A stretch of 64,000 nt of DNA from positions 15,495 through 79,494 of the IMG/VR virus record IMGVR_UViG_3300042549_008472; one strand, 5' to 3'. Position 1 is the stretch's first letter, and the number at the start of each line of letters is the position of its first letter. The translations under genes were made by a program, and so were the position numbers. Source of the stretch: a virus. This document shows, piece by piece, positions 1 to 64,000 of this stretch. The notes beneath the pieces were generated by a model. The model was not told the DNA's origin and did not search any database. It was given only the letters and a program-made list of their open reading frames with translations.

Positions 1-48
1 AAAAAACTAAGACAAAAAGTACAGATAACTCCGAATTACAATTAAAAA

Positions 49-2901
49 ATGAAAAACAATAAGAAAAAATATAAAAGAGGTGGCGGAATAAACACAACAG
101 GATACAAAGAAAATACACCAACAGAAAATAACCTGTACAACATAATTCCTAATACTTCTAATATTACGATGAAAGAAGTCGATGATAACATTATGGGAGC
201 TTCCTATGATGCAAATGGAAATCTTACGTCTATGAAATTTATGAAACCTGAACAAGATTATCAGTATCCACCTAATACGGAAGCTGTTTATGAAGTACCT
301 CAATATCAAGTGGCAGGAGTAGCTGATTGGCAAAACCTTTTTGGAAACTTGCCAAATACACCAAAACCTACTTCTCAAGTAAATGCACAACCACCTGCAA
401 AACAAGTGTGGAATACATCAACAGGAAAGTATGAAAATGTAAATTCTCAGTCATCGGCGGGAAACACGCCAATAAACTCCCCAGTTATTACTCCAAGCAG
501 TAATTCGTTAGGAACAGCAAGACCCCAAGTAGAAAGTGGGATAAAGAAGACAACCCCTATGGAAGTAAAAGACCCTATGCAAACTATGCAAGAAAACGCC
601 CTAGCTACAACTACACAATTTGAAAATACAAACGCAAATGGGGAGGCTGAACAAGGTTTTCAAAACCCACAAAACAGTAAGTATCAGTTTATAAATCCTT
701 ACGCAACTGGATTTGATATCCCCAGTGCCGCAGTAATGTTAGGACAAGGTATTGAATCAGGGAATGCTTTTGACATAGGAGTTTCAGGATTAAAATTAGC
801 AACAGGACTTGCAAGAAATGTTGTAGGTGGAATGGGTGCAGAAAATCGCCGTCAAAATGTAATGCAAGATGCAACAGAAAGATACAGAGAAAGTTTAACA
901 CCTGGTGAACAATATTATCAAGACGGAGGACAACAAGCTCCACCACCATCACAAGAAGAAATTATGCAAATGGTAGCACAAGCTTTACAGCAAGGAGCGC
1001 AACCAGAAGAAGTGTTACAACAACTTTTATCTATGGGGATTCCACAAGAAGTTGCTACTCAACTAATTCAAGGAGCTATGCAAGGTGGTCAAGAACCACA
1101 ATACATGGAAGAAGGTGGTATTGCAAAAGTTTTAACAGGGGAGTATATACAAGAGCCTCAAGACGTTGAAGATGAGGAAGTTGTTGCAGAAATAGAAGCG
1201 GGAGAATTTATTTTAAACTCAGAAACAGGTAAAATAACCAAAGCTTTAGGAAAGACACATGAAAGCGGAGGCATAGTAGTAACAGCAGAGCAATTGCCAC
1301 CAAACTCCTTAATAATCTCCGACCACTTGAAATTAGGCGACAATGCAAAATACTACAAAGACAACTTTGAATTAGACGTAAAACCAAAAGACACATTTGC
1401 AAAAGTATTGGATAGCTTTACTAAAAAGTCAGGTTTACAAAAATTAGTTGATGAGCAAGAAGACTACATTAAGTCTTTAGAGAAAGAAACTAAAAAAGAA
1501 AAACAAGATGAAACAGTTCAACTAAATCAAAGATTTTTACAAAGTAAGATTGAGGAAATAGAAAAGAAAAAAGAACCGTTAGAAAAAGTGAGGATGGATT
1601 TATTTCAAGATGTGTTTGAAAAACAAGAGGCGGGAAAGAAAGTTGAAAAAGAACAAATGGAATTTCAAAACGGAGGGATGTACAATGGAGACTTAATAAT
1701 GGAGTATGCCAATAAGTATAATATTTCACCTGACCGAGCAAATCAAATAGTACAAGAATATAGAAACGGTGGAAAAAATATACCCATGTACCAAGACGGT
1801 AAAGGCAGATTTGACGCTTGGTACGCAGATGCCCAAGCAAATGGATATACAGGGGTAAAAGACGTAGGTGCTATACAAACTTGGCTAGCTCAAAACAATC
1901 CTCAGTTGGTAGAGGACTACTTCGTCAAAAATAGACAAGGTATGACAGCTAAACATATTGACATACTTAAACAAAAAAATCCGCAAGCATTTAAAGATTT
2001 AGGCATAGATATTAACAAAGCTTCTGCTCAACTAACACCTGAAGAAAAGTTCAAACTACAAGACGCTCTGTCACCAACTTTAGATAGAAACTTTTGGTTA
2101 GAGGGATTTCAAGACCAAAAGAAAGACAGGAGATTTCCTATGCAAGGTGTCACTATATCTGCACCCATGACAGGAACGTATGATAATACTATTAAAGCAC
2201 CTTTAATGCCGTCAAATCCTTATGAAGCACCGTTAGTAGACCCTTACAACCCACCAACAACTACCCCAACAGAGGAAAGAAGAGACCCACGAACAGGAAT
2301 TTTACTATTACCTGACCAAACACCACTCTCTCCTCAAAGTTTAGCACCTGCTCTAAAAATAGACAGAAGATTTGATAGAGTAGAAGCTATGCAAGTAACA
2401 CCTGAAGCAAGTATAGCTGAATTAAGACGACAAGAAAAAGCGGCAATAGATTCTTACAGTTCACTCCCTGATTCTCAAAGAGCCGCCGCAATAGCACAAG
2501 TTCAGTCTAACACTCAAGATAAAATTGCTCAAATTTCAGCACAAGTACAAGGACAAAATGTGGCTTCTAAATTACAAGCAGATACAACAAACGCAGGAAT
2601 TCAAATGCAAGAAGAAAATGCGAGAGGAACAGACTTATTAAGTTATGAACAGAGAATACAAACAGCTTCTGACAAAACCTTTCAAGACTTAAACAGATAC
2701 TACAATACACTACAAAAAAATAACGTAGGTAATTTTAACACAGTTAACAACGTAAACCTTTTAAATGCAATGTATGATAATTACCAGTTTACAGGAAATG
2801 GAGTAGAGCAAGTAGGGGACAATCCTTATTTAAACTACGACAATAATGTAACACCCTCTACCACGACACCAAAAAGAAATCCTAGAAAGAGAAAAAATTA
2901 A
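49..2901 (+). CDS. Large putative virion cargo/internal protein (950 aa)
   Basis: Long ORF with recurring [YF]-Q-x-G-G-like motifs and an AEIEAGE...GKTHESGGI block, reminiscent of internal virion proteins of crAss-like Bacteroidota phages; first of a run of giant ORFs. Confidence 0.5.
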   Translation: MKNNKKKYKRGGGINTTGYKENTPTENNLYNIIPNTSNITMKEVDDNIMGASYDANGNLTSMKFMKPEQDYQYPPNTEAVYEVPQYQVAGVADWQNLFGNLPNTPKPTSQVNAQPPAKQVWNTSTGKYENVNSQSSAGNTPINSPVITPSSNSLGTARPQVESGIKKTTPMEVKDPMQTMQENALATTTQFENTNANGEAEQGFQNPQNSKYQFINPYATGFDIPSAAVMLGQGIESGNAFDIGVSGLKLATGLARNVVGGMGAENRRQNVMQDATERYRESLTPGEQYYQDGGQQAPPPSQEEIMQMVAQALQQGAQPEEVLQQLLSMGIPQEVATQLIQGAMQGGQEPQYMEEGGIAKVLTGEYIQEPQDVEDEEVVAEIEAGEFILNSETGKITKALGKTHESGGIVVTAEQLPPNSLIISDHLKLGDNAKYYKDNFELDVKPKDTFAKVLDSFTKKSGLQKLVDEQEDYIKSLEKETKKEKQDETVQLNQRFLQSKIEEIEKKKEPLEKVRMDLFQDVFEKQEAGKKVEKEQMEFQNGGMYNGDLIMEYANKYNISPDRANQIVQEYRNGGKNIPMYQDGKGRFDAWYADAQANGYTGVKDVGAIQTWLAQNNPQLVEDYFVKNRQGMTAKHIDILKQKNPQAFKDLGIDINKASAQLTPEEKFKLQDALSPTLDRNFWLEGFQDQKKDRRFPMQGVTISAPMTGTYDNTIKAPLMPSNPYEAPLVDPYNPPTTTPTEERRDPRTGILLLPDQTPLSPQSLAPALKIDRRFDRVEAMQVTPEASIAELRRQEKAAIDSYSSLPDSQRAAAIAQVQSNTQDKIAQISAQVQGQNVASKLQADTTNAGIQMQEENARGTDLLSYEQRIQTASDKTFQDLNRYYNTLQKNNVGNFNTVNNVNLLNAMYDNYQFTGNGVEQVGDNPYLNYDNNVTPSTTTPKRNPRKRKN

Positions 2902-2906
2902 TAAAC

Positions 2907-2937
2907 TTGCACAAAACAAATAAAATAGCTAAATTTG
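2907..2937 (+). promoter_or_regulatory. Bacteroidota sigma-A-type promoter
   Basis: TTGCAC...TAAATTTG with the 31-bp span seen throughout the window. Confidence 0.7.
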
Positions 2938-2958
2938 TAGCTTCAATAGAAACAGTCA

Positions 2959-5787
2959 ATGGCAAACGCATATAGCACACCGCAACAGTTTAACGAATAT
3001 CAAAACCCCTATAATCTTGAATTGATTAATGGGGTTTTGGCGGCTAAACAAGGCAGTTATGATAAAAACTTAGCAGTCTTAGATGAAAATCTTGCTCAAT
3101 TAAAAACACAAGAAGGTTTATTATTGAGAGATAAAGATAAAGAGTACTTTAACAATAAAGTACAAGGACTTTTAAATGAAGTAGGGAGGTCTGGTCAAAT
3201 TGACTTGTCAAGTAACAATGTAACTCGTAAAATTAAAAATTACATTAACGATGCTCAAGATGAGTATATTATAGACCAAATTGGAGAGTCTCAAAAATTT
3301 AGAAACTTTCAAATGACAGTGGAAGAGACTAAAAAACGAGGCAAAGGGGAGGGTTATAATGACATAAACTATGTAGATGCAATAGAAAGAGGCGGATTAC
3401 AACAGTACTTAAACGGAGAAACGGATTCGATAGGTAGCTTGCAATATAAAGAATACATTGACGCTCCAAAGGTAATAAATGATGAAGTTGCTAAGTGGGC
3501 AAAGGATTATGGTTATAGAAAAGAAATGAGTTCCCAAGAGGGGGAATACTACACTAAAGACATAACCAAAGAAGTTTTAACTAAAGACGAGATAACCAAG
3601 TTTATTCAGACAACTTTAAGTCCTCAAATTAAAGAGCAATTGCAGATAAATACTCGTCAAACTTACAAAAATTTACAAGGACAAGATTTAAATAACTTCT
3701 TAGCTGAAAATTATAAGAGAGATAATATACAACTAAATTATAAAATAGCACAGCTTAAATCACAGGAGAAATCAGCAGTAGGAGAACAAAAAGAAATAAT
3801 TTCTAGTAATATACGATTTTACGAAGACGCAATAGAACAAAGTAATAAAAAGATAGATACTAATGACTTTTCAAGAGATGAATTATATTCAATCTATGAA
3901 AAAAACTTATTTGATGGCATAGCCGACAGTTACGACAGAGATGCTGTAATTGATATAGATTATGACACTACTAAGTTGGAAGTTATGAAGTTTCAAGCGG
4001 ATATGGCTTACAAAGCGGAAGATTTGAAGTTGAAAAAGTATGCTTTGGACAATAAAAACAGTACAGGTGTTTCAAATGATTTAGGAACAGCTATACCAAC
4101 AGTGCCTGAGAATGAGGAAGAGAAACCGTCTGCCGTAAACCAAGTAACAACAGCTTTTAAAGAATCTAATGCACAACTTATGGCGACTTTAGAAGCAGAG
4201 GATGAGGAGTACAGAAATATGCCAAAAGCTGAAAAAGAAGCTTACGTTATAGGACTTATGAAGAATAACAACGGCATAAATCCAATGAACAGAAAACCTT
4301 TAAAAGCCTCTGTAATTAATGCTGTATCGGCACATAAAGCTAACTATGAAGCATATTCAGGGTATAGAAAAGGAATTGGAGCAACATTTGACAAAGTAAA
4401 TAGAGAATCTTATGATGACATTTTAGGAGCGGTAAGGTCAGGAAATGGAGTTAAAGTGGATAACTTGGCTTATTCTATGCCGTCTGTTTCTAAATTTCTA
4501 AAATCAGGTAGGAGTTTTAATAATCTAACCGAGCAAGAAAAAGAAATAGTAAGATATGAAATGACAGCAAGTGCTGTTGTAGATGGGGAATTAGGAGATA
4601 ATAAAGAGTATCAAATGTACTTGAACATCCTAAAACAACGTAATAGAAAAAACCCACAAGTTCTTAAAGTTTTTGATAATACTTTAAGTGAGGATAGTAG
4701 TGCAGTAGGGGCTTTTTTTAGTACAATAGGTAGAAATTTATATGGAGGATTAGAGGATAAAGTACTCAATCCTATCTCTGAAAGTTTTACTCTTTTAACA
4801 CAAGGTAAAAAAGCAGCGGATAAAGTAGTAGCACAAAACCTAAAAGAAAGTTTTGAGAGAAATAGAAAAAATACGAAAGATTCTAAGGTATTAGAGCGGT
4901 GGAATACTGACTATATTTCACCCTATCAAGATACAAACATAACAGAGATAGAAGGATTTGAAACAGCAAGCGGTAAAGATTTATTTTTCAAATATAAAAC
5001 TGACATAGAAACGTCTAAAACAATACAACAGCAAAAGTTACAACCCTATTTACAAACAATGCCCGCAAAAATGGCTTTTTCGTTCTCAACAGAAAATAAA
5101 GGACAACAAGCTATGGCAGATTTAATAAAACAAACAATCTTAGCAAGAGAGGGTGCAACACCCGCCGATAAAAATAATTACGAATTAAATTTCAACGCTA
5201 GTACAAATCAATATACAATATCTTACCTAGTAAAAGACGGTAAAAACTTAGTAAAAACACCAATTACGGTAGACGCATCTCTAATGCCAAAAGTAATTAC
5301 CGATAAATATAGTACAAGTAAAGGTAACTGGGCAACTGACATAATGAATCCAAAAGCAACTGCACCTACTTACAATTATGAATCCCCAAGAGACTATACA
5401 GACACGGAAAGAATCATCAATAACCTTAATGTAGTTACAGATAATGGATTCTCTGACAAAGAGCTTTTAGACTTAACTTACAATCCAATAATGCTACCTC
5501 TACCTCAAAGAGTTGAGATTGTACTTCAAAAGTATCCTACTCTGAGTAGTAAAAAAGAAGAGCTCGCCAAAACTTTAAGTAGCCCTATCTCTGTGGAAAT
5601 TAAAAATTCAAAAGGAGTAGGATTTTATGCAGATGTATTCAAAACTATTAATGGGCAGAAAGTAAAATTGAACACAAGTGCAGAATCTATGGGAACATCT
5701 TATAACCCAACAGAATTTGTAAAGAAGCAAATGGCATTAATAGGACACTACACTAACTTAGAAGTTGAAAAACTTATCTCAAAATAA
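2959..5787 (+). CDS. Large putative virion protein (942 aa)
   Basis: Long ORF in giant-gene cluster; stop overlaps next start (TAATG); no catalytic motif recognised. Confidence 0.45.
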   Translation: MANAYSTPQQFNEYQNPYNLELINGVLAAKQGSYDKNLAVLDENLAQLKTQEGLLLRDKDKEYFNNKVQGLLNEVGRSGQIDLSSNNVTRKIKNYINDAQDEYIIDQIGESQKFRNFQMTVEETKKRGKGEGYNDINYVDAIERGGLQQYLNGETDSIGSLQYKEYIDAPKVINDEVAKWAKDYGYRKEMSSQEGEYYTKDITKEVLTKDEITKFIQTTLSPQIKEQLQINTRQTYKNLQGQDLNNFLAENYKRDNIQLNYKIAQLKSQEKSAVGEQKEIISSNIRFYEDAIEQSNKKIDTNDFSRDELYSIYEKNLFDGIADSYDRDAVIDIDYDTTKLEVMKFQADMAYKAEDLKLKKYALDNKNSTGVSNDLGTAIPTVPENEEEKPSAVNQVTTAFKESNAQLMATLEAEDEEYRNMPKAEKEAYVIGLMKNNNGINPMNRKPLKASVINAVSAHKANYEAYSGYRKGIGATFDKVNRESYDDILGAVRSGNGVKVDNLAYSMPSVSKFLKSGRSFNNLTEQEKEIVRYEMTASAVVDGELGDNKEYQMYLNILKQRNRKNPQVLKVFDNTLSEDSSAVGAFFSTIGRNLYGGLEDKVLNPISESFTLLTQGKKAADKVVAQNLKESFERNRKNTKDSKVLERWNTDYISPYQDTNITEIEGFETASGKDLFFKYKTDIETSKTIQQQKLQPYLQTMPAKMAFSFSTENKGQQAMADLIKQTILAREGATPADKNNYELNFNASTNQYTISYLVKDGKNLVKTPITVDASLMPKVITDKYSTSKGNWATDIMNPKATAPTYNYESPRDYTDTERIINNLNVVTDNGFSDKELLDLTYNPIMLPLPQRVEIVLQKYPTLSSKKEELAKTLSSPISVEIKNSKGVGFYADVFKTINGQKVKLNTSAESMGTSYNPTEFVKKQMALIGHYTNLEVEKLISK

Positions 5788-8700
5788 TGGACAACGAAGG
5801 AATAATTAAAGATTTACGCAACAAATACAACCCTAAAAATAACGTTAACTTATTTGAGGTAAAGTTTGACGCACCAAAGCAAGAACAAGTAAAACCAAGC
5901 TTTTATTCATATTCTGCCGACACGCAAGATATGGCATATCAAACTCTAAACGATGATACTCAAATAGCACGATATGAAAGCTATGTACCAGGCTCAGATA
6001 ACAGCGAAAGACTTGCCTTAAATCAATCAACAGGAGATAAATGGATAAATGGATTAGGTAAATTTCTAGGTAAAACAGGAACAGCAGTTGGTGGAGGCAC
6101 AGTAGGAACAATTTATGGTATTACAGAAGCTATAAAACAAGGTTCTTTTGACGCTCTATACGACAATGATTTCTCTAGAAAGTTAGATGATTTAAACGTC
6201 AAAATGGACTATCAACTCCCTAACTACTATACAAAACAAGAAAGAGATAAAGGGTTTTTAAGCAGTATGACAGATGCTAATTTTTGGGCAAATGATGTAC
6301 TATCAGGACTTTCATTTACAGTTGGTGCAATTGTTTCAGAAGGTATTTGGGCAGCTGCAACAGGAGGAACTTCACTAGCTTCAACAGGAGCAAGATGGGG
6401 AATGAGAACTATAGGTGAAGCAGGAATACGTTCAGGATTAAAATCATTGAAAGGAACAGGAAAAACCTTATTAAAAGTTGGAGCAGTTAATGTTGATAAA
6501 GCTATTACGGCAGGAAAAATTGGCGCAGGAGTAAATGCTTTAAGATTTGCCATAACTTCAACAGGTTACGAATCAGGTGTAGAAGCATTACATTTTAAAA
6601 AAGAGGCGGAAGAAAACTTCCAAGCAGATTTTGAAAAATTAAATGGAAGAGCTCCAAATGAAGAAGACTATGCACTCTTTAAGGAGAATTTAACAGGAGC
6701 TGCTAACGGAGTATTTGCGCTAAATACAGCTCTTTTAATACCTTCCAATTTAGCTATGTTTGGTCAGAATGTAATGAAAAACTTACCTTCGCCATTCAAA
6801 GGAGTGACTCAAAAATTAAATAAAAGTTTATACGGAATAGGTACTAGATTAGAAGGAGAAACCCTTAAAGTTTTAGACCCCACTAAATTCCAGAGGATTG
6901 CAAGAAAAGCGACAATCTTAGGGAAGCCTGCCATAACAGAGGGTTTATATGAAGAGGGTATGCAATCAGTCGCTTCAAACTTAATGGGTAAATACTTAGA
7001 AGCAAGCTTTAACCCAAAATACACCCGAAACAGTATAGACATGTTTGACGCTGTATATGATAGTATGGCTGAAACCTATGGCACTAAAGAGGGCTGGAAA
7101 GAGATTGGGATAGGAATGCTTATAGGAGGTGGAACAAGCCTTCTTATGGGGCAAGGAGCTAACGAATTTAAAAAGTTAGATAAAGCTCAAAAAGATTATG
7201 CTGAGTATACTAACACCTATCAGCAAATGAGCCTGAGACAGAAAGGCATTATGAGTAATCAAACCCAGACTGCCATAACCAACTCAGAGACAGCCTTAGA
7301 GAGAAATGACAGAGTTGGAGCTAACTTAGCATCTAATGAGGCAATCATTGCTCAAATGGATTATAAGTTTTCAGTGGGGGAAGATTTAGCTGACTTGACA
7401 GCAGAGTATGCTGATGCTTTAAACAAAATGACGGCTGAGGAGTTTAAAGAAATAGGTGTAGAAGAGAGTCAAATACAAGAGTATAAAGATACAGTTATAA
7501 GTGCTCACAAATCACTAACAGAAAGATACGATAAGAATAGAACTTTTGCTGACTTATTTGTAGGAAGCTCTAATGTAATAGGGATGGATACTCAAGCTTT
7601 CGCTAAGGGATTGGCGTTTGCTATGACACAAGGGGAGAACTCTAATATTCTTATGGGAGATATCATAGAAAATTTATCTCAAAAACTAGGAGCAGAAAAT
7701 ACAGCTTCAATTCAAGCCGAGAGAAAACTAAGACAAGCAGGAGCAGAAGTAACTCAAGAAGTATATAAAACGGCGGAAGAAATAAAAGCTCTACAAGCCA
7801 GAAGTGCTCAATTAGAAAAGACCATTAGGAGAGTACAAGCAAGACCTAAAACTACGGGGGACATTAAAGGTAATCAACAAGCAGGTAATGAATACTTTGA
7901 CGTAGCTGAACAACTTATAGACGTACAAGCACAATTAAGTGAAAAGCAAGCACAATTAGACTCACTTGTAGCAAGAGTAAATAGTGAAATAGGAAAACAA
8001 CAAGGAATAGGAGAATTAAATTTACAAGGAAACCTAACAACAGACTTAGTTTCCTCAGATGTATTTTTAAACTTACAAGAGAATATAAAAAAAACAGACG
8101 CTTTAATTGAATCTTACAGAAATACTAATCCACAAGCATTTGCGGAATTAGCTGAATTAACTAGACAATACAAGAGTGCAGAACAAAACTTTGAGGGTTA
8201 TCAAACCCTGGCTAATCAGATGATGAGTGGTAAGTTAAACTTCAAATCTACAAACACTTGGATTGGAAAAGCTTTGAAAAAGGGGCAGACCTTAGATGAT
8301 TTTACCACTGACTTTTTTGCAGGAATAAGAGACACAACAGAAAGAGCTAATGCAGAATTTGAAGTAGTAGATACACAAGAGGAAGAGATAGCAAGAGACC
8401 CTAACAAACCATCACAAGAAAATAAGAATGAAGAGAAAATACAGGTATTAAATCAACAGTTAAGCGAGTTAGAAGCAGAACTAAAAGCATTAGAAAATAA
8501 ATCTAAAACTAATAATGGTAAAGTTACTAATGTTGTAACTAAACCCGAAGTTAAATCTGATATAGAAACTAAAAAAGCTGATATAGAAAAATTAGAAAAA
8601 GATAAGCAAGAAGAATTAAATAAAGATGTGTCAGACAGGTTTTCACAAGTAGAACGGCAACAAGCAAAACTTGAACCTAACCAAGAAGCACCTTTAAAGA

Positions 8701-11162
8701 TAGGTACACCTTATAATGGAGGTATGAAATTAAGTGCCACTTTTGTTGCTATTGATGAAGATGCAGGAAAAGATGGTTATGAAGCTATTGTAAAAGTTAT
8801 AAAACCTCAAATAAATCAGCTTAATGAAGAAACAGGGAATATAGAGATGACTCAATCTGCACAAGTAGAAGTTGGTGTTTTTAAAGATAAAGAGTCTTAT
8901 GATAAGTGGGAAAAAAATGAAAGAGACAAAACAAAAGAAAGATATAAAAATAGAGAAAATAGAATCAACGTTAAATACAATACACAAATAGCTCAAAAAC
9001 AAGCAGAACTAAAAGCATTAGAACAATCTACATCTATTCAAACAGTAAATCCCAGAGTAGTAGAATTAGAAAAAAAGATAACAGATTTAAAAAAGGAAAT
9101 AACAAATTTAGGAGTAGCTCCTACTCCAAAGCTATCAACAGTAGACCAATTAAAAGCAAGGATTAAAAACGGCTTAGAAAACAGATTTCGTTCAATAGAG
9201 TATATAGGTCAAACAGCAGATGAACTTAAAATAAAAAAACCAACTCAAAAAGACGTAGACAGATTTCAAGAACTGTATAAAACAAGAACTGCTGAACAAG
9301 AACAAGAATACCAAGAACTAAGAAAAAAATTCGCCGATTGGAGAATGGTGGACAGTGCCTACGAGAATGAAGGAGAAACTTTAGCAGATTTAGTAGAAAT
9401 TTTAGAACAATTAGAAACTGCACAAGAAGTCGCCCAAACAAAAGTAGAAACAACAGAGGGGGACATTCAAGACATAACAGAAGAAGATAAGGCAACAGGT
9501 AATATTGTAGCAGACGAAATAGGACAAAGAAGTGTAGCACCAGCAACGGCACAAAGAACAATTAAAGGAGAGATTAAGTTCAGTCACCTAAAAATTGATA
9601 CTTTTTTGAATAGATTAGGAATGCCCTATGAAATAGAATTTCCAAAAGGAGAAAAAAATCCCGAAGCTATGGGTGTAAAATATAAACTCTCAAGTGAAAA
9701 TCCTATAACAATTACTATGGGAGAAGGAGGTACTATTCTTATGAAAGAGAAAGACTACTTTGCTAATATGGAAGCATTAAACCTAAGAATATTAAGAACA
9801 GCTCAAGAACAAGTTACTTGGAGTTATTTTGATGTTTATGAGTGGAATGGAGTAGAAACAGTGCCAAAAACTTCTGAATTTGAGGGGGATACTCTAACAG
9901 GGGATTCTTACACTTTGCCTATTGACACTCCTATGGAGTTATATTTAGACTTGGAACACCCTTACAATAAAACTCTAATTGAAGAATATAATAAATCAAA
10001 AAAAGAGGAAAAGCACAAAAAGAAGATAATGTCTCAATTAGTTATTTATATAAGAAAAGACGGCAAAAACTATTCAACTTTAAAATCTCTAAGAGAAAAA
10101 TCAACAGACCCTAAAATGCAACTCATTAGAGAAGCATCGTTTCAAGCTATGCTTTTAGGTACTTCAACAGTTGTAGGAGAGACTAAGTTGGACAAGATTT
10201 TTATGGGAACTCCTAAATTTAGTTTAACACAAGAGGGGAGATTAAACACCTTTTATTTTAATGATAAATCTATAAAAGAAGTTGTAACTACGGGATATAT
10301 TTTGAACGGGGAATTGACTTTGGCAGATAAAAGTTTAACAGAAGTTAAGAGAAGTTTTGTAAGTAAGTTGTCAACTAAAAACAAAGAAAGTAAAATCCCT
10401 GTTGTAGTAGTTAAGAAAGGACAGTACTTAGTTGCATATCCAATATCATTATCAAAAACTTCGGCTTCAAAAGAATCTGAATTAGATGTAATTTTAAACT
10501 CTCCAATAGCAGACGTAGAAAAAGTAAAAGCTATTAATAAACTACTTTTAGAAAATCAAGTGTTACCAAGTAAGTATAACTTAGTGAGTTTAGATGACGC
10601 TAAAATAGAACAGATTAGAGAAGAGATGAAAAATCATACAACAACTCAGTCTGTGGATTTAATGGCGGAAGTAAGCTATAAAAAAGAACAGTTAAAAGAG
10701 GATGCAACAATTCAAATTAACTTGGAAGATTTGAATAACAGCATTTCCTCTCCAAAGATAAGTATTGACTTAGCAGGAGCTATTGTTAAAACTACTAATG
10801 ACTTTAAGAACAGTAGTTTAACTGACTTAGAGAATGAGCTAAGTAATGAAGCTATAAGAATCAACAGTTTACTGTCTTCAAGAAATGGAGTTGTGGGATA
10901 TGCAGATAAAAATGGAGACCCTATTGAAGACAAGTTTATAGAGGTTTTTGATGACAATGAAGTTAATAAGTCGCCTGAAAACCAATTAGAGAAGATGAAA
11001 AATTTAAACATCCTATCTAAAGCTATGAATAACCTAACTAAAAATGCAAGAGCTTTCTTGGGAACAGATAATGTAAAGGCAATTCAAGCCAAACTAAAAC
11101 AACTAGAAACAGTTAGAAACCAATTAAATACAAGACCTGTTCAAAATAATGTTGCATGTTAA
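5787..11162 (+). CDS. Giant putative ejected virion protein (1791 aa)
   Basis: Gly/Ala-rich hydrophobic N-terminal region, EGLYEEGMQ motif and long coiled coils, typical of phage internal/ejection proteins. Confidence 0.5.
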   Translation: MDNEGIIKDLRNKYNPKNNVNLFEVKFDAPKQEQVKPSFYSYSADTQDMAYQTLNDDTQIARYESYVPGSDNSERLALNQSTGDKWINGLGKFLGKTGTAVGGGTVGTIYGITEAIKQGSFDALYDNDFSRKLDDLNVKMDYQLPNYYTKQERDKGFLSSMTDANFWANDVLSGLSFTVGAIVSEGIWAAATGGTSLASTGARWGMRTIGEAGIRSGLKSLKGTGKTLLKVGAVNVDKAITAGKIGAGVNALRFAITSTGYESGVEALHFKKEAEENFQADFEKLNGRAPNEEDYALFKENLTGAANGVFALNTALLIPSNLAMFGQNVMKNLPSPFKGVTQKLNKSLYGIGTRLEGETLKVLDPTKFQRIARKATILGKPAITEGLYEEGMQSVASNLMGKYLEASFNPKYTRNSIDMFDAVYDSMAETYGTKEGWKEIGIGMLIGGGTSLLMGQGANEFKKLDKAQKDYAEYTNTYQQMSLRQKGIMSNQTQTAITNSETALERNDRVGANLASNEAIIAQMDYKFSVGEDLADLTAEYADALNKMTAEEFKEIGVEESQIQEYKDTVISAHKSLTERYDKNRTFADLFVGSSNVIGMDTQAFAKGLAFAMTQGENSNILMGDIIENLSQKLGAENTASIQAERKLRQAGAEVTQEVYKTAEEIKALQARSAQLEKTIRRVQARPKTTGDIKGNQQAGNEYFDVAEQLIDVQAQLSEKQAQLDSLVARVNSEIGKQQGIGELNLQGNLTTDLVSSDVFLNLQENIKKTDALIESYRNTNPQAFAELAELTRQYKSAEQNFEGYQTLANQMMSGKLNFKSTNTWIGKALKKGQTLDDFTTDFFAGIRDTTERANAEFEVVDTQEEEIARDPNKPSQENKNEEKIQVLNQQLSELEAELKALENKSKTNNGKVTNVVTKPEVKSDIETKKADIEKLEKDKQEELNKDVSDRFSQVERQQAKLEPNQEAPLKIGTPYNGGMKLSATFVAIDEDAGKDGYEAIVKVIKPQINQLNEETGNIEMTQSAQVEVGVFKDKESYDKWEKNERDKTKERYKNRENRINVKYNTQIAQKQAELKALEQSTSIQTVNPRVVELEKKITDLKKEITNLGVAPTPKLSTVDQLKARIKNGLENRFRSIEYIGQTADELKIKKPTQKDVDRFQELYKTRTAEQEQEYQELRKKFADWRMVDSAYENEGETLADLVEILEQLETAQEVAQTKVETTEGDIQDITEEDKATGNIVADEIGQRSVAPATAQRTIKGEIKFSHLKIDTFLNRLGMPYEIEFPKGEKNPEAMGVKYKLSSENPITITMGEGGTILMKEKDYFANMEALNLRILRTAQEQVTWSYFDVYEWNGVETVPKTSEFEGDTLTGDSYTLPIDTPMELYLDLEHPYNKTLIEEYNKSKKEEKHKKKIMSQLVIYIRKDGKNYSTLKSLREKSTDPKMQLIREASFQAMLLGTSTVVGETKLDKIFMGTPKFSLTQEGRLNTFYFNDKSIKEVVTTGYILNGELTLADKSLTEVKRSFVSKLSTKNKESKIPVVVVKKGQYLVAYPISLSKTSASKESELDVILNSPIADVEKVKAINKLLLENQVLPSKYNLVSLDDAKIEQIREEMKNHTTTQSVDLMAEVSYKKEQLKEDATIQINLEDLNNSISSPKISIDLAGAIVKTTNDFKNSSLTDLENELSNEAIRINSLLSSRNGVVGYADKNGDPIEDKFIEVFDDNEVNKSPENQLEKMKNLNILSKAMNNLTKNARAFLGTDNVKAIQAKLKQLETVRNQLNTRPVQNNVAC
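8473..9023 (+). repeat. 23-bp perfect direct repeat AAGCAGAACTAAAAGCATTAGAA (8473-8495 and 9001-9023)
   Basis: Both copies read directly; offset 528 bp = 176 codons, in frame. Confidence 0.9.
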
Positions 11163-11182
11163 TAATTAATTTTATATATTTG
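11152..11182 (+). promoter_or_regulatory. Bacteroidota-type promoter
   Basis: TTGCAT...TATATTTG. Confidence 0.6.
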
Positions 11183-11186
11183 TAAA

Positions 11187-11375
11187 ATGGAAGCAAAACA
11201 AAAAGAACAGTTGAAACAGTTTGAAGAACTAGGACTTGACACCTACAGACAAACATACGCTGAATGCGTAGATGAACTAATCTCTAAATACTTAGGCGTT
11301 TGTGATGCCCTAGAATACGATGAAGAAGAACGGTGGAGAAAAGAACTACTAAGAATTAAAAACCCAACCAACTAA
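11187..11375 (+). CDS. Hypothetical protein (62 aa)
   Basis: ORF after promoter, coupled to next gene. Confidence 0.6.
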   Translation: MEAKQKEQLKQFEELGLDTYRQTYAECVDELISKYLGVCDALEYDEEERWRKELLRIKNPTN

Positions 11376-13654
11376 TGAGTTGTCAAATTAAAAACGGTCA
11401 ATATTTTGCACCAAATGAAAATCCATCAATCCTATATAAAGAACTTTCTCAACAAGTAGGAGAAGAGAAAGCAGGGGAGTTATTTGTGTATGCTTATTCA
11501 AATGAGTTTACAAATTCATATTTAGTACCTCTAAAAAGTAGCTACAAGTCAAAAGTATTTCAAGCTTTAGATGCCACAAGAAGCTATAATGGAGAAGCTA
11601 AGTACAAAACTTTAGAAGTTAATGGTTTTAGAACACTCCAAATGTTTCAAGACGGTAAAATGCTTGGATATATAAGAATGAAGCCTTTTAAAGACGGTAT
11701 GCAAATTGAGAGAGTAAATCTTTCGGCGGGAACAAAAAAAGGACAAGTAATAGGTAAAGAACTTTACATTAGAGCTATTAAGGACACTCTAAGAAGAGAT
11801 GTACCACTATACTCAGATAATGCTCAAACGCAAGATGCTTTAAGAGTGTGGGAAAGTTTAAGTGATAGTGGGGTTGTAACTAAGGAAGGAGTTAATTTTA
11901 AAGTTAATAATCTACCTCAATCACATTTTGACAGTAACGGAGAGATAAAAGCTTCCAAATTAATTCAAAGAGTCGGCGAAGAAAATAAAACAGAAGAGTC
12001 TCTATCATTTGTAGAACAATTACAAGTTAGAGATATGATGATACAATTTCCCGAAGTAGAAAACTCCACAGAACTTTACAACCAACTAGAAAAAGCTTTT
12101 TACACAGAGGGTATGTTCTTTCCAACACAAGATAGTCTAAAAGACATTTACAATGAATATGAAATAGAAGTAATTCTTAGTGACACTTCTTTACAAGGAA
12201 GAATAAAAAGTGCCATAGATAAGCTTAGAAACACTTCTGAAATAAATAACAACTCTTACGACATAGAATATTTAGACACCCTAAATGAACTTAATATTTT
12301 CGGTAAAAGTAATGTCAATAATCCTCTAAGATTCCAGAGTGATTTGATTCAAGATTTTGCAGGAACAGAAAATTTAGAAGAAACACTTCTAACGGTAGAA
12401 TCAACAAGTTTTCAAAAGAAAGATAAAGAACCTATAATAGAAGAATTAAACAGATATGTAAGAATCCCTCAAATAGATGAACAAGGTAACACTATCTTAA
12501 ATGAACCTTTTTATCCTGAATTTTTTAAAGAGTTTACAGATATGTCTGTAATTAGAGCTTTGGACACATTAATTCAAATGCCCTCAGATTTAGCAAACAC
12601 AGAACAAGCAAAAGAAGTTATGCAAGGAGTTGAAGAAAGTCTTTTGGAGATAGGATTGGACATTAGAGGATTTAACGAATTTGAAAACTATCAAAGTATT
12701 TTACCAAGTTTACAAGATTTTCTTATTAATGAGAATGTAGAACCGTTTAAAGCTCAATATTTAGAGTTTAAATCGGCGGAACAAACAATAAAAGAAGTGC
12801 CTACCATAATTGAAAACAAAGAAAGAAATTACAAATATTTAGAAACTGAATTAAGTGAACAAGAGCTATTTGACAATTTAAACCTAGTCCAAACAGCAGT
12901 TCCTAATGTCTACCACAAAGTAAATAAAATAGATTTTGAAGAACTTAAAACCATTATAGAGGCAGAAGACACTATTTCAGAAATAGATGCATATAAAGAG
13001 TATTTTGGATATCCAAGAGAAGTTCAATATCCTCAAAGAGAAGTTTTATCAGAAAGTTTTACAGGAGTAAGTTCAGATTTTATTTCTGATTTTTATGTAG
13101 AAATTTTAAAAGCAGAAGAGGGAGATTTTTACAGTAATTTCAAAGTAACAGAAAAAGGGATTGAATTAATTAGTGATGACATTCTAACAATTGGAAAAGT
13201 TAAAGCTTATATTAAAGATGGTGTTAAGCTTGGAAGAGAATTAGAGCAATACAGCTTACTTAGTAAATCAATGCCAAATTTAATTGACAAAGCAGAATTT
13301 ACAGTTGAAGATAAGATATCTCAAAGAATTTCCGCCGTAAACAATAAAAGAACAGTAGAAAAACCTAACAACATACTAACTACCATAAACAATAACATGG
13401 TAACAGTAAAAAACACTCAACAACCATATATAAAAATAGGAGAAGATATCTATGAAGCTCAACAAGTAATAGGAGAAGATACTTACTATTTAAAAGTTTA
13501 TTCAGAAGCTAACTCTACCTTCAATGATTTTAATCCATCAGTTTTTACAGCAGTTCCTTTAAAAGACTTTCTAAATAAGAATATTTCCAACGACACAAAA
13601 ATTAAAAAATCGTGGAAAAAAGAAACTGTGGGTGATATGTTCGATTGTATTTAA
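11375..13654 (+). CDS. Large protein with N-terminal GNAT-like domain (759 aa)
   Basis: KGQVIGKELY...LYSD..QT.DA.RVWESL resembles GNAT acetyl-CoA-binding motifs found in phage polyvalent proteins. Confidence 0.45.
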   Translation: MSCQIKNGQYFAPNENPSILYKELSQQVGEEKAGELFVYAYSNEFTNSYLVPLKSSYKSKVFQALDATRSYNGEAKYKTLEVNGFRTLQMFQDGKMLGYIRMKPFKDGMQIERVNLSAGTKKGQVIGKELYIRAIKDTLRRDVPLYSDNAQTQDALRVWESLSDSGVVTKEGVNFKVNNLPQSHFDSNGEIKASKLIQRVGEENKTEESLSFVEQLQVRDMMIQFPEVENSTELYNQLEKAFYTEGMFFPTQDSLKDIYNEYEIEVILSDTSLQGRIKSAIDKLRNTSEINNNSYDIEYLDTLNELNIFGKSNVNNPLRFQSDLIQDFAGTENLEETLLTVESTSFQKKDKEPIIEELNRYVRIPQIDEQGNTILNEPFYPEFFKEFTDMSVIRALDTLIQMPSDLANTEQAKEVMQGVEESLLEIGLDIRGFNEFENYQSILPSLQDFLINENVEPFKAQYLEFKSAEQTIKEVPTIIENKERNYKYLETELSEQELFDNLNLVQTAVPNVYHKVNKIDFEELKTIIEAEDTISEIDAYKEYFGYPREVQYPQREVLSESFTGVSSDFISDFYVEILKAEEGDFYSNFKVTEKGIELISDDILTIGKVKAYIKDGVKLGRELEQYSLLSKSMPNLIDKAEFTVEDKISQRISAVNNKRTVEKPNNILTTINNNMVTVKNTQQPYIKIGEDIYEAQQVIGEDTYYLKVYSEANSTFNDFNPSVFTAVPLKDFLNKNISNDTKIKKSWKKETVGDMFDCI

Positions 13655-13669
13655 GAAAAATTAATAATG

Positions 13670-13700
13670 TTGTATAAATAAAATAAAAACACTATATTTG
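13670..13700 (+). promoter_or_regulatory. Bacteroidota-type promoter
   Basis: TTGTAT...TATATTTG upstream of 13751. Confidence 0.6.
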
Positions 13701-13750
13701 TAACCTCGTTCAACTTTTGGGCGGGGTTTTAATTTTAAAAGATAAAACAC

Positions 13751-16700
13751 ATGGCGTGTAAAGTAGAATTTACAAAAGACGGTAAAATAAGAGGAGTTTT
13801 AAACTCAGAAAATAAACCCTCAACACTATTTAAACAAATTGTATCAACTCCAACTATAACAGTGGAGCAAGCAATTGATGCATTTAAAAATACGGTTAAA
13901 AAGCAAGTAGTAGTAGAACAAAAAGCCATAGAACCAAACCTAACATTTGAAACTCCACAAGGAGAAGAGTTCACCACTTATAAAGAAGCACTAAAAAACA
14001 CTAAAGAAGGAAACATTAAACTACAAGTCGATGGTAAAACTATTGCAGAGGTAGACTCAACAGTAGATTTAAGAACGGCGGAAGGCACAATCAACAGTTT
14101 AATAAAAGAAGGACTACTATCAGGAGAAAGAGTTTTAGAACCTAATGGAGATTTAGTTTACATTACAGAAGGACAAACCGAAATTAAAAAAGCAGTTAAT
14201 TCTGTATTTATAGAAGACGAAGCTATTAAAACCTTTGGACAAACAAGAGTTAAAAGACTTTCTAATTATAACTTCATTTTTGACGATTTAGTTAATAAAA
14301 GAAGAATTGGAGATACCACCTATACAAAGCAAGAGGTAAAGGAAATGTCCATAGAAGAAGTAAGAGAAAAATTCCCCCAAGAAGAAGCAGATGCTCTTAC
14401 GGTTGAAAAAATATTTATAGAGAATTACAGAGCTTTTGGCGAGACTAAAGTTTTAGAGGAAGTTCAAGAGTACACACCTGAGAATGAGTTGCAACTGTCT
14501 CTAATGGATTTGCTTAACAAACTTGGCATCAAAACAACTTCAATAACTTCTTACATGGAAGTGTTCACAGCTAAAAATGGCGTAGCACCATCAGCAAGAG
14601 CTTTAGCAGATATTGCCGAAAAAGTAATAGCTTTTGAAAATGGGGAAATAACAGCGGACACTTTAACAGAAGAGGTAGCTCACTTTATAGTGGAAGCTTT
14701 TGACATTAATGAAGTAGAGAATCTATTGAGAAATATTCATAAAACACCTCAATATACGCAATATGCAGAGACTTATAGAGAAATCTATGCAGATGAATAT
14801 AGTGGAGCAGAATTAGAAAACGCTGTAAGAAGAGAAGTTTTAGGTAAGATTTTAGCGGAGTCTTTACAAGCTAATTTTGAAGCAAGCCAAGTTAAAGTAG
14901 AAGAAAACTTTCTAAATTATTTGAAGAACTTGGTTAACAAATTTTTCGAAACGGTAAGAGCGTACTTTAAGCCACAATATCAAAAGGATTTAAATAAATT
15001 TCAAGACCAAATATTTAAAAACTTATTGGCAGGGGATTTAATGGACAGTTTAAATCCTGAACAACTAGAAGGGAATAAATTTAGACTATACAACACTGAC
15101 CCAAAAGACAGAACAGCTTTAGACTTACTTGGCAGAAGAGCTGAGCGAGCAGAATTATTATTGTCTTCACAATTGTATCAAATACAACCAAAAGATGCCG
15201 TTCAGAAGCAAGTTTTAGTTAAGCTTAGAGAAGATATTGCAAAAGAAGAATTTATAGGAGCTTATGCGGGAATTATTTCAATGACTCAAAGACAAACAAA
15301 ATACTTACAGAGAGCCGCCGAAAAGAATAAGAACAAGAATTATATGTTTTCAGCAGAGGAAAAGATTGTCTATAATTCTCTAATTGGAGAGATGAGTAAA
15401 CTACTAGGAGAAGTAAGAACAAGTTTAGTAGATTCAACAATAATTGAACCTTTAAAAAGAGACTTTATGATTTCTGAGTTGGAGAGAGTGACTAAACAAA
15501 TTGCCGATTTACAAGGTCAAGTAGGAAACATTGAGTCAAATGCAATGCAAAACATTGTAGATAAAATGGCAACAAGACTAGGTTTAGCAGATGCACAAAA
15601 AGTAAAACTACTAGCAGATTTACAAGGTAATCAGAAAGAGACCAACTTCTTACACACTTACTTTGGGCAGTTAATACATGCTCAAAATGCTTATTTAAAT
15701 GTTGCGGGAGAAATAACAGCAAAAACAGTAACAGAAGCTAGATTAGGATATTTGAGTAATGTAAAACCGTTCTTAAACACTTTAGAAAGATTAGGTATAG
15801 ATACTACTCAGCTAAAAAACTTGGCAAAAGGAAGTTACATAGAAAACATTCACAATAGAACATTACTAGAAGAAGCGGAAAACAAAGAAGCAACTAGAAT
15901 TTACAACAGTCTAGCTGAACCAACTGACGCCGTTACAGAGGATGAGTATAAAAGAAAGTTTAGTGATGGAACTCTTAAACCTTTGGATGCTATAAGTGCA
16001 AATGAATTTAGTAAACAGATGAGAACTTGGAGAGAAGAAAATGTATCTGAAACCATGTTTACTTCTGAAGAGACAAAATTAAGAAGAGAGAAATTACAAA
16101 AGTACAACCCTCTAACGCAAAGTTTTGAAAGAACAATGTCTTCAGCTTATGCAGATATAATGAAAAATGCCGAAGTAGTCAATGGAGTTCCTTTAATGAC
16201 TACCGAGATGAAAGATGACATTGAAGAGCAAAGAAAGAATAGAACAGAAGCTAAATCTATATTTGATTCAGGAGGAAACTTTAGAAAAGGCTTGACTACA
16301 ATTTCTTTGGAAGAGTTTGATGAGGCAAATACAGACCACGTAAAAGTAGGTAATCTTTACATAGCAAGAAACTCAGATATTGAAAATGACGGTATTTTAG
16401 CATTTGAGTTAAACCAAATTGACAATGAAAAATTATTAACGTCTAAGGAAAAAAGTACAGACAGAAGTGTTTTCTCTGACTCTTTCAAAGAGATGTTGAG
16501 TAATATGAGTAATGCAGATGCCTATGACTTTGTGGCTTTAAACTCTTACATTGGGTACACTAACGAATACTATGAGTTAACAAAAAGCCCCGAAACTCTA
16601 ATTGACAAGTTAAGAACGGCAAAAGAGGATAAACCAGAAGAAGCGGATAAAATTGAAGCAATAATTAGAGAAATAGCTCTTTACAACGCTAAAATTAACA

Positions 16701-19498
16701 ACATCCTTTCCGCCAATAAAGTTATGAATAATTCCTCAGAGGTAAACTTTGAGAGAATGTCTAAACAAAAAGGTGGAGAAGTAGATGCTGTAATGCAATA
16801 CTCTGAACTATTACAAAAAGCATTTCAAGATGCCTATCAATATTTAGAAAAAGGAGAAAAACAAGATTTTGAAAATACAACTTCAATTACAATTCCTAAT
16901 AAAGCTTTTGGAAATTATATTTTTGACAAAGTTAACGAAGCTAGAATAGACCCTAATTTTCTAATGTTAGAGGAGAACGAAGAAACGTTATTTAAGGTAT
17001 TGGATGTAGTTAGAAGTCATGCCACAACAAGTGATAAAGATAAAATTGATAGAGCTAAGTTTCTAAGAGCTGATATTGTCAAAGGGAAATATAATAAAAT
17101 CTCAAAATCAATGGCTAACATCTTTAAGTCAGACTATGCTTCAATGACCGAGGAACAAGCAAGACAGCAAGCCAATAAAGAACTTATAGAATATGCCTAC
17201 TCTAAATTACTTCCCTACTTTAAAAAGACAGCACCAATTGGAGTAGATTTAATTTTAAGTCTGTTTGAAGCAGGAGAAATTACAGCTCAAGAGTTTATAG
17301 ATAATTATGAAAAAGGAGAAGGGGATTATAAATATTTAAATATAAGTCCTAACTACAACTTTCAAGAAGTTTCTAATCAGAACAACTTAAATCAGAAATT
17401 CAAGCTTAACAAAGAGTTTGACCTCCCACAGTTAAGAGTGTTTAATGAAGATGGTTCAATAAATAAGTTTGTAGATATGGAGTATGTTAATAAATATGGT
17501 ATTGACTTACAACAGTTACAATCGACAGGAGTTGAAGTGGCAACAAAAAATCTTAAGGACTTTGAAGCTAGAAAAGCACTACTTGATTTACAAAGGAATT
17601 CAATAGAAACGGCGGGAATGAAAGGTTCTCACGATATATATTTACTCCCACAACAAGAGATGACAAAAGCTCGAAAAGTACAAGAGTTTTTTAATAACAA
17701 TAAAGGTAAAGGATTAAAAGGTATAGTTGAAGAATTCGTAAATTTTAGAGAGGACGATTCTGACCTAGGACAAACCATCGACGGTAAACCTATTATAAAA
17801 GGATTTGGAGCAAACACAGTCCCTAAATACGGTTTTAGAAGATTAAGAGAATCTCAACCAACAGATGAGCTTTTAATGTCTTATACTTGGATGAATCAGC
17901 AGGCTCATTTAACCAGAGCCAGAATGGAGAATATCGGAGATATGTTAGCTTTGAAAGACACTATTTTAAAGGCGGATTTCGCAAATAAAGAAGCATCTAA
18001 AACTAACACCTTTAAGATGTTTGAAGAAAATTTGAAGTATAACTACTATGGTATCAAAGAAACAGGTGCAAAGGAATTTCAGTTTATGGGTATCAAAGGA
18101 GATTGGGCTAAAGTAGCAAGAACTTTTGCAAATTGGATTAGTATTCGTAACTTAGGATTTAACGCCACCATTCCAATAACTTCCGCTTTGACAGCAAGTG
18201 CTCAATTAAGAATTGAAACCTTAATTGGAGAGAGATTAGATAGAGGAGCTAAAGTAAAAGCTGATAGAGAATACAGCAAATTAGCTTCAGAAGCTATGGG
18301 AGAGATTATGGGCATAAATTCAAAAGCTAAATTGAATGTAATAGGGGAGCTTTTAGGAATCTATAATAATGCAGAGAGATTGGAGAGTAGTAACTATGGT
18401 AAGACTACAAGAGGTTTACTAAGGTCTTCTTTTATTTTACATGAGGCAGGAAACTTCCCAATTATCCCAAGAGTATTCCTAACAGTTTTATTTGACCATA
18501 AGTTTGTAGAAGATAGACTTATAGATTTTAGAACTTTTAAGATAGAAAATAAAGGTAGAAACGCAGGAGAACTTAGAAGAGAGTGGGACAGTTTTACCTC
18601 ATTCTATGAGATAATGGACGTAAAAGATGGGTTAGTCACTTTCAATGAACAGAAAGTAAGTGATTTAACGGGATTGTCAGAAGAAGAAACTAAGGAGTTT
18701 TTAAAAGACCGTTTAGTAGGACTTACTCAAAAGGTAGGATTAGCAGTTCAAGATATTGACCAAGCTATTTCACCTGAACAGAAAAGTTATGTGGCAAGAC
18801 ACGCATTACTTTCATTTTTTGGAATCCACCGAAGTTGGTTATTTTTAGCGGCACAAAGAAAATTCAAATCAAAACACAGTTCTTTAGCATCAGGATTTTC
18901 AGAGGAGGGTTCTTGGATGACAGTTGCAAGAGTTATTGGGGATATCGCCGCCGACTATAAAAATGGAAAAGCACGAGAGTTTATAAAATATTTAAAAGAA
19001 AAATGGCAAAATGCAGATGATACTTCAAGAAGAAACTTAATTAGAGGAGCAACCGAAATAACAATATTAAACCTACTAGTTGGAATGACAGTTTTAGCTT
19101 TAAAGGAATTAGGAGACGACGACGAAGATTCTTACTTATTTAAATTGTCGAGTTTATTCCTTATGAGAACAACGAATGAAATATCTTCCGCAACAGTATC
19201 TCTTCCTAAGAGTATTTATGACACTTTGGAAAACACAATCGTAGGACTTAACAGTTTACAAGTAGTGACAGACGTTCTAGATGTAGGTTCTTCGGATTTA
19301 GTTGAGAGAGGTATTTATGCGGGCAAAACAGAAAGAGAAAGGTATTTTTTAAAACACTTGCCAATTTGGAAAGAGTATAATGCTTTGGGCTCAGGAATAG
19401 ATGGAACAATTAAAAACTACAACTATTTTAACTTCACAGAAGATGGAGGTAGTCTTAAATGGACTATAAAAAGTTTCCTAGAAGACGAAAAAGAATAA
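13751..19498 (+). CDS. Giant putative virion/polyvalent protein with zincin-like motif (1915 aa)
   Basis: DTLTEEVAHF...REVLG zincin-like (E-E-x-x-H) motif; hydrophobic C-terminal helices. Confidence 0.5.
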   Translation: MACKVEFTKDGKIRGVLNSENKPSTLFKQIVSTPTITVEQAIDAFKNTVKKQVVVEQKAIEPNLTFETPQGEEFTTYKEALKNTKEGNIKLQVDGKTIAEVDSTVDLRTAEGTINSLIKEGLLSGERVLEPNGDLVYITEGQTEIKKAVNSVFIEDEAIKTFGQTRVKRLSNYNFIFDDLVNKRRIGDTTYTKQEVKEMSIEEVREKFPQEEADALTVEKIFIENYRAFGETKVLEEVQEYTPENELQLSLMDLLNKLGIKTTSITSYMEVFTAKNGVAPSARALADIAEKVIAFENGEITADTLTEEVAHFIVEAFDINEVENLLRNIHKTPQYTQYAETYREIYADEYSGAELENAVRREVLGKILAESLQANFEASQVKVEENFLNYLKNLVNKFFETVRAYFKPQYQKDLNKFQDQIFKNLLAGDLMDSLNPEQLEGNKFRLYNTDPKDRTALDLLGRRAERAELLLSSQLYQIQPKDAVQKQVLVKLREDIAKEEFIGAYAGIISMTQRQTKYLQRAAEKNKNKNYMFSAEEKIVYNSLIGEMSKLLGEVRTSLVDSTIIEPLKRDFMISELERVTKQIADLQGQVGNIESNAMQNIVDKMATRLGLADAQKVKLLADLQGNQKETNFLHTYFGQLIHAQNAYLNVAGEITAKTVTEARLGYLSNVKPFLNTLERLGIDTTQLKNLAKGSYIENIHNRTLLEEAENKEATRIYNSLAEPTDAVTEDEYKRKFSDGTLKPLDAISANEFSKQMRTWREENVSETMFTSEETKLRREKLQKYNPLTQSFERTMSSAYADIMKNAEVVNGVPLMTTEMKDDIEEQRKNRTEAKSIFDSGGNFRKGLTTISLEEFDEANTDHVKVGNLYIARNSDIENDGILAFELNQIDNEKLLTSKEKSTDRSVFSDSFKEMLSNMSNADAYDFVALNSYIGYTNEYYELTKSPETLIDKLRTAKEDKPEEADKIEAIIREIALYNAKINNILSANKVMNNSSEVNFERMSKQKGGEVDAVMQYSELLQKAFQDAYQYLEKGEKQDFENTTSITIPNKAFGNYIFDKVNEARIDPNFLMLEENEETLFKVLDVVRSHATTSDKDKIDRAKFLRADIVKGKYNKISKSMANIFKSDYASMTEEQARQQANKELIEYAYSKLLPYFKKTAPIGVDLILSLFEAGEITAQEFIDNYEKGEGDYKYLNISPNYNFQEVSNQNNLNQKFKLNKEFDLPQLRVFNEDGSINKFVDMEYVNKYGIDLQQLQSTGVEVATKNLKDFEARKALLDLQRNSIETAGMKGSHDIYLLPQQEMTKARKVQEFFNNNKGKGLKGIVEEFVNFREDDSDLGQTIDGKPIIKGFGANTVPKYGFRRLRESQPTDELLMSYTWMNQQAHLTRARMENIGDMLALKDTILKADFANKEASKTNTFKMFEENLKYNYYGIKETGAKEFQFMGIKGDWAKVARTFANWISIRNLGFNATIPITSALTASAQLRIETLIGERLDRGAKVKADREYSKLASEAMGEIMGINSKAKLNVIGELLGIYNNAERLESSNYGKTTRGLLRSSFILHEAGNFPIIPRVFLTVLFDHKFVEDRLIDFRTFKIENKGRNAGELRREWDSFTSFYEIMDVKDGLVTFNEQKVSDLTGLSEEETKEFLKDRLVGLTQKVGLAVQDIDQAISPEQKSYVARHALLSFFGIHRSWLFLAAQRKFKSKHSSLASGFSEEGSWMTVARVIGDIAADYKNGKAREFIKYLKEKWQNADDTSRRNLIRGATEITILNLLVGMTVLALKELGDDDEDSYLFKLSSLFLMRTTNEISSATVSLPKSIYDTLENTIVGLNSLQVVTDVLDVGSSDLVERGIYAGKTERERYFLKHLPIWKEYNALGSGIDGTIKNYNYFNFTEDGGSLKWTIKSFLEDEKE

Positions 19499-19504
19499 AA
19501 CTTC

Positions 19505-19537
19505 ATCCCTCACCTTAAAAAAGTGGGGGATTTTTTT
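19505..19537 (+). terminator. Rho-independent terminator ending the giant-gene cluster
   Basis: ATCCCTCAC/GTGGGGGAT stem followed by a T tract. Confidence 0.75.
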
Positions 19538-19565
19538 GCGTATTAAATAAATAGTTGTATATTTG
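19536..19565 (+). promoter_or_regulatory. Bacteroidota-type promoter
   Basis: TTGCG...TATATTTG upstream of the small-gene/polymerase operon. Confidence 0.65.
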
Positions 19566-19595
19566 TCAAACAAATAAAATTTAAAGCAATAGCAC

Positions 19596-21503
19596 ATGGA
19601 AGGAACAATAATCAAACAAGGTAACAGACAGTTCGTAAGAGTAAAATTTTCAATAGATGAAGACGACATTCATTTCAAAAATTACCCAACCCCAACAACA
19701 GAACATCAGTTTGATGAGGGTGACGAAGTAGAATTTGAAGTAGAAGAAGAAAGTTATGTTTATGATGATGGTTCGGAAGAAAAAATTAAGTGGGCAATAA
19801 ATGTAACTCTAAAGTTTACACCACCTTTCAAAGTAGAGGGAAAATTAGTCTTAGATTCTAAAGGAGTAGAAGTTGCTAAACTGAAAGCAGAGGAGTCTGC
19901 CATAGCCTATGCTACATTTCTTAACGATATTTGCGAAATATAACTATTAAAATAGCGGGAAAAAGAATGAAACACAAGAAAGTGTTAAAATTAACAGAAG
20001 AAATATCCAACAGTAACCCAATAATGTATGATATATTTCTAAGAGGCTCTTGTTGCAACTTCCACTATATATTAAAAACAGTGTTTCCAAAAGCAAAAGC
20101 CTATTTTAATTTAGAGCACATAATAACAAAAATAGAGGGTAAATACTATGACATCACAGGAGAAGTTTCCTCAGAAGGGTATATTCCAATTGAAGAAATG
20201 TATGTTGGTAAATATAAAGACGATGAAAGTATAAAAGCAGGAGAAATGTATAATCCCAATTTAAAAACGAGATATGAGAGTACTTAAAATAAATAGTTTA
20301 AAATCAGTAAAAGAACAACCTTGGTGTGACCGCGACTACTTACTTTTCCACGCTTGTTTCCAAATATTAGTTGATTGGGTAGAACAAGAAGAGGGAATAG
20401 AAAATTGGAGATTTGAAGAATATCAAACACCTATAAACACTTTAAAAAGTTTATATGATTGGTGGAAATCTTTGGATGAAGAATACGATTTAGCAGAAGA
20501 TTCAGCTCAAGAAAAATTAGAACAATTAGTTAAGTTAAGAAGGTATCTGTGGACTTAATTTCGCGGAAAAATAAATAAAAGATGGACAGAAAATTAGAAA
20601 GAACAGTAGACGAAATTAGATGGGGAATTGATGCACTAGTAGCAGAAATAGAAGCATTAGAAAGTCAAGTAAGTGAACTACAAGATTTAGTTGAAAAACA
20701 GCAAGAACAAATTGAAAGTTTAGAGGAAGAATATTCTAAATTAGCGGATAAATTGGAGACTTTAACAGAACAGATAAAATGACAGACCTAAAAAGATTAC
20801 ATGATGTACATTACAGCTACCCATACACAGTAAGAAGACAAGGTAAAACATACTATTGCTTTGACAAACTATTAAGGATAGCTCAACTAGGAGAAGTTAA
20901 AGAGCAAGTTTATGTAACTAATACACAACAAGCCACAGCTAGAGCACACAAAGATTTTATAAGGTTTTTGTTTGATGCTGATGAAGGTTTTAGCTCCGAC
21001 ATTAGAGATTTAACAGTTTCTATAGGAGATTGTAAAATTAAATTCATATCTTTGGCGGGGAAAGAAAAATTAAAAGGAAGCTATGACGCTATAGTAGAAG
21101 ATGTATACGAAGACAGATGAAACTTTTAAAGTTTTGTAGATATAGCGAGAGAAAAAAAATAAAAAGGTTTAAATAAATGAAAGAATATATATTATGTGCC
21201 GCCGTTTGGTATAAAGAGTTTCCACATATAAAAAATCAAGATATACCGTTAAAATCATTCTTACCGAATAATTTAAGTAGTGGTGTTGTATTCTGTGGGC
21301 ATCGTCACGGACAATGTATTTACTCAAAATGTGCAGTTACAGGATTAAGAGACGCAGAGAGTGGAGAACACGTTCAAGGATTTCTAACAAACTTAAATCG
21401 TTTTGTAAATAGGCAAGAAGCTTGGGACATAGCTAAAGAAGTTAATCAAATAATTCGAGTTAGTGGTGGTGAGGGTACATTATATTCAGAGGACTTGTAT
21501 TAA
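19596..21503 (+). CDS. Six small hypothetical genes (19596-19943, 19931-20287, 20274-20558, 20582-20782, 20779-21120, 21177-21503)
   Basis: Tightly packed co-directional ORFs. Confidence 0.6.
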
Positions 21504-21529
21504 AAATTCGCCGCAAAAAACAGTAAAAA

Positions 21530-21715
21530 ATGAGATATATTCACTACAAAAACGGAAAAATATATAAAACAATAAAAAATTGTTTTGACGAGGAACGAGT
21601 CTTTATCCAAGAAAACCAAGAGTGGAAAGAGGGAATAATCTACACAGAAGAAGGTGGAGATAAGTTGTTTGTTAGAAGTTTGGAAGAATTTAATTTGAAA
21701 TTTAGGGAGGTATGA
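21530..21715 (+). CDS. DUF1653-like small protein
   Basis: Y.HYK.G..Y...LFVR.LEEF..KF pattern. Confidence 0.55.
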   Translation: MRYIHYKNGKIYKTIKNCFDEERVFIQENQEWKEGIIYTEEGGDKLFVRSLEEFNLKFREV

Positions 21716-23727
21716 ATTTAGATAATGTGTATGTAGCTGATTGTGAGACAGATGGGCTTTATGAAACTGTATCAAAAATGCACGTTTTTTCTATTGGTTG
21801 GAAATCCGAGGGGCAATGGCAAATAAAGTCAACTAATAAAAAAGAAGATGTAGAAAAAGTACTATGTAACCCTAAGAACGTAATCGTGATGCACAATGGC
21901 AGACGCTACGACAAACCTGTTTTAGAGAAGATTTTTGGCTTTACTGTTACTGCAACTATAATAGACTCTTTAGCATTAGCTTGGTGGTTATACCCAAACC
22001 GTTCAAAAGAGGGTAAAAAATTCGGACTTGCTTATTTTGGTGAAGACTATGGAGTCCCAAAACCTATTCTAGAAGATTGGGAAAATCAGCCCTACGAAGT
22101 TTATGTTAACAGATGTGAAGTTGATACTCGCATTAATATACTGTTATGGGAAGATTTAAAGGCTAAACTAGACTTAATGTATCAAGACAATGAACAAGAT
22201 AAAATAAGGCTTATAAACCTTTTAAATTGGGTCATGGACTGTTCTTTTATGCAGGAATTGCAGAAGATAAAAGTTGACGTTAAAAAAACAAAGGAAAACC
22301 TTTCTTATTTTGAATCCCTAAAAGAGGAGAAAATCCAACAGTTAAAGCAGGCAATGCCTAAAATACCTGTAAAGGTTAAGAGAACAAAGCCAAAAAATAT
22401 GTTCAAAAAAGATTTGTCTTTATCTGTTGCAGGTGAGAAATGGATGACCTTGATTAGAGGGTGTAATTTAGAAGAAGATTATGGAGGCGAAATAGAAGAA
22501 ATTATTTCATGGGAAGAGCCAAATCCTAACTCTGTAAAGCAAAAAAAAGATTGGTTATATAGTCTTGGATGGAATCCTCAAACATTCAAACACAACAGAG
22601 ATAAAGCTACAAATGAAGTAAACATAGTGGAACAAATAATGACTGAAGAAAAAATGCTTTGTCCAAGTGTTTTAAAATTAGTTGAAAAAGAACCTGCTAT
22701 TGAAGCTTTTGATGGTCTCACTGTTTTAACACATAGAATTGGACTGCTAAAGGGTTTTCTATCCAATATGGACGAAAATGAGATGATTGCTCAAGGACTG
22801 ATGGGCTTAGCCGTTTCAATGAGATGGATGCATTCCAAAATTGTAAACCTTCCGCGTTATACAGGTAAAGGAGATATTAGAGACGGTAAATGGATTAGAG
22901 AGTGCCTTGTAGCGGGAGAAGGAAAGAAGATTGTACAAAGTGACCTTTCTGGAATTGAAAGTCGAACTTCAGACCATTATACGTTTTTTATCAATCCAGA
23001 TAGAATTAAAAAGACACAGATGCCTTATTTTGACCCACATTGCGAAATATCTGTTCAGAGTAATCTAATGACACCTGATGAGGAAGTTTTTTACATTTTT
23101 AAATCAGCAGTAAAAGACAATCCAGAGTTAAATATAGATACATTTAGTGAACTGTATAAACCGACAGAAGAAGTTAAAAGAATGTTGTCATTACCTATTG
23201 AGGAACAATATAGTTTAATGAAAAAACTAAAAAACGTTAGGACAAAAGGAAAAACTACGAATTATAGCTCACTTTACCTTGTTGGAGCTGAGACACTTAG
23301 CAGAGCTTTAGAGATTACTAAAAAAGAAAGTCAAAAACTTATAGACTCTTATTGGCAAATTCATTACGCAGTCAAAAAAGCAACTGAGTCTTTTGAAACT
23401 AAAACAGTTGGTGATGAAACATGGGTTTATAATCCTATATCAAGATTTTTTTATTATTGTAGAAACACTAAAGACTTATTCAGCATCGTAAACCAGTCTA
23501 GTGCAGTTTACTGTTTCAATATGTGGGTTTGGAATTGTACACAAATGGGTATCTACCCTGTAACACAAAGCCATGACGATTCCGCTTATGTAGTTGATGA
23601 GCAATATGTTGAAAAAACTAAGTCAATAATTACAGAGGCTATGAGGAGAGTAAATAAACAACTACAGTTAAATGTAGAATTAGCTTGTGAGACTCAGGTA
23701 GGAAGTAATATAGCGGAAACGCATTAG
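21712..23727 (+). CDS. polA: Family A (T7-like) DNA polymerase with 3'-5' exonuclease
   Basis: ExoI DCETDGL, ExoII HNGRRYD, motif A SDLSGIESR, motif B RTKGKTTNYSSLY, motif C SHDD. Confidence 0.92.
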   Translation: MNLDNVYVADCETDGLYETVSKMHVFSIGWKSEGQWQIKSTNKKEDVEKVLCNPKNVIVMHNGRRYDKPVLEKIFGFTVTATIIDSLALAWWLYPNRSKEGKKFGLAYFGEDYGVPKPILEDWENQPYEVYVNRCEVDTRINILLWEDLKAKLDLMYQDNEQDKIRLINLLNWVMDCSFMQELQKIKVDVKKTKENLSYFESLKEEKIQQLKQAMPKIPVKVKRTKPKNMFKKDLSLSVAGEKWMTLIRGCNLEEDYGGEIEEIISWEEPNPNSVKQKKDWLYSLGWNPQTFKHNRDKATNEVNIVEQIMTEEKMLCPSVLKLVEKEPAIEAFDGLTVLTHRIGLLKGFLSNMDENEMIAQGLMGLAVSMRWMHSKIVNLPRYTGKGDIRDGKWIRECLVAGEGKKIVQSDLSGIESRTSDHYTFFINPDRIKKTQMPYFDPHCEISVQSNLMTPDEEVFYIFKSAVKDNPELNIDTFSELYKPTEEVKRMLSLPIEEQYSLMKKLKNVRTKGKTTNYSSLYLVGAETLSRALEITKKESQKLIDSYWQIHYAVKKATESFETKTVGDETWVYNPISRFFYYCRNTKDLFSIVNQSSAVYCFNMWVWNCTQMGIYPVTQSHDDSAYVVDEQYVEKTKSIITEAMRRVNKQLQLNVELACETQVGSNIAETH

Positions 23728-23749
23728 ATGTTAAAGTTTTAACAAAGAT

Positions 23750-23888
23750 TTGCACAGTTAAAAATTATTTTGTAGATTTGCTTTGTAATTATTTTGTGCG
23801 AGATTTGATTACATTTAAAACACTAAAAAATATAATGCTGAAAGTTTGTTTGATGATACTCGCACTATCGGATAACAAACTTTTCGGC
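23750..23888 (+). promoter_or_regulatory. Promoter plus two-hairpin leader with complementary loops
   Basis: TTGCAC...TAGATTTG (23750-23780); loops GTGCGAG (23796-23802) and CTCGCAC (23859-23865). Confidence 0.6.
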
Positions 23889-23904
23889 GTTTATAAGATA
23901 AAAT

Positions 23905-24843
23905 ATGTATAAAATTTGGACTGAATACGAAATTAACTTTTTAATTGAACACTACCCTTATAATGGTGTGAATTATTGTGCTAAAGAGCTAAATAGAAGT
24001 TATAGTTCTATAAGTAGAAAAGCACAGAAACTTCAAATAAATGTAAATGGACAAGTATGTAATATGTTAAAAAAAGAAGGAATTTCAAAATCTAATAAAC
24101 CTAGAAGAAAAGATAGAGTAGGTAAAAAATTTATAACTTATCAAGGTTATGAAATTGAGATTATTGAATATTTCGGAGCACGAAATTGTACCATTAGATT
24201 TAATGATAAAAATAACACTGTTAAATATAACGTAGCGGTAAAAGAAATACAAACAGGAAGTATTAAAAACTGCAATCATCCAGAAGTATTGGGTGTAGGG
24301 TATATTGGGATAGGTGACCATACTGCAAGGGTTGATGGTAAAATGACAAAATGTTATAACACATGGTTCAACATGCTAAGTAGATGTTATCAAAGTACAA
24401 ATAATAGAAACTATAGTTATTGTGATGTAGAGGTTTGCGAAGAATGGCATAATTTTCAAAATTTTGCCGAATGGTTTTATGACAATTTTAAGAATAACGG
24501 TTGGTTTTTAGACAAAGATATTCTATGTCCAACTTGTAAAATTTACAGCCCTGAGACTTGCTGTTTTGTACCTAATGAGGTGAATGTACTATTTAGTAAA
24601 AATAATATAAGTACGTATAATTTACCAAGGGGAGTCTATCCTAAAGATGGTAAATATGAGTCTGCTATTAGTAAATTTGGTAAACAGTATTACTTGGGAT
24701 TTTTTAATACTATCGAAGAAGCACAACATACTTACAATACAGCTAAAAAAGAGTATATACAAGAAGTCAGTGATAAGTGGAGAGGTATATTAGCCGATAA
24801 CATCTGTAATGCCATAAGAGATTTTGATATTAGTTTACTATAA
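23905..24843 (+). CDS. Free-standing HNH-type homing endonuclease with C-terminal AP2-like domain
   Basis: W.NML.RC...VCEEWHNFQNFAEW...LDKD...YSPETCCFVP; C-terminal YLGFFNTIEEA. Confidence 0.75.
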   Translation: MYKIWTEYEINFLIEHYPYNGVNYCAKELNRSYSSISRKAQKLQINVNGQVCNMLKKEGISKSNKPRRKDRVGKKFITYQGYEIEIIEYFGARNCTIRFNDKNNTVKYNVAVKEIQTGSIKNCNHPEVLGVGYIGIGDHTARVDGKMTKCYNTWFNMLSRCYQSTNNRNYSYCDVEVCEEWHNFQNFAEWFYDNFKNNGWFLDKDILCPTCKIYSPETCCFVPNEVNVLFSKNNISTYNLPRGVYPKDGKYESAISKFGKQYYLGFFNTIEEAQHTYNTAKKEYIQEVSDKWRGILADNICNAIRDFDISLL

Positions 24844-24868
24844 CTTTCAAACTTTAACATAACTCTCC

Positions 24869-24899
24869 TTGCACATCAATAAAATATGTTTTATATTTG
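24869..24899 (+). promoter_or_regulatory. Bacteroidota-type promoter
   Basis: TTGCAC...TATATTTG. Confidence 0.65.
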
Positions 24900-24950
24900 C
24901 AACATAATCTGCTGTTTTATTCTTTTTCGCGGCAAAAAACAAATAAAAAT

Positions 24951-25256
24951 ATGACAAACAACTTACTAAAATACAATTCAATTGAAGAGTTATTAGATGC
25001 GATGACTACCGAAAAATCAACAGGAAAGAAACTAATTTTCTCTGATATAGGAAGTGATGAAGAGGGGTATAGAGATTTTAGGAGTAGATTTGAATCTTTT
25101 AAGGAAGTAATTGAAAGAGATTTACCTGAATTAACTAAAGATGAGATTATAAAATTTAACAGACATTATCACAGTTTTAGAGAGATTTATAAGTGGAGCG
25201 GATTTGACGTTTTATTGAGAGTCTTGGAGTGGGAACAATTAAAAAATAAGAAATAA
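24951..25256 (+). CDS. Hypothetical protein
   Basis: ATG at 24951 after promoter; coupled to next gene. Confidence 0.55.
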   Translation: MTNNLLKYNSIEELLDAMTTEKSTGKKLIFSDIGSDEEGYRDFRSRFESFKEVIERDLPELTKDEIIKFNRHYHSFREIYKWSGFDVLLRVLEWEQLKNKK

Positions 25257-25681
25257 TGTTAGGAAAAGCAATTGCATTAGCATCAAAAGCGTTTGAGAAC
25301 ACAAAAGATAAAGGTGGACAACCTTATATACTTCATTGTTTAAGAGTTATGCATAATTTGCATACAGATGATGAGGAACTTAAAATCATAGCAATTTTGC
25401 ACGATTTACTAGAGGATTGTAAACAGTTCACTCTCAGAGAACTACAAGATTTAGGATATTCAAGACGTATTCTAAAAGCTTTAGATTTACTCAACCACGA
25501 CAGAAATGTTCCTTATGATGACTATATCAAAGCTATCTCTTTTAATGCTGATGCTACAAAAGTTAAATTAGCAGATTTAAAAGATAATTCTGATATTACT
25601 CGTCTTAAAGGACTGACTAAAAAAGATTTTGATAGGATGGAAAAATACCATAGAAGTTTTATTTATTTAAGTAGAATTTAA
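25256..25681 (+). CDS. HD-domain (p)ppGpp hydrolase-like protein (SpoT/MESH1 small alarmone hydrolase family)
   Basis: KDKGGQPYILH...AILHDLLED...VKLADLKDN. Confidence 0.8.
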   Translation: MLGKAIALASKAFENTKDKGGQPYILHCLRVMHNLHTDDEELKIIAILHDLLEDCKQFTLRELQDLGYSRRILKALDLLNHDRNVPYDDYIKAISFNADATKVKLADLKDNSDITRLKGLTKKDFDRMEKYHRSFIYLSRI

Positions 25682-25709
25682 CAGTAAATAATCAATACCT
25701 TTACAAAAA

Positions 25710-25907
25710 ATGGAAGCTTACAAAGTAAAACAAGGAACTAAAGTAGTAGTCACAGACAACTCTGTTAAAACACCACCCTCATCAATACCTGTAAATAAAG
25801 GTGACATTATTACGATTAACAGACTTGATGGAATGTATTGTAATGGAGTAAATGAACATGGGGATAGGGTTTATGTTGCATCATGGACAGAAGTTGAAAT
25901 TTATTAA
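25710..25907 (+). CDS. Hypothetical protein
   Basis: 65-aa ORF in operon. Confidence 0.55.
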   Translation: MEAYKVKQGTKVVVTDNSVKTPPSSIPVNKGDIITINRLDGMYCNGVNEHGDRVYVASWTEVEIY

Positions 25908-25923
25908 TATCTAAAAAACAACA

Positions 25924-26370
25924 ATGAAAAAATTATTATTCTTACTGTTTTCAATAACAGTAGTAGCACAAAACCAAAGTAAATTAAATGCAAATTTTCT
26001 AGTAGACAGAACGGCTCATTTAGTTCTAGAAATTGAAGGAGTGGAGAAAAACTTATATGTAAAGGGTGCAGTGGAGTATGCTCCAAACATCAAAGGAGGC
26101 TTCTTTGTATTAGGTAGCGCATTAGGACTTAGCACTGATTTAAGACAGTATAGAATTTATACAGCACCTAAAATCCAATTCATTTTAAGAGGTGGTAATG
26201 TATATCCCTCTGCTGGATTTGAGTTAGGAATTGATAAAACTTTTAATTCAGGTTTAATTATTGGAATCAGAGGAAGTTACGACTACCGTTCTGACTTTGA
26301 ATATTGGGATAAATATGCGGCAGAATGGAGACCAAGTGGATTTGTTAAAGTAGGATGGAGAATTAAATAA
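25924..26370 (+). CDS. Putative small outer-membrane beta-barrel protein
   Basis: Signal peptide, alternating amphipathic strands, C-terminal FVKVGW strand. Confidence 0.5.
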   Translation: MKKLLFLLFSITVVAQNQSKLNANFLVDRTAHLVLEIEGVEKNLYVKGAVEYAPNIKGGFFVLGSALGLSTDLRQYRIYTAPKIQFILRGGNVYPSAGFELGIDKTFNSGLIIGIRGSYDYRSDFEYWDKYAAEWRPSGFVKVGWRIK

Positions 26371-26839
26371 ATATAAAATGGATTCACTAAGATTTTGGAT
26401 GTCGGAAGACTACATAAACGAGAAAAAAGAAACGGATTTAAGTCAAAATATTAAGGACTTGTTAATACTATACAGTGTTTTGTCTTTGGAAGATAAGTTA
26501 GTAGCAAAGAGAGAAATTAGAAATGCAGAAATATTTTAAAAATTTATTCAATTTTCTTTTGTTTTTGCCGAAAATTAATTGTACATTTGTAGAAGAATTA
26601 AAAACTATAAAAATGATAAAAAGTTCAATAGAATTAATAGCAGAAAACATAGGGTTTGACATAGCTCATTCAGATGACCACACACAAGCAAATCTTTTAA
26701 ATGGTTTAGGTAGAGGTTTTAAGTTATACAGACAACAAGACTTTCAAATGCAGTTGAGTTATATTTCAGGTAAGCTCAGTGTAGATGCGGAGAAGGTTAT
26801 TTTAGAATTAGCGGAATTTATAAAACTAAAAAATACATA

Positions 26840-27304
26840 ATGAAAGTAAAAATTAAAAAGATTAACGAAAATGCTACAATTCCAAAACAAGCAACTGAAT
26901 TAGCAGGAGGGTGGGATGTAACAGTAACAGAAATTGAACAGGTTGAAAGTGATTTGGTTATTTGCAAATTAGGATTCGCATTACAGTTACCTACAAATTA
27001 CCGTCTTATTTTAGTTCCAAGAAGTAGTTTAACAAAAACTAAATGGATTTTACAGAATAGCCCTGGTCTTGGAGATGCAGATTTTCTGCAAGAATACTCT
27101 TTTAGATTTAGGGCTTTACCTGAAGATGTCGATACTGTAGATGGGTTTGGAGGTATTGTATTAACCTACCCTAAATTTCCTTATCAAGTTGGAGATAGGA
27201 TTGGGCAAGTTTATTTAGAAGAAGTTATTCATATTGAGTTTGAAGAAGTAGAAGAGTTTGATTTTGAAAATAATAGAGGAGGGTACGGAAGTACAGATAA
27301 ATAA
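26840..27304 (+). CDS. dut: Trimeric dUTPase
   Basis: AGGWD, PRSS, G.GDADF, GDRIGQ, RGGYGST motifs. Confidence 0.9.
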   Translation: MKVKIKKINENATIPKQATELAGGWDVTVTEIEQVESDLVICKLGFALQLPTNYRLILVPRSSLTKTKWILQNSPGLGDADFLQEYSFRFRALPEDVDTVDGFGGIVLTYPKFPYQVGDRIGQVYLEEVIHIEFEEVEEFDFENNRGGYGSTDK

Positions 27305-27728
27305 TGAATATATACTATCATCCAATTTTAGGGCTTCAATACGCTATGATAGGCTCAACATTCTTAATTGATGTTGCTGTATTACCACAAGATTTTGACC
27401 TAGAGAGATTTAGAGAACAATGGTTAGAATGGCGAGATACAGAGGGAGTATCTTTTTATGACTCGGTAGAAAGTTGGATAGAAATAACTAATATAGATTT
27501 AAACTAATAATGAATAATTACACAATATTGATTTACTACATCTACGCTTTAGTAGTTATATGTTTGACAGGTTATGTCGTATTTATACTAGACTATTCAG
27601 GATGGTGGTTTATAATGACACTAATACTTTTAAATATTTCGCCGACAAATGAAAAAAATTAAATTTTACCTGACAATACTACCCTATATAGCACTAATAA
27701 TCTTAGAAATAATACTAATAATTCACTT

Positions 27729-27933
27729 ATGGCAAAAGCTATTTTAGAATTTAATTTAGACGACTTGGAAGATAAAAGGTCTCATTTAAGATGTCACGTT
27801 ATTTGACAGTTTATTTACAATTCGCGCAAAAAAACTTGAAAACGAGGAAAAATACACAGCAGATAATGTGTTCGACCATTTTCACTCACTACTAGAAGAA
27901 TACGATACAAACATAGACGAATTAATTAATTAA
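27729..27933 (+). pseudogene. Decayed small hypothetical gene
   Basis: MAKAILEFNLDDLEDKRSHLRCHVI, in-frame TGA, QFIYNSRKK, frameshift in an A7 run, LENEEKY...IDELIN. Confidence 0.45.
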
Positions 27934-27936
27934 ATT

Positions 27937-28263
27937 ATGAAAAAATTAACATTATTACTATTTCCTACAATCTTATTTGCACAGACAAGAGTAGAAGTAT
28001 ATGAAACTGTAAACGGTGTGCGCAACGTACTTCCATCAAAAATCATTGAAACTCAAGGTAACACTACAACTGTCTATGAAACCAACTCAGGAGTTAAGAA
28101 TTTATTTCCATCCCAAGTAATTGAGACTACAAAAACAGAAGTTAAGAGTTTTGAAGTTAAAGATGGACTTAAAACTTTATTTCCTACGCAAGTTATACCT
28201 GTTGTTGAACCACCTAAAAAAGTAGAAATTGATGTTTTTAAATTTCCAATTATTTCACAGTAA
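27937..28263 (+). CDS. Secreted protein with three ~27-aa repeats
   Basis: Signal peptide; VYET.NGV.N.LPS.IIET-like unit x3. Confidence 0.6.
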   Translation: MKKLTLLLFPTILFAQTRVEVYETVNGVRNVLPSKIIETQGNTTTVYETNSGVKNLFPSQVIETTKTEVKSFEVKDGLKTLFPTQVIPVVEPPKKVEIDVFKFPIISQ

Positions 28264-28813
28264 AGGTTTAAAGCCCGAGGATTTATATTATCTTTTGGCA
28301 ATAAAACAAATTGAAAAAGAAGTGTTAGAAAAGCTCCCTAGTGATGTTTTTATGAGATTAGAGGCACTTTCTCTCTTGACTAGTATAAAGGGGAAGAAAG
28401 GGGATAATCCTGACTATAATATACGTTTGTCAAAGAAAGGGTTAGAATTTTTTAACACTTTGGATATTCCTGAAGTTGCTGAGGGAGATTTAAAAATGGC
28501 AGAATATTTATTTTCAATGTACCTTAACCACGAAGATGAAGAAAGGGTTCTAGGCAATAAAAAAGCTATCACAAAATACATAGCTATTCTTAGAAATCAT
28601 TTAGACTTATCTTTACATGAATTTTTCTACCTTTGTGAATACTTCTTAGCAGAATATCCGTTCACGAAAAAGCTAGAGAATATTTTTCTAGACAAGAATA
28701 AGAACCGTTATGGAGAATTTAAAAATAATATTGATAGTTCAGTCTTATTCCAATTTTGGGAACAGAAGGAACAAGAGATAAGACAATATTTTAAAATAAA
28801 AATAAAAGATTAA
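28229..28813 (+). CDS. Hypothetical protein, possibly helicase loader/initiator
   Basis: Directly upstream of helicase; function inferred from position only. Confidence 0.35.
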   Translation: MMFLNFQLFHSKGLKPEDLYYLLAIKQIEKEVLEKLPSDVFMRLEALSLLTSIKGKKGDNPDYNIRLSKKGLEFFNTLDIPEVAEGDLKMAEYLFSMYLNHEDEERVLGNKKAITKYIAILRNHLDLSLHEFFYLCEYFLAEYPFTKKLENIFLDKNKNRYGEFKNNIDSSVLFQFWEQKEQEIRQYFKIKIKD

Positions 28814-29881
28814 ATGGCATTAAAAACGGGTAAACAACTTACAGATGAAACAGTTATCACAATAGGAAAATTCCAATCAGGAGAGCTGAGACCCATTTCT
28901 ACAGGAATAGTGCATTTAGATGACAGTTTATTATCAGGGTTAACCCCAGGAATTGTCCTTGGAATAATTGGCAGGAGTCAACATGGAAAAAGCTATGATA
29001 TGGAGCGTATTCAACGCCATATTTTAAAAACACAAACAGATGTAATTTATATAAACTGTAATTGGGAACTCTCTCACTTTAAACTTCTCCTAAGAGATAT
29101 TTCACAACGTACAGGGGACAACATTGGTAAAATACTTTTTGAAAAACCTACGGAGGAACAATTGGCTAAACTAAAAGAAATTTGTGATGATAATAGAACC
29201 GAGAATGTACTATACCAAAATGAACCAGTAGATGCTGAAACTTTTAGGCAAGATATTGAAAAAGTAATATTAGAAAACCCTACAAAAAAAATAGTAGTAG
29301 CAATTGATAATTTAGAAAACATTTTAAATACAAAAGGTTCTCAAAAAGAGTCTATGGATGCCTTGCTTTATCAAGTAAACAGACTAAAAAATATACACCC
29401 TTATATCTGCTTTATAGTGTTGAACCAAATGAACCAAAACTATATTTTGAGAATGGATAATCCTAAAAACCAAAGACCTATTGAGAGTGATATCTACGGT
29501 TCTGACCAACTTTTCAAACTTTGTGATGTATTATATGTAAAACTAATTCCTTGGAAGTTAGGTATAAGAGAAAAATTTATGGTTTTTGGAAAAGATATGT
29601 ATCATTGGTTAGATGAACATAAGATATTTGGGAGCGGTAATACAGCAAGTTTTGACCCTTTTGGTAGAGCATTTTATTTTTATTTGAAATTAAGGTCTGT
29701 TAAGGATGAAAAAAATATACAAGATTTATTTATAGAACAAATGTTTACAAAAGAAGAAACTAATATTCCTAGCAGTAAAAATATTATCCAAACACCTGTA
29801 TTTGAAAAACCCTCTCCTGTAATTCCTAATTTCAATATGAATACAGCATTTGATATTCCCGAAGAAGACAGTCCATTTTAA
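28814..29881 (+). CDS. DnaB-like (SF4) replicative helicase
   Basis: ISTG...LD, Walker A GRSQHGKS, Walker B AIDN, LNQMN, SDIYGSDQ. Confidence 0.8.
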   Translation: MALKTGKQLTDETVITIGKFQSGELRPISTGIVHLDDSLLSGLTPGIVLGIIGRSQHGKSYDMERIQRHILKTQTDVIYINCNWELSHFKLLLRDISQRTGDNIGKILFEKPTEEQLAKLKEICDDNRTENVLYQNEPVDAETFRQDIEKVILENPTKKIVVAIDNLENILNTKGSQKESMDALLYQVNRLKNIHPYICFIVLNQMNQNYILRMDNPKNQRPIESDIYGSDQLFKLCDVLYVKLIPWKLGIREKFMVFGKDMYHWLDEHKIFGSGNTASFDPFGRAFYFYLKLRSVKDEKNIQDLFIEQMFTKEETNIPSSKNIIQTPVFEKPSPVIPNFNMNTAFDIPEEDSPF

Positions 29882-29981
29882 AGTCGAAAAAAGCATCGTA
29901 TTAGACTTAAGCCAAAGATGACTCAGGATGCTCGAAAGACCCGAAAAGGATTAAACCTTAGTGAAGCTGTAAGTCATCTTT
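29881..29981 (+). ncRNA. Candidate structured RNA (multi-stem, possible pseudoknot)
   Basis: AAAGATGACT/AGTCATCTTT 10-bp stem; AAGTC/GACTT stem whose loop AGCATC complements GATGCT. Confidence 0.4.
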
Positions 29982-30017
29982 AAAAAGCCAGTTGATTAAT
30001 TTCTTCTGGTTTTTTTG
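29982..30017 (+). terminator. Rho-independent terminator
   Basis: AAAAAGCCAG...CTGGTTTTTT. Confidence 0.6.
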
Positions 30018-30043
30018 TTTTTTGAAAATAAATAATAAATCTT

Positions 30044-30074
30044 TTGCAGGTTTAAAATATAGTTTGTATATTTG
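30044..30074 (+). promoter_or_regulatory. Promoter of the NAD operon
   Basis: TTGCAG...TATATTTG. Confidence 0.65.
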
Positions 30075-30101
30075 TGGAATAAAATAATTAAATTTTTAAA
30101 A

Positions 30102-31670
30102 ATGAGAATGAATAGTATGTTTTTAGCAGATGGTTACAAAGTTGGTCATTTTAACATGTATCAAGATGGGACTGAAGTAGTATACAGTAATTTTACTCCA
30201 AGAAGTAATAAGTATGCTCCAAAAGGCAATAATGGGAAAGTTTTAAACTTTGGACATCAGTATGCAATTAGGTTTATTGTTGAACATTTTAATGAAAATT
30301 TCTTCAATCTAAATAAAGAAGAAGTAATTCAAGATATTAAAACAAATTTTTCTGCATACCTTGGTGTAGACTACGATACAAACCACATTTCAGAATTACA
30401 TGATTTAGGGTATTTACCTATAGAAATTAGAACCTTGGATGAGGGTACAGAGTCTGCAATTAAAATTCCTATTTTATTTTTATATAATACAGACATTAGG
30501 TTTGCTTGGGTTACTAACTACATAGAAACTATTTTAAGTAATCTTTTATGGCAACCCCTTACAACGGCTACAAATGTTTTACTTATGAAACGAATTGTAA
30601 AAGAAGCAGTATTAAGAACCGACAAAGATAATGTAGGAGCTGTTGATTTTATGTTACATGATTTTTCTATGCGTGGTTTAACAGGATTAGATGCTACAAT
30701 TGGTTCAGGATTAGCTTTTGCCTCTGTATCAAAAGGTTCTGATAGTCTACCTACAATTAAAGCTTCTCAGCATTATTATGATGAAACAGAAACTCCTGTC
30801 TTTTCAGTTCGGGCTAGTGAGCATTCACAAATGACTGCGGGGGGAGTAGAAGGAGAGTTTGAAATTTATAAAAACTTACTGACTAAATTTCCTAATGGAA
30901 TTATGTCTTTAGTATCAGACAGTTTTGATTTATGGAGAGTTTTGACAGACTATTTACCTAAACTGAAAGATATTATCATGGCTCGTGATGGTAAATTGGT
31001 TATTCGCCCTGACTCAGGAAATCCTGTGGATATTATTTGTGGGATAAACAACTGTAAAGTTGAAAATGAACAAGTATTTAAATTTGAAAAAGAATATGTA
31101 AGAGATAATGGAGGAAATGAAAGAGAACCAAATTGGTATTGGGAAAAGAAATCAAATGTGAAATACTCCCATTCTGAAATTAAAGGTGTCATTGAATTAC
31201 TTTGGGACGTTTTTGGAGGTACTATAAATGAGCAAGGCTTTAAAGTATTAGACTCCCATATTGGAATGATTTACGGTGAGGCTATCAACCAAGATAATAT
31301 TAAACAAATCTTTGAAAGATTAGAAGCTAAAGGTTTTGCGGCAAGTAATTGTTTCTTTGGACAAGGTAGTTATTCAATGCAAATGGTAACTAGAGATACT
31401 TGGGGGATGGCTTTAAAGTGTATTGCTCAACAAAGAAATGGTAAGATAGTTGAAATCTTTAAAGACCCTATTACAGATGACGGAATTAAAAAATCTGCAA
31501 AAGGGTTAACAGTTGTTTATAAAGATGAAAATGGAGATTATTATTTGAAAGACCAAGCCACATTAGCAGAAGTTAATTCAGAAGAAAATCAACTTAAAGT
31601 TAGATTTAAAGATGGTAAGTATTATAACCAAACAACGTTAACCAAAATCAGAGAGAGAATTACTGAATAA
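30102..31670 (+). CDS. NAMPT-family enzyme, probably Namat (nicotinamide ADP-ribosyl transferase) of NARP1
   Basis: DGYKVGH, YSNFTPR, HDFSMRG, ASEHS, VSDSFD, IRPDSG, KKSAKG; start placed at ATG 30102. Confidence 0.85.
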   Translation: MRMNSMFLADGYKVGHFNMYQDGTEVVYSNFTPRSNKYAPKGNNGKVLNFGHQYAIRFIVEHFNENFFNLNKEEVIQDIKTNFSAYLGVDYDTNHISELHDLGYLPIEIRTLDEGTESAIKIPILFLYNTDIRFAWVTNYIETILSNLLWQPLTTATNVLLMKRIVKEAVLRTDKDNVGAVDFMLHDFSMRGLTGLDATIGSGLAFASVSKGSDSLPTIKASQHYYDETETPVFSVRASEHSQMTAGGVEGEFEIYKNLLTKFPNGIMSLVSDSFDLWRVLTDYLPKLKDIIMARDGKLVIRPDSGNPVDIICGINNCKVENEQVFKFEKEYVRDNGGNEREPNWYWEKKSNVKYSHSEIKGVIELLWDVFGGTINEQGFKVLDSHIGMIYGEAINQDNIKQIFERLEAKGFAASNCFFGQGSYSMQMVTRDTWGMALKCIAQQRNGKIVEIFKDPITDDGIKKSAKGLTVVYKDENGDYYLKDQATLAEVNSEENQLKVRFKDGKYYNQTTLTKIRERITE

Positions 31671-31682
31671 AATGAAAGAGCT

Positions 31683-32042
31683 ATGAACAAAAGTAAGAAA
31701 TTCTACAGAGTATCAAATACAGATACTAATCAAGGATTATGGTATCACTTCGACGGAGAATTTTCAGGGTTTATTCACGACAAATTTAATTTCTGCAATA
31801 ATAGCGATTTAAAAATGGATTTTGATGAAGACCTTGTAGGATGGATTTCGGTAGTTGATAATATTGATGATTTATATCAGTGGTTTTCAAAAGACGATAT
31901 CTTAAAACTTCAAGAACACGGTTGGTACATTCACGAGTATGAATCCCAAGATTTCAGATTTTATGACAAATTTGGTCACTACATAATCAAACAGGGTACT
32001 TTTAGACTAACAAATAAAATAATACTAGATGGAAATCACTAA
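31683..32042 (+). CDS. Hypothetical protein inside the NAD operon
   Basis: Between the two enzymes; overlaps the next start. Confidence 0.6.
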   Translation: MNKSKKFYRVSNTDTNQGLWYHFDGEFSGFIHDKFNFCNNSDLKMDFDEDLVGWISVVDNIDDLYQWFSKDDILKLQEHGWYIHEYESQDFRFYDKFGHYIIKQGTFRLTNKIILDGNH

Positions 32043-32856
32043 ATATCCCGACGGAAGTTCTTATGTAACTGTTCATCCCATATCAGAATTTACTTTTAGA
32101 CTAAATAATTATGAAGATGTGTGGCACTTAAATCAAACAGTGGATGCTTTAAATAATTTAGGAATTACCCCAACAGTTACAATTCCTAATCTTTTAGATG
32201 CACAAGCTGATAGAAGATTTGCTAAAAATCAAAGTAGTGGTTTAAAACTAATTTGTAAGTTTTTAAATTCTATGAAAGCTGATTTTAAAGTTTTTCACCC
32301 TCACAACGGAGAACTTGTAGAAGGTTTAATGGACAGTGTAAAAATAATTGATAACTTTGGTTTTATAGGCAGAATTCTTTCTGAGCATTTCAATAATGGA
32401 AAAGGTATACACGGAGAATTTCAAAACAATTTGGTTTTATTCTCAAGTGATGCAGGTGGATTTAAACCTTTAATGAAGTTAGCCGATAAATTACAATGGA
32501 AAGGAGAAGTATATGGAGCTTCTAAGTCACGAAAGTATGAAGATGGTAAATCAAAATTAGTACAAGTTGTTGACAGAGAAGATTTTAGAGGTAAGGATGT
32601 GCTGATTATAGATGATTTAATGATAGGAGGCTCAACATTTGTAGGCTTAGCTAAAATGTTGAAGGAACGTAATTGCGGTAGATTATATTTAGCTTTGTCT
32701 CATATTACAATAGAGTCTCCAAATGCTGAAATATGGAAACTTTTCGACAGAGTTTTTACCACTAATTCTAAAGGTTTAGATTATATTGTAACGGTAGGTA
32801 GTTATGATAAATATGGTAAAAAACCTAAAAATCTAATAGTAGTTGATTTATTTTAA
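32029..32856 (+). CDS. PRPP-synthetase homologue, probably Adps (ADPR-PP synthetase) of NARP1
   Basis: YPDG, AQADRRF, HPH, SDAGG, LIIDDLMIGGSTF, VFTTNS. Confidence 0.85.
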   Translation: MEITKYPDGSSYVTVHPISEFTFRLNNYEDVWHLNQTVDALNNLGITPTVTIPNLLDAQADRRFAKNQSSGLKLICKFLNSMKADFKVFHPHNGELVEGLMDSVKIIDNFGFIGRILSEHFNNGKGIHGEFQNNLVLFSSDAGGFKPLMKLADKLQWKGEVYGASKSRKYEDGKSKLVQVVDREDFRGKDVLIIDDLMIGGSTFVGLAKMLKERNCGRLYLALSHITIESPNAEIWKLFDRVFTTNSKGLDYIVTVGSYDKYGKKPKNLIVVDLF

Positions 32857-32860
32857 TTTG

Positions 32861-32888
32861 AAGCGGGGATTAATTTTCTCCGCTTTTT
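32861..32888 (+). terminator. Rho-independent terminator
   Basis: AAGCGGGGA...TCTCCGCTT followed by T tract. Confidence 0.7.
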
Positions 32889-32889
32889 C

Positions 32890-32920
32890 TTGTTTAATAT
32901 AAAAATAACTTGTATATTTG
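32890..32920 (+). promoter_or_regulatory. Bacteroidota-type promoter
   Basis: TTG...TATATTTG. Confidence 0.55.
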
Positions 32921-32939
32921 TGGAATAAAATTAGAAATT

Positions 32940-33618
32940 ATGATAACACAAACAGAATATGGCTTAAAAGTAGAAGCGTTAGATTACGCCGTAAAAAGAA
33001 AAATAGTAAATGAAAAAACTATTGAAGCATATATAAACGCTTATAAATCTTGTGAAAGTAAATTCACCGTTGAAGTTATGTTAAATTACATTAGAAATGT
33101 ATGGAATCACTCCCAAGAAACTATTGAAAGAGAGGTCTCGACACATTACGCTTATTCAGGTTATGAATCTAGCAAAAGAGAACAGATTATGATGGAAAAA
33201 CAACTTGAAATATCAAAAAAAATAGGAGAGGCTTTAGAAATATTTAAAACGATTTAAGATTATGAAAGAACAACTAGAAAAATACAGCAGAGAAACAACA
33301 GTAGGAGAGATATTAGACAGTTTGAATGAAGACTTGTCTCAATATGAAGGACAGTTTTATAAACAGTTTAAAGAAGATATTGTCTTTGGAGATTCTTTAG
33401 ATGTTTTTTACATAGAAAGTTTTAAAGAAAACAGTGGAGAGTTTTATGGTAAAAGAGTTCACTTTTCTAATTGTGGGACTTGGGTTGATAGTGCGTATTC
33501 TGTTGTTTTTAATTCTTCTTCCGCGGAAAAAATAGAACACAGTGAATATATAAAATTTGTAGAAAAATCAAATAGAATTAGTGAACAAATTAAATACATT
33601 ATTAGAAATGAGAAGTAA
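32940..33618 (+). CDS. Two hypothetical genes (32940-33257, 33262-33618)
   Basis: Co-directional ORFs. Confidence 0.55.
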
Positions 33619-33704
33619 GACAGCAGAAAGGATAATAGAAGAAACTCCACAAGAAACTGAGGAAAGAGTTCAAAAGTGGGCGGAATAAATTTTAAAAACA
33701 GGGG

Positions 33705-34205
33705 GTGATGATAAAAGATAAAGTTTTATGTGCCATAATTCCAGAAGCAGTTTTTGAAGATATAAATGAAGAAGATTTGTGGATGGATTTAGAAGATTAT
33801 TCATTAAAGACAAAGAATTTCTATTACAAAATAATACCTCTTATTGACCATCCACATTCTGACATAGAAAACGGGCAAAGAGAAATCCATTATCATGCTG
33901 ATATGAGGTATAATGGAGAACAACCTAGCTTGGGAAAATATAAAATTCAAGTAGATTCTACTCGACCTATAAAAGGACAATTTGAAACAAGGTATTTTAA
34001 TTTGATAAGACATTCAGAAAATCATTCAGGAGGAACATCTGTGGAACGCATTAAAAATTCAAAGTTAAAGCATAAATGTATTCACAAAGGAAAATGTCCA
34101 CACAGGGGTTTCGATTTGAGCAATATAAATCCTATTGATGGAGTTATAACTTGTCCACTACACAGCTTAAAATTTGATGCAAAGACTAAAAAATTGATAG
34201 AATAG
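33705..34205 (+). CDS. Protein with C-terminal Rieske [2Fe-2S] motif
   Basis: CPHRG.DL...ITCPLH.LKFD (CxH...CxxH). Confidence 0.7.
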   Translation: MMIKDKVLCAIIPEAVFEDINEEDLWMDLEDYSLKTKNFYYKIIPLIDHPHSDIENGQREIHYHADMRYNGEQPSLGKYKIQVDSTRPIKGQFETRYFNLIRHSENHSGGTSVERIKNSKLKHKCIHKGKCPHRGFDLSNINPIDGVITCPLHSLKFDAKTKKLIE

Positions 34206-34350
34206 ATGAAAAATAAATGGATTGATGTAGAAGAATTTTTAGTTGTAAAAGAATTAAATACACTAAGAAGTAATGAAGTGCTACAGCAGATATGGCACGA
34301 GAATTGGTTAAAAGTACAAGAAATAGGAGTGGAAGAGTATTTAAAACAAT

Positions 34351-34948
34351 TTGAAGATGAAAAATAAAATGGTATTAGAAGAAATAAAACGGTTTGAGAA
34401 TGCACACAAAGAATTTACTTCTAAAATAAAGGAAGAAGAGGATAAGATACAGGTTGCAAAAAACAAAATAGATAATATTTTAAAAGAGCAAAGAGTTTAC
34501 ACAAATTCATGTAAACACACTTTAGATGATGGTAGTACAGCTTTTAAGGAATCGAGGTATTGGATTTCAGATATATACACTTATACAGATAATTGGACAG
34601 GGGAAGAAGCTGAAGGAGACAATGGGCATACACAATATATTAAAACCTGCCAAATTTGTGGAAAAGAAATAGAATATTAAAATTGATAGAATGAAAGAAA
34701 CTAAAGAACAATTAGCACTGTGGTACTATAAAAGAGATGTGGAAGGAGTTCCTTTGACACAAGATAAAATAATTCAGTCTTTTTTAGAAGGTTTTAATTC
34801 GGCGGAAAAGAAACTGCTCGATAAACTAAACCACTACAAAAGTCAACTAAAAGAGTTAACCTCTGCTAAGCTAGACAAGAGAGTAAACCAAGACAAAGTA
34901 AGAGAGTTAGAGATAAGGATAGAAACACTACAAGATTTGTTAAAATAA
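34351..34948 (+). CDS. Two hypothetical genes (34351-34680, 34691-34948)
   Basis: Last + strand ORFs before the strand switch. Confidence 0.55.
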
Positions 34949-34976
34949 AAAAGCCCCTAAGTGGGGCTATATTTTT
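34947..34976. terminator. Hairpin terminator at convergent strand switch
   Basis: A tract-AGCCCC-TAAGT-GGGGCT-T-rich. Confidence 0.7.
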
Positions 34977-35142
34977 GGAGTTTAATCGCTGAAGTGAGAT
35001 GGTAGCAGTCACAGTATTTACAATAGTACTTACGACCTGGCGTTAAGCCTTTCCAAACTCTATAGTCATTTACTTCAACAATTCTTCTCAGCTCATTTGA
35101 AGCCTCTTCTTCCGTATATCTTATTTTAACACATTGTTTCAT
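34957..35142 (-). CDS. Small Zn-finger-like protein
   Basis: YYCKYCDCYHLTS. Confidence 0.55.
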   Translation of the reverse strand: MKQCVKIRYTEEEASNELRRIVEVNDYRVWKGLTPGRKYYCKYCDCYHLTSAIKLQKYSPT

Positions 35143-35145
35143 TAT

Positions 35146-35910
35146 TTAATCTGTTATTTCTACTTGGTAAGCACACATTGCTTGGTAAACTTCATCTAAA
35201 ATTAGGGATTTCCATTTATTAGCAATTTCTTTTATGTATATTTCTTTTGCTTCTTTGTACGCTTGAAACGCTTCTTCTATAGTTTTATACAATCCTAAAT
35301 ATTTCTGAATACCATTTCCTATTTTTAAATAAGCTTTATATTTATTACCTTCTTTTACTACTCCTATTGGACAACTACCCCTATTAATATTGTTTTTAAT
35401 AAAAAGTGTATTGATTTCTTGTGGTACAAAGCAACAAGCTTCAGGTGAATAAACTTTGTTACCCTTGATTAAAATGTCCTTATCTAATTGCCAACCATCA
35501 ATATAGTTATTTTCAAACCATTGTGCAAAGTTTTGAAAGTTGTGCCACTCTTCTACTACGCTACATCCCTTATAAGTGGGTTGTTTTTCTTGTGTTTTTT
35601 CACTATAACATCTTAACAAAAGATTATACCATGTTCTATATTGCTTGTTAGTATTACCTTTATCTGAGGAAATATGGTCACCGTAACCAAAATATCCAAC
35701 ACCAAAAATTTCTTTATGGTAAGGGTTTTTAACACTCCCCCTTTTTAGATTAGATAGTCTAACTTTCATAATAAAACTATTCTCAAATTTTATATAAACA
35801 TTATTTTTATCTACATACTCAACTATAGTTACTTTATAATCTTGCTTAGTTATAAAGACCATATTAGTGTAAAAATTACTATTTAATTCTTGTCTTTCTT
35901 TATTTGTCAT
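35146..35910 (-). CDS. HNH-type homing endonuclease with AP2-like domain (paralogue of 23905-24843)
   Basis: YKGCSVVEEWHNFQNFAQW...LDKD...YSPEACCFVP...YLGLY.T.EEA. Confidence 0.75.
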   Translation of the reverse strand: MTNKERQELNSNFYTNMVFITKQDYKVTIVEYVDKNNVYIKFENSFIMKVRLSNLKRGSVKNPYHKEIFGVGYFGYGDHISSDKGNTNKQYRTWYNLLLRCYSEKTQEKQPTYKGCSVVEEWHNFQNFAQWFENNYIDGWQLDKDILIKGNKVYSPEACCFVPQEINTLFIKNNINRGSCPIGVVKEGNKYKAYLKIGNGIQKYLGLYKTIEEAFQAYKEAKEIYIKEIANKWKSLILDEVYQAMCAYQVEITD

Positions 35911-38433
35911 AATTTTTTCATTAATACTTTTTTACCTTCATAAGTTCCAAACTGAAATCCTTCTTTCTCTAATCTTTTATAAATATCTCTTCTTCTACTA
36001 TCACTCCAACCTATCATCAAATATTCTTTAAAATTACTGGTGTTTACTCTATTTTTATAGTAAGTCGGAAAATCATACATCGCCTCTTTAATATAAAGTA
36101 AAGCACGTAATCCGCCCAACGATTTATTCTGATATTTTAATATATTTATAACCTTTCGGTTTTGTTTGAAAGTCATATAATTTACCTTCTATAAGTCCAT
36201 CAGCTCTAATCCAAAAAGCAATCACCATATTAAAAGCAAACTCTTTATGATAATAGGTATCTTTTTCTATAGAACTGTTTCTATAACCTAATTTTTTAAG
36301 TTGATTATATATCTTTAATTTTGTACTATTACTTACTTCACTAACATCTATTGATGTTTCTCTTAAATCTATTTCTGTTATTTTCATTTTAATTTTTTTA
36401 CGGGCAAATCTGCCAAAGACGATAAAGCACTAATAAACTCGAAATCTATGAATTCGGGGAAAGAGAAATAAGAATCAATCGCCAAAATCATTGCTTCATT
36501 GTCGAGAAGCCTTAATCGAATGTTATAGCCGTCTGATTCTATTTGAAATAATTGTGGATTAGATTTAACTAAAACAAGTTTTCCAAGTAGTGTTTGACTG
36601 TTGAATCTTTCACTGAGAACTTTGTAATTTTCTGCGGAATAAATCATATTTTTATTTGATTAAGTTTTGGCAAAAACAAATGTTTACTGCCGAAGTTTAA
36701 TTTATCTTGCCCCACCAAATCATGTAAGGGTCGTATTTACAATTTTCACTATTATACTCAACACCCTCAAATAAATATTTATATCCTTTTGGAAGTACTT
36801 CGGTTATTAATCTAGCTTCTTTTTCATCCCAATCATCGGGTAAGACTAAACCACCTACCTCAAATCGTTTTGCAGGTTTGCACTTTTTATAGTTGTTCAT
36901 TTGTTAGTGTTTTTAATTCCTCAATCAATTCTAAAACGCCTTCTTCTGACAACACTGTACCTTCGTCTCCCATGTGTGCGCTAAACGGAAATACTATAAG
37001 TTGTAAACAGTTATCTTTATTATATTGAACTTCAAAATATCTCTTATCAAATTCAAATCCTGGACAATAATGTGAGGATTCTAAAATTTCCGCAAAAGAA
37101 TAAAAAGCAGCAAAATTAATTTCATCACTCTCTTCTAATCTTTCTAACTCCAAACATAATAAATACATAGTCTTTGTAACTCCAACTACCTTACTTCTCA
37201 TAATTTCTTAAATTTAATGTTCAAAAACCTATTCCACAAAACAGATGTATTAACTCTTTCAATTAGTGCATCTATTGTAATAATAATTGCACCTCCCCAA
37301 TTGAGTATAGGAATAAAAATAAAAACCCCATACTTAAACAAATCCCCAACAGTTTTTACGTCCTTATCTAAATAAATCGAGTATAAAAGCATAAGAATCA
37401 AAGGTAATACATACCCTAATAATATAATTTCTATCATAATAATTCTACTTTTAATATTAACTCTAATTTTTTAATCTCACTCAAAGTCCAATCATGTTCA
37501 CCTTTTAAATTCAGTTCAAAACCAACTGTTTCCTCTAACTCTTCTTTTTCTATTTTATTTTCGCGCAAAAAAGATAAAACAGCAAAAGAAATTTCAAAAG
37601 AACTATCTAACCAATACTTATTAATTTTTCTCCAACCTATTCTACCAAGAAATCCTGCATCTCCTTGATAAGCAGTTCTAGTTAACCAGTCACCAACTGT
37701 TTCTCCTTTAATACGTTTAAAAAATGTACGTGGTTGACAGTCTAAATAGAAGTTGTGGAAGTTTAATCCACTCTGTAGTTCTAGCATATTTTAATTATTA
37801 AATTCGTTACTAAAAGGAACAAAAGTACCTGTTTTAAATCTGTCTAATTCTATATCCCAACAGTCATATAACCATCCTCCTGGAACTTTCATTATAAAGA
37901 TACCAAATTCAGTTTGCAATCCTTCATGTAGTCCTAAATTGTACAGTGATTTCATAATTTTTATTTTGTTTTATATATCCACAAAGTATCGACGGTCTTA
38001 CCATCGGTTGTAAGTCTGTATTTGGGAATTATTTTATTTTTTGAACTTATTTCAGTTCCGCTAGGTAATAATGTCATACTAACTACCCCTATTACAATAC
38101 CTCCAAAAATACAACCCCATAAAAAACCCCTTTCAAATTGATTTTCCATAATTATTTAATTGTATCCCCCGCTTTTAAATTCTTCACATCAAACTTTAAA
38201 ACTCTTATAATACGAACAGTGTCTGTATTTTTAATGTATATGTTCACAGAACTATTACTAGAAAAAGTCTGAGACCACCCTACATAAATAAAACCCTTAT
38301 ATTTTTGAATAGGTTCAACATTTGTTGTAGTGCAAGAAATCGCGCAAAAAGCTAAAAACAGTAAAATTAATTTTTTCATAATATTTATATTCATTCCACA
38401 AAGATAAAGAATAGTTTTTAAATGACAAAACAA
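35907..38433 (-). CDS. Cluster of small hypothetical genes, including membrane proteins and a putative lipoprotein (38152-38379)
   Basis: Overlapping co-directional ORFs; MKKLILLFLAFCAISC lipobox-like. Confidence 0.55.
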
Positions 38434-38468
38434 AAAAGGAGAAACTTTTCAGCTCTCCTTGATTTTAA

Positions 38469-39524
38469 TTATTTATCTAATCTAAATCCAACAAATACAG
38501 GAAACCTCATAACACCCTCTTCACTTACTCCAAAATATCTAACTTCGCAAGTTTTACCAATGTAATCAGCTTTGTTTTTTAATAAGTCTACTCTTTCTTC
38601 ATGTGTCAATCTTGTACCTGCTTCATTTCTTTTACCTTTAAAATCAAAAACAGGTGTACCCCATTCAGGTCTTTGTATTCCTGGAACAACGTCTATGAGA
38701 GGAAGAGCCACATCGTCAAAGTCTTTTTTCTTTAATAAATTAGAACTTCTACCATTTAATTTATAACCTTCATTACCATGTCTTACAATAGAGCCCTCAT
38801 AACCTTCTTGTACAAAATTAATGTGAATTCTCTCTAAATCTTCTCTGTTTACTTCAAAGGTTTCAACTGTTTTTAGTGGTAAATTTAGATTTAAACTTTT
38901 AATGTGGTTACTTCTATTTTTAAATTTTTCGGCGGAAACAAAATCATAAATATGATACCAAACATCAAAAGACTCTTCTCTCCACTTCTTAATAAGTCTC
39001 ATATTTTCTTGAAAACTTTTACCATGGATATATAATTCTCCATCATAAACTCCATCAGGCAGTTCACTTAAAGCATCTACTATGTGAGGAAGAGTTGTAA
39101 TAGTTTTACCGTCTCTTGAAAGCATTTCTACTTCTCCATTCTTAACAGTTGATAAACAACGCATGCCGTCCAACTTAGCTTGAATAAAAACATCTCCATC
39201 CCAATCTATTTTCTTCTTTTCCTTTTCAAAATCTTTAGCTAACATTGGAAATAACTTCTCTCCATTTAAAGCTTCTTCTTGTGTTGGGTAGTAATCTTCT
39301 TTAAGCTTTATAGCAATCATAGCTTCCGCCTCTACTAAGCACTGTTCATAGTCTGTAGTTTCATTTACTTTTCCAATATTTTTACCTTTACATTCCTTTG
39401 AATGAATTATAGGACTATCTGTATCTAGTAATCCTGACTCTTGGAAAAGTGTGTTACCCTCAGTTCTAATAGTTAAAAATCTTAACTTTCCTTTTGAGTC
39501 TTTTTTGTAAATTGTTTGTGTCAT
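38469..39524 (-). CDS. lig: ATP-dependent DNA ligase
   Basis: PMLA, QAKLDGMR, DGELY, EG.IVR, LLK.K, RFPVF; start probably MTQTIYK. Confidence 0.9.
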   Translation of the reverse strand: MTQTIYKKDSKGKLRFLTIRTEGNTLFQESGLLDTDSPIIHSKECKGKNIGKVNETTDYEQCLVEAEAMIAIKLKEDYYPTQEEALNGEKLFPMLAKDFEKEKKKIDWDGDVFIQAKLDGMRCLSTVKNGEVEMLSRDGKTITTLPHIVDALSELPDGVYDGELYIHGKSFQENMRLIKKWREESFDVWYHIYDFVSAEKFKNRSNHIKSLNLNLPLKTVETFEVNREDLERIHINFVQEGYEGSIVRHGNEGYKLNGRSSNLLKKKDFDDVALPLIDVVPGIQRPEWGTPVFDFKGKRNEAGTRLTHEERVDLLKNKADYIGKTCEVRYFGVSEEGVMRFPVFVGFRLDK

Positions 39525-39541
39525 AATTGTGTTATTTTTGA

Positions 39542-39572
39542 CAAAGATATGATTAATTTTTATGTTGTGCAA
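39542..39572 (-). promoter_or_regulatory. Bacteroidota-type promoter
   Basis: Minus strand TTGCAC...TATCTTTG. Confidence 0.65.
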
Positions 39573-39658
39573 TTAAATTTCGCGGAAAAAGGATAAAAAA
39601 CAGACATTTTATAGTAAAAATATCAGTTCAAACCTGACTAGAGTGATATGAATGGTAA

Positions 39659-40270
39659 TTATACCGAATCCCATCCAACTCCATAACATATTTTATCAAA
39701 ACCAGCTCTGCCAACTTTATCGGAGAATAATTTATATAGATTATCATTATTTTTACCTTTTTTATAATTAGCTCGTATATATCTTACATCTTCATTGGTA
39801 AGGTTGGTGTTGGAATGTTGTTCTCCTTTTACTTTTTTAACGTTATCAAAACAGCCATTTATGTAAGCATGTAATCCATTTTCAGACTTAGTGCACCATT
39901 CTATATTAGAAATTCTGTTATCCCATTTCTTAAGGTTTAGATGATTTACAATTGGTAGGTTTTCAGGATTATTCACAAAGTGCTCAGCTACAACTCTATG
40001 CCCTAAAAAATTAAATCTTACACTATCTACATACAATATTAATTGCACATAACCATTTGAATAATAGTTGTTTTTTAAAATCTTACTTTTGGTGAATTGC
40101 TTTATACCATTACTTCTAGTTAATAATCTATCTTTATTTCTAAATCTACCTAAACTACTCACTTCATAATAATCTTCAAAACCTTTAATAGGTAGCCAAA
40201 TTTCACTTTCTAATTCTTCTTTAGTAAACTCAATTACCATTTTTCTTAACTCTTGCGTTGTTTGTTTCAT
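39659..40270 (-). CDS. NUMOD4-HNH homing endonuclease
   Basis: EIWLPIKGFE.YEVSSLGR; HRVVAEHF...VNH...DN...NIEWCT.SEN..H. Confidence 0.85.
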   Translation of the reverse strand: MKQTTQELRKMVIEFTKEELESEIWLPIKGFEDYYEVSSLGRFRNKDRLLTRSNGIKQFTKSKILKNNYYSNGYVQLILYVDSVRFNFLGHRVVAEHFVNNPENLPIVNHLNLKKWDNRISNIEWCTKSENGLHAYINGCFDNVKKVKGEQHSNTNLTNEDVRYIRANYKKGKNNDNLYKLFSDKVGRAGFDKICYGVGWDSV

Positions 40271-40290
40271 ACTTAATTTAAAATAAAAAT

Positions 40291-40394
40291 CCCGCAAACA
40301 AAAACTAGGTAGGATAGTCTTCGTAAGCGGGGGTAATAAAAATTCTTTAAAGGTAATTAAGCATCCTACCGAGTAATTACTGAGTGTAAATATA
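40291..40394 (-). promoter_or_regulatory. Two-hairpin leader with complementary loops
   Basis: Minus strand: GTAATTA-(GGTAGGAT)-TAATTAC hairpin then CCCGC-(ATCCTACC)-GCGGG hairpin. Confidence 0.55.
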
Positions 40395-40440
40395 CACCTT
40401 TAACTCTACACTTCCAAATGAGTGTTAAAATTTTAACTTT

Positions 40441-42027
40441 TTAGTAGAAAGTGGTGTATTTACCTTGGGTAATATGAATGTGTTGAGCTTTTCCATTAGG
40501 GTATATAACCACGTTAGAGGCATTCCAGCTTGACATTCCAAGATTATACCCCATCCTAAGTTTAGTAAGAGTTCCAACACATAAATGCCCATCCGTTTTT
40601 GAACTAGTATGTGAATGTGCAGTGACCGTTCTAACATTTAGGTTTTTATATTGTGTAATGCTGCCTCTCGACCCAGATGCCCCACGATTCCCATGGATGG
40701 ACAATTCAAAACCTAAAACATTGTAAGACTCATCTGCTCCAAGACACTTGATATGGTTGAACTCAGATTCTAATATATAAGCTATAATACCTTTAGGAGC
40801 TAAACCTTTTGCTGTAATGTTTGCATATTCAAGATATAGTTTTCTATTCCCTTCTTTTCTCCAATCACCGCTTTGTAACCATCTGTCAATGAAGTCGTTA
40901 TGATTTGCAGACGGAATAATGTAGTTGTATTTAGGCTTAACTTTAAACCACTCTCTTATGTAGTTAATTTCTTTTTCTAAAGAGTGAGAACCGTCTTCTT
41001 CTCTCTTCAATAACTGAAATGGATTGGACTTCTCGTGATGACTGATGCTCGACATATCCGCGATGTCATGGAGTATTACGTGTTTAGGTTTAAATTTATC
41101 TAACATACCAAAAGTAACTTCTACATTTTCTATATCCTCTGCTGTTAAATGTAAATCACCTAAAACGGCAACCTCAATTTTATCATTATTATGAATCACA
41201 CCATCAGTAAGACGATTATTCAAGTCATAGAAATTTCCGTTTTTCTCGGCAACAATTTGACGTATGTGAAAAATATCACCATCTAACTCTACTACAACAC
41301 ACCCTATGACATGATTAAATTCACTAGATTTTCCAATTTTTGTATCCGTATAGTTTTCAACTGTACATGCTCCTGTGGTTAGTAGAACTTTACTTGGATA
41401 CCCGTCCAATACTGGTAAAAATCTCATGTGGGAGCGAGGATGCCCAACAATACACGATTCTAGACCCGTCAAACCATTTAATGAGGTAAGGGGAAGTACT
41501 GATGTCGGTTGAATTTTTACGTCGCTTAAAACAACTAAATGCTTGTGTAAATTATGTCTGTTAGCATCAAGATAAGGTAAAATAGATTTATCCCAAGTAT
41601 TTACATTTTTTTCAGCCTTTTCTAATGCTTTACTAGATGCAAGAGAATTTGGATTTTTATAACGTCCAGCAATTATTAATATTTGTGCATCAATTTCTTC
41701 AGCATAGGCTTCCATATTTTTTAGAAAGCCCTTATGGACTTGTGTGTCTGACTGTGCCCAACTTATCAAAAATCTCTTCTTAGAATTATCATGCTGTTTT
41801 TTCTGAGCTTCCTTAAAGTCATCCGTGTCTTCAATTGTGACTACATTGTTAGTAACTCCTAATCTTTGCATAGCTTTTCTCATTCCTCTGCCATAAGTGT
41901 CATCATCAAATGTAAGTCCAAAATGTTCACACATCTTTCTTGCCGCAGGTGTTACACTACTTCCTTGGTCTACAAGATTTTTTACAAAGGTTATATACTC
42001 TTCTGGATACTTTGTCTTTTTACTCAT
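40441..42027 (-). CDS. Calcineurin-like metallophosphoesterase with N-terminal extension
   Basis: GDLH, LHD..D, NH, HG, AHSH. Confidence 0.75.
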   Translation of the reverse strand: MSKKTKYPEEYITFVKNLVDQGSSVTPAARKMCEHFGLTFDDDTYGRGMRKAMQRLGVTNNVVTIEDTDDFKEAQKKQHDNSKKRFLISWAQSDTQVHKGFLKNMEAYAEEIDAQILIIAGRYKNPNSLASSKALEKAEKNVNTWDKSILPYLDANRHNLHKHLVVLSDVKIQPTSVLPLTSLNGLTGLESCIVGHPRSHMRFLPVLDGYPSKVLLTTGACTVENYTDTKIGKSSEFNHVIGCVVVELDGDIFHIRQIVAEKNGNFYDLNNRLTDGVIHNNDKIEVAVLGDLHLTAEDIENVEVTFGMLDKFKPKHVILHDIADMSSISHHEKSNPFQLLKREEDGSHSLEKEINYIREWFKVKPKYNYIIPSANHNDFIDRWLQSGDWRKEGNRKLYLEYANITAKGLAPKGIIAYILESEFNHIKCLGADESYNVLGFELSIHGNRGASGSRGSITQYKNLNVRTVTAHSHTSSKTDGHLCVGTLTKLRMGYNLGMSSWNASNVVIYPNGKAQHIHITQGKYTTFY

Positions 42028-42125
42028 CTACTTTATTTTTAATTTCACGTTGTTTTAATAGTTCTTTTAAGTCGTCTAATTTTTCTATTTCTATGTTCCA
42101 AGCTTTTGCTAGTTGTTCTATGTAT

Positions 42126-43767
42126 TTATCCATTTTCTAGCTGTTTTTGTAGACGGTTTATCTGTTCTCTAATTCTATCTTTTTCCGCCGATTTATCTTC
42201 TTCTTGCTTTTTTAATTGTATCTCTATTTCACCGTCAAACCACTTTTTAAAGCCTTTTTCACTAAGCTTAAGTAAAAAGGAAGGGATAGTAGAAAAATCA
42301 TTGTTAGTGTATGATTCGTAGGGAATTCCATCATTATTAAATACAACAATTTTATCTCCGTCTATACTAAATGAATAATAGTTTAAAAAACTTTCAAAAC
42401 TCCTCTCTACATATTTAGACCTATGACCTAATAAATACACATAAATATCTTGCTCCCACAACTCTGATTGTTTGTTTGAAAGTTTATCACAGATTCCCCA
42501 CAAACGGTGTAAGTTTAATGTTTTCATATCTCCTTTATTTCATATTCCGAATTTTTAGTTTTAAAATGCCTGTCGTTAATTATTTCAATAATCTCTGTTG
42601 TCATCCACCGAAACATGCTGTTATATGGAGGCAAAATTAAAGCTGTTTCTATTTCAGGATTATCTATTAGTTCTTTTCCTCTACCATTCTCAAAAACTAC
42701 AAATTTATAGTGTTCTGTTTCAAATGTTTTTCCGTCGTTTATGCGAGTGATTTTATACATCTTTATACTTTCTTAATAGTTCAAATATTTTAGTAAGGTC
42801 TTCAAATGTAAATCCTTTATTTCTATAACCTACTACAAATCCATAGTCACTTTGAAACTTTTCTGTTACTCTTTTACCATTAATTGAATTAAAGTAAATC
42901 CAGGGGTAGTTTGCAAAATAGTCTGTTTCTATTCCTATCTTTTTTAATCGGCGAACAAAAATGTCTAATTTATCTTCCACTATTTTGAATGTTTTAAAAT
43001 TTCTTCTCTTTTATTAAAATCTGCGGATAAAAAATTAGAAAAAAGTTCTTGAATTTGCATATCAAAAACAACATTATTTTCCATAGAAAACCTTCTAAAA
43101 CACTTATCTTCAATTTCATCATCACTTAATTCATTTTCATCACACTCTTCTACTAAGTCTAAATATTCTGTGGCGTAATCTCTAATCTTGTAATTAGGAA
43201 CTTCATTTAAAACGTCATCCCAATTTTCATAGAAAATGTATTTAGAAATATCTCTATTCCTAATCATTTCTAAAGCTTCCTCTAAAAACTCTTGCTCTTT
43301 TATTGTTGTTTTCCAAGCACCTTCAATAACTTTTAAAAGGTCTTTCTGTTGTTTTTCTGTTCTGTTTGTCATAATGTTTTTTCTAAATGTTCAATACACC
43401 TCTTAACGCCAATTTCTAGAGCTTTTGTTCTTCCGATTATTCCCGAATTATTGTAGAACGGTCTTTTTACGTGAGGGAATTTACTCCCGTCTTCTTCCTT
43501 AAAATAACAACAAGTTACATATTTATATTCGCCCCTCAAAGGAAGTCCAATATAATAACCTTTGGTCTCTAAAAAATCCAAAATATTTCCCGTATGAAAA
43601 TGAAAAAACATCTCTAAATTATTAATTGAACCTAAAGCCAAAGCTATTTTTATATGTTCTACATCATATTCACAAAGTTCCCCATTGTTTTCACAGTAGT
43701 CTATAAAAACTTTAATTGCTTTTGTATTCTCACCAAACAAGGCTCTAAGTCCTACATTATTTCTCAT
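42126..43767 (-). CDS. Five small hypothetical genes
   Basis: Overlapping co-directional ORFs. Confidence 0.55.
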
Positions 43768-43895
43768 ATTCTGTTATTATTATTCTCTGTTTTACTTTTT
43801 CTTTCGCCGAAAACTTTTGAGGGAAATTGGCTGTACATAAATTACAAAGTAATCTGTATTTGATTTTATTTTCTGCCTTTAAAAACTTTTTATAA

Positions 43896-44813
43896 TCAAT
43901 CATTTTCTTCAAGTGTTATCGGTGCTAGAGTACCCTTCTGAACCATATATCTAATAGTATCACAGTATCCTTTTCTATTTTTGGAACAATACCCAGATTC
44001 TAAAACTTTATCACACATATAATCACAAGCTTCATCATAACTTAGATATCCTGCGCCTACGTAGCCACCAATTAATAAGGCGCAATTTCGTAGACTATAG
44101 TGTGCTGTTTGTTCACGGTCTATTTTTTCAAATGTTCTGTCAATTATCCTATAAATTCTATCTAAGTCAATTTCGCTTACATTCTCAACTTCTTGAAAAA
44201 TCCCATCATAAATTTTAAACTCGTCAATTTTTTCACCCCTCTGAGTCCAAATTTCAGCATCATCTCTCCACTTTAGATTTTCGTCCCAAGAAAGGTATAA
44301 AGGTAAAATAGGTGACTGTGAAGTACCATCGAAGCCTGTAAATTTAGAGAACCAATACCCCAAACCATAGAAATAAGCCTTAAATTCGTCAACCGTTCTT
44401 ATTCCATCAGGTAGTCTTATAATTGTCTTAACCCCTTTTCCAGAAGGACTGATATAAGCACATATACAAGATTTTAAGTTTTCAAAAATAAAGTCTCTAA
44501 GTTCCGAAGCAAATTCTACTTTGTCAAATTCCATCACGGCAACGCCAAGAAATGATTCGATGTCACTATAACTTCTTCCAAGACCATTTGTTCTTACACA
44601 AGGAGTGAAATAAAATAAGTTTTCTTTTAATTTTCTTTTTAATTCTTCATCCCCATTTTTAGAAGCTTCGTGAATTTTAATAAAAGTTTGCCTCATATCA
44701 TCGGAAGGAGAAGTGTTTGCTCGAATAAATTCTTTCAGTGTTATCTTTCCCAAAGGTTTAGTTATCTTCACATTGGCTGGATAATAATAAAATTCTTTTT
44801 CTAAATAACTCAT
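43896..44813 (-). CDS. BT4734/VirE-N-terminal-like primase-polymerase domain protein
   Basis: K..L.YFTP, EFD, SPSGKGVK, YLSWD. Confidence 0.65.
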   Translation of the reverse strand: MSYLEKEFYYYPANVKITKPLGKITLKEFIRANTSPSDDMRQTFIKIHEASKNGDEELKRKLKENLFYFTPCVRTNGLGRSYSDIESFLGVAVMEFDKVEFASELRDFIFENLKSCICAYISPSGKGVKTIIRLPDGIRTVDEFKAYFYGLGYWFSKFTGFDGTSQSPILPLYLSWDENLKWRDDAEIWTQRGEKIDEFKIYDGIFQEVENVSEIDLDRIYRIIDRTFEKIDREQTAHYSLRNCALLIGGYVGAGYLSYDEACDYMCDKVLESGYCSKNRKGYCDTIRYMVQKGTLAPITLEEND

Positions 44814-46406
44814 ATCCCCTTTGGTGCGTAATTATGAACATTAAATCTAATACTAGCTTTTGACAGATTAGTTAATCTTTTACCTTTTAAAGCTTCTTCT
44901 AAAATAGTGTCTTGACGCTCTTGTAGTAGAATATGGTTATGAAACCAAAACTCTTGTTTAGTTTTTTCTTCCGCCATAGCTTTCTCTAAGTCTAGTGGAG
45001 GAGTTGCCTCTGCATACATTTGTGTTAGTATTTCTAGGATTAGTTTGTCTAGTTTTTTCATGTTGTAATAATTCTTTTAAGGATGTTAATTGCAAATTCA
45101 GCTCTTTCATAATCGTCTGATGAGTTTGCATAATCTTTAAGTTTGTCAATTTCGGCGCGAATAAAATTAGAAGAGATATATTCTAAATCATCACTGTAAA
45201 TTTTATTAGCGCACCAAGAAACCATATACAGTTCATCAAAGTCACTACAGGTTTCTCCACAGTCTTCTAATCCTGTCTGCAAAAATATTTTATTTGGTTG
45301 GTTTTTCATTTTATAATGATATTAAATATTTTTCACTTGTGCAAGAAAAGAAACAAAAAACAGCCTTTAAAAACTAAAAAAGTGCATTCTCTTTTTGATA
45401 ACCATCCAGCTTCATAAGGTTCTGTAGTTTTTAAAGTTATGTGAGCAATTGATTCAACCCAAATATCGCCTTCAAAATCTTCTCTGTTATTATAAAATTC
45501 AATAGTGGCTGATTGATGTCTCGCCCTAAAATAAAAGAAATAACCAAGAAAATAACCTTCGGCTTGTACAGGACAATTTCCACCAGGTTTATTAATCCAC
45601 TTAAATAATTTTTTCATAACTTACTTTTACATTAGGACAAGCTCTACTATCTACACTACTATCAACTGTTATGTCACTTCTTTGAGGGTCAGCTAACCAA
45701 AATTGATGTCTTATGTGTTGTACAAGTGAGTAAGCTTCTCTACAAGACTCATCCACTTTAGAATTATATATCCCCCAAGAGCCATTCACTCCCATATCTT
45801 CTCCATATAATAAATTACGAGCCACATTAAGCTGTCTATCTACTTCTTCTCTTATTCCGTGGTATTGTTCCCAATCAGGAGAATGATGAATATTTTCTAA
45901 GTCAGTCCATTTTTTAATTTCCTCTCCATTACCCCATGTACCTTTAGTCCAAATAGCTGTCTTAGTTATTTTAGTTATTTCTCCTCTCATTGTTCTATCG
46001 CCAACTTTTAAAGGAGTTTTTGGAGAAGTGAGTCTCAATACAGAATTTTCAAATGTTGGATGATTTTTAATTTCGGTGAACTGTCCCATACCACAGCGAC
46101 TATAGAAATCTAAAGCTCTTTGAATTAACCTCAGTTGCTGTTCGTTACACTCTATTTTACAATTGTTTTCCATTACTCCTCAATCTTTTCTAAACACATT
46201 ATTTCTAAAACTTCTAGGTGGTCTTCAAGTAAGTCAAATAAATCAACATCTGAGTCTCTTACTGTAATACTTTGGATTTCAAAACTCGACGGAGTTGAAG
46301 GCGTTCCGCTCATGTCACTATAATATCTAACCTCTTCTTCTCCTGGGTCATAGTTACCTTCAATTGTAAGTTCTACTCCTCTAAATTCTAAAATTATTTT
46401 GTCCAT
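44810..46406 (-). CDS. Five small hypothetical genes
   Basis: Co-directional packed ORFs. Confidence 0.55.
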
Positions 46407-46777
46407 AATAAATATCCGTTAATTGCTAAACTTCCATAGAGTAATATTTTACTCCACAATGTCTTGTTTTTTTGTTGTTTTATTTGTTTTTCCTGCGATT
46501 CTGCCAACTCTTTATAAAGTAATATTTGATTATTCTTATTGTTTATTACAGTGTCTTTTAGATTTGACTTAGTTTCTAATTGTAACACTAGCTTTTTAGT
46601 CTGTTGTAATTCTAGCTCACAGTAATCACCTTTTATTAAATCTTTTATAACTTTTCTTGCGACCTCATTCTTTAAAACTACTTTTGTTGTGTCAACCTCA
46701 CTCTTAGTTTTCTCTTGTCCATACAAAGATACGGCGGAAAAAAGTAATATGCAAATTATTGTTAGTTTATTTTTCAT
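46394..46777 (-). CDS. Exported coiled-coil protein with C-terminal TM segment (possible spanin-like component)
   Basis: Signal peptide, coiled coil, hydrophobic C-terminus. Confidence 0.35.
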   Translation of the reverse strand: MKNKLTIICILLFSAVSLYGQEKTKSEVDTTKVVLKNEVARKVIKDLIKGDYCELELQQTKKLVLQLETKSNLKDTVINNKNNQILLYKELAESQEKQIKQQKNKTLWSKILLYGSLAINGYLLWTK

Positions 46778-47256
46778 TTTACTTGTTTTAAAATTATTAG
46801 TTTACCTTTTATTACTTTGCTTTCGGCTTCATCAAATCTTTTTACAGTGTCTTGCCATTTTTCAAATTTATCAAAAGACTCTGTTCTGTCATCTAAGTCT
46901 TTAAATTTATCAATATTTGGCTTTTCAATCGGATTAACCCAATGCAATCCATTTGCTTTTAATAGGTTTAAAAACTCATCAAAATCTAACTTTAAATCTT
47001 GCCTGATATAATCGTCAAGTGCTGTTAAAATTGAATTAGCTGTTACTTCTCCGAGTATTTCGAAATCTTCATTGCTTCCTAAATTTATTTCAAATCTTGA
47101 CGAGCCGACATCGTAAGTTAAATACATATTTCCTAACAACGAAAATAAATATCTTTCTGAATTTATCGGCACTTCCACCGCTATTAAGTCAGTAGGGAGT
47201 AACTGTATTGGTTCACTTTCCATATCGTTCTTCAAAATATTTAGATAAATCTTCAT
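46774..47256 (-). CDS. Hypothetical protein
   Basis: 160-aa ORF. Confidence 0.55.
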   Translation of the reverse strand: MKIYLNILKNDMESEPIQLLPTDLIAVEVPINSERYLFSLLGNMYLTYDVGSSRFEINLGSNEDFEILGEVTANSILTALDDYIRQDLKLDFDEFLNLLKANGLHWVNPIEKPNIDKFKDLDDRTESFDKFEKWQDTVKRFDEAESKVIKGKLIILKQVK

Positions 47257-47542
47257 TAGAGTATCTGTCGATATATTTAATTTGGACTTCTCTCTCTTTT
47301 GTGATGTTGTTAATAACTGTTTTTGTCTCTACTATTAGACCGTCTAAACTGTCTATTTGTTTCTGTTGTTCTCTCTCTTTTGCTTCGTACTTTTGAATTT
47401 CTTTCTTAGTTTGTTCATCTTTATATTCTAAGAGTTCATTAGTATTCCGCCACTGAAAAAATAAGATAATGATTAAAATTAATATTAAAATTAACTGCCA
47501 ATTAGACTTTAAAGAGGATACGATTCCTTGTTTGTTTTCCAT
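47213..47542 (-). CDS. N-terminally anchored coiled-coil protein (i-spanin-like)
   Basis: TM helix followed by coiled coil. Confidence 0.35.
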   Translation of the reverse strand: MENKQGIVSSLKSNWQLILILILIIILFFQWRNTNELLEYKDEQTKKEIQKYEAKEREQQKQIDSLDGLIVETKTVINNITKEREVQIKYIDRYSNEDLSKYFEERYGK

Positions 47543-47665
47543 TATAGTGAATTATTAGTATTTTACTTTCTTCTACATATTCTAAATTTGGCTTATATTT
47601 GTACAAAAGTAGAATGATGACTATTAATATTATGATTGTTGCTAACATATATTATTAAGATAACG

Positions 47666-48121
47666 TTAATACTGACAAATTTGCCCCGTAAAATTAACAG
47701 TAAAAGGCTGGTTAATATTTAAAGGTTGTCCACTTGTATTCGTGTAAGAGTAAAAGTAAGTATTGCCACTTACCCACGTTCCCGCTGGCTGAAAAGTTTT
47801 TCCTTGAATTACTAAAGTAGCGTTTGGGTTTACGATTGGGACATTTGATTGAAATTTCAAATAAAACCCATTACTTTGACCTTGTCCAGTTACCAAAATA
47901 GGGCAATTTGTAGGCGGTGTGTATTGATAATAAGATGCTGGAACTTTCATAATTTCCCCGTTTCGGATAACTAAAATAGTGTCGTTTACCGTGCCTATTG
48001 AGGCTTTTAGTTTTACGTTTCCATTAACTTCTAGCTTAGCCGTTGGGTTTTTCGTTCCGATTCCAACGTTTTGAGAAATTGCCATTGTTGGCAAAATTAG
48101 TAGTAAAAATAGTTTTTTCAT
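47666..48121 (-). CDS. Secreted protein with Bacteroidota QNVGIGT.NP.AKLEVNG motif
   Basis: Signal peptide plus GIGT motif and beta-rich C-terminus. Confidence 0.55.
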   Translation of the reverse strand: MKKLFLLLILPTMAISQNVGIGTKNPTAKLEVNGNVKLKASIGTVNDTILVIRNGEIMKVPASYYQYTPPTNCPILVTGQGQSNGFYLKFQSNVPIVNPNATLVIQGKTFQPAGTWVSGNTYFYSYTNTSGQPLNINQPFTVNFTGQICQY

Positions 48122-48122
48122 T

Positions 48123-48304
48123 TTAAAAAGGTGTTTCTGATTTCTCAGGTTTTGGAATTAAATTTTTGTACTTTTTTTTTGATTTTTCCGATATCGCATC
48201 TCTGATGAATTTACCTACATCTACGTTATAATATTTCATCTTTTATAAAGTTTTGTGTTGCGTTTCTGAAATTCGTATAACCTTGTTTTAGTATATAATT
48301 TCAT
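48123..48304 (-). pseudogene. Ribbon-helix-helix-like small gene, disrupted
   Basis: MKLYTKT (frameshift) VIRISETQHKTL (TAA) KMKYYNVDVGKFIRDAISEK...PKPEKSETPF. Confidence 0.55.
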
Positions 48305-48337
48305 AATTGTAATACATTTATAGCGATTAGCGATTAG

Positions 48338-48547
48338 TTATGTGATATTTACGCAGTTGACTAAAGCGTACCACATTCCTTTTTCATCATAACAAGTTTC
48401 AGCTTCTTTATTTATTTTAGCTATTTTAAAAATTAAACCGTTGCAATAATTTACTGTATCCCCGACAGAAAAAACATCACATAACAGTGGTTTTGACTTA
48501 TTGCCACATTCGATTAAATTTTCAGTTTGTTTTGTACTTGTATTCAT
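48338..48547 (-). CDS. Cassette gene, hypothetical
   Basis: Start inside hairpin loop, stop TAA inside GTTA core. Confidence 0.7.
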   Translation of the reverse strand: MNTSTKQTENLIECGNKSKPLLCDVFSVGDTVNYCNGLIFKIAKINKEAETCYDEKGMWYALVNCVNIT

Positions 48548-48612
48548 TGTGTTTAATTTAAATATTAGGTCTTATTTTATTGGCAACAAGACAAAGCCAC
48601 AATCCGTTAGCG
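48479..48612 (+). repeat. attC-like site
   Basis: ACATAAC, arm 48487-48506, arm 48581-48600 (17/20 complementary), GTTAGCG. Confidence 0.85.
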
Positions 48613-48867
48613 GTAATTTGCGAGAGCCGTAACTCGTTCCCAAAAAACTTTTTCAACTCTATCCATATCAAAACGGCTACTTTCTTTCATCATTAAAAAC
48701 ATTTGAGTAATAGCATAATCAAGCTCGCCTTTATCTTCTGTTTTTAAGTCAAAGTTTTTTTCTTTATTTTCTCCATAAAAAACCAACCATTTTACTTCGT
48801 CAACGGAAAAACTACCGCTAACAATCGTTTTGTCTAATGGCTTGGCTTGGGTATTATCTGAAATCAT
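48607..48867 (-). CDS. Cassette gene, hypothetical
   Basis: Start inside hairpin loop, stop in GTTA core. Confidence 0.7.
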   Translation of the reverse strand: MISDNTQAKPLDKTIVSGSFSVDEVKWLVFYGENKEKNFDLKTEDKGELDYAITQMFLMMKESSRFDMDRVEKVFWERVTALANYR

Positions 48868-48950
48868 ATTTTTTAAATTTAAAAGTTAGTGTATTTTTGT
48901 AAAGTCTAGTCTTAAATTACGCCACTAGACAAAGCGACCAAACGTTATAA
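48816..48950 (+). repeat. attC-like site
   Basis: CGCTAAC, arm 48826-48841, arm 48921-48936 (14/16), GTTATAA. Confidence 0.85.
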
Positions 48951-49151
48951 GCAAGTGTTACGTTTAGTCCATAAATTAGACAATAACCCAACAAGATTAT
49001 GAACGCAACTTTTTACATAAATCCGCTTCCATTCTACCAACCCAGTTAATTCATCTTCACGCCTCAATAATTCAACTGTTTTTATTCCACTTCTAAAATC
49101 TTGAACAAAACTAATATGTTCCCATTTACTCCATTTTCTTTTTTTAAACAT
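48945..49151 (-). CDS. Cassette gene, hypothetical
   Basis: Stop in GTTA core. Confidence 0.7.
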   Translation of the reverse strand: MFKKRKWSKWEHISFVQDFRSGIKTVELLRREDELTGLVEWKRIYVKSCVHNLVGLLSNLWTKRNTCL

Positions 49152-49192
49152 AATTTTATAATTTAAGTTATTTTTTAATTACCTACACCTGC

Positions 49193-49320
49193 TTATAACA
49201 GCAGTTACACGGCAGTTTGGGCTTTGTTTTTAATTTTCTGTTATTGTTTTTAAGTTCTGTTTCAACTCCGAAAGTATAGGCTTTTTTTACCTCAACCGCT
49301 CGTGTAACTGCAAAACTACG
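49193..49320 (+). repeat. Terminal attC-like site lacking its GTT core
   Basis: TTATAAC, GCAGTTACACG...CGTGTAACTGC (11/11), AAAAC, then TAC instead of GTT. Confidence 0.7.
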
Positions 49321-49341
49321 TAAGCAATAAAATAAAATTGC

Positions 49342-49920
49342 CTACACAATAGGCAATGTCCAATCATTTTTAACGCAATACTCTTTACAAGCATTTCCAA
49401 TCTTTGTAATTATTTCCGCATCTGCTTCTAACATTCCGTGTCCTTTCCATTCATAGGTACTTTGAATTGTATCGGAAATATTACCAATTACTTTAATCAA
49501 ATCTTCTTTTGTCAATTTTTCTAATAAGTTTTCCATCACTAATTTTTTAGATAACTTCTTTTAACATTTCTTTCATGTACAGTAAAACTACCTTTAAGTT
49601 CATCATAGATATGGAAGTACCCGCTGTTAAAGTACCCAAAATACCTACCTCCACCAATTCTGTTTTTTAAAAATATTAAATATTTCATAATGCTTATATT
49701 ATATAATGTTTAAAAATCTCGCCCAAAAATAAGACTGATAAAAAAGAGAACTGTAAAAAATCCAAAACCCTACAAGCTTTAGCCATTTAGGCGTTACAAT
49801 TGTAAAAACTTCTGTAAAAGTTACAAGAGGTACATTAAATAATTTTGTAAAACTTAGTAAATGTAAAACTCCAAATACTAAAGTAAAGGAGAATAAAAAA
49901 TCTGTTGTTGTCATATTCAT
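49342..49920 (-). CDS. Small hypothetical genes (49342-49539; membrane protein 49699-49920)
   Basis: ORFs downstream of the promoter at 49934-49964. Confidence 0.55.
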
Positions 49921-49933
49921 CTGTTTTATACGG

Positions 49934-49964
49934 CAAATATATAACCTATTTTTTAACTGTGCAA
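49934..49964 (-). promoter_or_regulatory. Bacteroidota-type promoter reading toward the cassette array
   Basis: Minus strand TTGCAC...TATATTTG. Confidence 0.65.
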
Positions 49965-50025
49965 GTTATTTGTGTTAAAAAACGTAGAGAGCATAAAAAA
50001 TCCCCCAATTAAGGAGGATTTGGTT

Positions 50026-52158
50026 TTATGCAGAACAGGCTAAACAATCCTCTCCCTCTTTTGGCTTTTCAAAAACAGTTCTTTTATATAAAGATTCAGT
50101 TCCTACTTTTTTCTTTTTTGTGCGAGTGTAATAGACACCCGTTTTTAATCCTTTTTGCCACGCATAAATTAAAGCACTTGAAATCTTAGTAAAATCAGCA
50201 TCCAAGTAATAAGTATTAAAACTGTAAGATTGGTCTATAAAAGGAGCAGATTCTGCTAACATATCAATCCTATGTCTTTGCTTTACTTCATAAGCTGTTT
50301 TATACTTATCTCTTATAGGTTTTGGTATAAATGCAATACTTTGAATACTACCTTCTGCTTGGATAATCATATCTGCCATATCTTTATCCCACAAACCAAT
50401 AGCTTTTAATTCTTTTACTAAAGTATCTTGAACTACTACAAATTCACCTTTATCTAATTTTCTAACATACATCATAGATTGTGGAACTTCAAATCCCTCT
50501 GTGCAAGATAATAAATTAGAACTTGATGCTGTTGGCATTAAAGCTACAAATAAGGTGTTACAAACTGGTTTAGAAGTATCAACATCTAAATCTTTAATGT
50601 CTATTCCATACTTACAGGGGTGTAAATTCCAAGTTGCATAATCTGATTTTTCATAATCTTTAAATTGAATACCGTAATCTTCATAATATCTTTGACTACC
50701 TTTAATTGCTCCTTCATAAATCTGTTTCATTACCTCTTTCATTTCTTTTGGTGCGTCAGGGTGTTCAAAATGTAATCCTCTATCATATAAATACTCTGCT
50801 AAACCAGCAACACCGATTCCAACTGACCTTTGATTTAATCCACCTTTTAAAGCTCTTTCTGTTGGATATTTATTTCTGTCAATTACTCTATTAATATTAT
50901 AACATAGTACCTCTGCCGCTTTTTTTATATCTTTGCAATATGGTAAAGGAATAGAACCTAAAGCGCATTGCCCTGTTTCATCAGGGGTTGCTATGTTGGT
51001 TATTTCTGCACAAAGTTGAGTTGACTTTACAACACCTAAATGTCTTTGCATATTATACTTATTAATAGTATCTATGTAGTTTATGTAAGGTGTTCCTGTT
51101 GAAACTTGTGATGCAATCATTTTTTGCCAAATTTCTAAAGGGTTTATTTTTTCGCCAATACCTAATTCAACTGCTTTATTATAAGCATCTGTCGCTTCTT
51201 GCCCTACTAATTCATATAATCTAATATTATGTTTTTCAAGGTCATAAGGACAAAACAGATAAAAGTCTTTTTGGTTAATTAACGATTCCATAAAGAAATC
51301 ATTGATAACAACTCCTGTGAAAATATCTCTTGTTCTTAATCTCTCATCTCCCTCGTTTAGTCTTAATTCTAAAAACGGAATAATATCTTTATGATAAATT
51401 GGTAAATATATTGAGGCACTTCCAGGTCTTCTGCCCTTTTGATTGTAAAACCTTAAAGTGGCTTGCATCATATCCGCTAAACGAACTACACCACTTGCAA
51501 AACCTTGACCTCCTACTCTTGATTTACTACTTCTTATATTACCAATATAAACACCTATACCAGCACCATTTTTACTTGATTTTGCAATCTCTTTTAAACT
51601 TTCTTGTATTGAATCAAGGTCATCCCCTGCCAACATACTGGAATCACAACTTATAAAAGTTTCAGAACCTGTTCCAGCATTTAAAGTTGTAGGTGTAGCA
51701 AAATTAATTTGTTTTGAAATTAGCATATCAAACATTTCTTGCTTTTCTTCTGTTGTTTCTCCAAAGTAGTCTGCTATTCTTGCATACATTTCTTGCGGAG
51801 TTTCATTTCCTTGTTGATAGGTTTTTTTAAATGTCGAATAGGCTAAATAATCATATTTAATATCTTTGTCTATGTCAAAAGAAAATCTGTTTTTATTTGT
51901 TTTGCGGAAATCTCTTGTTAAGGCAATTCTCGCCGCAAAAAAACTATAATCAGAATCTAATACAATCTTACCCAAAGCCTCGCTAATAATGATTTCATCA
52001 ATCTCATTAGTGGTTATACCATCTTTAATTTGTCCTATAACTGATTGTGTTAACGTATCACAATCTACGTTTAAACCCTCCCCTTGCTTCTTAATTCTGT
52101 TTAAAATTTTGTTTGGTGAAAAGCTTTCCTCTTTTCCGTTAGTTTTTATTATCTTCAT
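50026..52158 (-). CDS. nrdA: Class Ia ribonucleotide reductase alpha subunit
   Basis: ATP-cone, ATPT..NAG, ISC, STQLCAEI, MPTASSS, GLKTGVYY, C-terminal CLACSA. Confidence 0.93.
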   Translation of the reverse strand: MKIIKTNGKEESFSPNKILNRIKKQGEGLNVDCDTLTQSVIGQIKDGITTNEIDEIIISEALGKIVLDSDYSFFAARIALTRDFRKTNKNRFSFDIDKDIKYDYLAYSTFKKTYQQGNETPQEMYARIADYFGETTEEKQEMFDMLISKQINFATPTTLNAGTGSETFISCDSSMLAGDDLDSIQESLKEIAKSSKNGAGIGVYIGNIRSSKSRVGGQGFASGVVRLADMMQATLRFYNQKGRRPGSASIYLPIYHKDIIPFLELRLNEGDERLRTRDIFTGVVINDFFMESLINQKDFYLFCPYDLEKHNIRLYELVGQEATDAYNKAVELGIGEKINPLEIWQKMIASQVSTGTPYINYIDTINKYNMQRHLGVVKSTQLCAEITNIATPDETGQCALGSIPLPYCKDIKKAAEVLCYNINRVIDRNKYPTERALKGGLNQRSVGIGVAGLAEYLYDRGLHFEHPDAPKEMKEVMKQIYEGAIKGSQRYYEDYGIQFKDYEKSDYATWNLHPCKYGIDIKDLDVDTSKPVCNTLFVALMPTASSSNLLSCTEGFEVPQSMMYVRKLDKGEFVVVQDTLVKELKAIGLWDKDMADMIIQAEGSIQSIAFIPKPIRDKYKTAYEVKQRHRIDMLAESAPFIDQSYSFNTYYLDADFTKISSALIYAWQKGLKTGVYYTRTKKKKVGTESLYKRTVFEKPKEGEDCLACSA

Positions 52159-52917
52159 TTAATTATTTCTTAGTTTAAAAAGTTTTTCCACGCTTACCTT
52201 ATTACCACCGATTTTACCATTTGCCGATAAAGAAGATTTTGCTTCCTTTTGCCAAACACATTCAAAATCAGTAGGTGCTTCATATTCACTTACAAAAATT
52301 GTGTGTCCTTGCTTTGCCTTTTCTCTGCACCAAATCCAAAAATTTGAATGATTAAAGTCTTTTGATGTGGAGTATTGTTTAGTTCCTTGATATGGAATGT
52401 CGCAATAAATAATACTGTTTGCGGGTATTTCCAATTCAGTATAATCTTTGTTCTCAAATTGAACACCCCACATCTTTGGTAATTGCTTTTCAATATTACT
52501 TATTGCTTCCTTAATGTAATCTCTTACCGTTCCAATTTTTGTATTTGATTTACCCGAATATCCGCCATCAAAAAATCTACCGTTTGCAGAACCCATCCAA
52601 CCAATCCAACCCACCATATCATCAGTTATATTCGTTTTATGTTCAAATCTTGTTTCTCTGCCGTTGTAAACATCTCTTGCAAGGTCATACAATTCTTTTG
52701 GTATGTCCGTTGGATATTTAATTCCATTTGCTAACCCTTTCCACATTTCAATTAAGTGGTAGTTTTTATCATTGGCAAGCCTATTACCACCTACCTCGCA
52801 AATAGCGTTCATTCCACCTGCAAATGGCTCAATATACCATTGGTCGGTTGTTCTATCTTTTAATATTATCGGCAAAATTTCTTTGGTAAATCGTGCCTTG
52901 CTTCCCATGTATTTCAT
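52159..52917 (-). CDS. Dam-like (D12 class) DNA adenine methyltransferase
   Basis: KYMGSK, EPFAGG, IYCDIPY (DPPY variant), VSEY. Confidence 0.85.
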   Translation of the reverse strand: MKYMGSKARFTKEILPIILKDRTTDQWYIEPFAGGMNAICEVGGNRLANDKNYHLIEMWKGLANGIKYPTDIPKELYDLARDVYNGRETRFEHKTNITDDMVGWIGWMGSANGRFFDGGYSGKSNTKIGTVRDYIKEAISNIEKQLPKMWGVQFENKDYTELEIPANSIIYCDIPYQGTKQYSTSKDFNHSNFWIWCREKAKQGHTIFVSEYEAPTDFECVWQKEAKSSLSANGKIGGNKVSVEKLFKLRNN

Positions 52918-52920
52918 ATA

Positions 52921-54864
52921 TTAAAAATCATCATTAAATAAATCCCCACCCATATTTTCCAATTTTTGATATGCACCGCTCTTACTTTCAAAAAAGTTTT
53001 GTCTTACTACTAAACTAATGTTCGACATAAAATCCAAAGGTTGTGAAACGTTAAATTCTAATGGTAGTTGATAATAATAAAGTAAATTATCAGCAACATA
53101 TTGAACATATTGTAACATCTTCTCTTTTGGTAAACCAATAACATCTCCTTGCTCATAGATAGACTCTACAAATAGTTTTTCAGTGTTATAACAGTCTAAA
53201 ATCATCTCTCTAACTTCTTCTTGTGGTAACTTATAATCATCTTTAATATATTTGTTATAAAGAAGTATTGCAAAGTTCATGTGCATTAATTCATCAATTA
53301 AAATCAATTCATTTGCTTGTCCAAGTCCCGCTAATTGTGGATATTTTTGGCGGAAAAACATTAAAAAAGCAAAAGTAGAACTAAAAGCCATTCCCTCAAC
53401 CAATGAGAACGCAACTACTCTTTGAATTAAACTGCCATTCTCTAACCATTTTTTAGCCCACTTAACTTTTTCAGCTACAATGGGATTGGTCTTAATAGCA
53501 TTAAACATTTCAAACTTTTCTTGGTCATCTTTTATAAGTTGTTCAATTAATCTACTATATGTTTCGCTTTGCCCTGTCAGAATACCATTAAATACCCCTG
53601 CATTTCTAAGAGGCTCGCTAAAACAATAAGTCATCTCGGTCTGTATTTTTTCTATATTTACAACTTTAATTAACTTTTTTCTTTCTACAACTAATTCATC
53701 AGTTTTAATCTGTAACCTTTTAGGATTAAACCCTAACTTAGCGAGCTTTTTAACGTTTGCTGTTGTTATATACAAGCAGTATAACTCTTTTGTTTCATAT
53801 AGTCTGTTAGCTCCTTTACCATCAGGTAATAAACTAAACCCTTCTTTTTTAGCCACTTTTAAATTTGCAGATATTCCTAAAGTAGTTAGTAAAAGTTTTA
53901 CATTTTTTATGAAATCTAAGTTTATTGAAGTATACTGAATAGCAGTAGCTGTCCTTTTTTTATTATAATTTATACAGCCGTCACCATCAAAAAGCCCCTC
54001 TAACCACTCTATTTTTGTTTTTACTGAATAGTTTATTGGTGTAAAAAACTTAGGTTTATTTAATTTATTGGTTAGGTAGAACTTATAAATATCTTTACGT
54101 TCTGCACTTAAATCTCCAAAATAAGGCAAAAGATTCTTCTTTTCTCCATATAATTTAATATATGGTGCATTATTTGTGTAACTACCATCTGCACAAAAGA
54201 ATCCATGTATATAAGGATTTAGTAAAAAATCTTCGTCTTGTAAATCTACAATTGGTAAATTGAAATCATATATAACATCCCCTAAACTTAATGTGTTTGT
54301 TGGTTTTTTTATTAACTTACAATTTTCTGGGTGGTTTTGATTACCATGTCTTATGAACCACTTATGCCCATCTGTACAATCTATATAACTACCATCGGAT
54401 AAGGTAACTCTATATAAATCTTGAACACCTGTTTCAACAATTCTTACCTTTGAAAATTCTTCCCCGTTCCATACATTAACCGATTCTCCGACTAATTTCC
54501 CAATTTTTAATTGCCCTTTATCTGTAAGGATTTTTGTATCAAAACTGACACAATGGACATCTTCTATATATGCTTGATAAACATAGTTAGATTTAATCTC
54601 TTCAATAGAGGAAAATTCTGAAATAATTTCATCGGCTAAATTATCTTGAACTATACTATCAGAAACACCAAAGAAACCTAATAGATGTTTTAAAATAGAA
54701 ACTGTTTTATCAGGTATCCCTTCAAAAGTATCTTTACTTAAATCTAATTCTTCTGCTGTCCAAATAGCTTGTTGTTGTTTTTTAAAATAATCCCACAACT
54801 CTGTGTGGTAGATAGGAAATTTAGTGTTACGTTCACCATTTGTAATATTTAAGTATTTACTCAT
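52921..54864 (-). CDS. nrdB: Class Ia ribonucleotide reductase beta subunit, intein-containing
   Basis: W..EE.DLS.D, IEDVH/SETY, VEG..FS..F, DE.MH, NFFE; start probably MSKYL. Confidence 0.9.
   Translation of the reverse strand: MSKYLNITNGERNTKFPIYHTELWDYFKKQQQAIWTAEELDLSKDTFEGIPDKTVSILKHLLGFFGVSDSIVQDNLADEIISEFSSIEEIKSNYVYQAYIEDVHCVSFDTKILTDKGQLKIGKLVGESVNVWNGEEFSKVRIVETGVQDLYRVTLSDGSYIDCTDGHKWFIRHGNQNHPENCKLIKKPTNTLSLGDVIYDFNLPIVDLQDEDFLLNPYIHGFFCADGSYTNNAPYIKLYGEKKNLLPYFGDLSAERKDIYKFYLTNKLNKPKFFTPINYSVKTKIEWLEGLFDGDGCINYNKKRTATAIQYTSINLDFIKNVKLLLTTLGISANLKVAKKEGFSLLPDGKGANRLYETKELYCLYITTANVKKLAKLGFNPKRLQIKTDELVVERKKLIKVVNIEKIQTEMTYCFSEPLRNAGVFNGILTGQSETYSRLIEQLIKDDQEKFEMFNAIKTNPIVAEKVKWAKKWLENGSLIQRVVAFSLVEGMAFSSTFAFLMFFRQKYPQLAGLGQANELILIDELMHMNFAILLYNKYIKDDYKLPQEEVREMILDCYNTEKLFVESIYEQGDVIGLPKEKMLQYVQYVADNLLYYYQLPLEFNVSQPLDFMSNISLVVRQNFFESKSGAYQKLENMGGDLFNDDF
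53569..54552 (-). mobile_element. Intein (328 aa) with LAGLIDADG endonuclease, ending in Gln
   Basis: H|CVSFDTKILT...CTDGHKW...GFFCADG...GLFDGDG...TYCF...NGILTGQ|S. Confidence 0.9.
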
Positions 54865-54892
54865 TTTTATTATTGATTTAATTATTTTAGAC

Positions 54893-55038
54893 AAAAAAAC
54901 TCCTGCCATTAATTTGCGACAGGAGCATTATTTTTATGTTTCGTGTACCAAGTTCTTAAAAAAGATTCTTTTACACCGCTATCTCGGACAGCCTTTTTAA
55001 TTTGATACAAATATAATTCTTTTATATGATTTGTGCAA
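54893..55038 (-). promoter_or_regulatory. Promoter, ~100-nt structured leader and intrinsic terminator upstream of nrdB
   Basis: TTGCAC...TATATTTG (55038-55008); GCTCCTGTC/GGCAGGAGT stem plus T tract. Confidence 0.55.
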
Positions 55039-55062
55039 GTTAATTAATTTTTAATTTGTTTT

Positions 55063-56719
55063 TTAAAAATAATCTTTCATGTTGTCAATTTTTCCTTCAA
55101 CTCTCTCTAAAATCTGTTTTAATTCCTCTATTGATTTTGCTTCATTAGTTGTTACCATTAAGTATTTAGAGAAAATCTGAGATAATTTAGGATAAAAGTG
55201 AGACTGTCTTTTTACTGTTGGTTCTATTTCTCCTGTCTTTTTATTTTCTTTTTCGCCGATTTCCTCGTGTACTAAAACTAAGCCTCTGTAGCCATCAGGC
55301 TCTAAGTGATAACCGTCTGTTAATTCAATTCTGTCTGTATTCATGTTTTTAAATATTGTGTGCATTTTAGCTATTGTTTAATTAATATCATAATCCATAC
55401 ATAACTGTTCAAAATCTTCGATACAAGCATAGAGCATATCATAGTCATTATAGTGTCTTGGATATTCTCCTATTTCTAAATATTTGATAGTTAAGGCATA
55501 ATCCTCTGAATTTAAATTGCCTCTGTCTGCCAATCTTTCATACTCTTCTTTGAGAGCCTCTGCTAATTTTTGTTTTCTCATCTTACTGTTTTTAATATTA
55601 TTCCCGCGAATATATGGTCTTCACTGTAGTCTTCAAATTCTGTAAAATCGCTCATATATGTTGTTTTTGAGTTTGAATTTCTCACATAGTATTTCTTTTA
55701 AGTCCTCTATTGTGAGAGTTATTTTAGTTTCAGTTGTTGTTTCTGTTTTCATACCTCTCTAGCCAATGTGTAAAGTTATTTAATAAATAATCTGTTGCTA
55801 TTTTACAGTCTTTAATCTGTATAAATTTACCTTTCTTAATTTCTATTTCTTCGTCGGGTAAATACTCTTTCATAAAAGTTCCTTTGTAATTTTCATCTAA
55901 AATAAAATTCGTTCTCCTATGTTAGGTAATCTGTCTTTTATTTTTATGGCTCTGTATAAAATGTCTTTCATAAGCTGTTCTTATTTATAAATTATTTCAT
56001 AGGCTCTCTCCAAACAATAGTGCTCCTCTCCCTCATTTAAGAATTCTCCGTTTTGGTATAGTCTGTGTAAGCCGTAGTCAACATATATTATTTCCAAACC
56101 GTGTAGTTTTAATACGGACTTTTCCATTAAATATGTATCAAATATTTGTTTTAAATCTTCCTCGGCTTTCATATCTGAGTTTCTGTACTTGTCTCTAATG
56201 CTTCCTAAATGATTCATAAGTTGTTGTTTTTATTTCTTCTACAAAGATATATCATTGTTTTTAGTTGTGCAAGAATTTTGTTGATTAATATTCCACATCT
56301 ATAATAAAACCTTCAAAAATATATCTAAAATCTTCTGCTACTTGCTCTAAAAACTGTTCCATAATATCTTCATTGTATTTTCCAGAGGCAGAAACATTGT
56401 ATCTATAACTATCTGTTTTATGGTATTTTAATTTAGCGTCTGTAAACTTTTCTCTCATATTTTTAACTTTTTCCGCGAAAAATTTATAAACTTCTTTATC
56501 TAACATAGGTTCGATAATTTCTCTTACTAAAGAGATGTGTTTAAAAGTTCTCGCTAAAGAACGTTGTCTAAAAAATTCAGCTGAGTCGTTATCATCATCG
56601 AATACAAAAATCTCTCTTAGTTTTATAGCTTCTGTAATACCATTGTGTACTTGGTCTAATATTGTGTAATCTAAGTCTGCATTGACTTCCATTATGAAGT
56701 CTGTGATTTTATTATTCAT
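55063..56719 (-). CDS. Small hypothetical genes (55063-55365, 55378-55581, 55981-56217, 56285-56719)
   Basis: Co-directional ORFs; promoter at 56242-56272. Confidence 0.55.
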
Positions 56720-56888
56720 TTGTTTTTAGTTTTTTCGCCGATAAAAAATAAAGAAACAGAGTAGATGCCTTGGTCTTATTGAGGCACACTTTAATAGCTT
56801 CCGTACTACTCTGAATCTTTAAAATAACAGACTTCAATTAAGTAACCACACTGGGTATCTGTTTTGAACGAGTGACTTAACGACTCTG

Positions 56889-56966
56889 TTTCCCCAGTGT
56901 GACTCGAACACACATGTAACCAAATTACGGTTTCTATTCGTTATGAGCGAAAGCCGATATGGGGAA
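56889..56966 (-). ncRNA. tRNA-like RNA with CAU anticodon loop and no D arm
   Basis: TTCCCCA/TGGGGAA acceptor, GTGTG-TTCGAGT-CACAC T arm, TTCG-CTCATAA-CGAA anticodon arm. Confidence 0.7.
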
Positions 56967-57265
56967 GAATAAAAACAGAAATCCTTGAAGATAGGAACAG
57001 CGATACTTTCATGCACAAGTAATTAGCTTGCAACAATCTATCACCTACATATCGGTGCATTGGGATATACTGTCATACTCAACAAACACAACACTTCTTC
57101 TAATGTTGTAACAATCTTTTCCCATGTAGAGGTTATCCAGTGTTGTAGTGTGCCCCTTATTTATATCCCTTGTCGCAAAGCTTACGGTTATATTCAACTA
57201 CGGGTTTGCGTTTTACTTACACAGGTAAAAATTATTACTTGTTTGTCTTTCTATTTCTGTTTTTG

Positions 57266-57335
57266 TGGCGAGACTAGGTGTCGAACCTAACTCTTCTGCT
57301 ATCCACACAGACGCTTACCCCTAAGCTATCACGCC
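57266..57335 (-). tRNA. Atypical or degenerate tRNA (nominal anticodon GGA, short variable loop)
   Basis: GGCGTGA/TCTCGCC acceptor, GCTT/AAGC D stem, TAGG-TTCGACA-CCTA T arm; non-canonical anticodon loop GTGGATA. Confidence 0.55.
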
Positions 57336-57578
57336 AATTTGTGAATCAAAAAATTTCCGCCGTAGCTAAAAAATATCATCACACGTTAAGACTTATCCAA
57401 ATTGTGTAGGTATCTAAACAGGGTAAACTCTATTCTACATCTGAATGTATTCAAAGTCATAACTTTTTTTAGGTTCAAAACGCGAACTGAAACTCATTTA
57501 ATACTTAACAGAAAAACTGTTTCTAGGTTTGTCCCTAGCACGCATAGACACTATACGTAGTTAAACATCGGTGTTTTG

Positions 57579-57671
57579 TGGGTGAATACAGGAGTCGAAC
57601 CTGCGAACCTTTTGGATGATGAGGTTTCTATGTTTACCTTTCATTGCTTTAACCACTTGCATAATTCCCCC
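57579..57671 (-). tRNA. Degenerate type II tRNA (Tyr/GTA-like)
   Basis: GGGGAAT/ATTCACC, D loop AAGTGGTTAAA, long variable arm AACCT/AGGTT, GCAGG-TTCGACT-CCTGT; anticodon stem poorly paired. Confidence 0.5.
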
Positions 57672-58001
57672 ATTTTACAGCGTGGGCTGTCACTTATCAG
57701 TTTTGGTAGCATCCCTTAGTACCTAATCTTCATCAGGGCAAGGGTCGAATCTTAATTAATCTTCATAATGTGTTACCGTCCATCTTTCTGTCTCATGGTC
57801 GTAAGAACGGCTTCCTTGTACTTCTTCGTTGTAATCTCGTGAATTTTTATCACTGTAAAAATCTTTTGATACTTCTTTCATTTTTTATTTATTTAATTAT
57901 TAATTTTTTGCGCGAAAAAGATAAAAACAGAGGAGAAGACATTATATATTATGCTACCACGTATTACTTAGGTTCACCTACCTCTGTTTCATTCTTCGTT
58001 A

Positions 58002-58032
58002 CAAATGTACAAATAGTTTTTTACTTGTGCAA
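58002..58032 (-). promoter_or_regulatory. Promoter of the tRNA/ncRNA cluster
   Basis: Minus strand TTGCAC...TACATTTG. Confidence 0.65.
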
Positions 58033-58061
58033 ATATTTTTAATCTTTTTTGCCGAAATACT

Positions 58062-58856
58062 TTAAATTTGTCCTAAAGATTCAGCCATTAAAAGTTTTAC
58101 ATTTATCTCTACATTATGTAAAGACTCTAATAAAAGGCACTCCGTAGCACCTCCAAACCAAATTGAGGGTTTGTATAAAAAATCTCTTCCCTCTTTGAGT
58201 AAATACTGTTCTATTTTAAAACAATTATACATACTATTTTCTTGCAAAAATAAAATTTCTTTATTGTATGGTATTTTTGCAAATCTTTTTTCGCAGGACT
58301 CTTCTTTTGTGATACCTATTTTAATGAATTCTTCACTTGTGTTATATAGTTTTACAATGTATACAAATCCTTTTTCTTTTATCAATAACTCTTTATATTT
58401 TTCAAAATATGAAATGGTTTGTTTATTTTTACCATCACCATAACAGTATGCACAACCTACGTTCCCTTTACTTAAAAGTTTATTAGGTGTGTTTTCATAC
58501 TCTATGTTACAACTATTACACTTATATTTTACTCTTGTACCATTATTTACATAATCACCTGTTATAGAAAGTTTATCTTTAAATTTAGTTGTTATACTAT
58601 TTATAAAATTATCCTTATATCCTTTATACTTTTCAGATTCAACTTTTTCTCTAATACATTTTTTACAACCATGTCCTTTAGAGTGCAGATAACAACTTTG
58701 TTTAAAAATACCATGATTAGGACAAATTATTTCAACAAGACACTCAGAATTTATATATTCTGTAAATAAACTATAATCATAGAAATCTTTATGTACCTCA
58801 TTAAAATAATCTTTAATTTTTTGAATAGTTGTATTTTTAAAACTGAATTTTGACAT
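58062..58856 (-). CDS. Zn-finger-repeat GIY-YIG/T5orf172-like putative homing endonuclease
   Basis: ICPNHG.F...GC..C Zn repeats; GFVYIVK...FIKIGIT...FGGATEC. Confidence 0.65.
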   Translation of the reverse strand: MSKFSFKNTTIQKIKDYFNEVHKDFYDYSLFTEYINSECLVEIICPNHGIFKQSCYLHSKGHGCKKCIREKVESEKYKGYKDNFINSITTKFKDKLSITGDYVNNGTRVKYKCNSCNIEYENTPNKLLSKGNVGCAYCYGDGKNKQTISYFEKYKELLIKEKGFVYIVKLYNTSEEFIKIGITKEESCEKRFAKIPYNKEILFLQENSMYNCFKIEQYLLKEGRDFLYKPSIWFGGATECLLLESLHNVEINVKLLMAESLGQI

Positions 58857-59570
58857 CTATTTAAAATATTTTTGATAAATTTTAAAATACTCTGAAATTT
58901 CTTTGCAAACAGATACAACAGAATTTTTTAAATAGTATTCTACATCTTCTTTTTTATATGGTGTATAGATATAATCAATCTGACCCGTTAACCTTAAACA
59001 GTTTTTATCACCTATTATTAAATTATTTCCTTTGCGGTCTAAATGATTTACTCTGCAACCACCGATATCAAAACCTTCTAATTCTCTTTGATAAGCATAC
59101 ATACGAGTTTGATAATACTTTTTTATATCTCCATACTTCTCTTGCATACTTTTAGATGCACCTGTCTTTAAATCTTCTATAAATAACATACTATCAATCT
59201 CGTATTCATGGTCTGAAAACCCCTGTAAAACACAATCTTTAAGTCCAAAAGGTTCAAGGTCAATTACTATTTCAGACTCGTATTTAGAACTTTCATGTTT
59301 AACTAACTGATTAATAGTGTTCATGTCAAATTCAGACAGATTTTTATCCCTCTCGCCATCAGAGAAATAAGTCCCTACAAGATTACCAAAAAATGCAAAC
59401 ATACCACTTTCAGAGGAGTTTCCTAAAAAATATCCTTGTATGTACTGCTCTTTATAATCTTTAAAAGAATTAAGTTGACTATAACTAATTTTCTGTTTAT
59501 TTTTATGTTGTGGGTAATTACCTAATTCATTTTCATACAACTTAGGTAAATTTATTTTAATTGCTTTCAA
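58857..59570 (-). CDS. PD-(D/E)XK (RecB/Cas4-like) exonuclease
   Basis: ISYSQL, GFSD, IEDLKTG, Q..MYA. Confidence 0.75.
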   Translation of the reverse strand: MKAIKINLPKLYENELGNYPQHKNKQKISYSQLNSFKDYKEQYIQGYFLGNSSESGMFAFFGNLVGTYFSDGERDKNLSEFDMNTINQLVKHESSKYESEIVIDLEPFGLKDCVLQGFSDHEYEIDSMLFIEDLKTGASKSMQEKYGDIKKYYQTRMYAYQRELEGFDIGGCRVNHLDRKGNNLIIGDKNCLRLTGQIDYIYTPYKKEDVEYYLKNSVVSVCKEISEYFKIYQKYFK

Positions 59571-60519
59571 ATTCTTCTTTTAATTGGTTTATAATTTCAT
59601 CTATCTGTTTTTGATTGGTTACCTTTCCAAAATTAGAATCAATTTCGGCTAAAGATGCTTTAACTAAATCTAATACAATGTCTTTTTCTTTTTTAGATAA
59701 TTTATTCTTTTTTAAAATTTCCTCTAACTTCTGTTTATCTTTTATTGTAATTACCTTATTTGTATAAATCTTTTGTAACAGAGGTAACTCTTCTGTTTTA
59801 ATATCTTGCCTAAAAATAGGCTCTAAAATATTATCTCCTTTCCAAACTCTTATTAGGTTACTTAATACTGCAACATCTGATTCACAGTAAGATTGTAGCT
59901 CTTTAATTCTACCTGAATAAAAATAGTCAGAAGTTTCATTACCATGCATAATGAGTTTACTTGATGGAATCTTAAAGCACATTGCCAATTCATCTAAAGA
60001 AGTGTTTCCAAAATTTATCCCCTTCCATAATTTCATACTGTCATGTACAGATTTTTCCATATCCCACACTTTCATCCCTACATCATTACCTTGTGTCTCA
60101 GATAAATAATCTTCTGTCTTTAATCCATTTATGAACCACCTTTTTCTTATGTAGGGCATGTCAAACTCAGCGTTATGAAAGACTAAACTCCTGCCCGTGG
60201 ATTTAACTAAAGATATTAAATTAGTCAGTATTTCTTTCTCTTCCCCAACAAAAGACTTAATATGAAGTTCATCATTATGTATAAATCCAACAGATATACA
60301 AGCTATTTTACCCCACTCAGGGAATAATGCCGATTTATCATAATAAAGGCGAATATTTTCTTCATCTGAAAGAAATTCATTAGTCTCTTTATTTCTCTGT
60401 TTCCACTGCCAAACACTATAATATGGGTGGCTTTGGTCAAAAGTCTCTTCTCCTCTGATGGTTTCACAATCTGCAAAAAGAAGTTTTGAGTAATCTAAAT
60501 TTTTAATTTTACTGTTCAT
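59557..60519 (-). CDS. PolB-type 3'-5' exonuclease (DnaQ-like)
   Basis: DCET, GKIACISVG, HNAEFDMPYI, YCESDV. Confidence 0.8.
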   Translation of the reverse strand: MNSKIKNLDYSKLLFADCETIRGEETFDQSHPYYSVWQWKQRNKETNEFLSDEENIRLYYDKSALFPEWGKIACISVGFIHNDELHIKSFVGEEKEILTNLISLVKSTGRSLVFHNAEFDMPYIRKRWFINGLKTEDYLSETQGNDVGMKVWDMEKSVHDSMKLWKGINFGNTSLDELAMCFKIPSSKLIMHGNETSDYFYSGRIKELQSYCESDVAVLSNLIRVWKGDNILEPIFRQDIKTEELPLLQKIYTNKVITIKDKQKLEEILKKNKLSKKEKDIVLDLVKASLAEIDSNFGKVTNQKQIDEIINQLKEEFESN

Positions 60520-60522
60520 CTG

Positions 60523-61314
60523 TTATTTATTTAAAATCATTTCTAAAATGTCTTCTCTGTGTTTTTGACCATTTTTTGTTTGAGCATATTTTGCCTTTGC
60601 CTCCAAAATCGTCCACAGTGGTACAACTTTTAATTCAAAATCATCGTATTTTAACAGTTCATATTTTTGTTTTGGGTCAATTTTTATGTCGGCTTTTAAA
60701 CTATTGATTAAGATACAATCATCATAATCACTTCCGCTAAACCTCTCTTCTCCTCCATCTTCGTCAACCTTAATGCCTTCTTTGGTTAAAAGTTTTGAGT
60801 AAAATGGTAAAATAAAATCGTAATCTCCAACACCTGAAGAAAAACGGTTAAGTCTAACACCCTGTAAATAAAGTGCTATACTTCCTCCAACTATAAGATG
60901 AGGATTCAATTCTTGTAATGCTCTTACAGTTTCTATTTTCATAGCTTTATCAAGCAGTTTTTTCTTTTTATCTGCTTCGATTTTATTTAACTCTTCCTTA
61001 GTTATTTCTCTTAAGAATTTAATACACTTTGCCCCGCTCTTTTTGTCAGAACCATCTTCAAAATTACCTATTATTTCAATCTCAAAAAATCTATTACCGC
61101 CGTTATTTGTATAATAATCAAAAGTATCTTCCAAGTTATTGCAATAATGAAGAGCTGTTTTTGTGCAAAGTTTTAGTTCAGGACTAATTATTATTGAACC
61201 GTCTTTTACTTCTTTAACTTCATTTTTGTCATCAATATAGTAAGTTTTACCCACTTCAAAAGCTACATCTCTGCACTTTAAATTTTTGTCTGTTCCTTTA
61301 TATCCTAATTTCAT
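60523..61314 (-). CDS. Two-domain protein with C-terminal nucleotidyltransferase-like domain
   Basis: N-terminal YKGTDKNLKCRD..FEVGKTY phage domain; VGGSIAL...GDYDF. Confidence 0.5.
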   Translation of the reverse strand: MKLGYKGTDKNLKCRDVAFEVGKTYYIDDKNEVKEVKDGSIIISPELKLCTKTALHYCNNLEDTFDYYTNNGGNRFFEIEIIGNFEDGSDKKSGAKCIKFLREITKEELNKIEADKKKKLLDKAMKIETVRALQELNPHLIVGGSIALYLQGVRLNRFSSGVGDYDFILPFYSKLLTKEGIKVDEDGGEERFSGSDYDDCILINSLKADIKIDPKQKYELLKYDDFELKVVPLWTILEAKAKYAQTKNGQKHREDILEMILNK

Positions 61315-61334
61315 CCTTCTGTTATTTAATTATG

Positions 61335-61365
61335 CAAATATATTCTTTTTATTTTACTCTTGCAA
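61335..61365 (-). promoter_or_regulatory. Bacteroidota-type promoter
   Basis: Minus strand TTGCAA...TATATTTG. Confidence 0.6.
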
Positions 61366-61478
61366 ATTTATTTTTAAATATTTAACCCCTTGTTCAGTTT
61401 CTTTTATTTCTCCTGAAAACTGCCAATCTATGTATTCAGAACCATTTTTACTTCTACAAAATGTATTATATTTCATCT

Positions 61479-62282
61479 TTATATTGGCAAATTTATTTTA
61501 CTTAAAATTTGGTTTGACACGTGAGTATAGACCTCGGTTATTTTTGAGGAGCTGTGGCCTAAACATTTTTGTATGATTCGCAGGTCTGTTCCTGCTTCCA
61601 ATAATGCCGTTGCTTGTGAATGCCTTAGTAAATGAAAATGATAATCTTTACCAATATATTTCTTAACTATTTCATTACAACTTCTGTGCGAATATTTCAA
61701 TCCAAACTGACCACTAAACAAGAACTCTTTTGGTCTACATTCTTTAAAGTATTCGCGCAAAAGATTTAAAACAGTAGAAGATAGAGGAACAAAACGGCTT
61801 TTCCTACCTTTACTATTAACAATATGAATCAACATTCTTTTACTATCAACATTCTCAATTTTTAAATTACAAACTTCACTAACTCGCATTCCTGTAGAGT
61901 AAGCTAAAGTGATAATAGCTTTGTGTTTCAAATTTTCAATTTTTGAAATCTTATCAAGTAAAAAATCTTTATCAATTACTCTTGGTAATTTTTTCTCTGA
62001 TTTTGGTCTTTTAAAAGACACTTTATCATACTTCTTCTCTAATCCGTATTTATATAAAAATCTAATAGAATTTATCACTTGATTTTGTTGAGAAACTGAA
62101 CTAAATTTATAATTATCTAAATAGTTTTGAAAATCTTTAGCATTTAAATGTGATATTTGTTTATCTCCAATACTTTTTACAAAATCCTTTATGTGATAAA
62201 TATAGTTTTCTTTTGTTCGTGGAGAGTAATTAAGATATATAAACTTTTGTTCGCAAATCTTTATAATTTTTTCGTTTAACAT
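61479..62282 (-). CDS. Tyrosine recombinase (Xer/IntI-like), probable cassette integrase
   Basis: N-terminal YSPRT..NY; catalytic GMRVSE, KGRK, HLLRH, LGH, VYTHV. Confidence 0.9.
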   Translation of the reverse strand: MLNEKIIKICEQKFIYLNYSPRTKENYIYHIKDFVKSIGDKQISHLNAKDFQNYLDNYKFSSVSQQNQVINSIRFLYKYGLEKKYDKVSFKRPKSEKKLPRVIDKDFLLDKISKIENLKHKAIITLAYSTGMRVSEVCNLKIENVDSKRMLIHIVNSKGRKSRFVPLSSTVLNLLREYFKECRPKEFLFSGQFGLKYSHRSCNEIVKKYIGKDYHFHLLRHSQATALLEAGTDLRIIQKCLGHSSSKITEVYTHVSNQILSKINLPI

Positions 62283-62332
62283 GTTGATTTTATTAGTGTT
62301 TCAATACAGTTGAGTATATATTTATGTTATAA
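62283..62332 (+). other. attI-like site
   Basis: Hairpin-free segment between the integrase ATG and the first core GTT at 62326. Confidence 0.6.
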
Positions 62333-62692
62333 CACATTTTTTTCCAATGTTACCGCTGAATCAGAAATAACTAAAATTTCTTTATAAGTTTCTTTGTCTA
62401 CTATTAAAGCCATAGGTTTAGTAAATTTCATATGTTGAAAAACCAAATCTGTTATTCCTTCAATCCTGCTTAAATTGCTTTTTGCTATTTCTAAATCTCT
62501 TTCCCATTCTGCAATTAATTTCTTTTGTTTTTGCACTTTTTCAAACGCAAATAATAATACTTCCTTTGCTACATTTTCATCGCCTTGAATTTCATTTACA
62601 ACCCCTGAAAAAGAAGTTAAATCGTCTAAATTAAAACGTGTTATAACATCGGTTTTGTTAAATGCCTTGTTTTGGTCTTTTTCTGTATTCAT
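62327..62692 (-). CDS. Cassette gene, hypothetical coiled-coil protein
   Basis: Start in hairpin loop, stop in GTTA core. Confidence 0.7.
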   Translation of the reverse strand: MNTEKDQNKAFNKTDVITRFNLDDLTSFSGVVNEIQGDENVAKEVLLFAFEKVQKQKKLIAEWERDLEIAKSNLSRIEGITDLVFQHMKFTKPMALIVDKETYKEILVISDSAVTLEKNVL

Positions 62693-62774
62693 TTTGTTTA
62701 ATTTTAAAGTTATTGTTTACTTGTTGCGTTTAGTCTTAAAATACGGCACTAAACAAAGCCGTCAAACGTTACCT
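62641..62774 (+). repeat. attC-like site
   Basis: TTATAAC, arm 62650-62666, arm 62745-62761 (14/17), GTTACCT. Confidence 0.85.
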
Positions 62775-62798
62775 GCAAGTGCTACATTCGTTCTTCGA

Positions 62799-63728
62799 TT
62801 AAACATTTTCGTTAGAAAAATTATTAAAAATTTCCTCCCCTTTTAAAAAAGAAAAAATATAAGCAATTACATCTACTGTCCAGCCATTTCCTAATACTTC
62901 ATATCGTTTAGAAGATGATACCATTTTTGTATAATCTTTTGGAACACTTTGTAGTTTCTCTACTTCGTTTTCTGTTAATCTTCTTATTTCTCCATTAGGC
63001 AAATATGTTTTGGTTAAATGCCTTGCAGCTCCGTGATGTGATGCAGATAAACAAGCCATTAATCCATCATATCTGTAAATATTATCCTGTTGGTGTTTAC
63101 CTGCCTTGTGTCTTATTATTTCATTCTCGCTCCATTTGTAATTTAAGTCAAGTTTTGACTTTTGCTTTTCGGTTAAATAATATTCACTACTTGCTTCTTC
63201 TAAAATATCATTCAAGCAATGATTAAATGTATTTGGAATATTTTCAATTTTTATATTAGTCCAAAATAATCTTGGTCTATTTTGCGGCACAAAAAACTTT
63301 GAGTTTATTTCAATAGGTTCTACTCCTATTGCTTCTGAAATTATATCTTGCCATTCTTTTTTCATTTTTACATTTTCTAATAAAAAATAAGTTGGTTTAG
63401 TTTCATTTAATATTCTTACATATTCCCAAAATAAACCACTTTTTCCATCAAAACCCTCTCCTCTACCAGCATTTGAAAAAGATTGACAAGGACTTCCCCC
63501 TATCAATAAATCTACTTGTGGTAAATCCGTGCCTTTTATTTTCGTAACACTTCCAAGTTGTTTAGTATTTGGGTAGTTTGCCATTGTTATTTTTATAGCA
63601 TCTTTGTCAATTTCAGAAGCAAAGTAATTCTCTACTTCAAGCCCTGCTCTTTCTAACGCTATTTGACCACAACTAATGCCATCAAACAATGATAATACGT
63701 TTATTTTTTCTTTTTTGCCTACACTCAT
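62799..63728 (-). CDS. C5-cytosine DNA methyltransferase (cassette-borne)
   Basis: LSLFDG, GGSPCQ, LLENV, QNRPRLFW, LGNGW. Confidence 0.92.
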   Translation of the reverse strand: MSVGKKEKINVLSLFDGISCGQIALERAGLEVENYFASEIDKDAIKITMANYPNTKQLGSVTKIKGTDLPQVDLLIGGSPCQSFSNAGRGEGFDGKSGLFWEYVRILNETKPTYFLLENVKMKKEWQDIISEAIGVEPIEINSKFFVPQNRPRLFWTNIKIENIPNTFNHCLNDILEEASSEYYLTEKQKSKLDLNYKWSENEIIRHKAGKHQQDNIYRYDGLMACLSASHHGAARHLTKTYLPNGEIRRLTENEVEKLQSVPKDYTKMVSSSKRYEVLGNGWTVDVIAYIFSFLKGEEIFNNFSNENV

Positions 63729-63788
63729 TTTTAATAATTTTTTTGTTTAGTATTTCGTTTAAGTTTCTCGTTAATTAACCGCACCAGC

Positions 63789-63881
63789 AGGTAACAAGGT
63801 ATTTGCAAAATTGCCCATCAACATTTGTGCTTAATTTCAAGTATCTGCAAGGGCAACTTCGCAAATACCCGACCGTTAGTG
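63789..63881 (+). repeat. attC-like site
   Basis: AGGTAAC, arm 63798-63816, arm 63851-63869 (17/19), GTTAGTG. Confidence 0.85.
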
Positions 63882-63887
63882 GCAATG

Positions 63888-64000
63888 CTACCCGAACACA
63901 CGAGCAACTGCCAAATCATAATATTTTACCTCTTTTTCAATTCCAATAAAAGAACGGTTCAACTCTTTTGCTCCTAAACAAGTTGTTCCTACTCCCATTG
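63888..64000 (-). CDS. C-terminus of a beta-class N6A/N4C DNA methyltransferase (partial, cassette-borne)
   Basis: Manual translation: ...MGVGTTCLGAKELNRSFIGIEKEVKYYDLAVARVFG-stop (SAM-binding motif). Confidence 0.8.
   Translation of the reverse strand, partial: MGVGTTCLGAKELNRSFIGIEKEVKYYDLAVARVFG

Follow-up and report, generated by a model that had tools for sequence, protein, structure and literature searches.

The closest described systems are the sedentary chromosomal integrons and CALINs (Vibrio VCR), in which imperfect hairpins with invariant AAC...GTT cores and covarying stems of 100-140 nt resemble one another within a family, the first bases of each cassette are complementary to the bases before the AAC of its far end, an attI site lies just upstream of the recombinase start, arrays without an integrase exist, and the small cargo consists mainly of unknown genes and defence-related functions. 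The phage locus described here resembles these systems in each of these respects, with an attI-like site in the place of attI, and its sites have, with respect to that site and the recombinase gene, the polarity shown by the attC bottom strand of classical integrons. It differs in being borne by a phage, in having a 267-aa Xer-like recombinase without the IntI insertion, in the replacement of extrahelical bases by equal arms with fixed wobbles and mismatches and a one-sided bulge of 3-4 nt, and in the placement of the cassette genes on the opposite strand, co-directional with the recombinase, rather than being read from Pc away from intI. The PeSL cassettes of T4-type phages, reportedly set out by Arbiol and co-workers in 2010, are also small phage genes in hyperplastic regions, each with an expression-signal stem-loop and shuffled among relatives, the shuffling being attributed to homologous recombination; unlike the present locus, they have no covarying unit-end complementarity, fixed AAC/GTT core or linked recombinase. 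Xer-family enzymes move gene modules in the pdif modules of Acinetobacter plasmids and in IMEX such as CTX phage, in the latter through a folded single-stranded site, and both features would apply here, but the present sites are TAAC/GTTA hairpins of 100-140 nt, the enzyme is encoded by the phage beside an array, and no 28-bp dif-like sites (11-6-11; XerC/XerD binding) were seen in the sequence flanking the units.

The cassette system itself is barely described in the literature. It is touched on by Qi et al. 2023 (Front Microbiol, PMC9892861), who reported a CALIN with two methyltransferases in Polaribacter phage P12002L, one site of which, P12002L_attC1, was the single site of six that IntI1 failed to recombine (section 3.4 of that paper). 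The P12002L_attC1 oligonucleotide maps to positions 30002-30062 of the phage genome (L116), between two methyltransferase genes, and matches the covariance model R1 described below. The P12002L CALIN resembles the array described here in its site family, in coming as two site clusters and in having no recombinase of the kind encoded at 61479; in contrast to our reading, the paper treats the sites as ordinary HattCI-predicted integron attCs in divergent directions, and draws no tie to a phage Xer-like recombinase, a unit-end signature or inverted genes. The family-site clusters of P12002L lie at 30002-32931 and 38029-40955, around methyltransferase and Mom-like genes, and its record has no annotated integrase. 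In the full-text literature outside subscription journals, no account was found of a link between an Xer-like recombinase and such arrays, of inverted cassettes or of a multi-array layout. Homologous integrases in Freya, Danklef, Leef and Ingeline have been taken as signs of a temperate lifestyle (Bartlau et al. 2021).

The stretch of DNA analysed here (the window) makes up the final 64 kb of the 79.5-kb IMG/VR record of a lake-water phage, a record with an estimated completeness of 56%. The surroundings of positions 48337-49329 are AT-rich, and every gene there is on the minus strand. We read this region, with a probability of roughly 0.78, as a three-cassette array without a recombinase that belongs to an integron-like system of phages of Flavobacteriia and related Bacteroidota, and for which the likeliest enzyme is the Xer-like recombinase of the same phage at 61479-62282 (Table 1), the nearest recombinase at a distance of about 12-13 kb.

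Table 1. Features of the two arrays, their sites and the recombinase, in window coordinates
Feature	Position	Strand	Details
Anchor module	48111-48336	-	Proximal array end; 38-aa ORF 48123-48239; ends ...AAATGTATTACAATT...
Cassette 1	48337-48605	-	Unit 48337-48485 plus hairpin A
End pair, unit 1	48337-46 / 48476-85		GTTATGTGAT / ATCACATAAC
Hairpin A	48476-48615	-	Covariance model 60.2 bits, E 2e-12
Cassette 2	48606-48943	-	Unit 48606-48822 plus hairpin B
End pair, unit 2	48606-15 / 48813-22		GTTAGCGGTA / TACCGCTAAC
Hairpin B	48813-48953	-	Covariance model 80.9 bits, E 2e-17
Cassette 3	48944-49323	-	Unit 48944-49199 plus hairpin C; ORF3 48945-49151, 68 aa
End pair, unit 3	48944-53 / 49190-99		GTTATAAGCA / TGCTTATAAC; 14/15 when extended
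Hairpin C	49190-49329	-	Covariance model 46.2 bits, E 8e-9
Xer-like tyrosine recombinase	61479-62282	-	267 aa; Pfam Phage_integrase and SAM_4
attI-like site	62283-62329	-	Between recombinase ATG and first cassette; in gene orientation TAAC, then ATAAATATATACTCAAC...AATAAAATCAAC-ATG
First array	62326-64000	-	Cassettes a, b and c, beside the recombinase
Cassette a	62326-62767	-	Unit 62326-62647; ORF 62327-62692; hairpin D 62638-62777, 65.3 bits
Cassette b	62768-63877	-	Unit 62768-63795; C5 DNA methyltransferase 62799-63728; hairpin E 63786-63884, 72.4 bits
Cassette c	from 63878	-	Runs off the contig end at window position 64000

An earlier reading made from the letters alone (the sequence-only reading) had claimed three perfect 10-bp end pairs in this region, and all are present where it placed them, in the form GTTA-N6 / N6'-TAAC. 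Each pair is complementary at 10/10 positions and extendable to 14-15 nt at 93% complementarity. The pairs had also been called improbable by chance, which is borne out by first-order Markov simulations of the 64-kb window: perfect GTTA-N6/N6'-TAAC pairs with a spacing of 100-400 bp arose at a mean of 0.35 per window (0.0055 per kb), against five seen, and three of these five are tiled inside 0.9 kb. Elsewhere, a perfect 10-bp pair at 34939/35130 (GTTAAAATAA / TTATTTTAAC) around a 61-aa ORF was set aside as probably due to chance, because it is all A/T and the family hairpin is absent from it. Hairpins of the same type had been claimed to follow each unit on the plus strand, and hairpins A, B and C, which are imperfect, about 120 nt long and sited between units, are indeed present, but the end of hairpin C does not conform, being GTAA rather than GTTA. 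This places GTAA at the distal core of cassette 3 (49320-23; TTAC for TAAC on the crossover side), and cassette 3, to judge from this mutated crossover core, is probably fixed. An Rfam search of 47500-49600 gave no match.

The reading frames of the array are bound closely to its sites. ORF1 (48338-48547, 69 aa) starts in the hairpin loop and takes its TAA stop from the TTA of the core, and ORF2 (48607-48867, 86 aa) likewise has a loop start and a core stop. The start of ORF2 inside the loop is real, because a match to phrog_27194 (E 1e-33) spans its full length. A homologue in phage 6H has identical ends, with a sharp onset of similarity at GTTA. Cassette 2, which carries ORF2, is the sole cassette of this array with intact hairpin sites on both sides. 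Every cassette ORF of the window runs in the same direction as the recombinase; three of the six that are complete (ORF1, ORF2 and the ORF of cassette a) begin in a hairpin loop. The core TAA serves as the stop of four ORFs. Loop starts (36/121 ORFs) and core-TAA stops (20/121) are common but not universal in the wider family. The loops at 48548-48606, 48868-48943 and 62693-62767 (minus strand) have a common leader, AACTTTAAATTTAAA(A)CAAAATG, and some also contain TTAAGACTAAAC; these motifs are found in Muminvirus copies too, and may act as a promoter, translation leader or protein-binding site.

The proximal end of the array is formed by the anchor module, which directly abuts the terminal TAAC/GTTA core at 48337-48340. 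Its 38-aa ORF matches phrog_25647, and positions 48141-48319 are 74-80% identical to F. psychrophilum phages 6H, 2A, 23T and FPSV and to Polaribacter phage P12002S; in phage 6H the anchor module is likewise directly followed by a cassette. The attI-like consensus that lies beside the recombinase (see below) is absent at this end of the array. Within 48312-48336 a tandem duplication, TAATCGC TAATCGC on the minus strand, adjoins the terminal TAAC core and is missing in the 6H counterpart. The neighbouring gene for a 151-aa secreted protein (47666-48121; module 47662-48124 of the window) is a mobile module itself: it is 85-93% identical in four otherwise unrelated viral contigs, with similarity that stops within 4 nt of the ORF, and its depth in lake metagenomes is 10-15 times that of its flanks. 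In relatives this gene is followed by TAAC and a hairpin, and in the window by TAAC joined directly to GTTA (47662-47669) with no hairpin. No close relative for an alignment of 47666-49342 was found in IMG/VR by way of the RNR gene (50026-52158), and the relatives found through the 151-aa gene have only that gene in common, their flanks being different.

Sites of the same kind were sought in 46 IMG/VR loci encoding recombinase homologues of 47-91% identity. The 227 kb upstream of the recombinase gene contain 202 TAAC-hairpin-GTTA elements and the 311 kb downstream contain 9, all in a single orientation. A covariance model (R1) was built from 42 hairpins of other phages' loci, with the hairpins of the window left out. 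In this alignment 94.8% of the cells of a 16-bp stem are paired and compensatory changes occur at 14 of the 16 pairs, the covariation score of the stem being 0.549 versus 0.181 for shuffles and at most 0.145 for slid controls. The core and stem features of attC-type sites are thereby present, TAAC and GTTA being invariant in the family and the stems paired with covariation, with the GTTRRRY consensus matched only as GTTA; extrahelical bases are lacking, and the arms are of equal length with conserved G.T wobbles and mismatches and a one-sided bulge of 3-4 nt between core and stem. R1 was run unfiltered over the whole window, as all sites are missed with the default filters, and it detects exactly five sites, A, B, C, D and E, with 46-81 bits on the minus strand and 12-28 bits on the plus strand; besides these plus-strand readings, there was no other match in the window below E 0.5. 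Hairpins A and B score on par with the recombinase-proximal D and E. Thus, in its type of site the array without a recombinase does not differ from the recombinase-linked arrays. By R1-based detection it comprises three family sites in series (48476-49329) with no integrase nearby, a CALIN being defined by at least two attC sites in series under the same circumstance. The CALIN-like nature proposed in the sequence-only reading is supported by this structural family, which its three sites share with the recombinase-adjacent ones, as well as by the cassette signature and the modular breaks that follow.

The cassette signature is the complementarity between the N6 after one hairpin (k) and the N6' before the next (k+1). 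Among 126 non-redundant units of the 46 loci, 61 are complementary at 6/6 positions and 26 further units at 5/6, whereas 6/6 complementarity is found in only 2 of 179 controls that pair the flanks of a single hairpin and in none of 100 that pair hairpin k with k+2. The N6 sequence varies from unit to unit while complementarity is kept. This pattern is expected if the ends of a unit meet and pair in a circular intermediate, as those of integron cassettes do, and is not one that terminal repeats of transposon type or regulatory hairpins would give.

Contigs of four independent lake-water metagenomes were compared with the region. In three of the four, the same phage is present at low depth and is identical over the array, its contigs stopping at cassette boundaries. 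More abundant lake contigs have individual modules in common with the region, their similarity to it breaking off at 48340 (after GTTA), 48605, 48949 and 48940/49205: contigs match 48111-48340 and diverge past GTTA, one covers 48605-48933 (cassette 2), and another holds a copy of 48940-49205, about 90% identical, in a different context. Because metagenome contigs break there, the region 48337-49329 is modular at its predicted boundaries. The invariance that the sequence-only reading had named as telling against it was not seen, as modules of the array recur elsewhere with breaks at the predicted cores. Two metagenome joints, 48185>48869 and 46778>48156, were disregarded because their sides are of merely 21-22 nt.

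The recombinase is linked to an array of its own, the first array of Table 1, through a distinctive junction. In the window this reads TAAC followed directly by ATAAATATATAC, and GTTA sits 44 nt past the recombinase ATG. In about 30 of 38 related loci, a junction of TAAC with a TATTATATATA-like sequence, in consensus TAAC followed by TAT(T/A)ATATATA, precedes the ATG by 33-93 nt; the N6'-TAAC of the last cassette is directly continued there by TAT(T/A)ATATATA. By comparison across these loci, the conserved junction is the attI analogue, and it is one of the first array only. Of five long relatives that bear the recombinase, four have a second array 7-26 kb away from it, and in three of those four the second cluster is 7.5-12.5 kb downstream of the recombinase, as in the window. 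The shared site family and this recurrent layout of one enzyme and two arrays suggest that the 61479 enzyme may act in trans on the array at 48337-49329. The same sites fill arrays in Muminvirus phages (many with DNA methyltransferases), in phage 6H and in Polaribacter phage P12002L. The complete Muminvirus genomes snusmum6-1 and filifjonk9-1 have arrays and encode no tyrosine recombinase; enzyme-less arrays are therefore common, and the 61479 enzyme is not the sole possible agent.

It might accordingly be asked whether the array is a genuine one that has become a fossil, or that is served by an enzyme of another phage or of the host, with the 61479 recombinase acting only on its own array or in lysogeny. 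Arrays in phages without a tyrosine recombinase are consistent with this explanation, as are the absence of the attI-like consensus from the proximal end, the mutated core of hairpin C and the identity of the array in three other lake samples (at low depth, in contigs that stop at cassette boundaries). It is nevertheless improbable, given that A and B score like D and E, that the layout of two arrays and one recombinase recurs in relatives, and that the end pairs of all three units have stayed perfect, a sign of recent formation or of continuing selection.

The limits of a cassette can be read from blocks shared between loci in differing contexts (at least 88% identity). In 26 of 38 cases such a block begins in the TAAC 5' of a hairpin or immediately ahead of it, in no case does it begin at GTTA, and block ends fall at TAAC. 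A 960-nt cassette is 99.9% identical between two loci (L061 and L063), and in phage 6H a 99.7% duplicate consists of a unit together with the hairpin that holds the start of that gene. In gene orientation, then, a cassette is a hairpin followed by its gene, with the crossover probably at or beside TAAC. The classical layout, in which the hairpin lies downstream of its gene, was rejected because the shared blocks begin at the TAAC 5' of the hairpin and none begins at GTTA. Two comparisons were dropped as evidence for placing the crossover, and the larger set used, because their breakpoints are not clean at the core: block X, shared by L002 and L003, was transferred together with 26 nt of a foreign hairpin arm and without its N6'-TAAC end, and the replacement between L004 and L005 stops about 8 nt short of a TAAC. 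As some breakpoints lie within hairpins, homologous recombination inside hairpins also occurs.

Breakpoints inside hairpins rather than at the core, as in some relatives, would also be seen if the hairpins were expression elements (leader, start codon, terminator or RNA-processing stem-loops) that are shuffled by homologous recombination in the manner of T4-type PeSL cassettes, with no site-specific recombinase. The conserved AT-rich leader and start codon in the loops fit such a role, and the G.T wobbles are conserved on the transcribed strand, as RNA would predict. We regard this explanation as quite improbable, since it accounts neither for the covarying N6/N6' complementarity over 150-1100 bp nor for the clustering of block ends at TAAC, nor for the strictly one-sided linkage to a tyrosine recombinase and the attI-like junction.

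For an integron-like array served by the Xer-like enzyme, we infer the chemistry, the folding strand and present activity as follows. On the minus strand, with a solidus at the cassette limits, a cassette reads TAA/C-G, a bulge of 3-4 nt, an imperfect stem of about 20 bp, a loop of 40-90 nt, the return stem, T-GTTA-N6, the gene, and N6'-TAA/. It would be excised as a circle, in which N6' and N6 would come to flank the hairpin and lengthen its base into a stem of about 11 bp, giving a complete attC-like site; that the ends of a unit are complementary yet differ between units would be due to this pairing of N6 with N6' in the excised circle. The Xer-like recombinase would recognise the folded sense strand, with its conserved G.T wobbles, and carry out strand exchange at the TAAC core or next to it; at the first array, it would act on the attI-like site that lies directly upstream of the recombinase gene. 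The mutated core of hairpin C and the absence of the attI-like consensus at the proximal end of the array at 48337-49329 count against this scheme, as does the absence from the recombinase of the IntI-specific insertion that is thought to be needed for attC chemistry.

The recombinase was compared with both classes of enzyme. Among NCBIfam models it scores 171 bits with XerA_Arch and 150 bits with the integron integrase model TIGR02249 (cut-off 265), the latter split into two stretches, and every model remains below its cut-off. It aligns contiguously and end to end with XerA of P. abyssi (4a8e), and the C-terminal part of the alignment shows its HxxR, H and Y motifs. In the alignment with VchIntIA (2a3v), recombinase residues 179-209 face chain positions 181-259, about 48 residues fewer, and the additional domain specific to IntI is missing. 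That the array is a classical integron CALIN whose attC sites are canonical IntI substrates is very unlikely, for although the AAC/GTT cores, hairpin architecture and cassette signature are all of attC type and HattCI called a family member in P12002L an attC (PMC9892861), the R1-matching P12002L_attC1 was not recombined by IntI1 (PMC9892861), the linked enzyme has no IntI insertion, extrahelical bases are absent and the cassette genes are inverted. On balance, Bacteroidota phages rather appear to run an IntI-independent analogue of the integron, with a short Xer-like enzyme, hairpins without extrahelical bases, several arrays per genome, of which one would lie beside the recombinase gene and the others be served in trans, and self-expressing inverted cassettes that would store counter-defence genes.

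If the Xer-like enzyme recombines these hairpins, cassette recombination guided by single-strand structure would extend beyond IntI and its special domain, which would bear on how integrons arose from Xer recombinases. Phages would own a dedicated multi-locus device to acquire and reshuffle small genes, such as those for DNA methyltransferases and a Thoeris inhibitor, a phage counterpart to bacterial integrons that store defence systems, and many "integrase" annotations in flavobacterial phages, now taken as signs of lysogeny, would need re-examination. The specific contribution of the present phage is the presence of two arrays with one recombinase, a layout that recurs in relatives and makes action in trans directly testable.

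Beyond these phages, searches of representative prokaryote genomes gave 13 matches to the recombinase, all on MAG contigs; upstream hairpins are present only at two of them, with 51% and 53% identity, whose loci extend into the upstream sequence. Among ten near-identical isolates of the Polaribacter phage Freya, length varies by up to 4.9 kb. Immediately upstream of its integrase, Freya_10 carries some 4.1 kb holding ten small genes (L050, 1-4146), which are absent in Freya_1 (L051), the record of which begins within a TAAC core; the Freya_10 integrase is 37% identical to the window recombinase. As no clean GTTA-N6 units and no hairpins of the family were seen in Freya_1 and Freya_10, the difference between them is not counted as evidence.

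The cargo of related arrays was surveyed in 115 cassette ORFs. Most are unknown, and seven match methyltransferase families (N6_N4_Mtase 3, MT-A70 2, C5 DNA methylase 1, Cons_hypoth95 1), the other identified cargo being Tad6, a GNAT acetyltransferase and a phosphatase. The Tad6 match, to a known anti-defence gene that encodes a type I Thoeris inhibitor, is full length (E 4.6e-41) and belongs to a cassette ORF in the arrays of L052-L097. With methyltransferases and a Thoeris inhibitor as cargo, the arrays are probably an exchangeable store of counter-defence genes.

Follow-up and report, generated by a model that had tools for sequence, protein, structure and literature searches.

Introduction

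Integron integrases recombine the folded bottom strand of attC sites, and a promoter at the attI end drives the integron cassette genes, which are read from R'' towards R'. Folded DNA is also used by CTX phage, whose attP(+) is a folded single strand recombined by XerCD, and this precedent indicates that folded single strands are usable substrates for a Xer enzyme. Recombination in integrons is held to need extrahelical bases, which are docked by a domain found only in IntI. In integron attC sites, strand selectivity is conferred by such bases in the L box (PMC8946536), and the defining integrase of integrons carries, close to patch III, an additional domain specific to IntI (Messier and Roy 2001; intI_Cterm profile in Cury 2016, PMC4889954). 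Clusters of attC sites without an integrase (CALINs) have been reported in virulent phages, for example Polaribacter phage P12002L, where the sites were found with the classical attC model and tested with IntI1 (Qi et al. 2023, PMC9892861).

Here we analyze a 64,000-nucleotide stretch of viral DNA (the window; positions 15,495 to 79,494 of IMG/VR record IMGVR_UViG_3300042549_008472). Its hairpin sites are probably the attC-equivalents of an integron-like cassette system in a lake phage, itself probably of Bacteroidota. The site code appears to differ from that of classical integrons, with fixed G-T mispairs and a one-sided bulge. A literature search of limited coverage returned no description of this pairing of recombinase and site, no Rfam family matched in the window, and megablast and blastn searches of GenBank phages with the region and with a common site type gave no match.

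Hairpin Sites and Their Fixed Marks

The window holds two arrays of sites (Table 1), and the four complete sites share one layout, in which TAAC-A and 0-1 nt are followed by an unbulged stem of 19-20 bp, the loop, the returning stem strand, about 5 nt and C-GTTA. Much of this had been recognized in a preliminary description of the same DNA. Its formula of AAC, 1-2 nt, arm, arm, 5-6 nt and GTT, with bulge-free arms of equal length, describes S1, S2, S4 and S5 correctly, and the A/C mismatch that it placed near the apex lies 15 nt past AAC in all four (in S1, A 48500 opposite C 48587). A top-strand T.G near the base is likewise found 6 nt past AAC in S1, S2 and S4, as was described, but is not a family-wide trait. 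Similarly, a span of 134-135 bp with GTCTTA in the loop is true of the same three sites (GTCTTA lies immediately 5' of the right arm, at 48569, 48909 and 62733), but the motif is lineage-specific, occurring in 4 of 80 long loops, and is ruled out as a motif of the family. The stem of S3 has 11 bp and an extension in which one base is bulged, and this site was missed by a family-specific scan of the whole 79.5-kb record, which only S1, S2, S4 and S5 passed, besides two weak GTA-ended chance matches.

Table 1. Sites, cassettes and recombinase gene of the two arrays (positions in the window; + numbers count nucleotides past AAC).
Feature	Position	Strand	Details
Left boundary GTTA, second array (recombinase-less, CALIN-like)	48337-48340	+	13 kb from recombinase
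Cassette A1	48338-48606		Ends at S1
S1, long-loop	48472-48620	+	AAC 48483-48485, GTT 48606-48608; T.G +6 (48491), A/C +15; closes A1
Cassette A2	48607-48944		86-aa ORF: start in loop, stop is TAA of GTTA junction
S2, long-loop	48809-48958	+	AAC 48820-48822, GTT 48944-48946; T.G +6, A/C +15; closes A2
S3, atypical or decayed terminal site	49190-49332 (approximate bounds)	+	GTA replaces GTT; right spacer 8 nt
Xer-like tyrosine recombinase, 267 aa, presumed enzyme of the system	61479-62282	-	Pfam Phage_integrase and SAM_4
attI-like docking site (putative)	62283-62340	+	TATATA-rich arm, then GTTA 62326-62329; no hairpin
Cassette B1	62327-62768		121-aa ORF, minus strand
S4, long-loop	62634-62782	+	R'' ends in AAC 62645-62647, GTT 62768-62770; T.G +6, A/C +15; closes B1
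Cassette B2	62769-63875		C5 DNA methyltransferase 62799-63728, minus strand
S5, short-loop	63782-63889	+	AAC 63793-63795, GTT 63875-63877; A/C +12 (additional) and +15; closes B2
Cassette B3	from 63876		Cut off by contig end

The comparison set of 149 distinct sites was drawn from 51 viral contigs that are related and all encode the same 267-aa recombinase. A at +1 and the C preceding GTT are present in all 149, and T at +7 and A at +15 in 147 each. At +15 the pair is A/C in 137 sites, with Watson-Crick pairing in just 5; a second scan that ignored this position returned A/C in 145 of 151 sites. An A/C mispair adjoining the core is invariant, and a C/A mispair occupies position 10 of the 14-bp R duplex in 51 of 66 linked cassettes. 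These three fixed mispairs are A-C on the top strand and G-T wobbles on the gene-coding strand, and nearly all remaining mispairs are transitions of the same polarity. At +6, T-A is absent (0/149), T.G occurs in 29 sites and the opposite triplet is never AAC, such that a second AAC/GTT core never forms; T.G at this position is a subfamily trait, found only where the arm would otherwise recreate that core. The stem remains in register from +2 to +21 and thus has no bulge, and the right strand carries 3 extra nucleotides in 75 sites and 4 in 64.

The earlier proposal that the sites share geometry rather than sequence is therefore only partly upheld: geometry and mispairs are fixed, but TAACA, T7, A15, CGTTA and A+10 of R' are 97-100% conserved. 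Extrahelical bases, which the same description considered absent, are indeed lacking within the stem, and none of the 149 sites has them in the L box; asymmetry comes from the wobbles and the between-box bulge. However, what was recorded as an asymmetric spacer is a bulge of 3-4 nt on one side, between the two boxes, and hence the unpaired bases are relocated, not missing. ARAGORN found no tRNA genes in the loops of two sites (L012).

A Xer-like Recombinase beside an attI-like Site

In an alignment of 21 relatives of the recombinase, residues R133, K158, H217, R220, H243 and Y252 are invariant. The protein falls below every NCBIfam cut-off, scoring 150.5 bits against 265 for the integron integrase TIGR02249, with the match in two pieces, 171 against 220 for XerA, 156 against 335 for XerC and 152 against 330 for XerD. 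Profile and structure alignments bear out the earlier suggestion of an enzyme without the IntI-specific insertion. The alignment to IntI4 (2a3v) is interrupted by a gap of about 48 missing residues, with query residues 179-209 opposite chain residues 181-259, and the additional domain that defines integron integrases is thus lacking. The AF2 model (pLDDT 85) has XerA 5hxy and 4a8e as its closest structures and is collinear with XerA. Its best 120 relatives are all 240-300 aa, and the closest recombinases of cultured phages are about 37% identical. Nor, at these scores, does the protein belong to the curated XerC, XerD or XerA families, which act on a 28-bp double-stranded site of the dif type; its associated sites are hairpins of 85-135 bp. 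The GTTA of the attI-like site lies 44 nt upstream of the recombinase ATG, and a conserved cATATATAaTA-GTTA is found at the same distance from the recombinase in about 20 relatives.

Covariation of Stem Arms and R Boxes

Covariation had been suggested in the preliminary description as a check on the hairpins, and the arms do covary: double changes occur at 15 of 16 stem pairs with 92% of cells paired, a result matched by none of 500 shuffles, and slid controls give 26-53%. The R' and R'' boxes of a cassette, although 150-1700 bp apart, also covary and pair over 14 bp (66 linked cassettes), and the resulting chain of R boxes is perfect in 69 of 140 neighboring pairs versus 3 of 140 controls. 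In the window, GTTATGTGAT at the left boundary (48337) is complementary to ATCACATAAC at 48476-48485, and R'' of S2, CCGCTAAC, and of S3, GCTTATAAC, pair with GTTAGCGG at 48606 and GTTATAAGC at 48944, respectively. In the other array, R'' of S4, GTGTTATAAC, is the reverse complement of GTTATAACAC at 62326, and that of S5, GCAGGTAAC, is complementary to GTTACCTGC at 62768. Within one site inside an array, R pairing is limited to TAAC/GTTA, with complementarity otherwise at random level, because R' belongs to the next cassette; excision would therefore need a very short R duplex.

In 129 of 149 sites the bottom strand has the higher stability (p = 3e-20); in S1 and S2 it does not. As bottom-strand DNA, S5 folds with -17.3 kcal/mol (z = -3.6), and the three long-loop sites of the window as free single-stranded DNA are no more stable than shuffled sequences (z = -1.1, -0.3 and +0.4). 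Since free-energy z-scores give these long-loop sites no support, the case for folding rests on covariation. Alternatively, the sites might act as plain double-stranded DNA, with inverted Xer-type cores (R''+L'' and L'+R') around a short spacer as in pdif modules, the A-versus-G difference between arms merely marking left and right. The Xer-like enzyme, collinear with XerA, would suit such sites, the attI-like partner is itself simple and double-stranded, with a left arm (TCAyAyA, 8-14 nt from GTT) that by eye resembles L', and folding is costly with long loops. We nevertheless consider this reading unlikely, as the arms covary freely while holding no protein-binding consensus, the 14-bp covariation of R' and R'' across such distances is left unexplained, and the mispairs are almost solely transitions of one polarity.

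Orientation of Cassette Genes

Each cassette begins at G|TTA, continues through a gene that faces backward and its own hairpin site, and ends at the next G. Genes in 73 of 74 cassettes are opposed to the R''-to-R' reading and occupy the strand on which the mispairs take the form of wobbles, and all cassettes of the window are on the minus strand; the gene direction of integrons is thus not observed. The start codon is within the loop in 24 of 45 long-loop sites. As the wobbles are on the mRNA-sense strand, a role at the RNA level is compatible with the sequence. For example, G-U hairpins and gene-flanking duplexes on a polycistronic mRNA could be selected as signals for processing, stability or termination, with exchange of DNA being secondary. 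However, each wobble is fixed at one position (92-100%), which exceeds mere tolerance, and there is no RNA rationale for the C-A mispair or for the ban on T-A at +6. Moreover, a U-tract is absent, and the invariant TAAC/GTTA core falls both at DNA-level breakpoints and at the attI-like site next to the recombinase gene. Selection on RNA is, in our view, quite improbable.

Cassette Boundaries and Exchange

Homology blocks stop at GTTA, and cassettes differ between genomes exactly at this motif. Two loci (L042 and L049) share one cassette that is 96% identical and has unrelated left neighbors. Assembled contigs from other lake metagenomes provide further junctions. One is identical to the window through 62329 and continues with 687 different letters, in another, cassette B1 follows a different end of attC type, with the joint at 62326, and a third joins 48336 to 63875, GTTA to GTTA, with just 26 letters on the shorter side. 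Single-cassette indels between near-identical arrays were not found among the 51 loci, whose arrays are too diverse or exact duplicates.

Cassette shuffling by homologous recombination has been proposed for the promoter-stem-loop repeats of T4-type phages. A comparable passive role here, with a neighboring recombinase that is unrelated to the shuffling, agrees with the frequent recurrence of some site types (about 90% identity) beside unrelated cassettes, but is very improbable given that most sites are too dissimilar for homologous exchange, that the R-box chain demands crossover at one fixed phosphate, that stringent scanning of 733 kb from related loci found 151 sites in one orientation relative to the recombinase gene and 0 in the other, and that sites and recombinase clade co-occur in 51 contigs. 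Elements of the IS200/IS605 or REP type were dismissed because no HUH transposase is present among the genes scanned (47.7 kb to the contig end) and because the R-box chain fits a tyrosine-recombinase crossover.

Discussion

The fixed G-T mispairs and one-sided bulge fit the simpler Xer-type recombinase of the phage, and we infer that this enzyme would read these marks on folded single-stranded DNA. The gene-coding (bottom) strand would fold, with one recombinase monomer on the R duplex, cutting TAA|C, and a second on the 19-bp L stem. Bend and polarity may come from the one-sided bulge of 3-4 nt, and dyad-related G-T wobbles, about 10 bp out in each arm, together with one beside the core, could label the correct strand. 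Wobbles and bulge would thereby substitute for the extrahelical bases that IntI docks by its insertion, absent from this Xer-like enzyme. With no intact second AAC/GTT in the L arm, we propose that exchange is confined to a single strand, as it is in integrons. Whether a plain Xer-type recombinase lacking the IntI insertion performs integron-style single-strand exchange through dyad-related wobbles and a bulge, as a second, independent or ancestral attC solution widespread in Bacteroidota phages and some Bacteroidota chromosomes, is in our judgment evenly balanced.

If the proposal is true, there is another way to recognize folded DNA and choose a strand, since the same cassette logic is seen with an enzyme that lacks the IntI domain and sites that lack the extrahelical bases. 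The rule set is simple and testable: three wobbles, a single bulge and the absence of a second AAC. The proposal also bears on the origin of integrons from Xer-like ancestors, and points towards an extensive pool of exchangeable phage genes, including many DNA methyltransferases, which standard integron finders would at best see as orphan attC clusters.

Among known systems, the phage CALINs likewise combine attC-type sites and methyltransferase cassettes in phage genomes (P12002L being compared by description), and the array at 48337-49332 similarly has no adjoining recombinase gene; in the portions of that report available to us, neither a Xer-like recombinase of the phage itself nor a wobble or bulge code is described (PMC9892861). 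Xer recombinases (XerA, XerC/D and XerH) are the nearest match of the enzyme in sequence and fold, but the phage sites are not of the 28-bp dif type and serve a multi-cassette array rather than chromosome-dimer or phage-integration functions.

Classical integrons (IntI, attI and attC; class 1 and the Vibrio chromosomal system, PDB 2a3v) resemble the phage locus in having a tyrosine recombinase beside a simple attI-type site, arrays of small cassettes, and an imperfect R''-L''...L'-R' palindrome with AAC/GTT, whose arms covary here. In both, by sequence criteria for the phage sites, the crossover is at G|TT, so that R' belongs to the next cassette, with the matching R' and R'' and the location of attI beside the integrase gene expected of an integron, and in both one strand folds better. 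In contrast to integrons, the phage enzyme is without the IntI-specific domain, and the L box of its sites has no extrahelical bases, their place being taken by G-T wobbles at fixed positions and a 3-4 nt bulge on one side. The R duplex is 14 bp instead of 7, the cassette genes face backward (73/74) and often start in the loop, the coding strand is the one that folds better, and the carriers are phages.

Hairpin sites and their mispairs

The window covers the final 64 kb of an IMG/VR virus record of 79.5 kb (completeness about 56%), and its end is the contig end. Its G+C content is about 30%, its genes include those for virion proteins, DNA polymerase, helicase, ligase and ribonucleotide reductase, and beyond 35 kb every gene is encoded by the minus strand. 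DNA nearly identical to it is present in lake-water metagenomes.

Scanning the complete record for hairpins revealed four sites of the form AAC...GTT (S1, S2, S4 and S5), with left spacers of 1-2 nt, right spacers of 5-6 nt and bulge-free arms of 17-24 bp, the geometry claimed in the preliminary description. The sequence marks reported there were likewise recovered: counting nucleotides after AAC, a T.G mismatch near the base stands at +6 in S1, S2 and S4, an A/C mismatch near the apex at +15 in all four sites, and GTCTTA in the loops of S1, S2 and S4. These three long-loop sites are thermodynamically not distinctive.

Relatives of the recombinase (47-91% identity) are encoded on 51 viral contigs, where a neutral hairpin scan found about 180 sites. 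Almost all of these precede the recombinase gene and lie on the strand opposite to it; a strict scan of related loci gave 151 sites on that opposite strand and 0 on the other. Among 149 distinct sites anchored on AAC, A at +1 and C before GTT are present in 149/149, T at +7 in 147 and A at +15 in 147, with position +15 forming an A/C mispair in 137 and a Watson-Crick pair in 5. Additional A/C mispairs occur at +10 (45 sites) and +12 (31), T.G at +6 in 29, and all remaining mispairs are rare. Pairing is kept to +21, and the stem is therefore without a bulge; the right strand is longer by 3 nt in 75 sites and by 4 nt in 64, with consensus CAACC. Arm covariation, proposed earlier as a check, was evident in an alignment of 50 short-loop sites, with double changes at 15 of 16 stem pairs and 92% of cells paired, a level reached by 0 of 500 shuffles and compared with 26-53% in slid registers.

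The fixed top-strand mispairs are all of A/C or C/A type, so that each becomes a G-T wobble when read on the bottom strand. That strand is also the mRNA strand, and DNA folding parameters make it the more stable in 129/149 sites. In our reading, the wobbles of the R and L arms would be dyad-related, the outward-reading strand carrying the G in each arm. Across the 149 sites T-A was never found at +6, each T there being opposite G, nor was AAC found as a triplet opposite the +6 region; the GGTTTT/AAAGCC mismatch noticed earlier is thus explained by avoidance of a second crossover core.

The recombinase

The recombinase gene starts 44 nt from the GTTA at 62326, which has no hairpin. Its best profile match is archaeal XerA, followed by XerC/D and IntI, every one below the curated cut-off. 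The alignment to IntI4 splits, with about 48 residues absent at the place of the IntI-specific domain, in agreement with the earlier proposal of an enzyme lacking this insertion. The catalytic R-K-H-R-H-Y is invariant in 21 relatives, and the AF2 model (pLDDT 85) has XerA as its nearest structure. In about 20 relatives, an attI-like arm rich in TATATA precedes a GTTA. Reading of the sites by the recombinase, in binding and catalysis, is putative.

Cassette structure and mobility

In the window, the bases 3' of each GTT (box R') are the reverse complement of those 5' of the next AAC (box R''). Such complementarity is the signature of an integron array, in which R' is part of the following cassette. 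The rule is perfect in 69/140 neighbouring site pairs versus 3/140 random pairs, and R''/R' pairing covers 14 bp and covaries in 66 distinct linked cassettes, 51 of them with a C/A mispair at position 10 of the duplex.

Between loci, blocks of homology stop at GTTA, and those with a cassette body begin at GTT. For example, loci L042 and L049 share a 399-bp cassette at 96% identity; the left-hand sites are unrelated and homology starts at GTTA. In other lake metagenomes, one contig matches the window exactly over the recombinase gene as far as 62329 and then has 687 differing letters; another carries cassette B1 (62327-62768) behind a different attC-type end, with the joint at 62326; and a third joins 48336 to 63875, GTTA to GTTA, its shorter side just 26 letters.

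Many cassette ORFs end in R' or its immediate vicinity. Four window ORFs take their stop codon from the GTTA junction, whose TTA reads TAA on the complementary strand. The three that have a complete long-loop site of their own (S1, S2, S4) start within its loop, and the ORF at 48945-49151 starts about 40 nt before S3. With starts in the loop and stops in the junction, coding sequence thus extends into the recombination site. The junction stop is common to 13/74 cassettes across relatives.

Features of the window and of related arrays
Feature	Position	Strand	Remark
Tyrosine recombinase gene	61479-62282	minus	267 aa
S1	AAC 48483, GTT 48606		hairpin scan
S2	AAC 48820, GTT 48944		hairpin scan
S3	about 49190-49332		atypical site
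S4	AAC 62645, GTT 62768		hairpin scan
S5	AAC 63793, GTT 63875		hairpin scan
R'/R'' pair	48337 with 48476		complementary
R'/R'' pair	48606 with 48815		complementary
R'/R'' pair	48944 with 49192		complementary
R'/R'' pair	62326 with 62638		complementary
R'/R'' pair	62768 with 63787		complementary
Cassette ORF	48338-48547		junction TAA
Cassette ORF	48607-48867		junction TAA
Cassette ORF	48945-49151		junction TAA
Cassette ORF	62327-62692		junction TAA
Motif TTGTGCAAG	2906, 24868	minus
Motif TTGTGCAAG	45337, 49957, 55031, 56265, 58025	plus
tRNA-Ser(GGA)	57265-57335	minus	predicted; within 56720-57750
Bacteroidota array	L079:8991-12554
Bacteroidota array	L081:4666-6001
Bacteroidota array	L076:9774-10605
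Bacteroidota array	L071:3901-5086
Bacteroidota array	L095:9496-10064

Other variable or repeated features

A contig of another lake metagenome (X4) omits exactly 759 bp (52153-52911). The Dam-type methyltransferase gene (52159-52917) between the two ribonucleotide reductase genes has just this length and thus resembles a separate insertion without hairpin sites. In X4 and X5 contigs, a homologue of the 3' part of this methyltransferase is joined to 62785, immediately beyond S4. An X4 contig also omits 1003 bp (53549-54553), with 19 other letters between; this stretch is the LAGLIDADG intein region within the gene for the reductase small subunit (52921-54909), and the contig looks like an intein-free allele. 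The segment 56720-57750 is ORF-free and of higher G+C, and holds further T-arm-like pieces on which ARAGORN makes no call; X4 and X5 contigs omit 56824-57341.

The motif TTGTGCAAG is intergenic and in every case antisense to the neighbouring genes. Allowing one mismatch gives 30 matches versus 16.5 expected, a number reached by 0/100 shuffles. Read as CTTGCACAA on the sense strand, the motif may act as a promoter or regulator element of the phage. TTTGTG is also recurrent in site loops (32/80 long loops).

Relation to known integrons

Classical attC sites have an unpaired central spacer, extrahelical bases and a bottom-strand preference; these features and the IntI-specific domain are described in PMC8946536 and PMC4889954. 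Qi et al. (2023, PMC9892861) describe attC clusters in virulent phages, detected with the classical model. Our literature search found no published description of this Xer-like recombinase combined with sites of this kind.

IntegronFinder 2.0 gives one complete integron for Bacteroidetes. Sites of the same code are present on Bacteroidota genome and MAG contigs (Bacteroidia, Flavobacteriales, Algoriphagus and others), in arrays that share TAACA, A/C at +15, CGTTA and the R-box chain and that adjoin recombinases just 35-44% identical to the phage enzyme. Their sites lie downstream of the gene on the same strand, whereas the phage layout is the reverse. The phage arrays also differ from integrons in that the bottom strand carries the gene (73/74 cassettes) and the start codon is often in the loop of long-loop sites (about 124 nt), the loops of short-loop sites (about 86 nt) being without one.

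Follow-up and report, generated by a model that had tools for sequence, protein, structure and literature searches.

An integron-like phage array in which recombination sites probably supply the start, leader and often the stop of reversed cassette genes

Introduction

In a textbook integron, the integrase IntI carries a special domain, cassette genes read away from attI under the promoter Pc, and each attC site lies behind its gene. Here we ask how cassettes could be moved and expressed when their genes are reversed and built into their recombination sites, as was originally predicted for a 64,000-nucleotide stretch of viral DNA (the window). The source is a lake phage of Bacteroidota with a 79.5-kb genome of ~30% G+C, and a megablast search found no match to cultured phages for 46-64 kb. 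Clusters of attC sites without an integrase (CALINs) have been published in phages (Qi et al. 2023, PMC9892861); we found no description of a reversed, translated cassette layout in the literature.

Results

Two arrays of reversed cassettes in the window

The window contains two cassette arrays, at 48337-49325 (array 2) and at 62326-64000. The latter abuts the gene of a tyrosine recombinase (minus strand, 61479-62282). Array 2 sits 13 kb off and has no recombinase; we sought a recombinase remnant or an attI motif to its left and found nothing convincing. Each cassette opens with GTTA and six further bases, and the complement of these six lies beside a hairpin at the distal end. For the GTTA motifs at 48337, 48606, 48944 and 62326, perfect reverse complements of the anchored 10-mers are found at 48476, 48813, 49190 and 62638. 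The whole 79.5-kb genome holds five such GTTA-anchored 10-mer inverted repeats within 450 nt, and four of the five are these cassette units. A fifth unit, in which the 10-mer at 62768 pairs with 63786-95 at 9 of 10 bases, contains a C5 methylase, and a sixth begins at 63875 and runs off the contig.

Read on the plus strand, cassette A (48337-48609) extends from an R' box at 48337-46 to a long site composed of R'' (48476-85), L'' (48487-503), L' (48584-600) and the core at 48606-09. Cassette B (48606-48947) likewise ends in a long site, with R'' at 48813-22, L'' at 48825-41, L' at 48921-37 and the core at 48944-47. Cassette C (48944-49325) has R'' at 49190-99 and an 11-bp L stem (49201-11 with 49302-12); its distal core is degenerate, ending in GTAA instead of GTTA. 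Beside the recombinase, cassette D (62326-62771) begins with an R' box at 62326-35 and ends in a long site with R'' (62638-47), L'' (62650-66), an ATG-bearing loop, L' (62745-61), a spacer and the core GTTA (62768-71). It is followed by cassette 2 (62768-63878), with a short site at 63786-63878 that measures 79 nt from TAAC to GTTA, and by cassette 3 (63875-64000), which is incomplete at the contig end.

The original observation that all cassette genes read toward the attI-like end, where the recombinase lies, holds, as do its coordinates for open reading frames (ORFs). In four minus-strand ORFs, those of cassettes A (48338-48547), B (48607-48867; phrog_27194), C (48945-49151) and D (62327-62692; 121 aa, with 16 homologues), the TTA of GTTA forms the TAA stop. 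The genes of A, B and D start in hairpin loops, at 48547, 48867 and 62692, each flanked by the R'' core (TAAC) on one side and the following GTTA on the other; the gene of C starts outside its site. The N-terminal peptides GNKSKPLLCDV, AKPLDKTIVSGS and KAFNKTDVITR are indeed the translated L'' arm plus R'' box. The C5 cytosine methylase gene of cassette 2 (minus strand, 62799-63728) starts outside its site and stops 31 nt inside the cassette. Translation of cassette 3 reveals the C terminus of an amino-methylase-like ORF, whose stop at 63888 lies 13 nt from the core G. Reversal distinguishes these genes from typical integron cassettes but not from their surroundings: because every gene from ~35 to 64 kb is on the minus strand, orientation alone is unremarkable within the window.

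Reversal and terminal complementarity across related phages

We surveyed 45 related viral contigs with a strict site finder requiring exact TAAC and GTTA cores, which misses variant-core sites, so that all counts are lower bounds; in Polaribacter phage P12002L it detected one site and missed the published attC1. The gene is reversed in 116 of 118 cassettes. Its stop lies no more than 20 nt from the crossover G in 91 of the 118 and at the core TAA in 22. In most of 51 viral loci, tiled arrays of a single orientation lie behind the recombinase. When adjacent sites were paired without using complementarity as a criterion, 40 of 93 pairs (43%) proved fully complementary over the six variable bases, versus 1.2% with shuffled partners.

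Site folding and strand asymmetry

Covariation was used as evidence for folding in place of folding energies. Compensatory changes affect 18 of the 24 stem pairs across 55 long sites, every one of which shares a single invariant G.U pair. On the plus strand, AxC mismatches outnumber G.T pairs in both the L stems (193 versus 36) and the R stems (120 versus 4). The well-folding strand is the minus strand, on which the genes also lie, and its invariant G.T pair corresponds to an AxC mismatch on the plus strand. The folding strand and the mRNA strand are one and the same, so some of this conservation may reflect a function in RNA. The best single-sequence DNA fold of whole sites is the L stem, with z-scores against shuffles that are not significant because the loops are long (36-85 nt). 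An Rfam search gave tRNA matches only and no family fitting the cassette sites, and ARAGORN found no tRNA in a cassette with a tRNA-like loop (locus L012). A terminator-promoter repeat built on a small GTCTAGT/ACTAGAC hairpin, similar to the PeSL (promoter-early stem-loop) of T4-type phages, was considered and dropped, as long-range L''/L' pairing and complementary R boxes were seen.

A Xer-like recombinase and its docking site

The recombinase (267 aa) matches Pfam Phage_integrase and SAM_4, and the motifs R..HxxR..H..Y are visible in alignments. Its top NCBIfam match is XerA_Arch (171 bits, below cut-off), and its best PDB match is P. abyssi XerA (4a8e, E 1e-30). The IntI models TIGR02249 and NF011946 match it in two stretches, with scores below their cut-offs. 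In the alignment with IntI4/VchIntIA (2a3v), residues 179-209 of the query lie opposite residues 181-259 of the chain, indicating that ~48 residues are missing from the recombinase. By the NCBIfam models and the 2a3v alignment, the IntI-specific additional domain is absent. The predicted two-domain fold, the catalytic motifs, the length (within ~260-300 aa) and the best similarity, to XerA, are those expected of a Xer-type enzyme. The description of the units as integron cassettes stands as to their behavior, which is integron-like, and the term "integron" applies by analogy only because the recombinase lacks the IntI-specific domain.

Adjoining the recombinase gene is an attI-like docking site (plus strand, 62283-62326), which ends in TATATATTTATG|TTA, a putative G|TT insertion point. 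Homology to related phages stops here, with blastn matches of relatives ending at ~62321, and in 15 loci the start of the recombinase gene is followed by a conserved junction, ATATAWWATAG|TTA. Searches of genomes of 185,579 bacterial species recovered relatives of the recombinase in only 13 contigs, all from metagenome bins, of which 2 carry arrays.

Sites probably supply starts, leaders and stops

The loop of long sites (~118 nt) contains an A-rich initiation region and an ATG, so the L'' arm and R'' box would be translated as a leader of 15-25 residues. Starts within the site were called in 36 of 58 long sites versus 4 of 45 short sites (~80 nt), which have the same stems and lack a start codon. 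ORFs were called as longest ORFs, and for this reason some of the in-site starts that use TTG or leave only a very short leader are probably artifacts.

At the two cores, leaders seem to assort independently of bodies. Similar sites occur in 74 cassette pairs, none of which has related bodies, and homology between near-identical sites, start codon and leader included, breaks at the R'' core. The leader of cassette A is found on at least 14 unrelated proteins. Conversely, members of the cassette B family share a conserved body with VSGS...ANYR* ends and differ in their leaders; a homologue of cassette B lies in a prophage-like element of Flavobacterium psychrophilum (locus L066). At another locus (L008), a C5 methylase has a site-encoded extension at its N terminus, which is absent from the methylase in the window. 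The bodies of cassettes A, B and D belong to conserved protein families, and nothing observed supports the earlier proposal that captured DNA could become a gene. When metagenome contigs were scanned by exact pattern for the 5' end of the body of cassette B, none matched. The occurrence of the same site and leader module on unrelated bodies points to the site as a portable translation start, as had been proposed, and the leader peptides, suggested as a search key, do retrieve further cassettes.

At both junctions the reading frame is largely fixed. The frame bias amounts to 30 of 40 at the start junction, where the core GTT is read as Val by most in-site starters; at the stop junction, 64 of 103 ORFs have the core TAA in frame, in line with the earlier suggestion that the core supplies the stop. 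For the L'' arm itself, the frame used by cassette A differs from that of B and D.

Possible exchange of cassettes between strains and loci

One cassette is present at two viral loci (L042 and L049) with 96% identity, different neighbors on both sides and junctions at G|TTA, and at locus L012 one cassette is duplicated. Contigs of related lake strains stop matching the window at 48340, 48605, 48810-14, 48940-54 and 49205, and the body of cassette C alone is found in another strain with different flanks. Breakpoints fall at both the R'' and the R' cores. A single crossover at G|TT would not predict the breakpoints at the R'' core.

Promoter motifs lie on the distal side

Upstream of array 2 is a Bacteroidota-type promoter-like motif (minus strand, 49934-49964) consisting of TTGCAC, 17-21 nt and TAnnTTTG. 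Read from 49964 to 49934, it is one of five such consensus motifs on the minus strand, and promoter motifs are located on the distal side only. A scan of 116 sites found no Bacteroidota-type promoter in them, TAnnTTTG occurring in 8 of the 116, which is background density. This distribution is consistent with expression of the cassettes from the distal side.

Discussion

We consider it probable that these are integron-like phage arrays in which the genes are reversed, the sites provide start, leader and often stop, and the phages use a Xer-like recombinase of their own. On the plus strand, a unit runs from G|TTA and six variable bases through the body to the complement of the six plus TAAC (R''), a 1-2 nt spacer and L'', and onward through the loop, the L' arm and a 5-6 nt spacer to the G that opens the following G|TTA. 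Pairing of the two R boxes in an excised circle would lengthen the L stem and produce an attC-like folded site, and the recombinase may exchange cassettes at the G|TT core of such folded single strands. Transcription would proceed from distal promoters through the cassettes into the recombinase gene. The gene ends ~20 nt or less from the crossover, often at the core TAA.

Several observations sit less easily with this reading. The recombinase is without the domain by which IntI binds extrahelical bases in classical integrons, the core of site C is degenerate, breakpoints fall at R'' cores, and whole-site folding energies are no better than those of shuffles.

Known phage modules suggest a different account, in which the hairpins act in RNA. 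T4-type PeSL modules are reportedly conserved intergenic stem-loops with a promoter inside that flank small variable early genes; they have been linked to modular shuffling and are proposed to act via homologous recombination and small circles. By analogy, the hairpin modules here could be mRNA leaders that hold the start codon in the loop, set the translation rate and are shuffled by homologous recombination between modules, the recombinase being an unrelated phage integrase. The mRNA strand is indeed the well-folding one, with the invariant G.U pair, the start codon in the loop and an A-rich region upstream; homology breaks at both module ends, array 2 has no recombinase, and recombination of the cassettes is so far a prediction. 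A leader RNA would nevertheless have no need of the 10-15 bp inverted repeat that brackets each body and varies in sequence by cassette, nor does it account for short sites that keep the stems without a start codon, for arrays that in 15 loci begin directly next to the recombinase, at a conserved G|TTA, or for the recurrence of a whole cassette with junctions at G|TTA. We know of no recombinase, docking site or complementary cassette ends in PeSL modules, and the early promoter that their stem-loops carry is not seen in the sites here. This account therefore seems unlikely to us.

We give still less credence to the view that a phage acquired ordinary integron cassettes (a CALIN) from bacteria and that a host IntI moves them, with the reversal incidental. 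Published phage attC clusters include methylase cassettes in Polaribacter phage P12002L, whose attC1 matches the sites here in anatomy, and the cores overlap the GTTRRRY consensus. Against this stand the dedicated recombinase and conserved docking site that adjoin the arrays, the scarcity of recombinase relatives in bacterial genomes, the near-uniform reversal of gene polarity and the site-encoded leaders in frame with their bodies. Finally, it is very improbable that paralogous gene 5' ends account for the shared sequences and chance matches in AT-rich DNA for the inverted repeats. This ~30% G+C genome does have 97 positions at which a 10-mer has an inverted repeat no more than 450 nt away, but the idea is already contradicted by the GTTA-anchored pairs, the complementarity of adjacent sites, the covariation at 18 stem pairs and the frame of the L'' arm in cassette A.

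If the arrays are integron-like, as we favor, the resemblance is extensive. As in integrons and CALINs, a recombinase and an adjacent docking site are followed by a tiled one-way array, and similar sites accompany unrelated genes, with methylase cargo and the P12002L_attC1 anatomy in common. Like attC, the sites are predicted to fold into imperfect hairpins (R''-L''...L'-R') with R and L stems, an unpaired spacer and a variable loop; the start of each cassette complements its own R'', and the crossover is predicted at a G|TT core. The differences are equally clear. In contrast to integrons, the enzyme is Xer-like without the IntI-specific domain, the R stem measures 10-15 bp where theirs has 7, and the strand asymmetry lies in a G.T pair versus an AxC mismatch. 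Whereas integron cassettes are promoterless, read away from attI and are expressed from Pc, the genes here occupy the folding (bottom) strand and point at the recombinase, an arrangement in which a Pc at attI is unable to drive their expression. A hairpin substrate has a precedent among Xer enzymes: in CTX phage integration, XerCD acts on a hairpin of single-stranded phage DNA and exchanges one strand pair. There, the whole phage genome is integrated at the host dif site, and the system is not known to handle arrays of small cassettes.

Unlike those of integrons, the sites here are also predicted to be translated. The closest parallel is provided by ORF-11 and ORF-18 of the class 1 attI1, which place an initiation region and an ATG inside a recombination site; this small ORF spans the crossover, can stop in the core site of a cassette and aids expression of the inserted cassette (PMC8876359). 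attI1 is one fixed site whose effect is limited to the first cassette and comes mainly from translational coupling, whereas every long attC-like site here has its own start and an arm fused in frame to the cassette protein.

More tentatively, and with considerable doubt, the long sites may be plug-in translation adaptors that combine an initiation region, an ATG, a frame-fixed leader and an in-frame TAA at the far core, such that any correctly phased DNA between the cores would be expressed at once. If so, phages would have a device for sampling coding sequence that is new or foreign, and new genes could be born by this route. The origin of cassettes is an old integron question, and here their maker must join site and body in frame.

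For this phage family, the favored reading would mean that three integron rules are broken while the folded-site logic is retained: a plain Xer-like enzyme is used, the genes lie on the folding strand, and the sites serve as start, leader and stop. This raises the question of how the strand is chosen without the IntI domain, for which the invariant G.T pair versus AxC mismatch is a candidate signal. It also raises the question whether phages swap counter-defense genes such as methylases via these arrays, and the site-encoded leader peptides offer a practical key for finding cassettes in metagenomes.

Cassette genes are reversed and built into their recombination sites

The source genome is an uncultured viral contig of 79.5 kb with a G+C content of about 30%, present in lake-water metagenomes; the window covers its bases 15495 to 79494. 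Every gene from about 35 kb onward in the window is on the minus strand; among them are two methylases, a tyrosine recombinase of 267 aa (61479-62282) and genes for ribonucleotide reductase. Cassettes D, 2 and 3 lie beside the recombinase (array 1, 62326-64000), and cassettes A, B and C form a second array (48337-49325). On the plus strand, a cassette runs from G|TTA and six variable bases (R') through a reversed body to a box ending in TAAC (R''), followed by arm L'', a loop, arm L' and a spacer before the next G|TTA.

The original prediction held that the recombination core supplies the stop and the site hairpin the start of these genes. Both features were confirmed, and every coordinate was correct on checking. 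GTTA at 48337, 48606, 48944 and 62326 ends four minus-strand ORFs with the core TAA as the stop, and three genes have their ATG within a hairpin loop (48547, 48867 and 62692), such that the L'' arm and R'' box are translated as an N-terminal leader. The 10-mers beginning at those four GTTAs each have a perfect reverse complement 139 to 312 nt rightward; five GTTA-anchored pairs of that kind occur in the whole genome, and four are cassettes A to D. Directly after each complement (R'', ending in TAAC) comes the L'' arm, which pairs imperfectly with L', and L' ends 5 to 6 nt ahead of the next GTTA. The TAAC-to-GTTA span is 120 to 121 nt in three window sites; the C5 methylase cassette (62768-63878) has a site of 79 nt, and the sixth cassette, from 63875, continues past the contig end. 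Cassettes B and D translate the L'' arm in a frame other than that used by cassette A, indicating that conservation acts on the nucleic acid, not the protein. The C5 methylase gene also contains a 14-bp perfect inverted repeat without a GTTA core (63329-63342/63609-63622).

The same layout was counted in 118 distinct cassettes of the recombinase family. In 116 of these, the longer ORF shares the strand of the recombinase gene and is directed toward that gene, and median ORF coverage of the cassette is 71%, versus 28% on the opposite strand. In 91 of the 118, no more than 20 nt separate the stop from the crossover G; positions +1 (22 cassettes, stopping on the core TAA) and +13 (28 cassettes) stand out as peaks. 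The core TAA is in frame with the end of 64 of 103 ORFs. Starts lie inside 36/58 long, 10/14 mid-sized and 4/45 short sites, so the ~40 nt by which long sites exceed short ones are the initiation region plus leader. Base A makes up 52% of the 20 nt upstream of in-loop ATGs, and core GTT is read as a codon in 30 of 40 credible in-site starters, with recurring ends such as ...NISDVSGS.

Sites are selected to fold on the gene-bearing strand

In most loci, a site finder requiring TAAC, a pair of arms complementary at no fewer than 14 of 17 positions, and GTTA located sites tiled in one orientation beside the recombinase (as many as 10 at one locus), with almost none in the opposite orientation. 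Their lengths form two main classes, one of about 80 nt and the other of about 118 nt. Of 93 pairs of adjacent sites, selected without use of complementarity, 40 have six bases after GTTA that are fully complementary to the next R'', compared with 1.2% for shuffled partners. Box positions 1 to 10 pair, position 11 fails (3%; a conserved AxC mismatch) and positions 12 to 15 pair again. RNAalifold on 55 long sites gave 24 pairs, 18 of them with compensatory changes, and a G.U pair invariant in 55/55. Non-Watson-Crick positions on the plus strand are AxC far more often than G.T (193 versus 36 in L stems, 120 versus 4 in R stems), indicating that the minus strand is the one selected to fold. Because this is also the mRNA strand, the sites may have an added RNA role.

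The recombinase and its docking site

The recombinase best matches archaeal XerA, both in NCBIfam (171 bits, under cut-off) and in PDB (4a8e), and its catalytic motifs are visible in alignments. IntI models and VchIntIA align with it in two pieces, about 48 residues being absent at the position of the IntI-specific domain. Relatives number 51 on viral contigs (47 to 91% identity) and 13 in genomes of 185,579 bacterial species, all 13 on metagenome-bin contigs. Within about 45 nt of the recombinase start, 15 loci conserve ATATAWWATAG|TTA and diverge beyond it; in blastn, the similarity of relatives to the window stops at about 62321, just short of the G at 62326.

This attI-like docking site (62283-62326) comprises 44 nt between the first cassette gene's stop and the recombinase start, without a promoter motif, and the recombinase is probably cotranscribed with whichever cassette inserted last. 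Promoter-like motifs (TTGCAC, 17 to 21 nt, TAnnTTTG) precede minus-strand gene blocks at 49934-49971, 55008-55045, 56242-56279, 58002-58039 and 61335-61365, with consensus promoters at 49964-49934, 55038, 56272, 58032 and 61365. These motifs match the Bacteroidota promoter consensus and point to a Bacteroidota host. Since TAnnTTTG in sites is not above background (8/116), the promoters are distal, and no consensus promoter was found on the plus strand at the docking-site side, transcription likely starts at these promoters and reads through into the recombinase gene. One motif of this family sits just downstream of the recombinase gene. Elsewhere in the window, the ribonucleotide reductase small-subunit gene (52921-54909) contains an intein that includes a LAGLIDADG endonuclease domain (Pfam matches split around residues 155 to 428), and a tRNA-Ser (GGA) and a weak match to the tRNA-Sec model, far under threshold (23.8 versus 47 bits), lie at 57265-57335 and 57580-57671.

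Relation to known systems

Qi et al. (2023; PMC9892861) described phage attC clusters, including methylase cassettes of Polaribacter phage P12002L. Their P12002L attC1 (30005-30056, NC_028924) has exactly the anatomy of the window family. It was predicted on the other strand and was the sole site to fail their IntI1 assay. The gp35 methylase of this phage is on the opposite strand, flanked by complementary boxes GTTAGGCAC and GTGCCTAAC (region 29237-30056), and gp42 takes its stop (32693) from the TAA in a GTTA core (region 32491-32695). A precedent for a site providing an initiation region across the crossover point is ORF-11 of class 1 attI1 (PMC8876359). Our full-text literature search turned up no account of phage arrays run by a Xer enzyme, nor of sites that are reversed and translated.

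Sites, leaders and bodies occur in different combinations

Site DNA is common to 74 cassette pairs; identity reaches 90% over about 130 nt, a stretch that takes in the ATG and leader, and the bodies are detectably related in 0/74. In site alignments, similarity begins at the TAAC boundary and breaks off at the GTTA of R''. A protein search with the 69-aa cassette A product (48337-48609) recovered true homologues of its body and at least 14 further proteins matching only the first 22 to 25 residues (82 to 96% identity) and wholly different afterwards, among them one named YoeB-like toxin and one with PF04448. The cassette B family (B, 48606-48947) conserves its body together with the ends VSGS and ANYR*, which the boxes encode, while leaders vary in sequence and length, even at 96 to 99% body identity; a homologue in a Flavobacterium psychrophilum prophage-like element lies in a cassette of like kind with identical R boxes. 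The C5 methylase of one comparison contig (L008) has a site-encoded extension ahead of its Pfam domain, and that of the window uses its own start behind a short site. Nothing in the data directly supports the further proposal that captured DNA becomes a gene; A, B and D (62326-62771) have bodies from conserved families.

Whole cassettes also recur. A 377-nt cassette in two contigs, L042 and L049, is 96% identical from G|TTA to G|TTA, and its neighbors differ on both sides; it fits a single crossover at G|TT, which would keep a body with the site holding its start. In another contig (L012), a 149-nt cassette occurs in two identical copies (reverse-complement coordinates 3302-3451 and 3693-3845). 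It is almost nothing but site, with a tRNA-like T-arm sequence (GGTTCGACTCC-type) in the loop, and ARAGORN called no tRNA in it.

Contigs of related strains from four other lake samples lose their match at 48340, 48605, 48810-14, 48940-54 and 49205, each of them at a core. Cassette C (48944-49325) is also represented by its body alone (48940-49205), which recurs with about 90% identity and with unrelated sequence on both sides. A more abundant relative in two other lake samples (depth 93 versus 5) is about 90% identical over 48111-48340, beyond which it carries a different cassette (GTTA, then GCAGTA...), indicating that array 2 varies among co-occurring strains. Three patterns, namely the same leaders on unrelated bodies, the same bodies behind different leaders, and strain matches that end at R'', show, at the level of sequence comparison, that exchange or cassette formation occurs at the R'' core as well. 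In chromosomal integrons, the cassette-making step has long been debated; here, events at the R'' core could reflect both-strand recombination, a cassette-making step, or microhomology-based exchange.

Follow-up and report, generated by a model that had tools for sequence, protein, structure and literature searches.

The locus at the end of the window (the whole 64,000-nt stretch of phage DNA that was analysed) is, we hold with good confidence, an integron-like cassette platform of a phage, seen at its recombinase-proximal end. An earlier note on this DNA had put forward such a reading, and it is supported by the covariation of the hairpin sites, a rule of complementarity between the ends of each cassette, the reordering and gain of cassettes at a common core, and the make-up of the enzyme. 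We additionally observe a conserved attI-like site next to the recombinase gene and contigs that break at the core. The role of the adjacent recombinase as the catalyst is inferred from linkage only, without an experiment.

Organization of the cassette locus

The motifs described in the earlier note were all found where it had placed them in the window. The features are the following:

48337–49207, minus strand: three further cassettes, forming a second cluster that has no recombinase, with hairpins 48947–48819 and 48609–48482
61479–62282, minus strand: Xer-type tyrosine recombinase, 267 aa (Pfam, NCBIfam, PDB alignments, structure model)
62314–62338, minus strand: putative attI-like site, which reads GTGTTA-TAAC↓ATAAATATATAC, the arrow marking the junction (conserved motif, contig breaks)
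62326–62767, minus strand: cassette 1, consisting of the body and, on the recombinase-distal side, hairpin A; ends GTTATAACAC and GTGTTATAAC
62327–62692, minus strand: 121-aa ORF, with its start in the hairpin A loop and its stop provided by the TAA of the attI-side TAAC
62644–62771, minus strand: hairpin A, long class, 128 nt (member of the long-class alignment)
62768–63874, minus strand: cassette 2, consisting of the body and hairpin B; ends GTTACCTGC and GCAGGTAAC
62799–63728, minus strand: C5 cytosine DNA methyltransferase of the Dcm type, 309 aa (PF00145, TIGR00675, phrog_116, phage Dcm matches)
63792–63878, minus strand: hairpin B, middle class, 87 nt, arms 63851–63869 and 63798–63816 (43-sequence alignment)
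63875–64000, minus strand: start of cassette 3, cut at the contig end; C-terminus of an N6/N4 DNA methyltransferase, stop codon 63888–63890

The GTT at 62326 lies 44 nt past the ATG of the recombinase gene, and the TAAC of the attI-like site occupies 62329–62326 on the minus strand. Cassette 1 starts with GTTATAACAC (62326–62335), which is complementary to GTGTTATAAC (62638–62647) in 10/10 positions, and the complementarity of its ends reaches 16/17 nt. The ends of cassette 2, GTTACCTGC (62768–62776) and GCAGGTAAC (63787–63795), are complementary in 9/9 positions, and the GTTA after the end of this cassette is located at 63875–63878. The arms of inverted repeat A (62650–62664 and 62747–62761) are paired in 13/15 positions. 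Read on the minus strand, hairpin A runs from TAAC (62771–62768) through the arms 62761–62747 and 62664–62650 to GTTA (62647–62644), and its loop contains the ATG and approximately the first 10 codons of the 121-aa ORF. The 19-nt arms of inverted repeat B (63798–63816 and 63851–63869) form Watson–Crick pairs in 17/19 positions on the plus strand, and are fully paired on the minus strand when G·T pairs are included. Between its invariant ends TAACG and TGTTA, hairpin B has a stem of about 20 bp and a bulge of approximately 4 nt. The description of the cassettes as single-gene units with an AAC at the far end holds for the motif, but the AAC end of cassette 1 (62647) falls within the 121-aa ORF. 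The end of the window coincides with the end of the contig, and just two complete cassettes are visible beside the recombinase.

The second cluster encodes ORFs of 68, 86, and 69 aa, for which a Pfam search returned no family. Its end pairs are GTTATAAGC and GCTTATAAC, GTTAGCGGT and ACCGCTAAC, and GTTATGTG and CACATAAC, and the cluster terminates as CACATAAC↓TAATCGC. An invertible segment between the 17-nt repeats 62324–62340 and 62633–62649 was considered and rejected, because no corresponding open frame exists on the reverse strand; these repeats are accounted for as cassette ends. The perfect 16-nt inverted repeat around the dcm gene (62816–62831 and 63727–63742) is low-complexity, AT-rich sequence. 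A scan of positions 61000–64000 against Rfam gave nothing near the gathering score of any family.

Hairpins form a covarying repeat family

In the coding orientation, the hairpins follow the pattern x6-TAAC-G, bulge, stem of about 20 bp, loop, and T-GTTA-y6. A scan for TAAC, a stem with at least 12/15 pairs, and GTTA identified 207 elements in 51 loci and the window; shuffled sequence yields approximately one element per 64 kb. Relative to the recombinase ATG, 160 elements are positioned upstream (184 kb of DNA) and 25 downstream (282 kb). The upstream density is about ten times the downstream one, and the orientation is fixed, in about 40 of the 43 loci for which 1 kb or more of upstream sequence is available.

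The elements can be divided into three size classes, with loops of about 10 to 75 nt and total lengths of 55–130 nt. The alignment of 43 middle-class sequences contains 25 pairs, of which 17 exhibit compensatory changes, and 17 of the 20 stem pairs covary. The positions are paired in 97.3% of cases, compared to 39–52% when the arms are slid against each other, and none of 500 shuffles matched the observed score. The 24 pairs of the long-class alignment (72 elements) are 95% paired and include many pair types. The set of elements was chosen for pairing, which inflates the paired fraction, but neither the compensatory changes nor the columns with fixed G·U pairs are inflated in this way. Such G·U pairs occur in 40/43 and 43/43 sequences at two middle-class positions and in 71/72 long-class elements. 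The bulge of about 4 nt is one-sided and follows TAACG, and the G·T wobbles would be A·C mismatches on the opposite strand. No conserved single-base bulges were found in the alignments.

As single-stranded DNA, hairpin B folds with −17.3 kcal/mol on the minus strand (z −3.4) and −14.6 kcal/mol on the plus strand (z −2.2). Hairpin A as free single-stranded DNA folds no better than its shuffles (z +0.57). Some hairpins are followed by a conserved leader of about 70 nt. A BLAST search of 50,697 phage records with a typical hairpin of the recombinase clade gave no match. The scan and the alignments establish the hairpins, which the earlier note had recognized in the window alone, as a covarying repeat family tied to the recombinase clade. 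The elements are attC-like in that they are imperfect inverted repeats with an AAC...GTT core, in which the structure is kept over the sequence.

The attI-like site and pairing of cassette ends

The motif x6-TAAC↓TAYTATATATR is conserved 40–50 nt upstream of the recombinase ATG in nearly all orthologous loci. Its TAAC is inferred to be the common crossover core, and the sequence beyond it on the recombinase side the conserved site-specific part. Two contigs (L005 and L006) start exactly at the (C)TAAC of the attI-like site, and the DNA homology of the window to other loci stops at 62321. The site is inferred from comparative and not experimental evidence to be the preferred insertion point next to the recombinase.

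The AAC end of a cassette had been claimed to match the start of its own cassette and not the end of the neighbouring hairpin. When the 6 nt after GTTA were compared with the 6 nt before the TAAC of the next hairpin in 52 loci, 47 of the 146 pairs were perfectly complementary and a further 26 matched in 5/6 positions, against 0.6% and 1.8%, respectively, for random pairs. Between the two flanks of a single hairpin, complementarity does not exceed the random level. The claim is thus borne out, and the rule also applies at the attI-like site (15/37 perfect and 10/37 at 5/6, versus 2% and 6% at random). The two end matches of the window would be weak on their own, since 9-mer pairs are near chance: a 9-mer starting with GTT has its reverse complement 150–1500 nt downstream 24 times in the window, about once per 2.7 kb, and six independent 16/17 inverted repeats are present. 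What gives them weight is that homology to other loci defines the sites independently, and a chance origin was rejected on this basis.

Cassettes are reordered and gained at the core

Fixed gene order among related phages would have refuted the proposal of the earlier note. The comparison did not give this outcome; cassettes are reordered and gained, with breakpoints at the AAC/GTT core. In two loci with 97–100% identical flanks, one 960-nt cassette is either third or further out (L011) or next to the attI-like site (L013), and its junctions are exactly TAAC↓G and TAAC↓T. Two other loci (L042 and L049) have a 381-nt cassette in common at 96% identity, with different neighbours. The cultured Polaribacter phages Freya_1 and Freya_10 have flanks that are 99.9–100% identical, and Freya_10 carries an insertion of 4.9 kb at the equivalent AAC↓, which lies 47 nt upstream of the ATG of the integrase gene.

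In four lake-metagenome runs, Logan contigs have ends, starts, or branch points at 62326–62330, 62768, and 63874. A contig of run X2 spans the recombinase up to 62329 and continues with 687 different letters, whereas in run X3 a different hairpin end precedes cassette 1. Positions 62301–62797, comprising cassette 1, form one separate node in run X1, and contig nodes start at the borders of cassette 2 (62768 and 63874). X1 may be the source sample of the contig, and is therefore not independent. The contig depths in X1 are 24.3 for the backbone, 4.5 for cassette 1, 10.4 and 7.4 for the Dcm cassette, and 22.2 for the third cassette. These depths would fit a cassette-polymorphic population, but they are crude single figures, and other phages with the same cassette add to them; our interpretation does not rely on them.

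One X3 contig agrees with the Dcm cassette as far as 63796, beyond which it continues in sequence unlike hairpin B. Moreover, the Dcm cassette and a cassette of another locus (L047) have both termini in common with a different gene inside. The run-on and the swapped cargo fit poorly with a strict model of one crossover per hairpin. A search with the neighbouring DUF7666 gene identified one relative at 55% (L055), which has no recombinase or array at that place, so that no backbone-matched assembly comparison is available for the window itself.

The arrays could be fragments of bacterial integrons of the CALIN type, served by the IntI of the host, with the phage recombinase acting elsewhere, for example in lysogeny or dimer resolution. 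AAC/GTT is the integron core, the window itself carries a cluster without a recombinase (48337–49207), and integrase-less attC clusters have been reported from phages, with five of six tested attC sites recombined by IntI1 (PMC9892861). We nevertheless regard this origin as improbable. The approximately tenfold enrichment of the elements upstream of the recombinase and their fixed orientation are not expected from such fragments, and neither is a conserved site immediately upstream of the recombinase gene at which the end rule holds and insertions occur (L013, Freya_10). Furthermore, contigs of metagenome-assembled genomes (MAGs) with a recombinase less than 45% identical have no hairpin elements, and there is no IntI on the contig.

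It is more doubtful still that the hairpins are expression signals at the level of RNA or DNA (terminators, processing sites, or PeSL-like elements), shuffled as a by-product of homologous recombination between repeats. The G·U wobbles on the sense strand, the start codons inside long-class loops, the conserved leader after some hairpins, and the exchange of cargo within conserved cassette termini agree with a regulatory role. However, homologous recombination does not produce cassettes whose own ends are complementary to each other and unrelated to those of the neighbouring hairpin. The attI-like site and the hairpins have only TAAC in common, yet the junctions are exactly there, and the recombinase conserved next to the site is catalytically intact.

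The recombinase is of the Xer type

The recombinase consists of a SAM-like N-terminal domain and a catalytic domain (PF00589, 5.8e-39, and PF13495; also PF02899). It is catalytically complete, as had been noted from the sequence of the window: residues R133, K158/K161, H217, R220, H243, and Y252 are present and are invariant in 34 orthologues. Among the NCBIfam models, XerA scores highest (171.2 bits, cut-off 220), followed by XerC (156.4 bits, cut-off 335) and XerD (152.2 bits, cut-off 330). The IntI profile TIGR02249 matches with 150.5 bits in two pieces (cut-off 265), and PRK15417 with 94.6 bits (cut-off 435). None of these cut-offs is met. The predicted structure has a pLDDT of 85.6, and its nearest folds are XerA and then VchIntIA.

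The suspected absence of the IntI-specific insertion was substantiated. The PDB alignment to VchIntIA (2a3v) breaks where query residues 179–209 (31 aa) stand opposite IntI residues 181–259 (79 aa), whereas the alignment to XerA is colinear. The IntI profile match is likewise split, and the model has only a loop and no extra helix at residues 183–198. An arm-binding domain of the lambda Int type is absent from the 267-aa protein, as judged by the Pfam matches and the two-domain model. By sequence comparison the enzyme is classified as a Xer-type recombinase with XerA as its nearest relative.

No recombinase of a cultured phage is more than 39% identical to that of the window; the nearest cultured relatives are from Polaribacter and Cellulophaga phages. 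The matches in bacterial genomes are only MAG contigs. Two of them (L057 and L058, recombinases 51–53% identical) have hairpins as well as the attI-like motif; they probably represent phage DNA that was binned with the genomes, and say nothing about the host. A further one (L056, 56% identical) is uninformative, since it starts just 34 nt before the gene. It is hardly credible that the enzyme is an ordinary phage integrase, with the TAAC site as attP and the contig ends as prophage borders, even though its relatives are annotated as integrase in PHROG and GenBank and several contigs start at the TAAC site, because most contigs continue through this site into phage-type cassette arrays, the 267-aa protein has no arm-binding domain, the contig carries replication and nucleotide-metabolism genes and no lysogeny module was seen on it, and no close match in a bacterial genome is chromosomal, the close ones being short MAG contigs with the same arrays.

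Cassette cargo

In 115 of 120 cassette units, the longest ORF is on the recombinase strand and points towards the attI-like site, as in all three cassettes of the window. The stop codons are located 1–16 nt before TAAC, and the long-class hairpin loops contain start codons. The Dcm gene of the window is identified by PF00145 (8e-49), TIGR00675 (164 bits, cut-off 100.65), and phrog_116, and the methyltransferase of cassette 3 by the match of its last 36 residues to PF01555 (2.2e-07, 31.5 bits, cut-off 26.7). The 121-aa ORF belongs to no Pfam, NCBIfam, or PHROG family, and its Atlas matches (at most 0.80) are unnamed and mostly viral. The cassettes of the window include at least two DNA methylases, which probably guard the phage from host restriction enzymes. 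Among 82 cassette proteins, there are 6–7 methyltransferases, Tad6, an ADP-ribosyltransferase, and GNAT, and about 70 have no family. The cargo is therefore mainly small genes of unknown function, together with DNA methyltransferases and other counter-defence genes, and the platform is likely to serve the rapid diversification of an anti-restriction and anti-defence repertoire.

Proposed mechanism of cassette exchange

Read in the direction of transcription (minus strand), a cassette consists of G, the hairpin, T-GTTA-y, the gene, and x-TAAC. Since x is the reverse complement of y, the ends of a circularized cassette would pair and complete a forked hairpin, in which the outer duplex formed by x-TAAC-G and T-GTTA-y is followed by a bulge (about 4 nt) and then by the stem (about 20 bp). 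The 267-aa recombinase may exchange strands inside the TAAC core between the hairpin of the cassette and the double-stranded attI-like TAAC↓TAYTATATAT, so that incoming cassettes would land beside the recombinase. Any cassette could be excised by recombination of one hairpin with another. The circular intermediates are inferred, as is a single-stranded folded substrate that is resolved by replication. The conserved G·T wobbles indicate that the folded strand would be the coding strand (minus in the window), which is the bottom strand in integron geometry. G·U pairs on the sense strand are equally compatible with a role at the RNA level. As the recombinase lacks the IntI insertion, either the recognition of the hairpin must differ or the substrate may not be single-stranded.

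Comparison to known systems

Integrons, such as those of class 1 and the chromosomal integron of Vibrio cholerae, are held to rely on one enzyme family with an extra domain that reads the folded attC, and the IntI-specific insertion contacts its extrahelical bases. The phage locus resembles them in that the recombinase gene adjoins a double-stranded insertion site followed by an array of mostly single-gene cassettes. The sites are imperfect hairpins in which an inner (L) and an outer (R) duplex can be distinguished, the crossover takes place at an AAC/GTT core, and the bases at the start of a cassette are complementary to those at its own far end. New or re-inserted cassettes adjoin the recombinase, and decayed arrays without the enzyme also exist. 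In contrast, the IntI insertion is missing from the phage enzyme, the scores of which are those of a generic Xer-type protein. The phage cassette ORFs point towards the recombinase, whereas those of integrons point away from it and are read from a promoter on the attI side. Because the phage genes face the recombinase, each hairpin precedes the gene of its cassette, and the start codon is often located within it. Where attC has a central bubble and extrahelical bases, the phage hairpin shows fixed G·T wobbles and, on one side only, a bulge of about 4 nt. The carrier here is a phage, probably a virulent one.

In its two-domain "simple" tyrosine recombinase architecture, the enzyme is similar to the Xer proteins (archaeal XerA, PDB: 4a8e and 5hxy; XerC/D; XerH), which provide the best sequence and fold matches. 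It differs from them in being phage-encoded, in not being located at a dif-like site, and in scoring below the cut-offs of all the Xer models, and the inferred reaction moves small cassettes and not chromosome dimers or whole phages. The action of a Xer enzyme on a forked single-stranded hairpin has a precedent in the CTX phage, the folded single-stranded genome of which is integrated by XerCD.

Promoter-early stem-loops (PeSLs) are "mobile regulatory cassettes" of the hyperplastic regions of T4-type phages, the shuffling of which is attributed to homologous recombination at regulatory repeats. They also place small accessory phage genes between repeated stem-loops that are shuffled among related phages, but have no dedicated recombinase, insertion site, or complementarity between a cassette's own ends.

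We found no published description of such a phage platform; the closest one concerns phage attC clusters that lack a recombinase, among them that of a Polaribacter phage, and of the six attC sites tested IntI1 recombined five (Qi et al. 2023, PMC9892861). These clusters likewise have attC-type sites between small phage genes, occur among others in marine Flavobacteriia phages, and carry methyltransferase cargo, but they were interpreted as integron components that have no integrase of their own, whereas the present arrays are tied to a non-IntI recombinase of the phage and a conserved insertion site.

Implications for phage biology

The carrier is a large phage of lake water, probably a virulent one; its contig encodes a DNA polymerase, a helicase, a ligase, a ribonucleotide reductase, and NAMPT. 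Only hints point to a host among Bacteroidota: a Shine–Dalgarno-like motif precedes 5% of the ORFs, the leaders are A-rich, and the nearest cultured relatives of the enzyme are from Polaribacter and Cellulophaga phages. Classical integrons are rare in Bacteroidota. In the Freya phages, the label "integrase" was taken as a sign of lysogeny (PMC8776804); such a reading of enzymes of this kind may be wrong.

We lean, by a small degree, towards the combined proposition that a Xer-type enzyme without the IntI domain recombines single-stranded hairpins in the manner of integrons, that cassette capture is not restricted to IntI, that protein N-termini are swapped, and that counter-defence genes are reshuffled. 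If this is true, hairpin cassette capture either arose twice or predates the IntI insertion, and the phage systems may stand near the ancestor of integrons. A widespread phage system based on a plain Xer enzyme would shift both where integron-type capture occurs, namely in phages, probably of Bacteroidota, and what it requires. The 267-aa enzyme, the sites of 55–130 nt, and the 20-nt attI-like site would offer tractable substrates for studying the origin of tyrosine recombinases that act on hairpins. As long-class hairpins contain the start codon and the first codons, recombination at the sites could exchange protein N-termini in addition to whole genes. The phage would possess a dedicated mechanism for the turnover of anti-restriction and anti-defence genes, with which it would reshuffle its counter-defence genes within a population, and the unannotated cassettes would be candidate counter-defence genes.

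Organization of the locus

The window forms the final 64 kb of an IMG/VR virus contig of 79.5 kb, so that the contig ends at base 64000, and every gene from 58 kb to this end is encoded on the minus strand. The region contains the following features:

59557-60519, minus strand, exonuclease
60523-61314, minus strand, DUF7666 protein
61479-62282, minus strand, tyrosine recombinase, 267 aa
62327-62692, minus strand, 121-aa ORF (cassette 1)
62644-62771, minus strand, hairpin A, belonging to cassette 1
62799-63728, minus strand, C5 DNA methyltransferase Dcm (cassette 2)
63792-63878, minus strand, hairpin B, belonging to the Dcm cassette
window end, minus strand, N6/N4 methyltransferase, C-terminus only, the gene running past the contig end

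The dcm gene is flanked by a perfect AT-only inverted repeat of 16 nt (62816-62831 / 63727-63742), which is low-complexity sequence and probably matches by chance. Other genes on the contig specify a DNA polymerase, helicase, ligase, ribonucleotide reductase, NAMPT, and large virion proteins, and no lysogeny module was seen. The whole contig has 63 ORFs that reach 100 aa or more, and a Shine-Dalgarno-like 4-mer precedes only 3 of them; the leaders are A-rich and G-poor at positions -16 to -12, a pattern shared with Bacteroidota and their phages. In the 662-aa ORF at 52921-54909 (minus strand), the match to the ribonucleotide reductase small subunit is split in two, and residues 300-356, in the gap, match an endonuclease family; this suggests an intein or in-frame homing-endonuclease insertion.

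The earlier note had read the end of the window as an integron-like cassette system, and all the motifs that it named are present where it placed them. However, about every 2.7 kb the AT-rich window DNA offers a 9-mer that starts with GTT and has its reverse complement no more than 1.5 kb away, and 16/17 inverted repeats occur in the window about once per 10 kb. Because such matches are frequent by chance, the motifs are unimpressive evidence by themselves. The comparison with other phages alters this view. The observation is confirmed, and the integron-like interpretation is supported.

Hairpin elements

Copies of the intergenic stretches 62644-62771 and 63792-63886 are present in other loci, upstream of the recombinase gene and often several per locus. 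In the coding orientation, x6-TAAC-G is followed by a bulge (about 4 nt), a stem (about 20 bp), a loop, and T-GTTA-y6, where TAAC is the predicted crossover core and x and y are the cassette-end flanks. A deliberately simple scan identified 207 elements in 51 loci and the window, with about one element per 64 kb in shuffled sequence. Relative to the recombinase ATG, 160 elements are located upstream and 25 downstream, and 6 kb can contain as many as ten.

The elements fall into three size classes of about 55, 87 (hairpin B), and 125 nt (hairpin A). In the middle class (n=43), 17 of the 20 stem pairs exhibit compensatory changes, 97% of cells are paired (39-52% with a slid partner), and the observed covariation is matched by no shuffle. 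For the long class (n=72), the 24 pairs are 95% paired and include many pair types. The elements were selected for pairing, so the paired fraction is partly built in; the compensatory changes and fixed wobble columns are not. G.U pairs are fixed at given columns (40/43, 43/43, and 71/72), and therefore the coding strand folds better than its complement, as in hairpin B (-17.3 versus -14.6 kcal/mol). The folded strand may act as DNA, as RNA, or in both forms. Taken singly, hairpin A folds no better than its shuffles, and support for its predicted stem rests on the evidence from the family.

Cassette ends and the attI-like site

The y6 of one hairpin is the reverse complement of the x6 of the next in 47 of 146 cases, and 26 more match at 5/6 positions. 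Perfect matches account for 0.6% of random pairs, and the two flanks of one hairpin match each other at the random level. The end relation that the earlier note described at 62326/62647 and 62768/63795 is of this kind. This is the footprint expected if the units can form circles, the hairpin being completed where the two ends join. Such complementarity between a cassette's own ends would not arise by homologous recombination between repeats.

In nearly all loci, x6-TAAC followed by TAYTATATAT is located 40-50 nt upstream of the recombinase ATG. The window version of this attI-like site, the insertion site before the recombinase gene, is GTGTTA-TAAC-ATAAATATATAC, and TAAC forms the exact first bases of two contigs. 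In 25 of 37 loci, the x6 of the site is complementary (6/6 or 5/6) to the y6 of the first hairpin upstream of it. No hairpin is present between the last gene and the attI-like site; the hairpin of a cassette is therefore recombinase-distal, upstream of its gene, as the earlier note had assumed.

Cassette mobility

Gain and reordering of cassettes, for which the earlier note had suggested comparing related phages, are found at the core. In two loci with flanks 97-100% identical, a 960-nt cassette is found either several positions out (L011) or immediately at the insertion site (L013), and the homology is bounded exactly by TAAC/G and TAAC/T (slashes mark the boundary). A 381-nt cassette is common to L042 and L049 with 96% identity and has different neighbours in each. 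The cultured Polaribacter phages Freya_1 (MT732463.1) and Freya_10 (MT732472.1) (loci L053, L054, L069, L070) encode an integrase 37% identical to the window recombinase. Relative to Freya_1, Freya_10 contains an extra 4.9 kb, which is inserted at ...AAC/ and lies 47 nt ahead of the integrase ATG; the flanks of the two phages are 99.9-100% identical. The insertion carries about 12 small genes and at least one internal hairpin ending CCAAC/GTT. Among ten isolates of a single cultured species of Polaribacter phage, lengths vary between 44.0 and 48.9 kb. The only remark in the paper on these phages is that the integrase suggests a temperate lifestyle (PMC8776804).

Logan contigs from four lake-water metagenomes (X1-X4) were mapped onto 60500-64000. 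Sample X1 may itself be the source of the window contig. Its contigs are separate, covering 60500-62330, 62301-62797, 62768-63377 and onward, and finally 63874-64000, which indicates that the assembly graph forks at the three predicted junctions. A 2.2-kb contig of X2 extends from the recombinase as far as 62329 and continues with 687 letters unlike cassette 1, a different hairpin end precedes cassette 1 in X3, and a contig of X4 begins at 62326. An X3 contig tracks the Dcm cassette to 63796 and then enters sequence unlike hairpin B, for which no explanation was found.

The Dcm cassette (63712-63868, 62765-62828) has its hairpin, some 70 nt of leader, and its 3' end in common with a cassette of L047, a 130-kb relative (4027-4185, 4985-5047; 79-86% identity). 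The termini, including y and x, are the same and the genes are unrelated, which remains unexplained; the conserved frame implies that cargo is replaceable inside it.

Recombinase and its distribution

The recombinase has a SAM-like N-terminal domain and a catalytic domain (Pfam). Across 34 orthologues there is no variation at the catalytic residues R133, K158/K161, H217, R220, H243, and Y252. The NCBIfam scores, each under its cut-off, are 171 for XerA, 156 for XerC, 152 for XerD, and 150.5 for IntI, the last in two pieces. The alignment to the solved structure of XerA is colinear, whereas that to VchIntIA is in two pieces, with 31 residues facing 79 of IntI. The confident structure model (pLDDT 85.6) has only a loop at this position, and the IntI-specific insertion is thus absent, as seemed to be the case in the earlier note. 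The closest folds are, in order, XerA, IntI, and XerH.

The recombinase is encoded on 51 viral contigs (47-91% identity), among which its flanking genes are unrelated. In many of them DNA homology ends at window position 62321, just short of the GTT of the earlier note. Judged from these sequences, the recombinase moves together with its upstream site and not with neighbouring genes.

The recombinase gene has also decayed in some loci (L047, L051, L052). In L047 it is cut after codon 105, with 94% identity over those codons, and the catalytic half is replaced by a 278-aa ORF, the N-terminus of which has NUMOD4/HNH homing-endonuclease-like motifs (read by eye only). Only the last 29 nt of the gene remain at its 3' end (L047:6001-7250), and ten hairpins are nonetheless located upstream. 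L051 (5954-6052) and L052 (5954-6047) retain the attI-like site and 16-17 recombinase codons, followed by unrelated phage genes. Together with L048 and L050, in which the site likewise persists ahead of unrelated phage genes (first 16-27 codons in the group), they are remnants of deleted recombinases beside surviving hairpins.

Cassette genes and relation to integrons

In 115 of 120 cassette units, the recombinase strand carries the longest ORF (median, 95 aa). The stop codons precede TAAC by 1-16 nt. The TAA of the core is itself the stop codon in 14 of 117 ORFs, including the 121-aa ORF of the window, for which the core is at 62326-62329. In 35 of 76 long-class units, the start codon is inside the hairpin loop, and many of these ORFs open with a similar peptide, ...L-N/D-I/K-S/T-D-V-S-G-S. 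About 70 of the 82 larger cassette proteins have no Pfam family; the remainder include six to seven DNA methyltransferases, the Thoeris inhibitor Tad6, an ADP-ribosyltransferase, and a GNAT protein, and the window contributes two further methyltransferases.

A second cluster at 48337-49207 (minus strand) comprises three cassettes and two long-class hairpins with perfect own-end pairing. It starts with a hairpin-less TAAC-TGCT-GTTA and ends with CACATAAC/TAATCGC. No recombinase gene adjoins this cluster, which is 13 kb from that of the window.

A survey of tyrosine recombinases considers the IntI insertion essential for integron function (PMC8138268). Full-text literature searches turned up no account of arrays associated with a phage Xer-type recombinase. 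Integron components and attC clusters are on record from phages, where they were interpreted as parts of integrons and assayed with IntI1 (PMC9892861); those clusters are recombinase-less, whereas the arrays of the window family are tied to a phage Xer-type recombinase.
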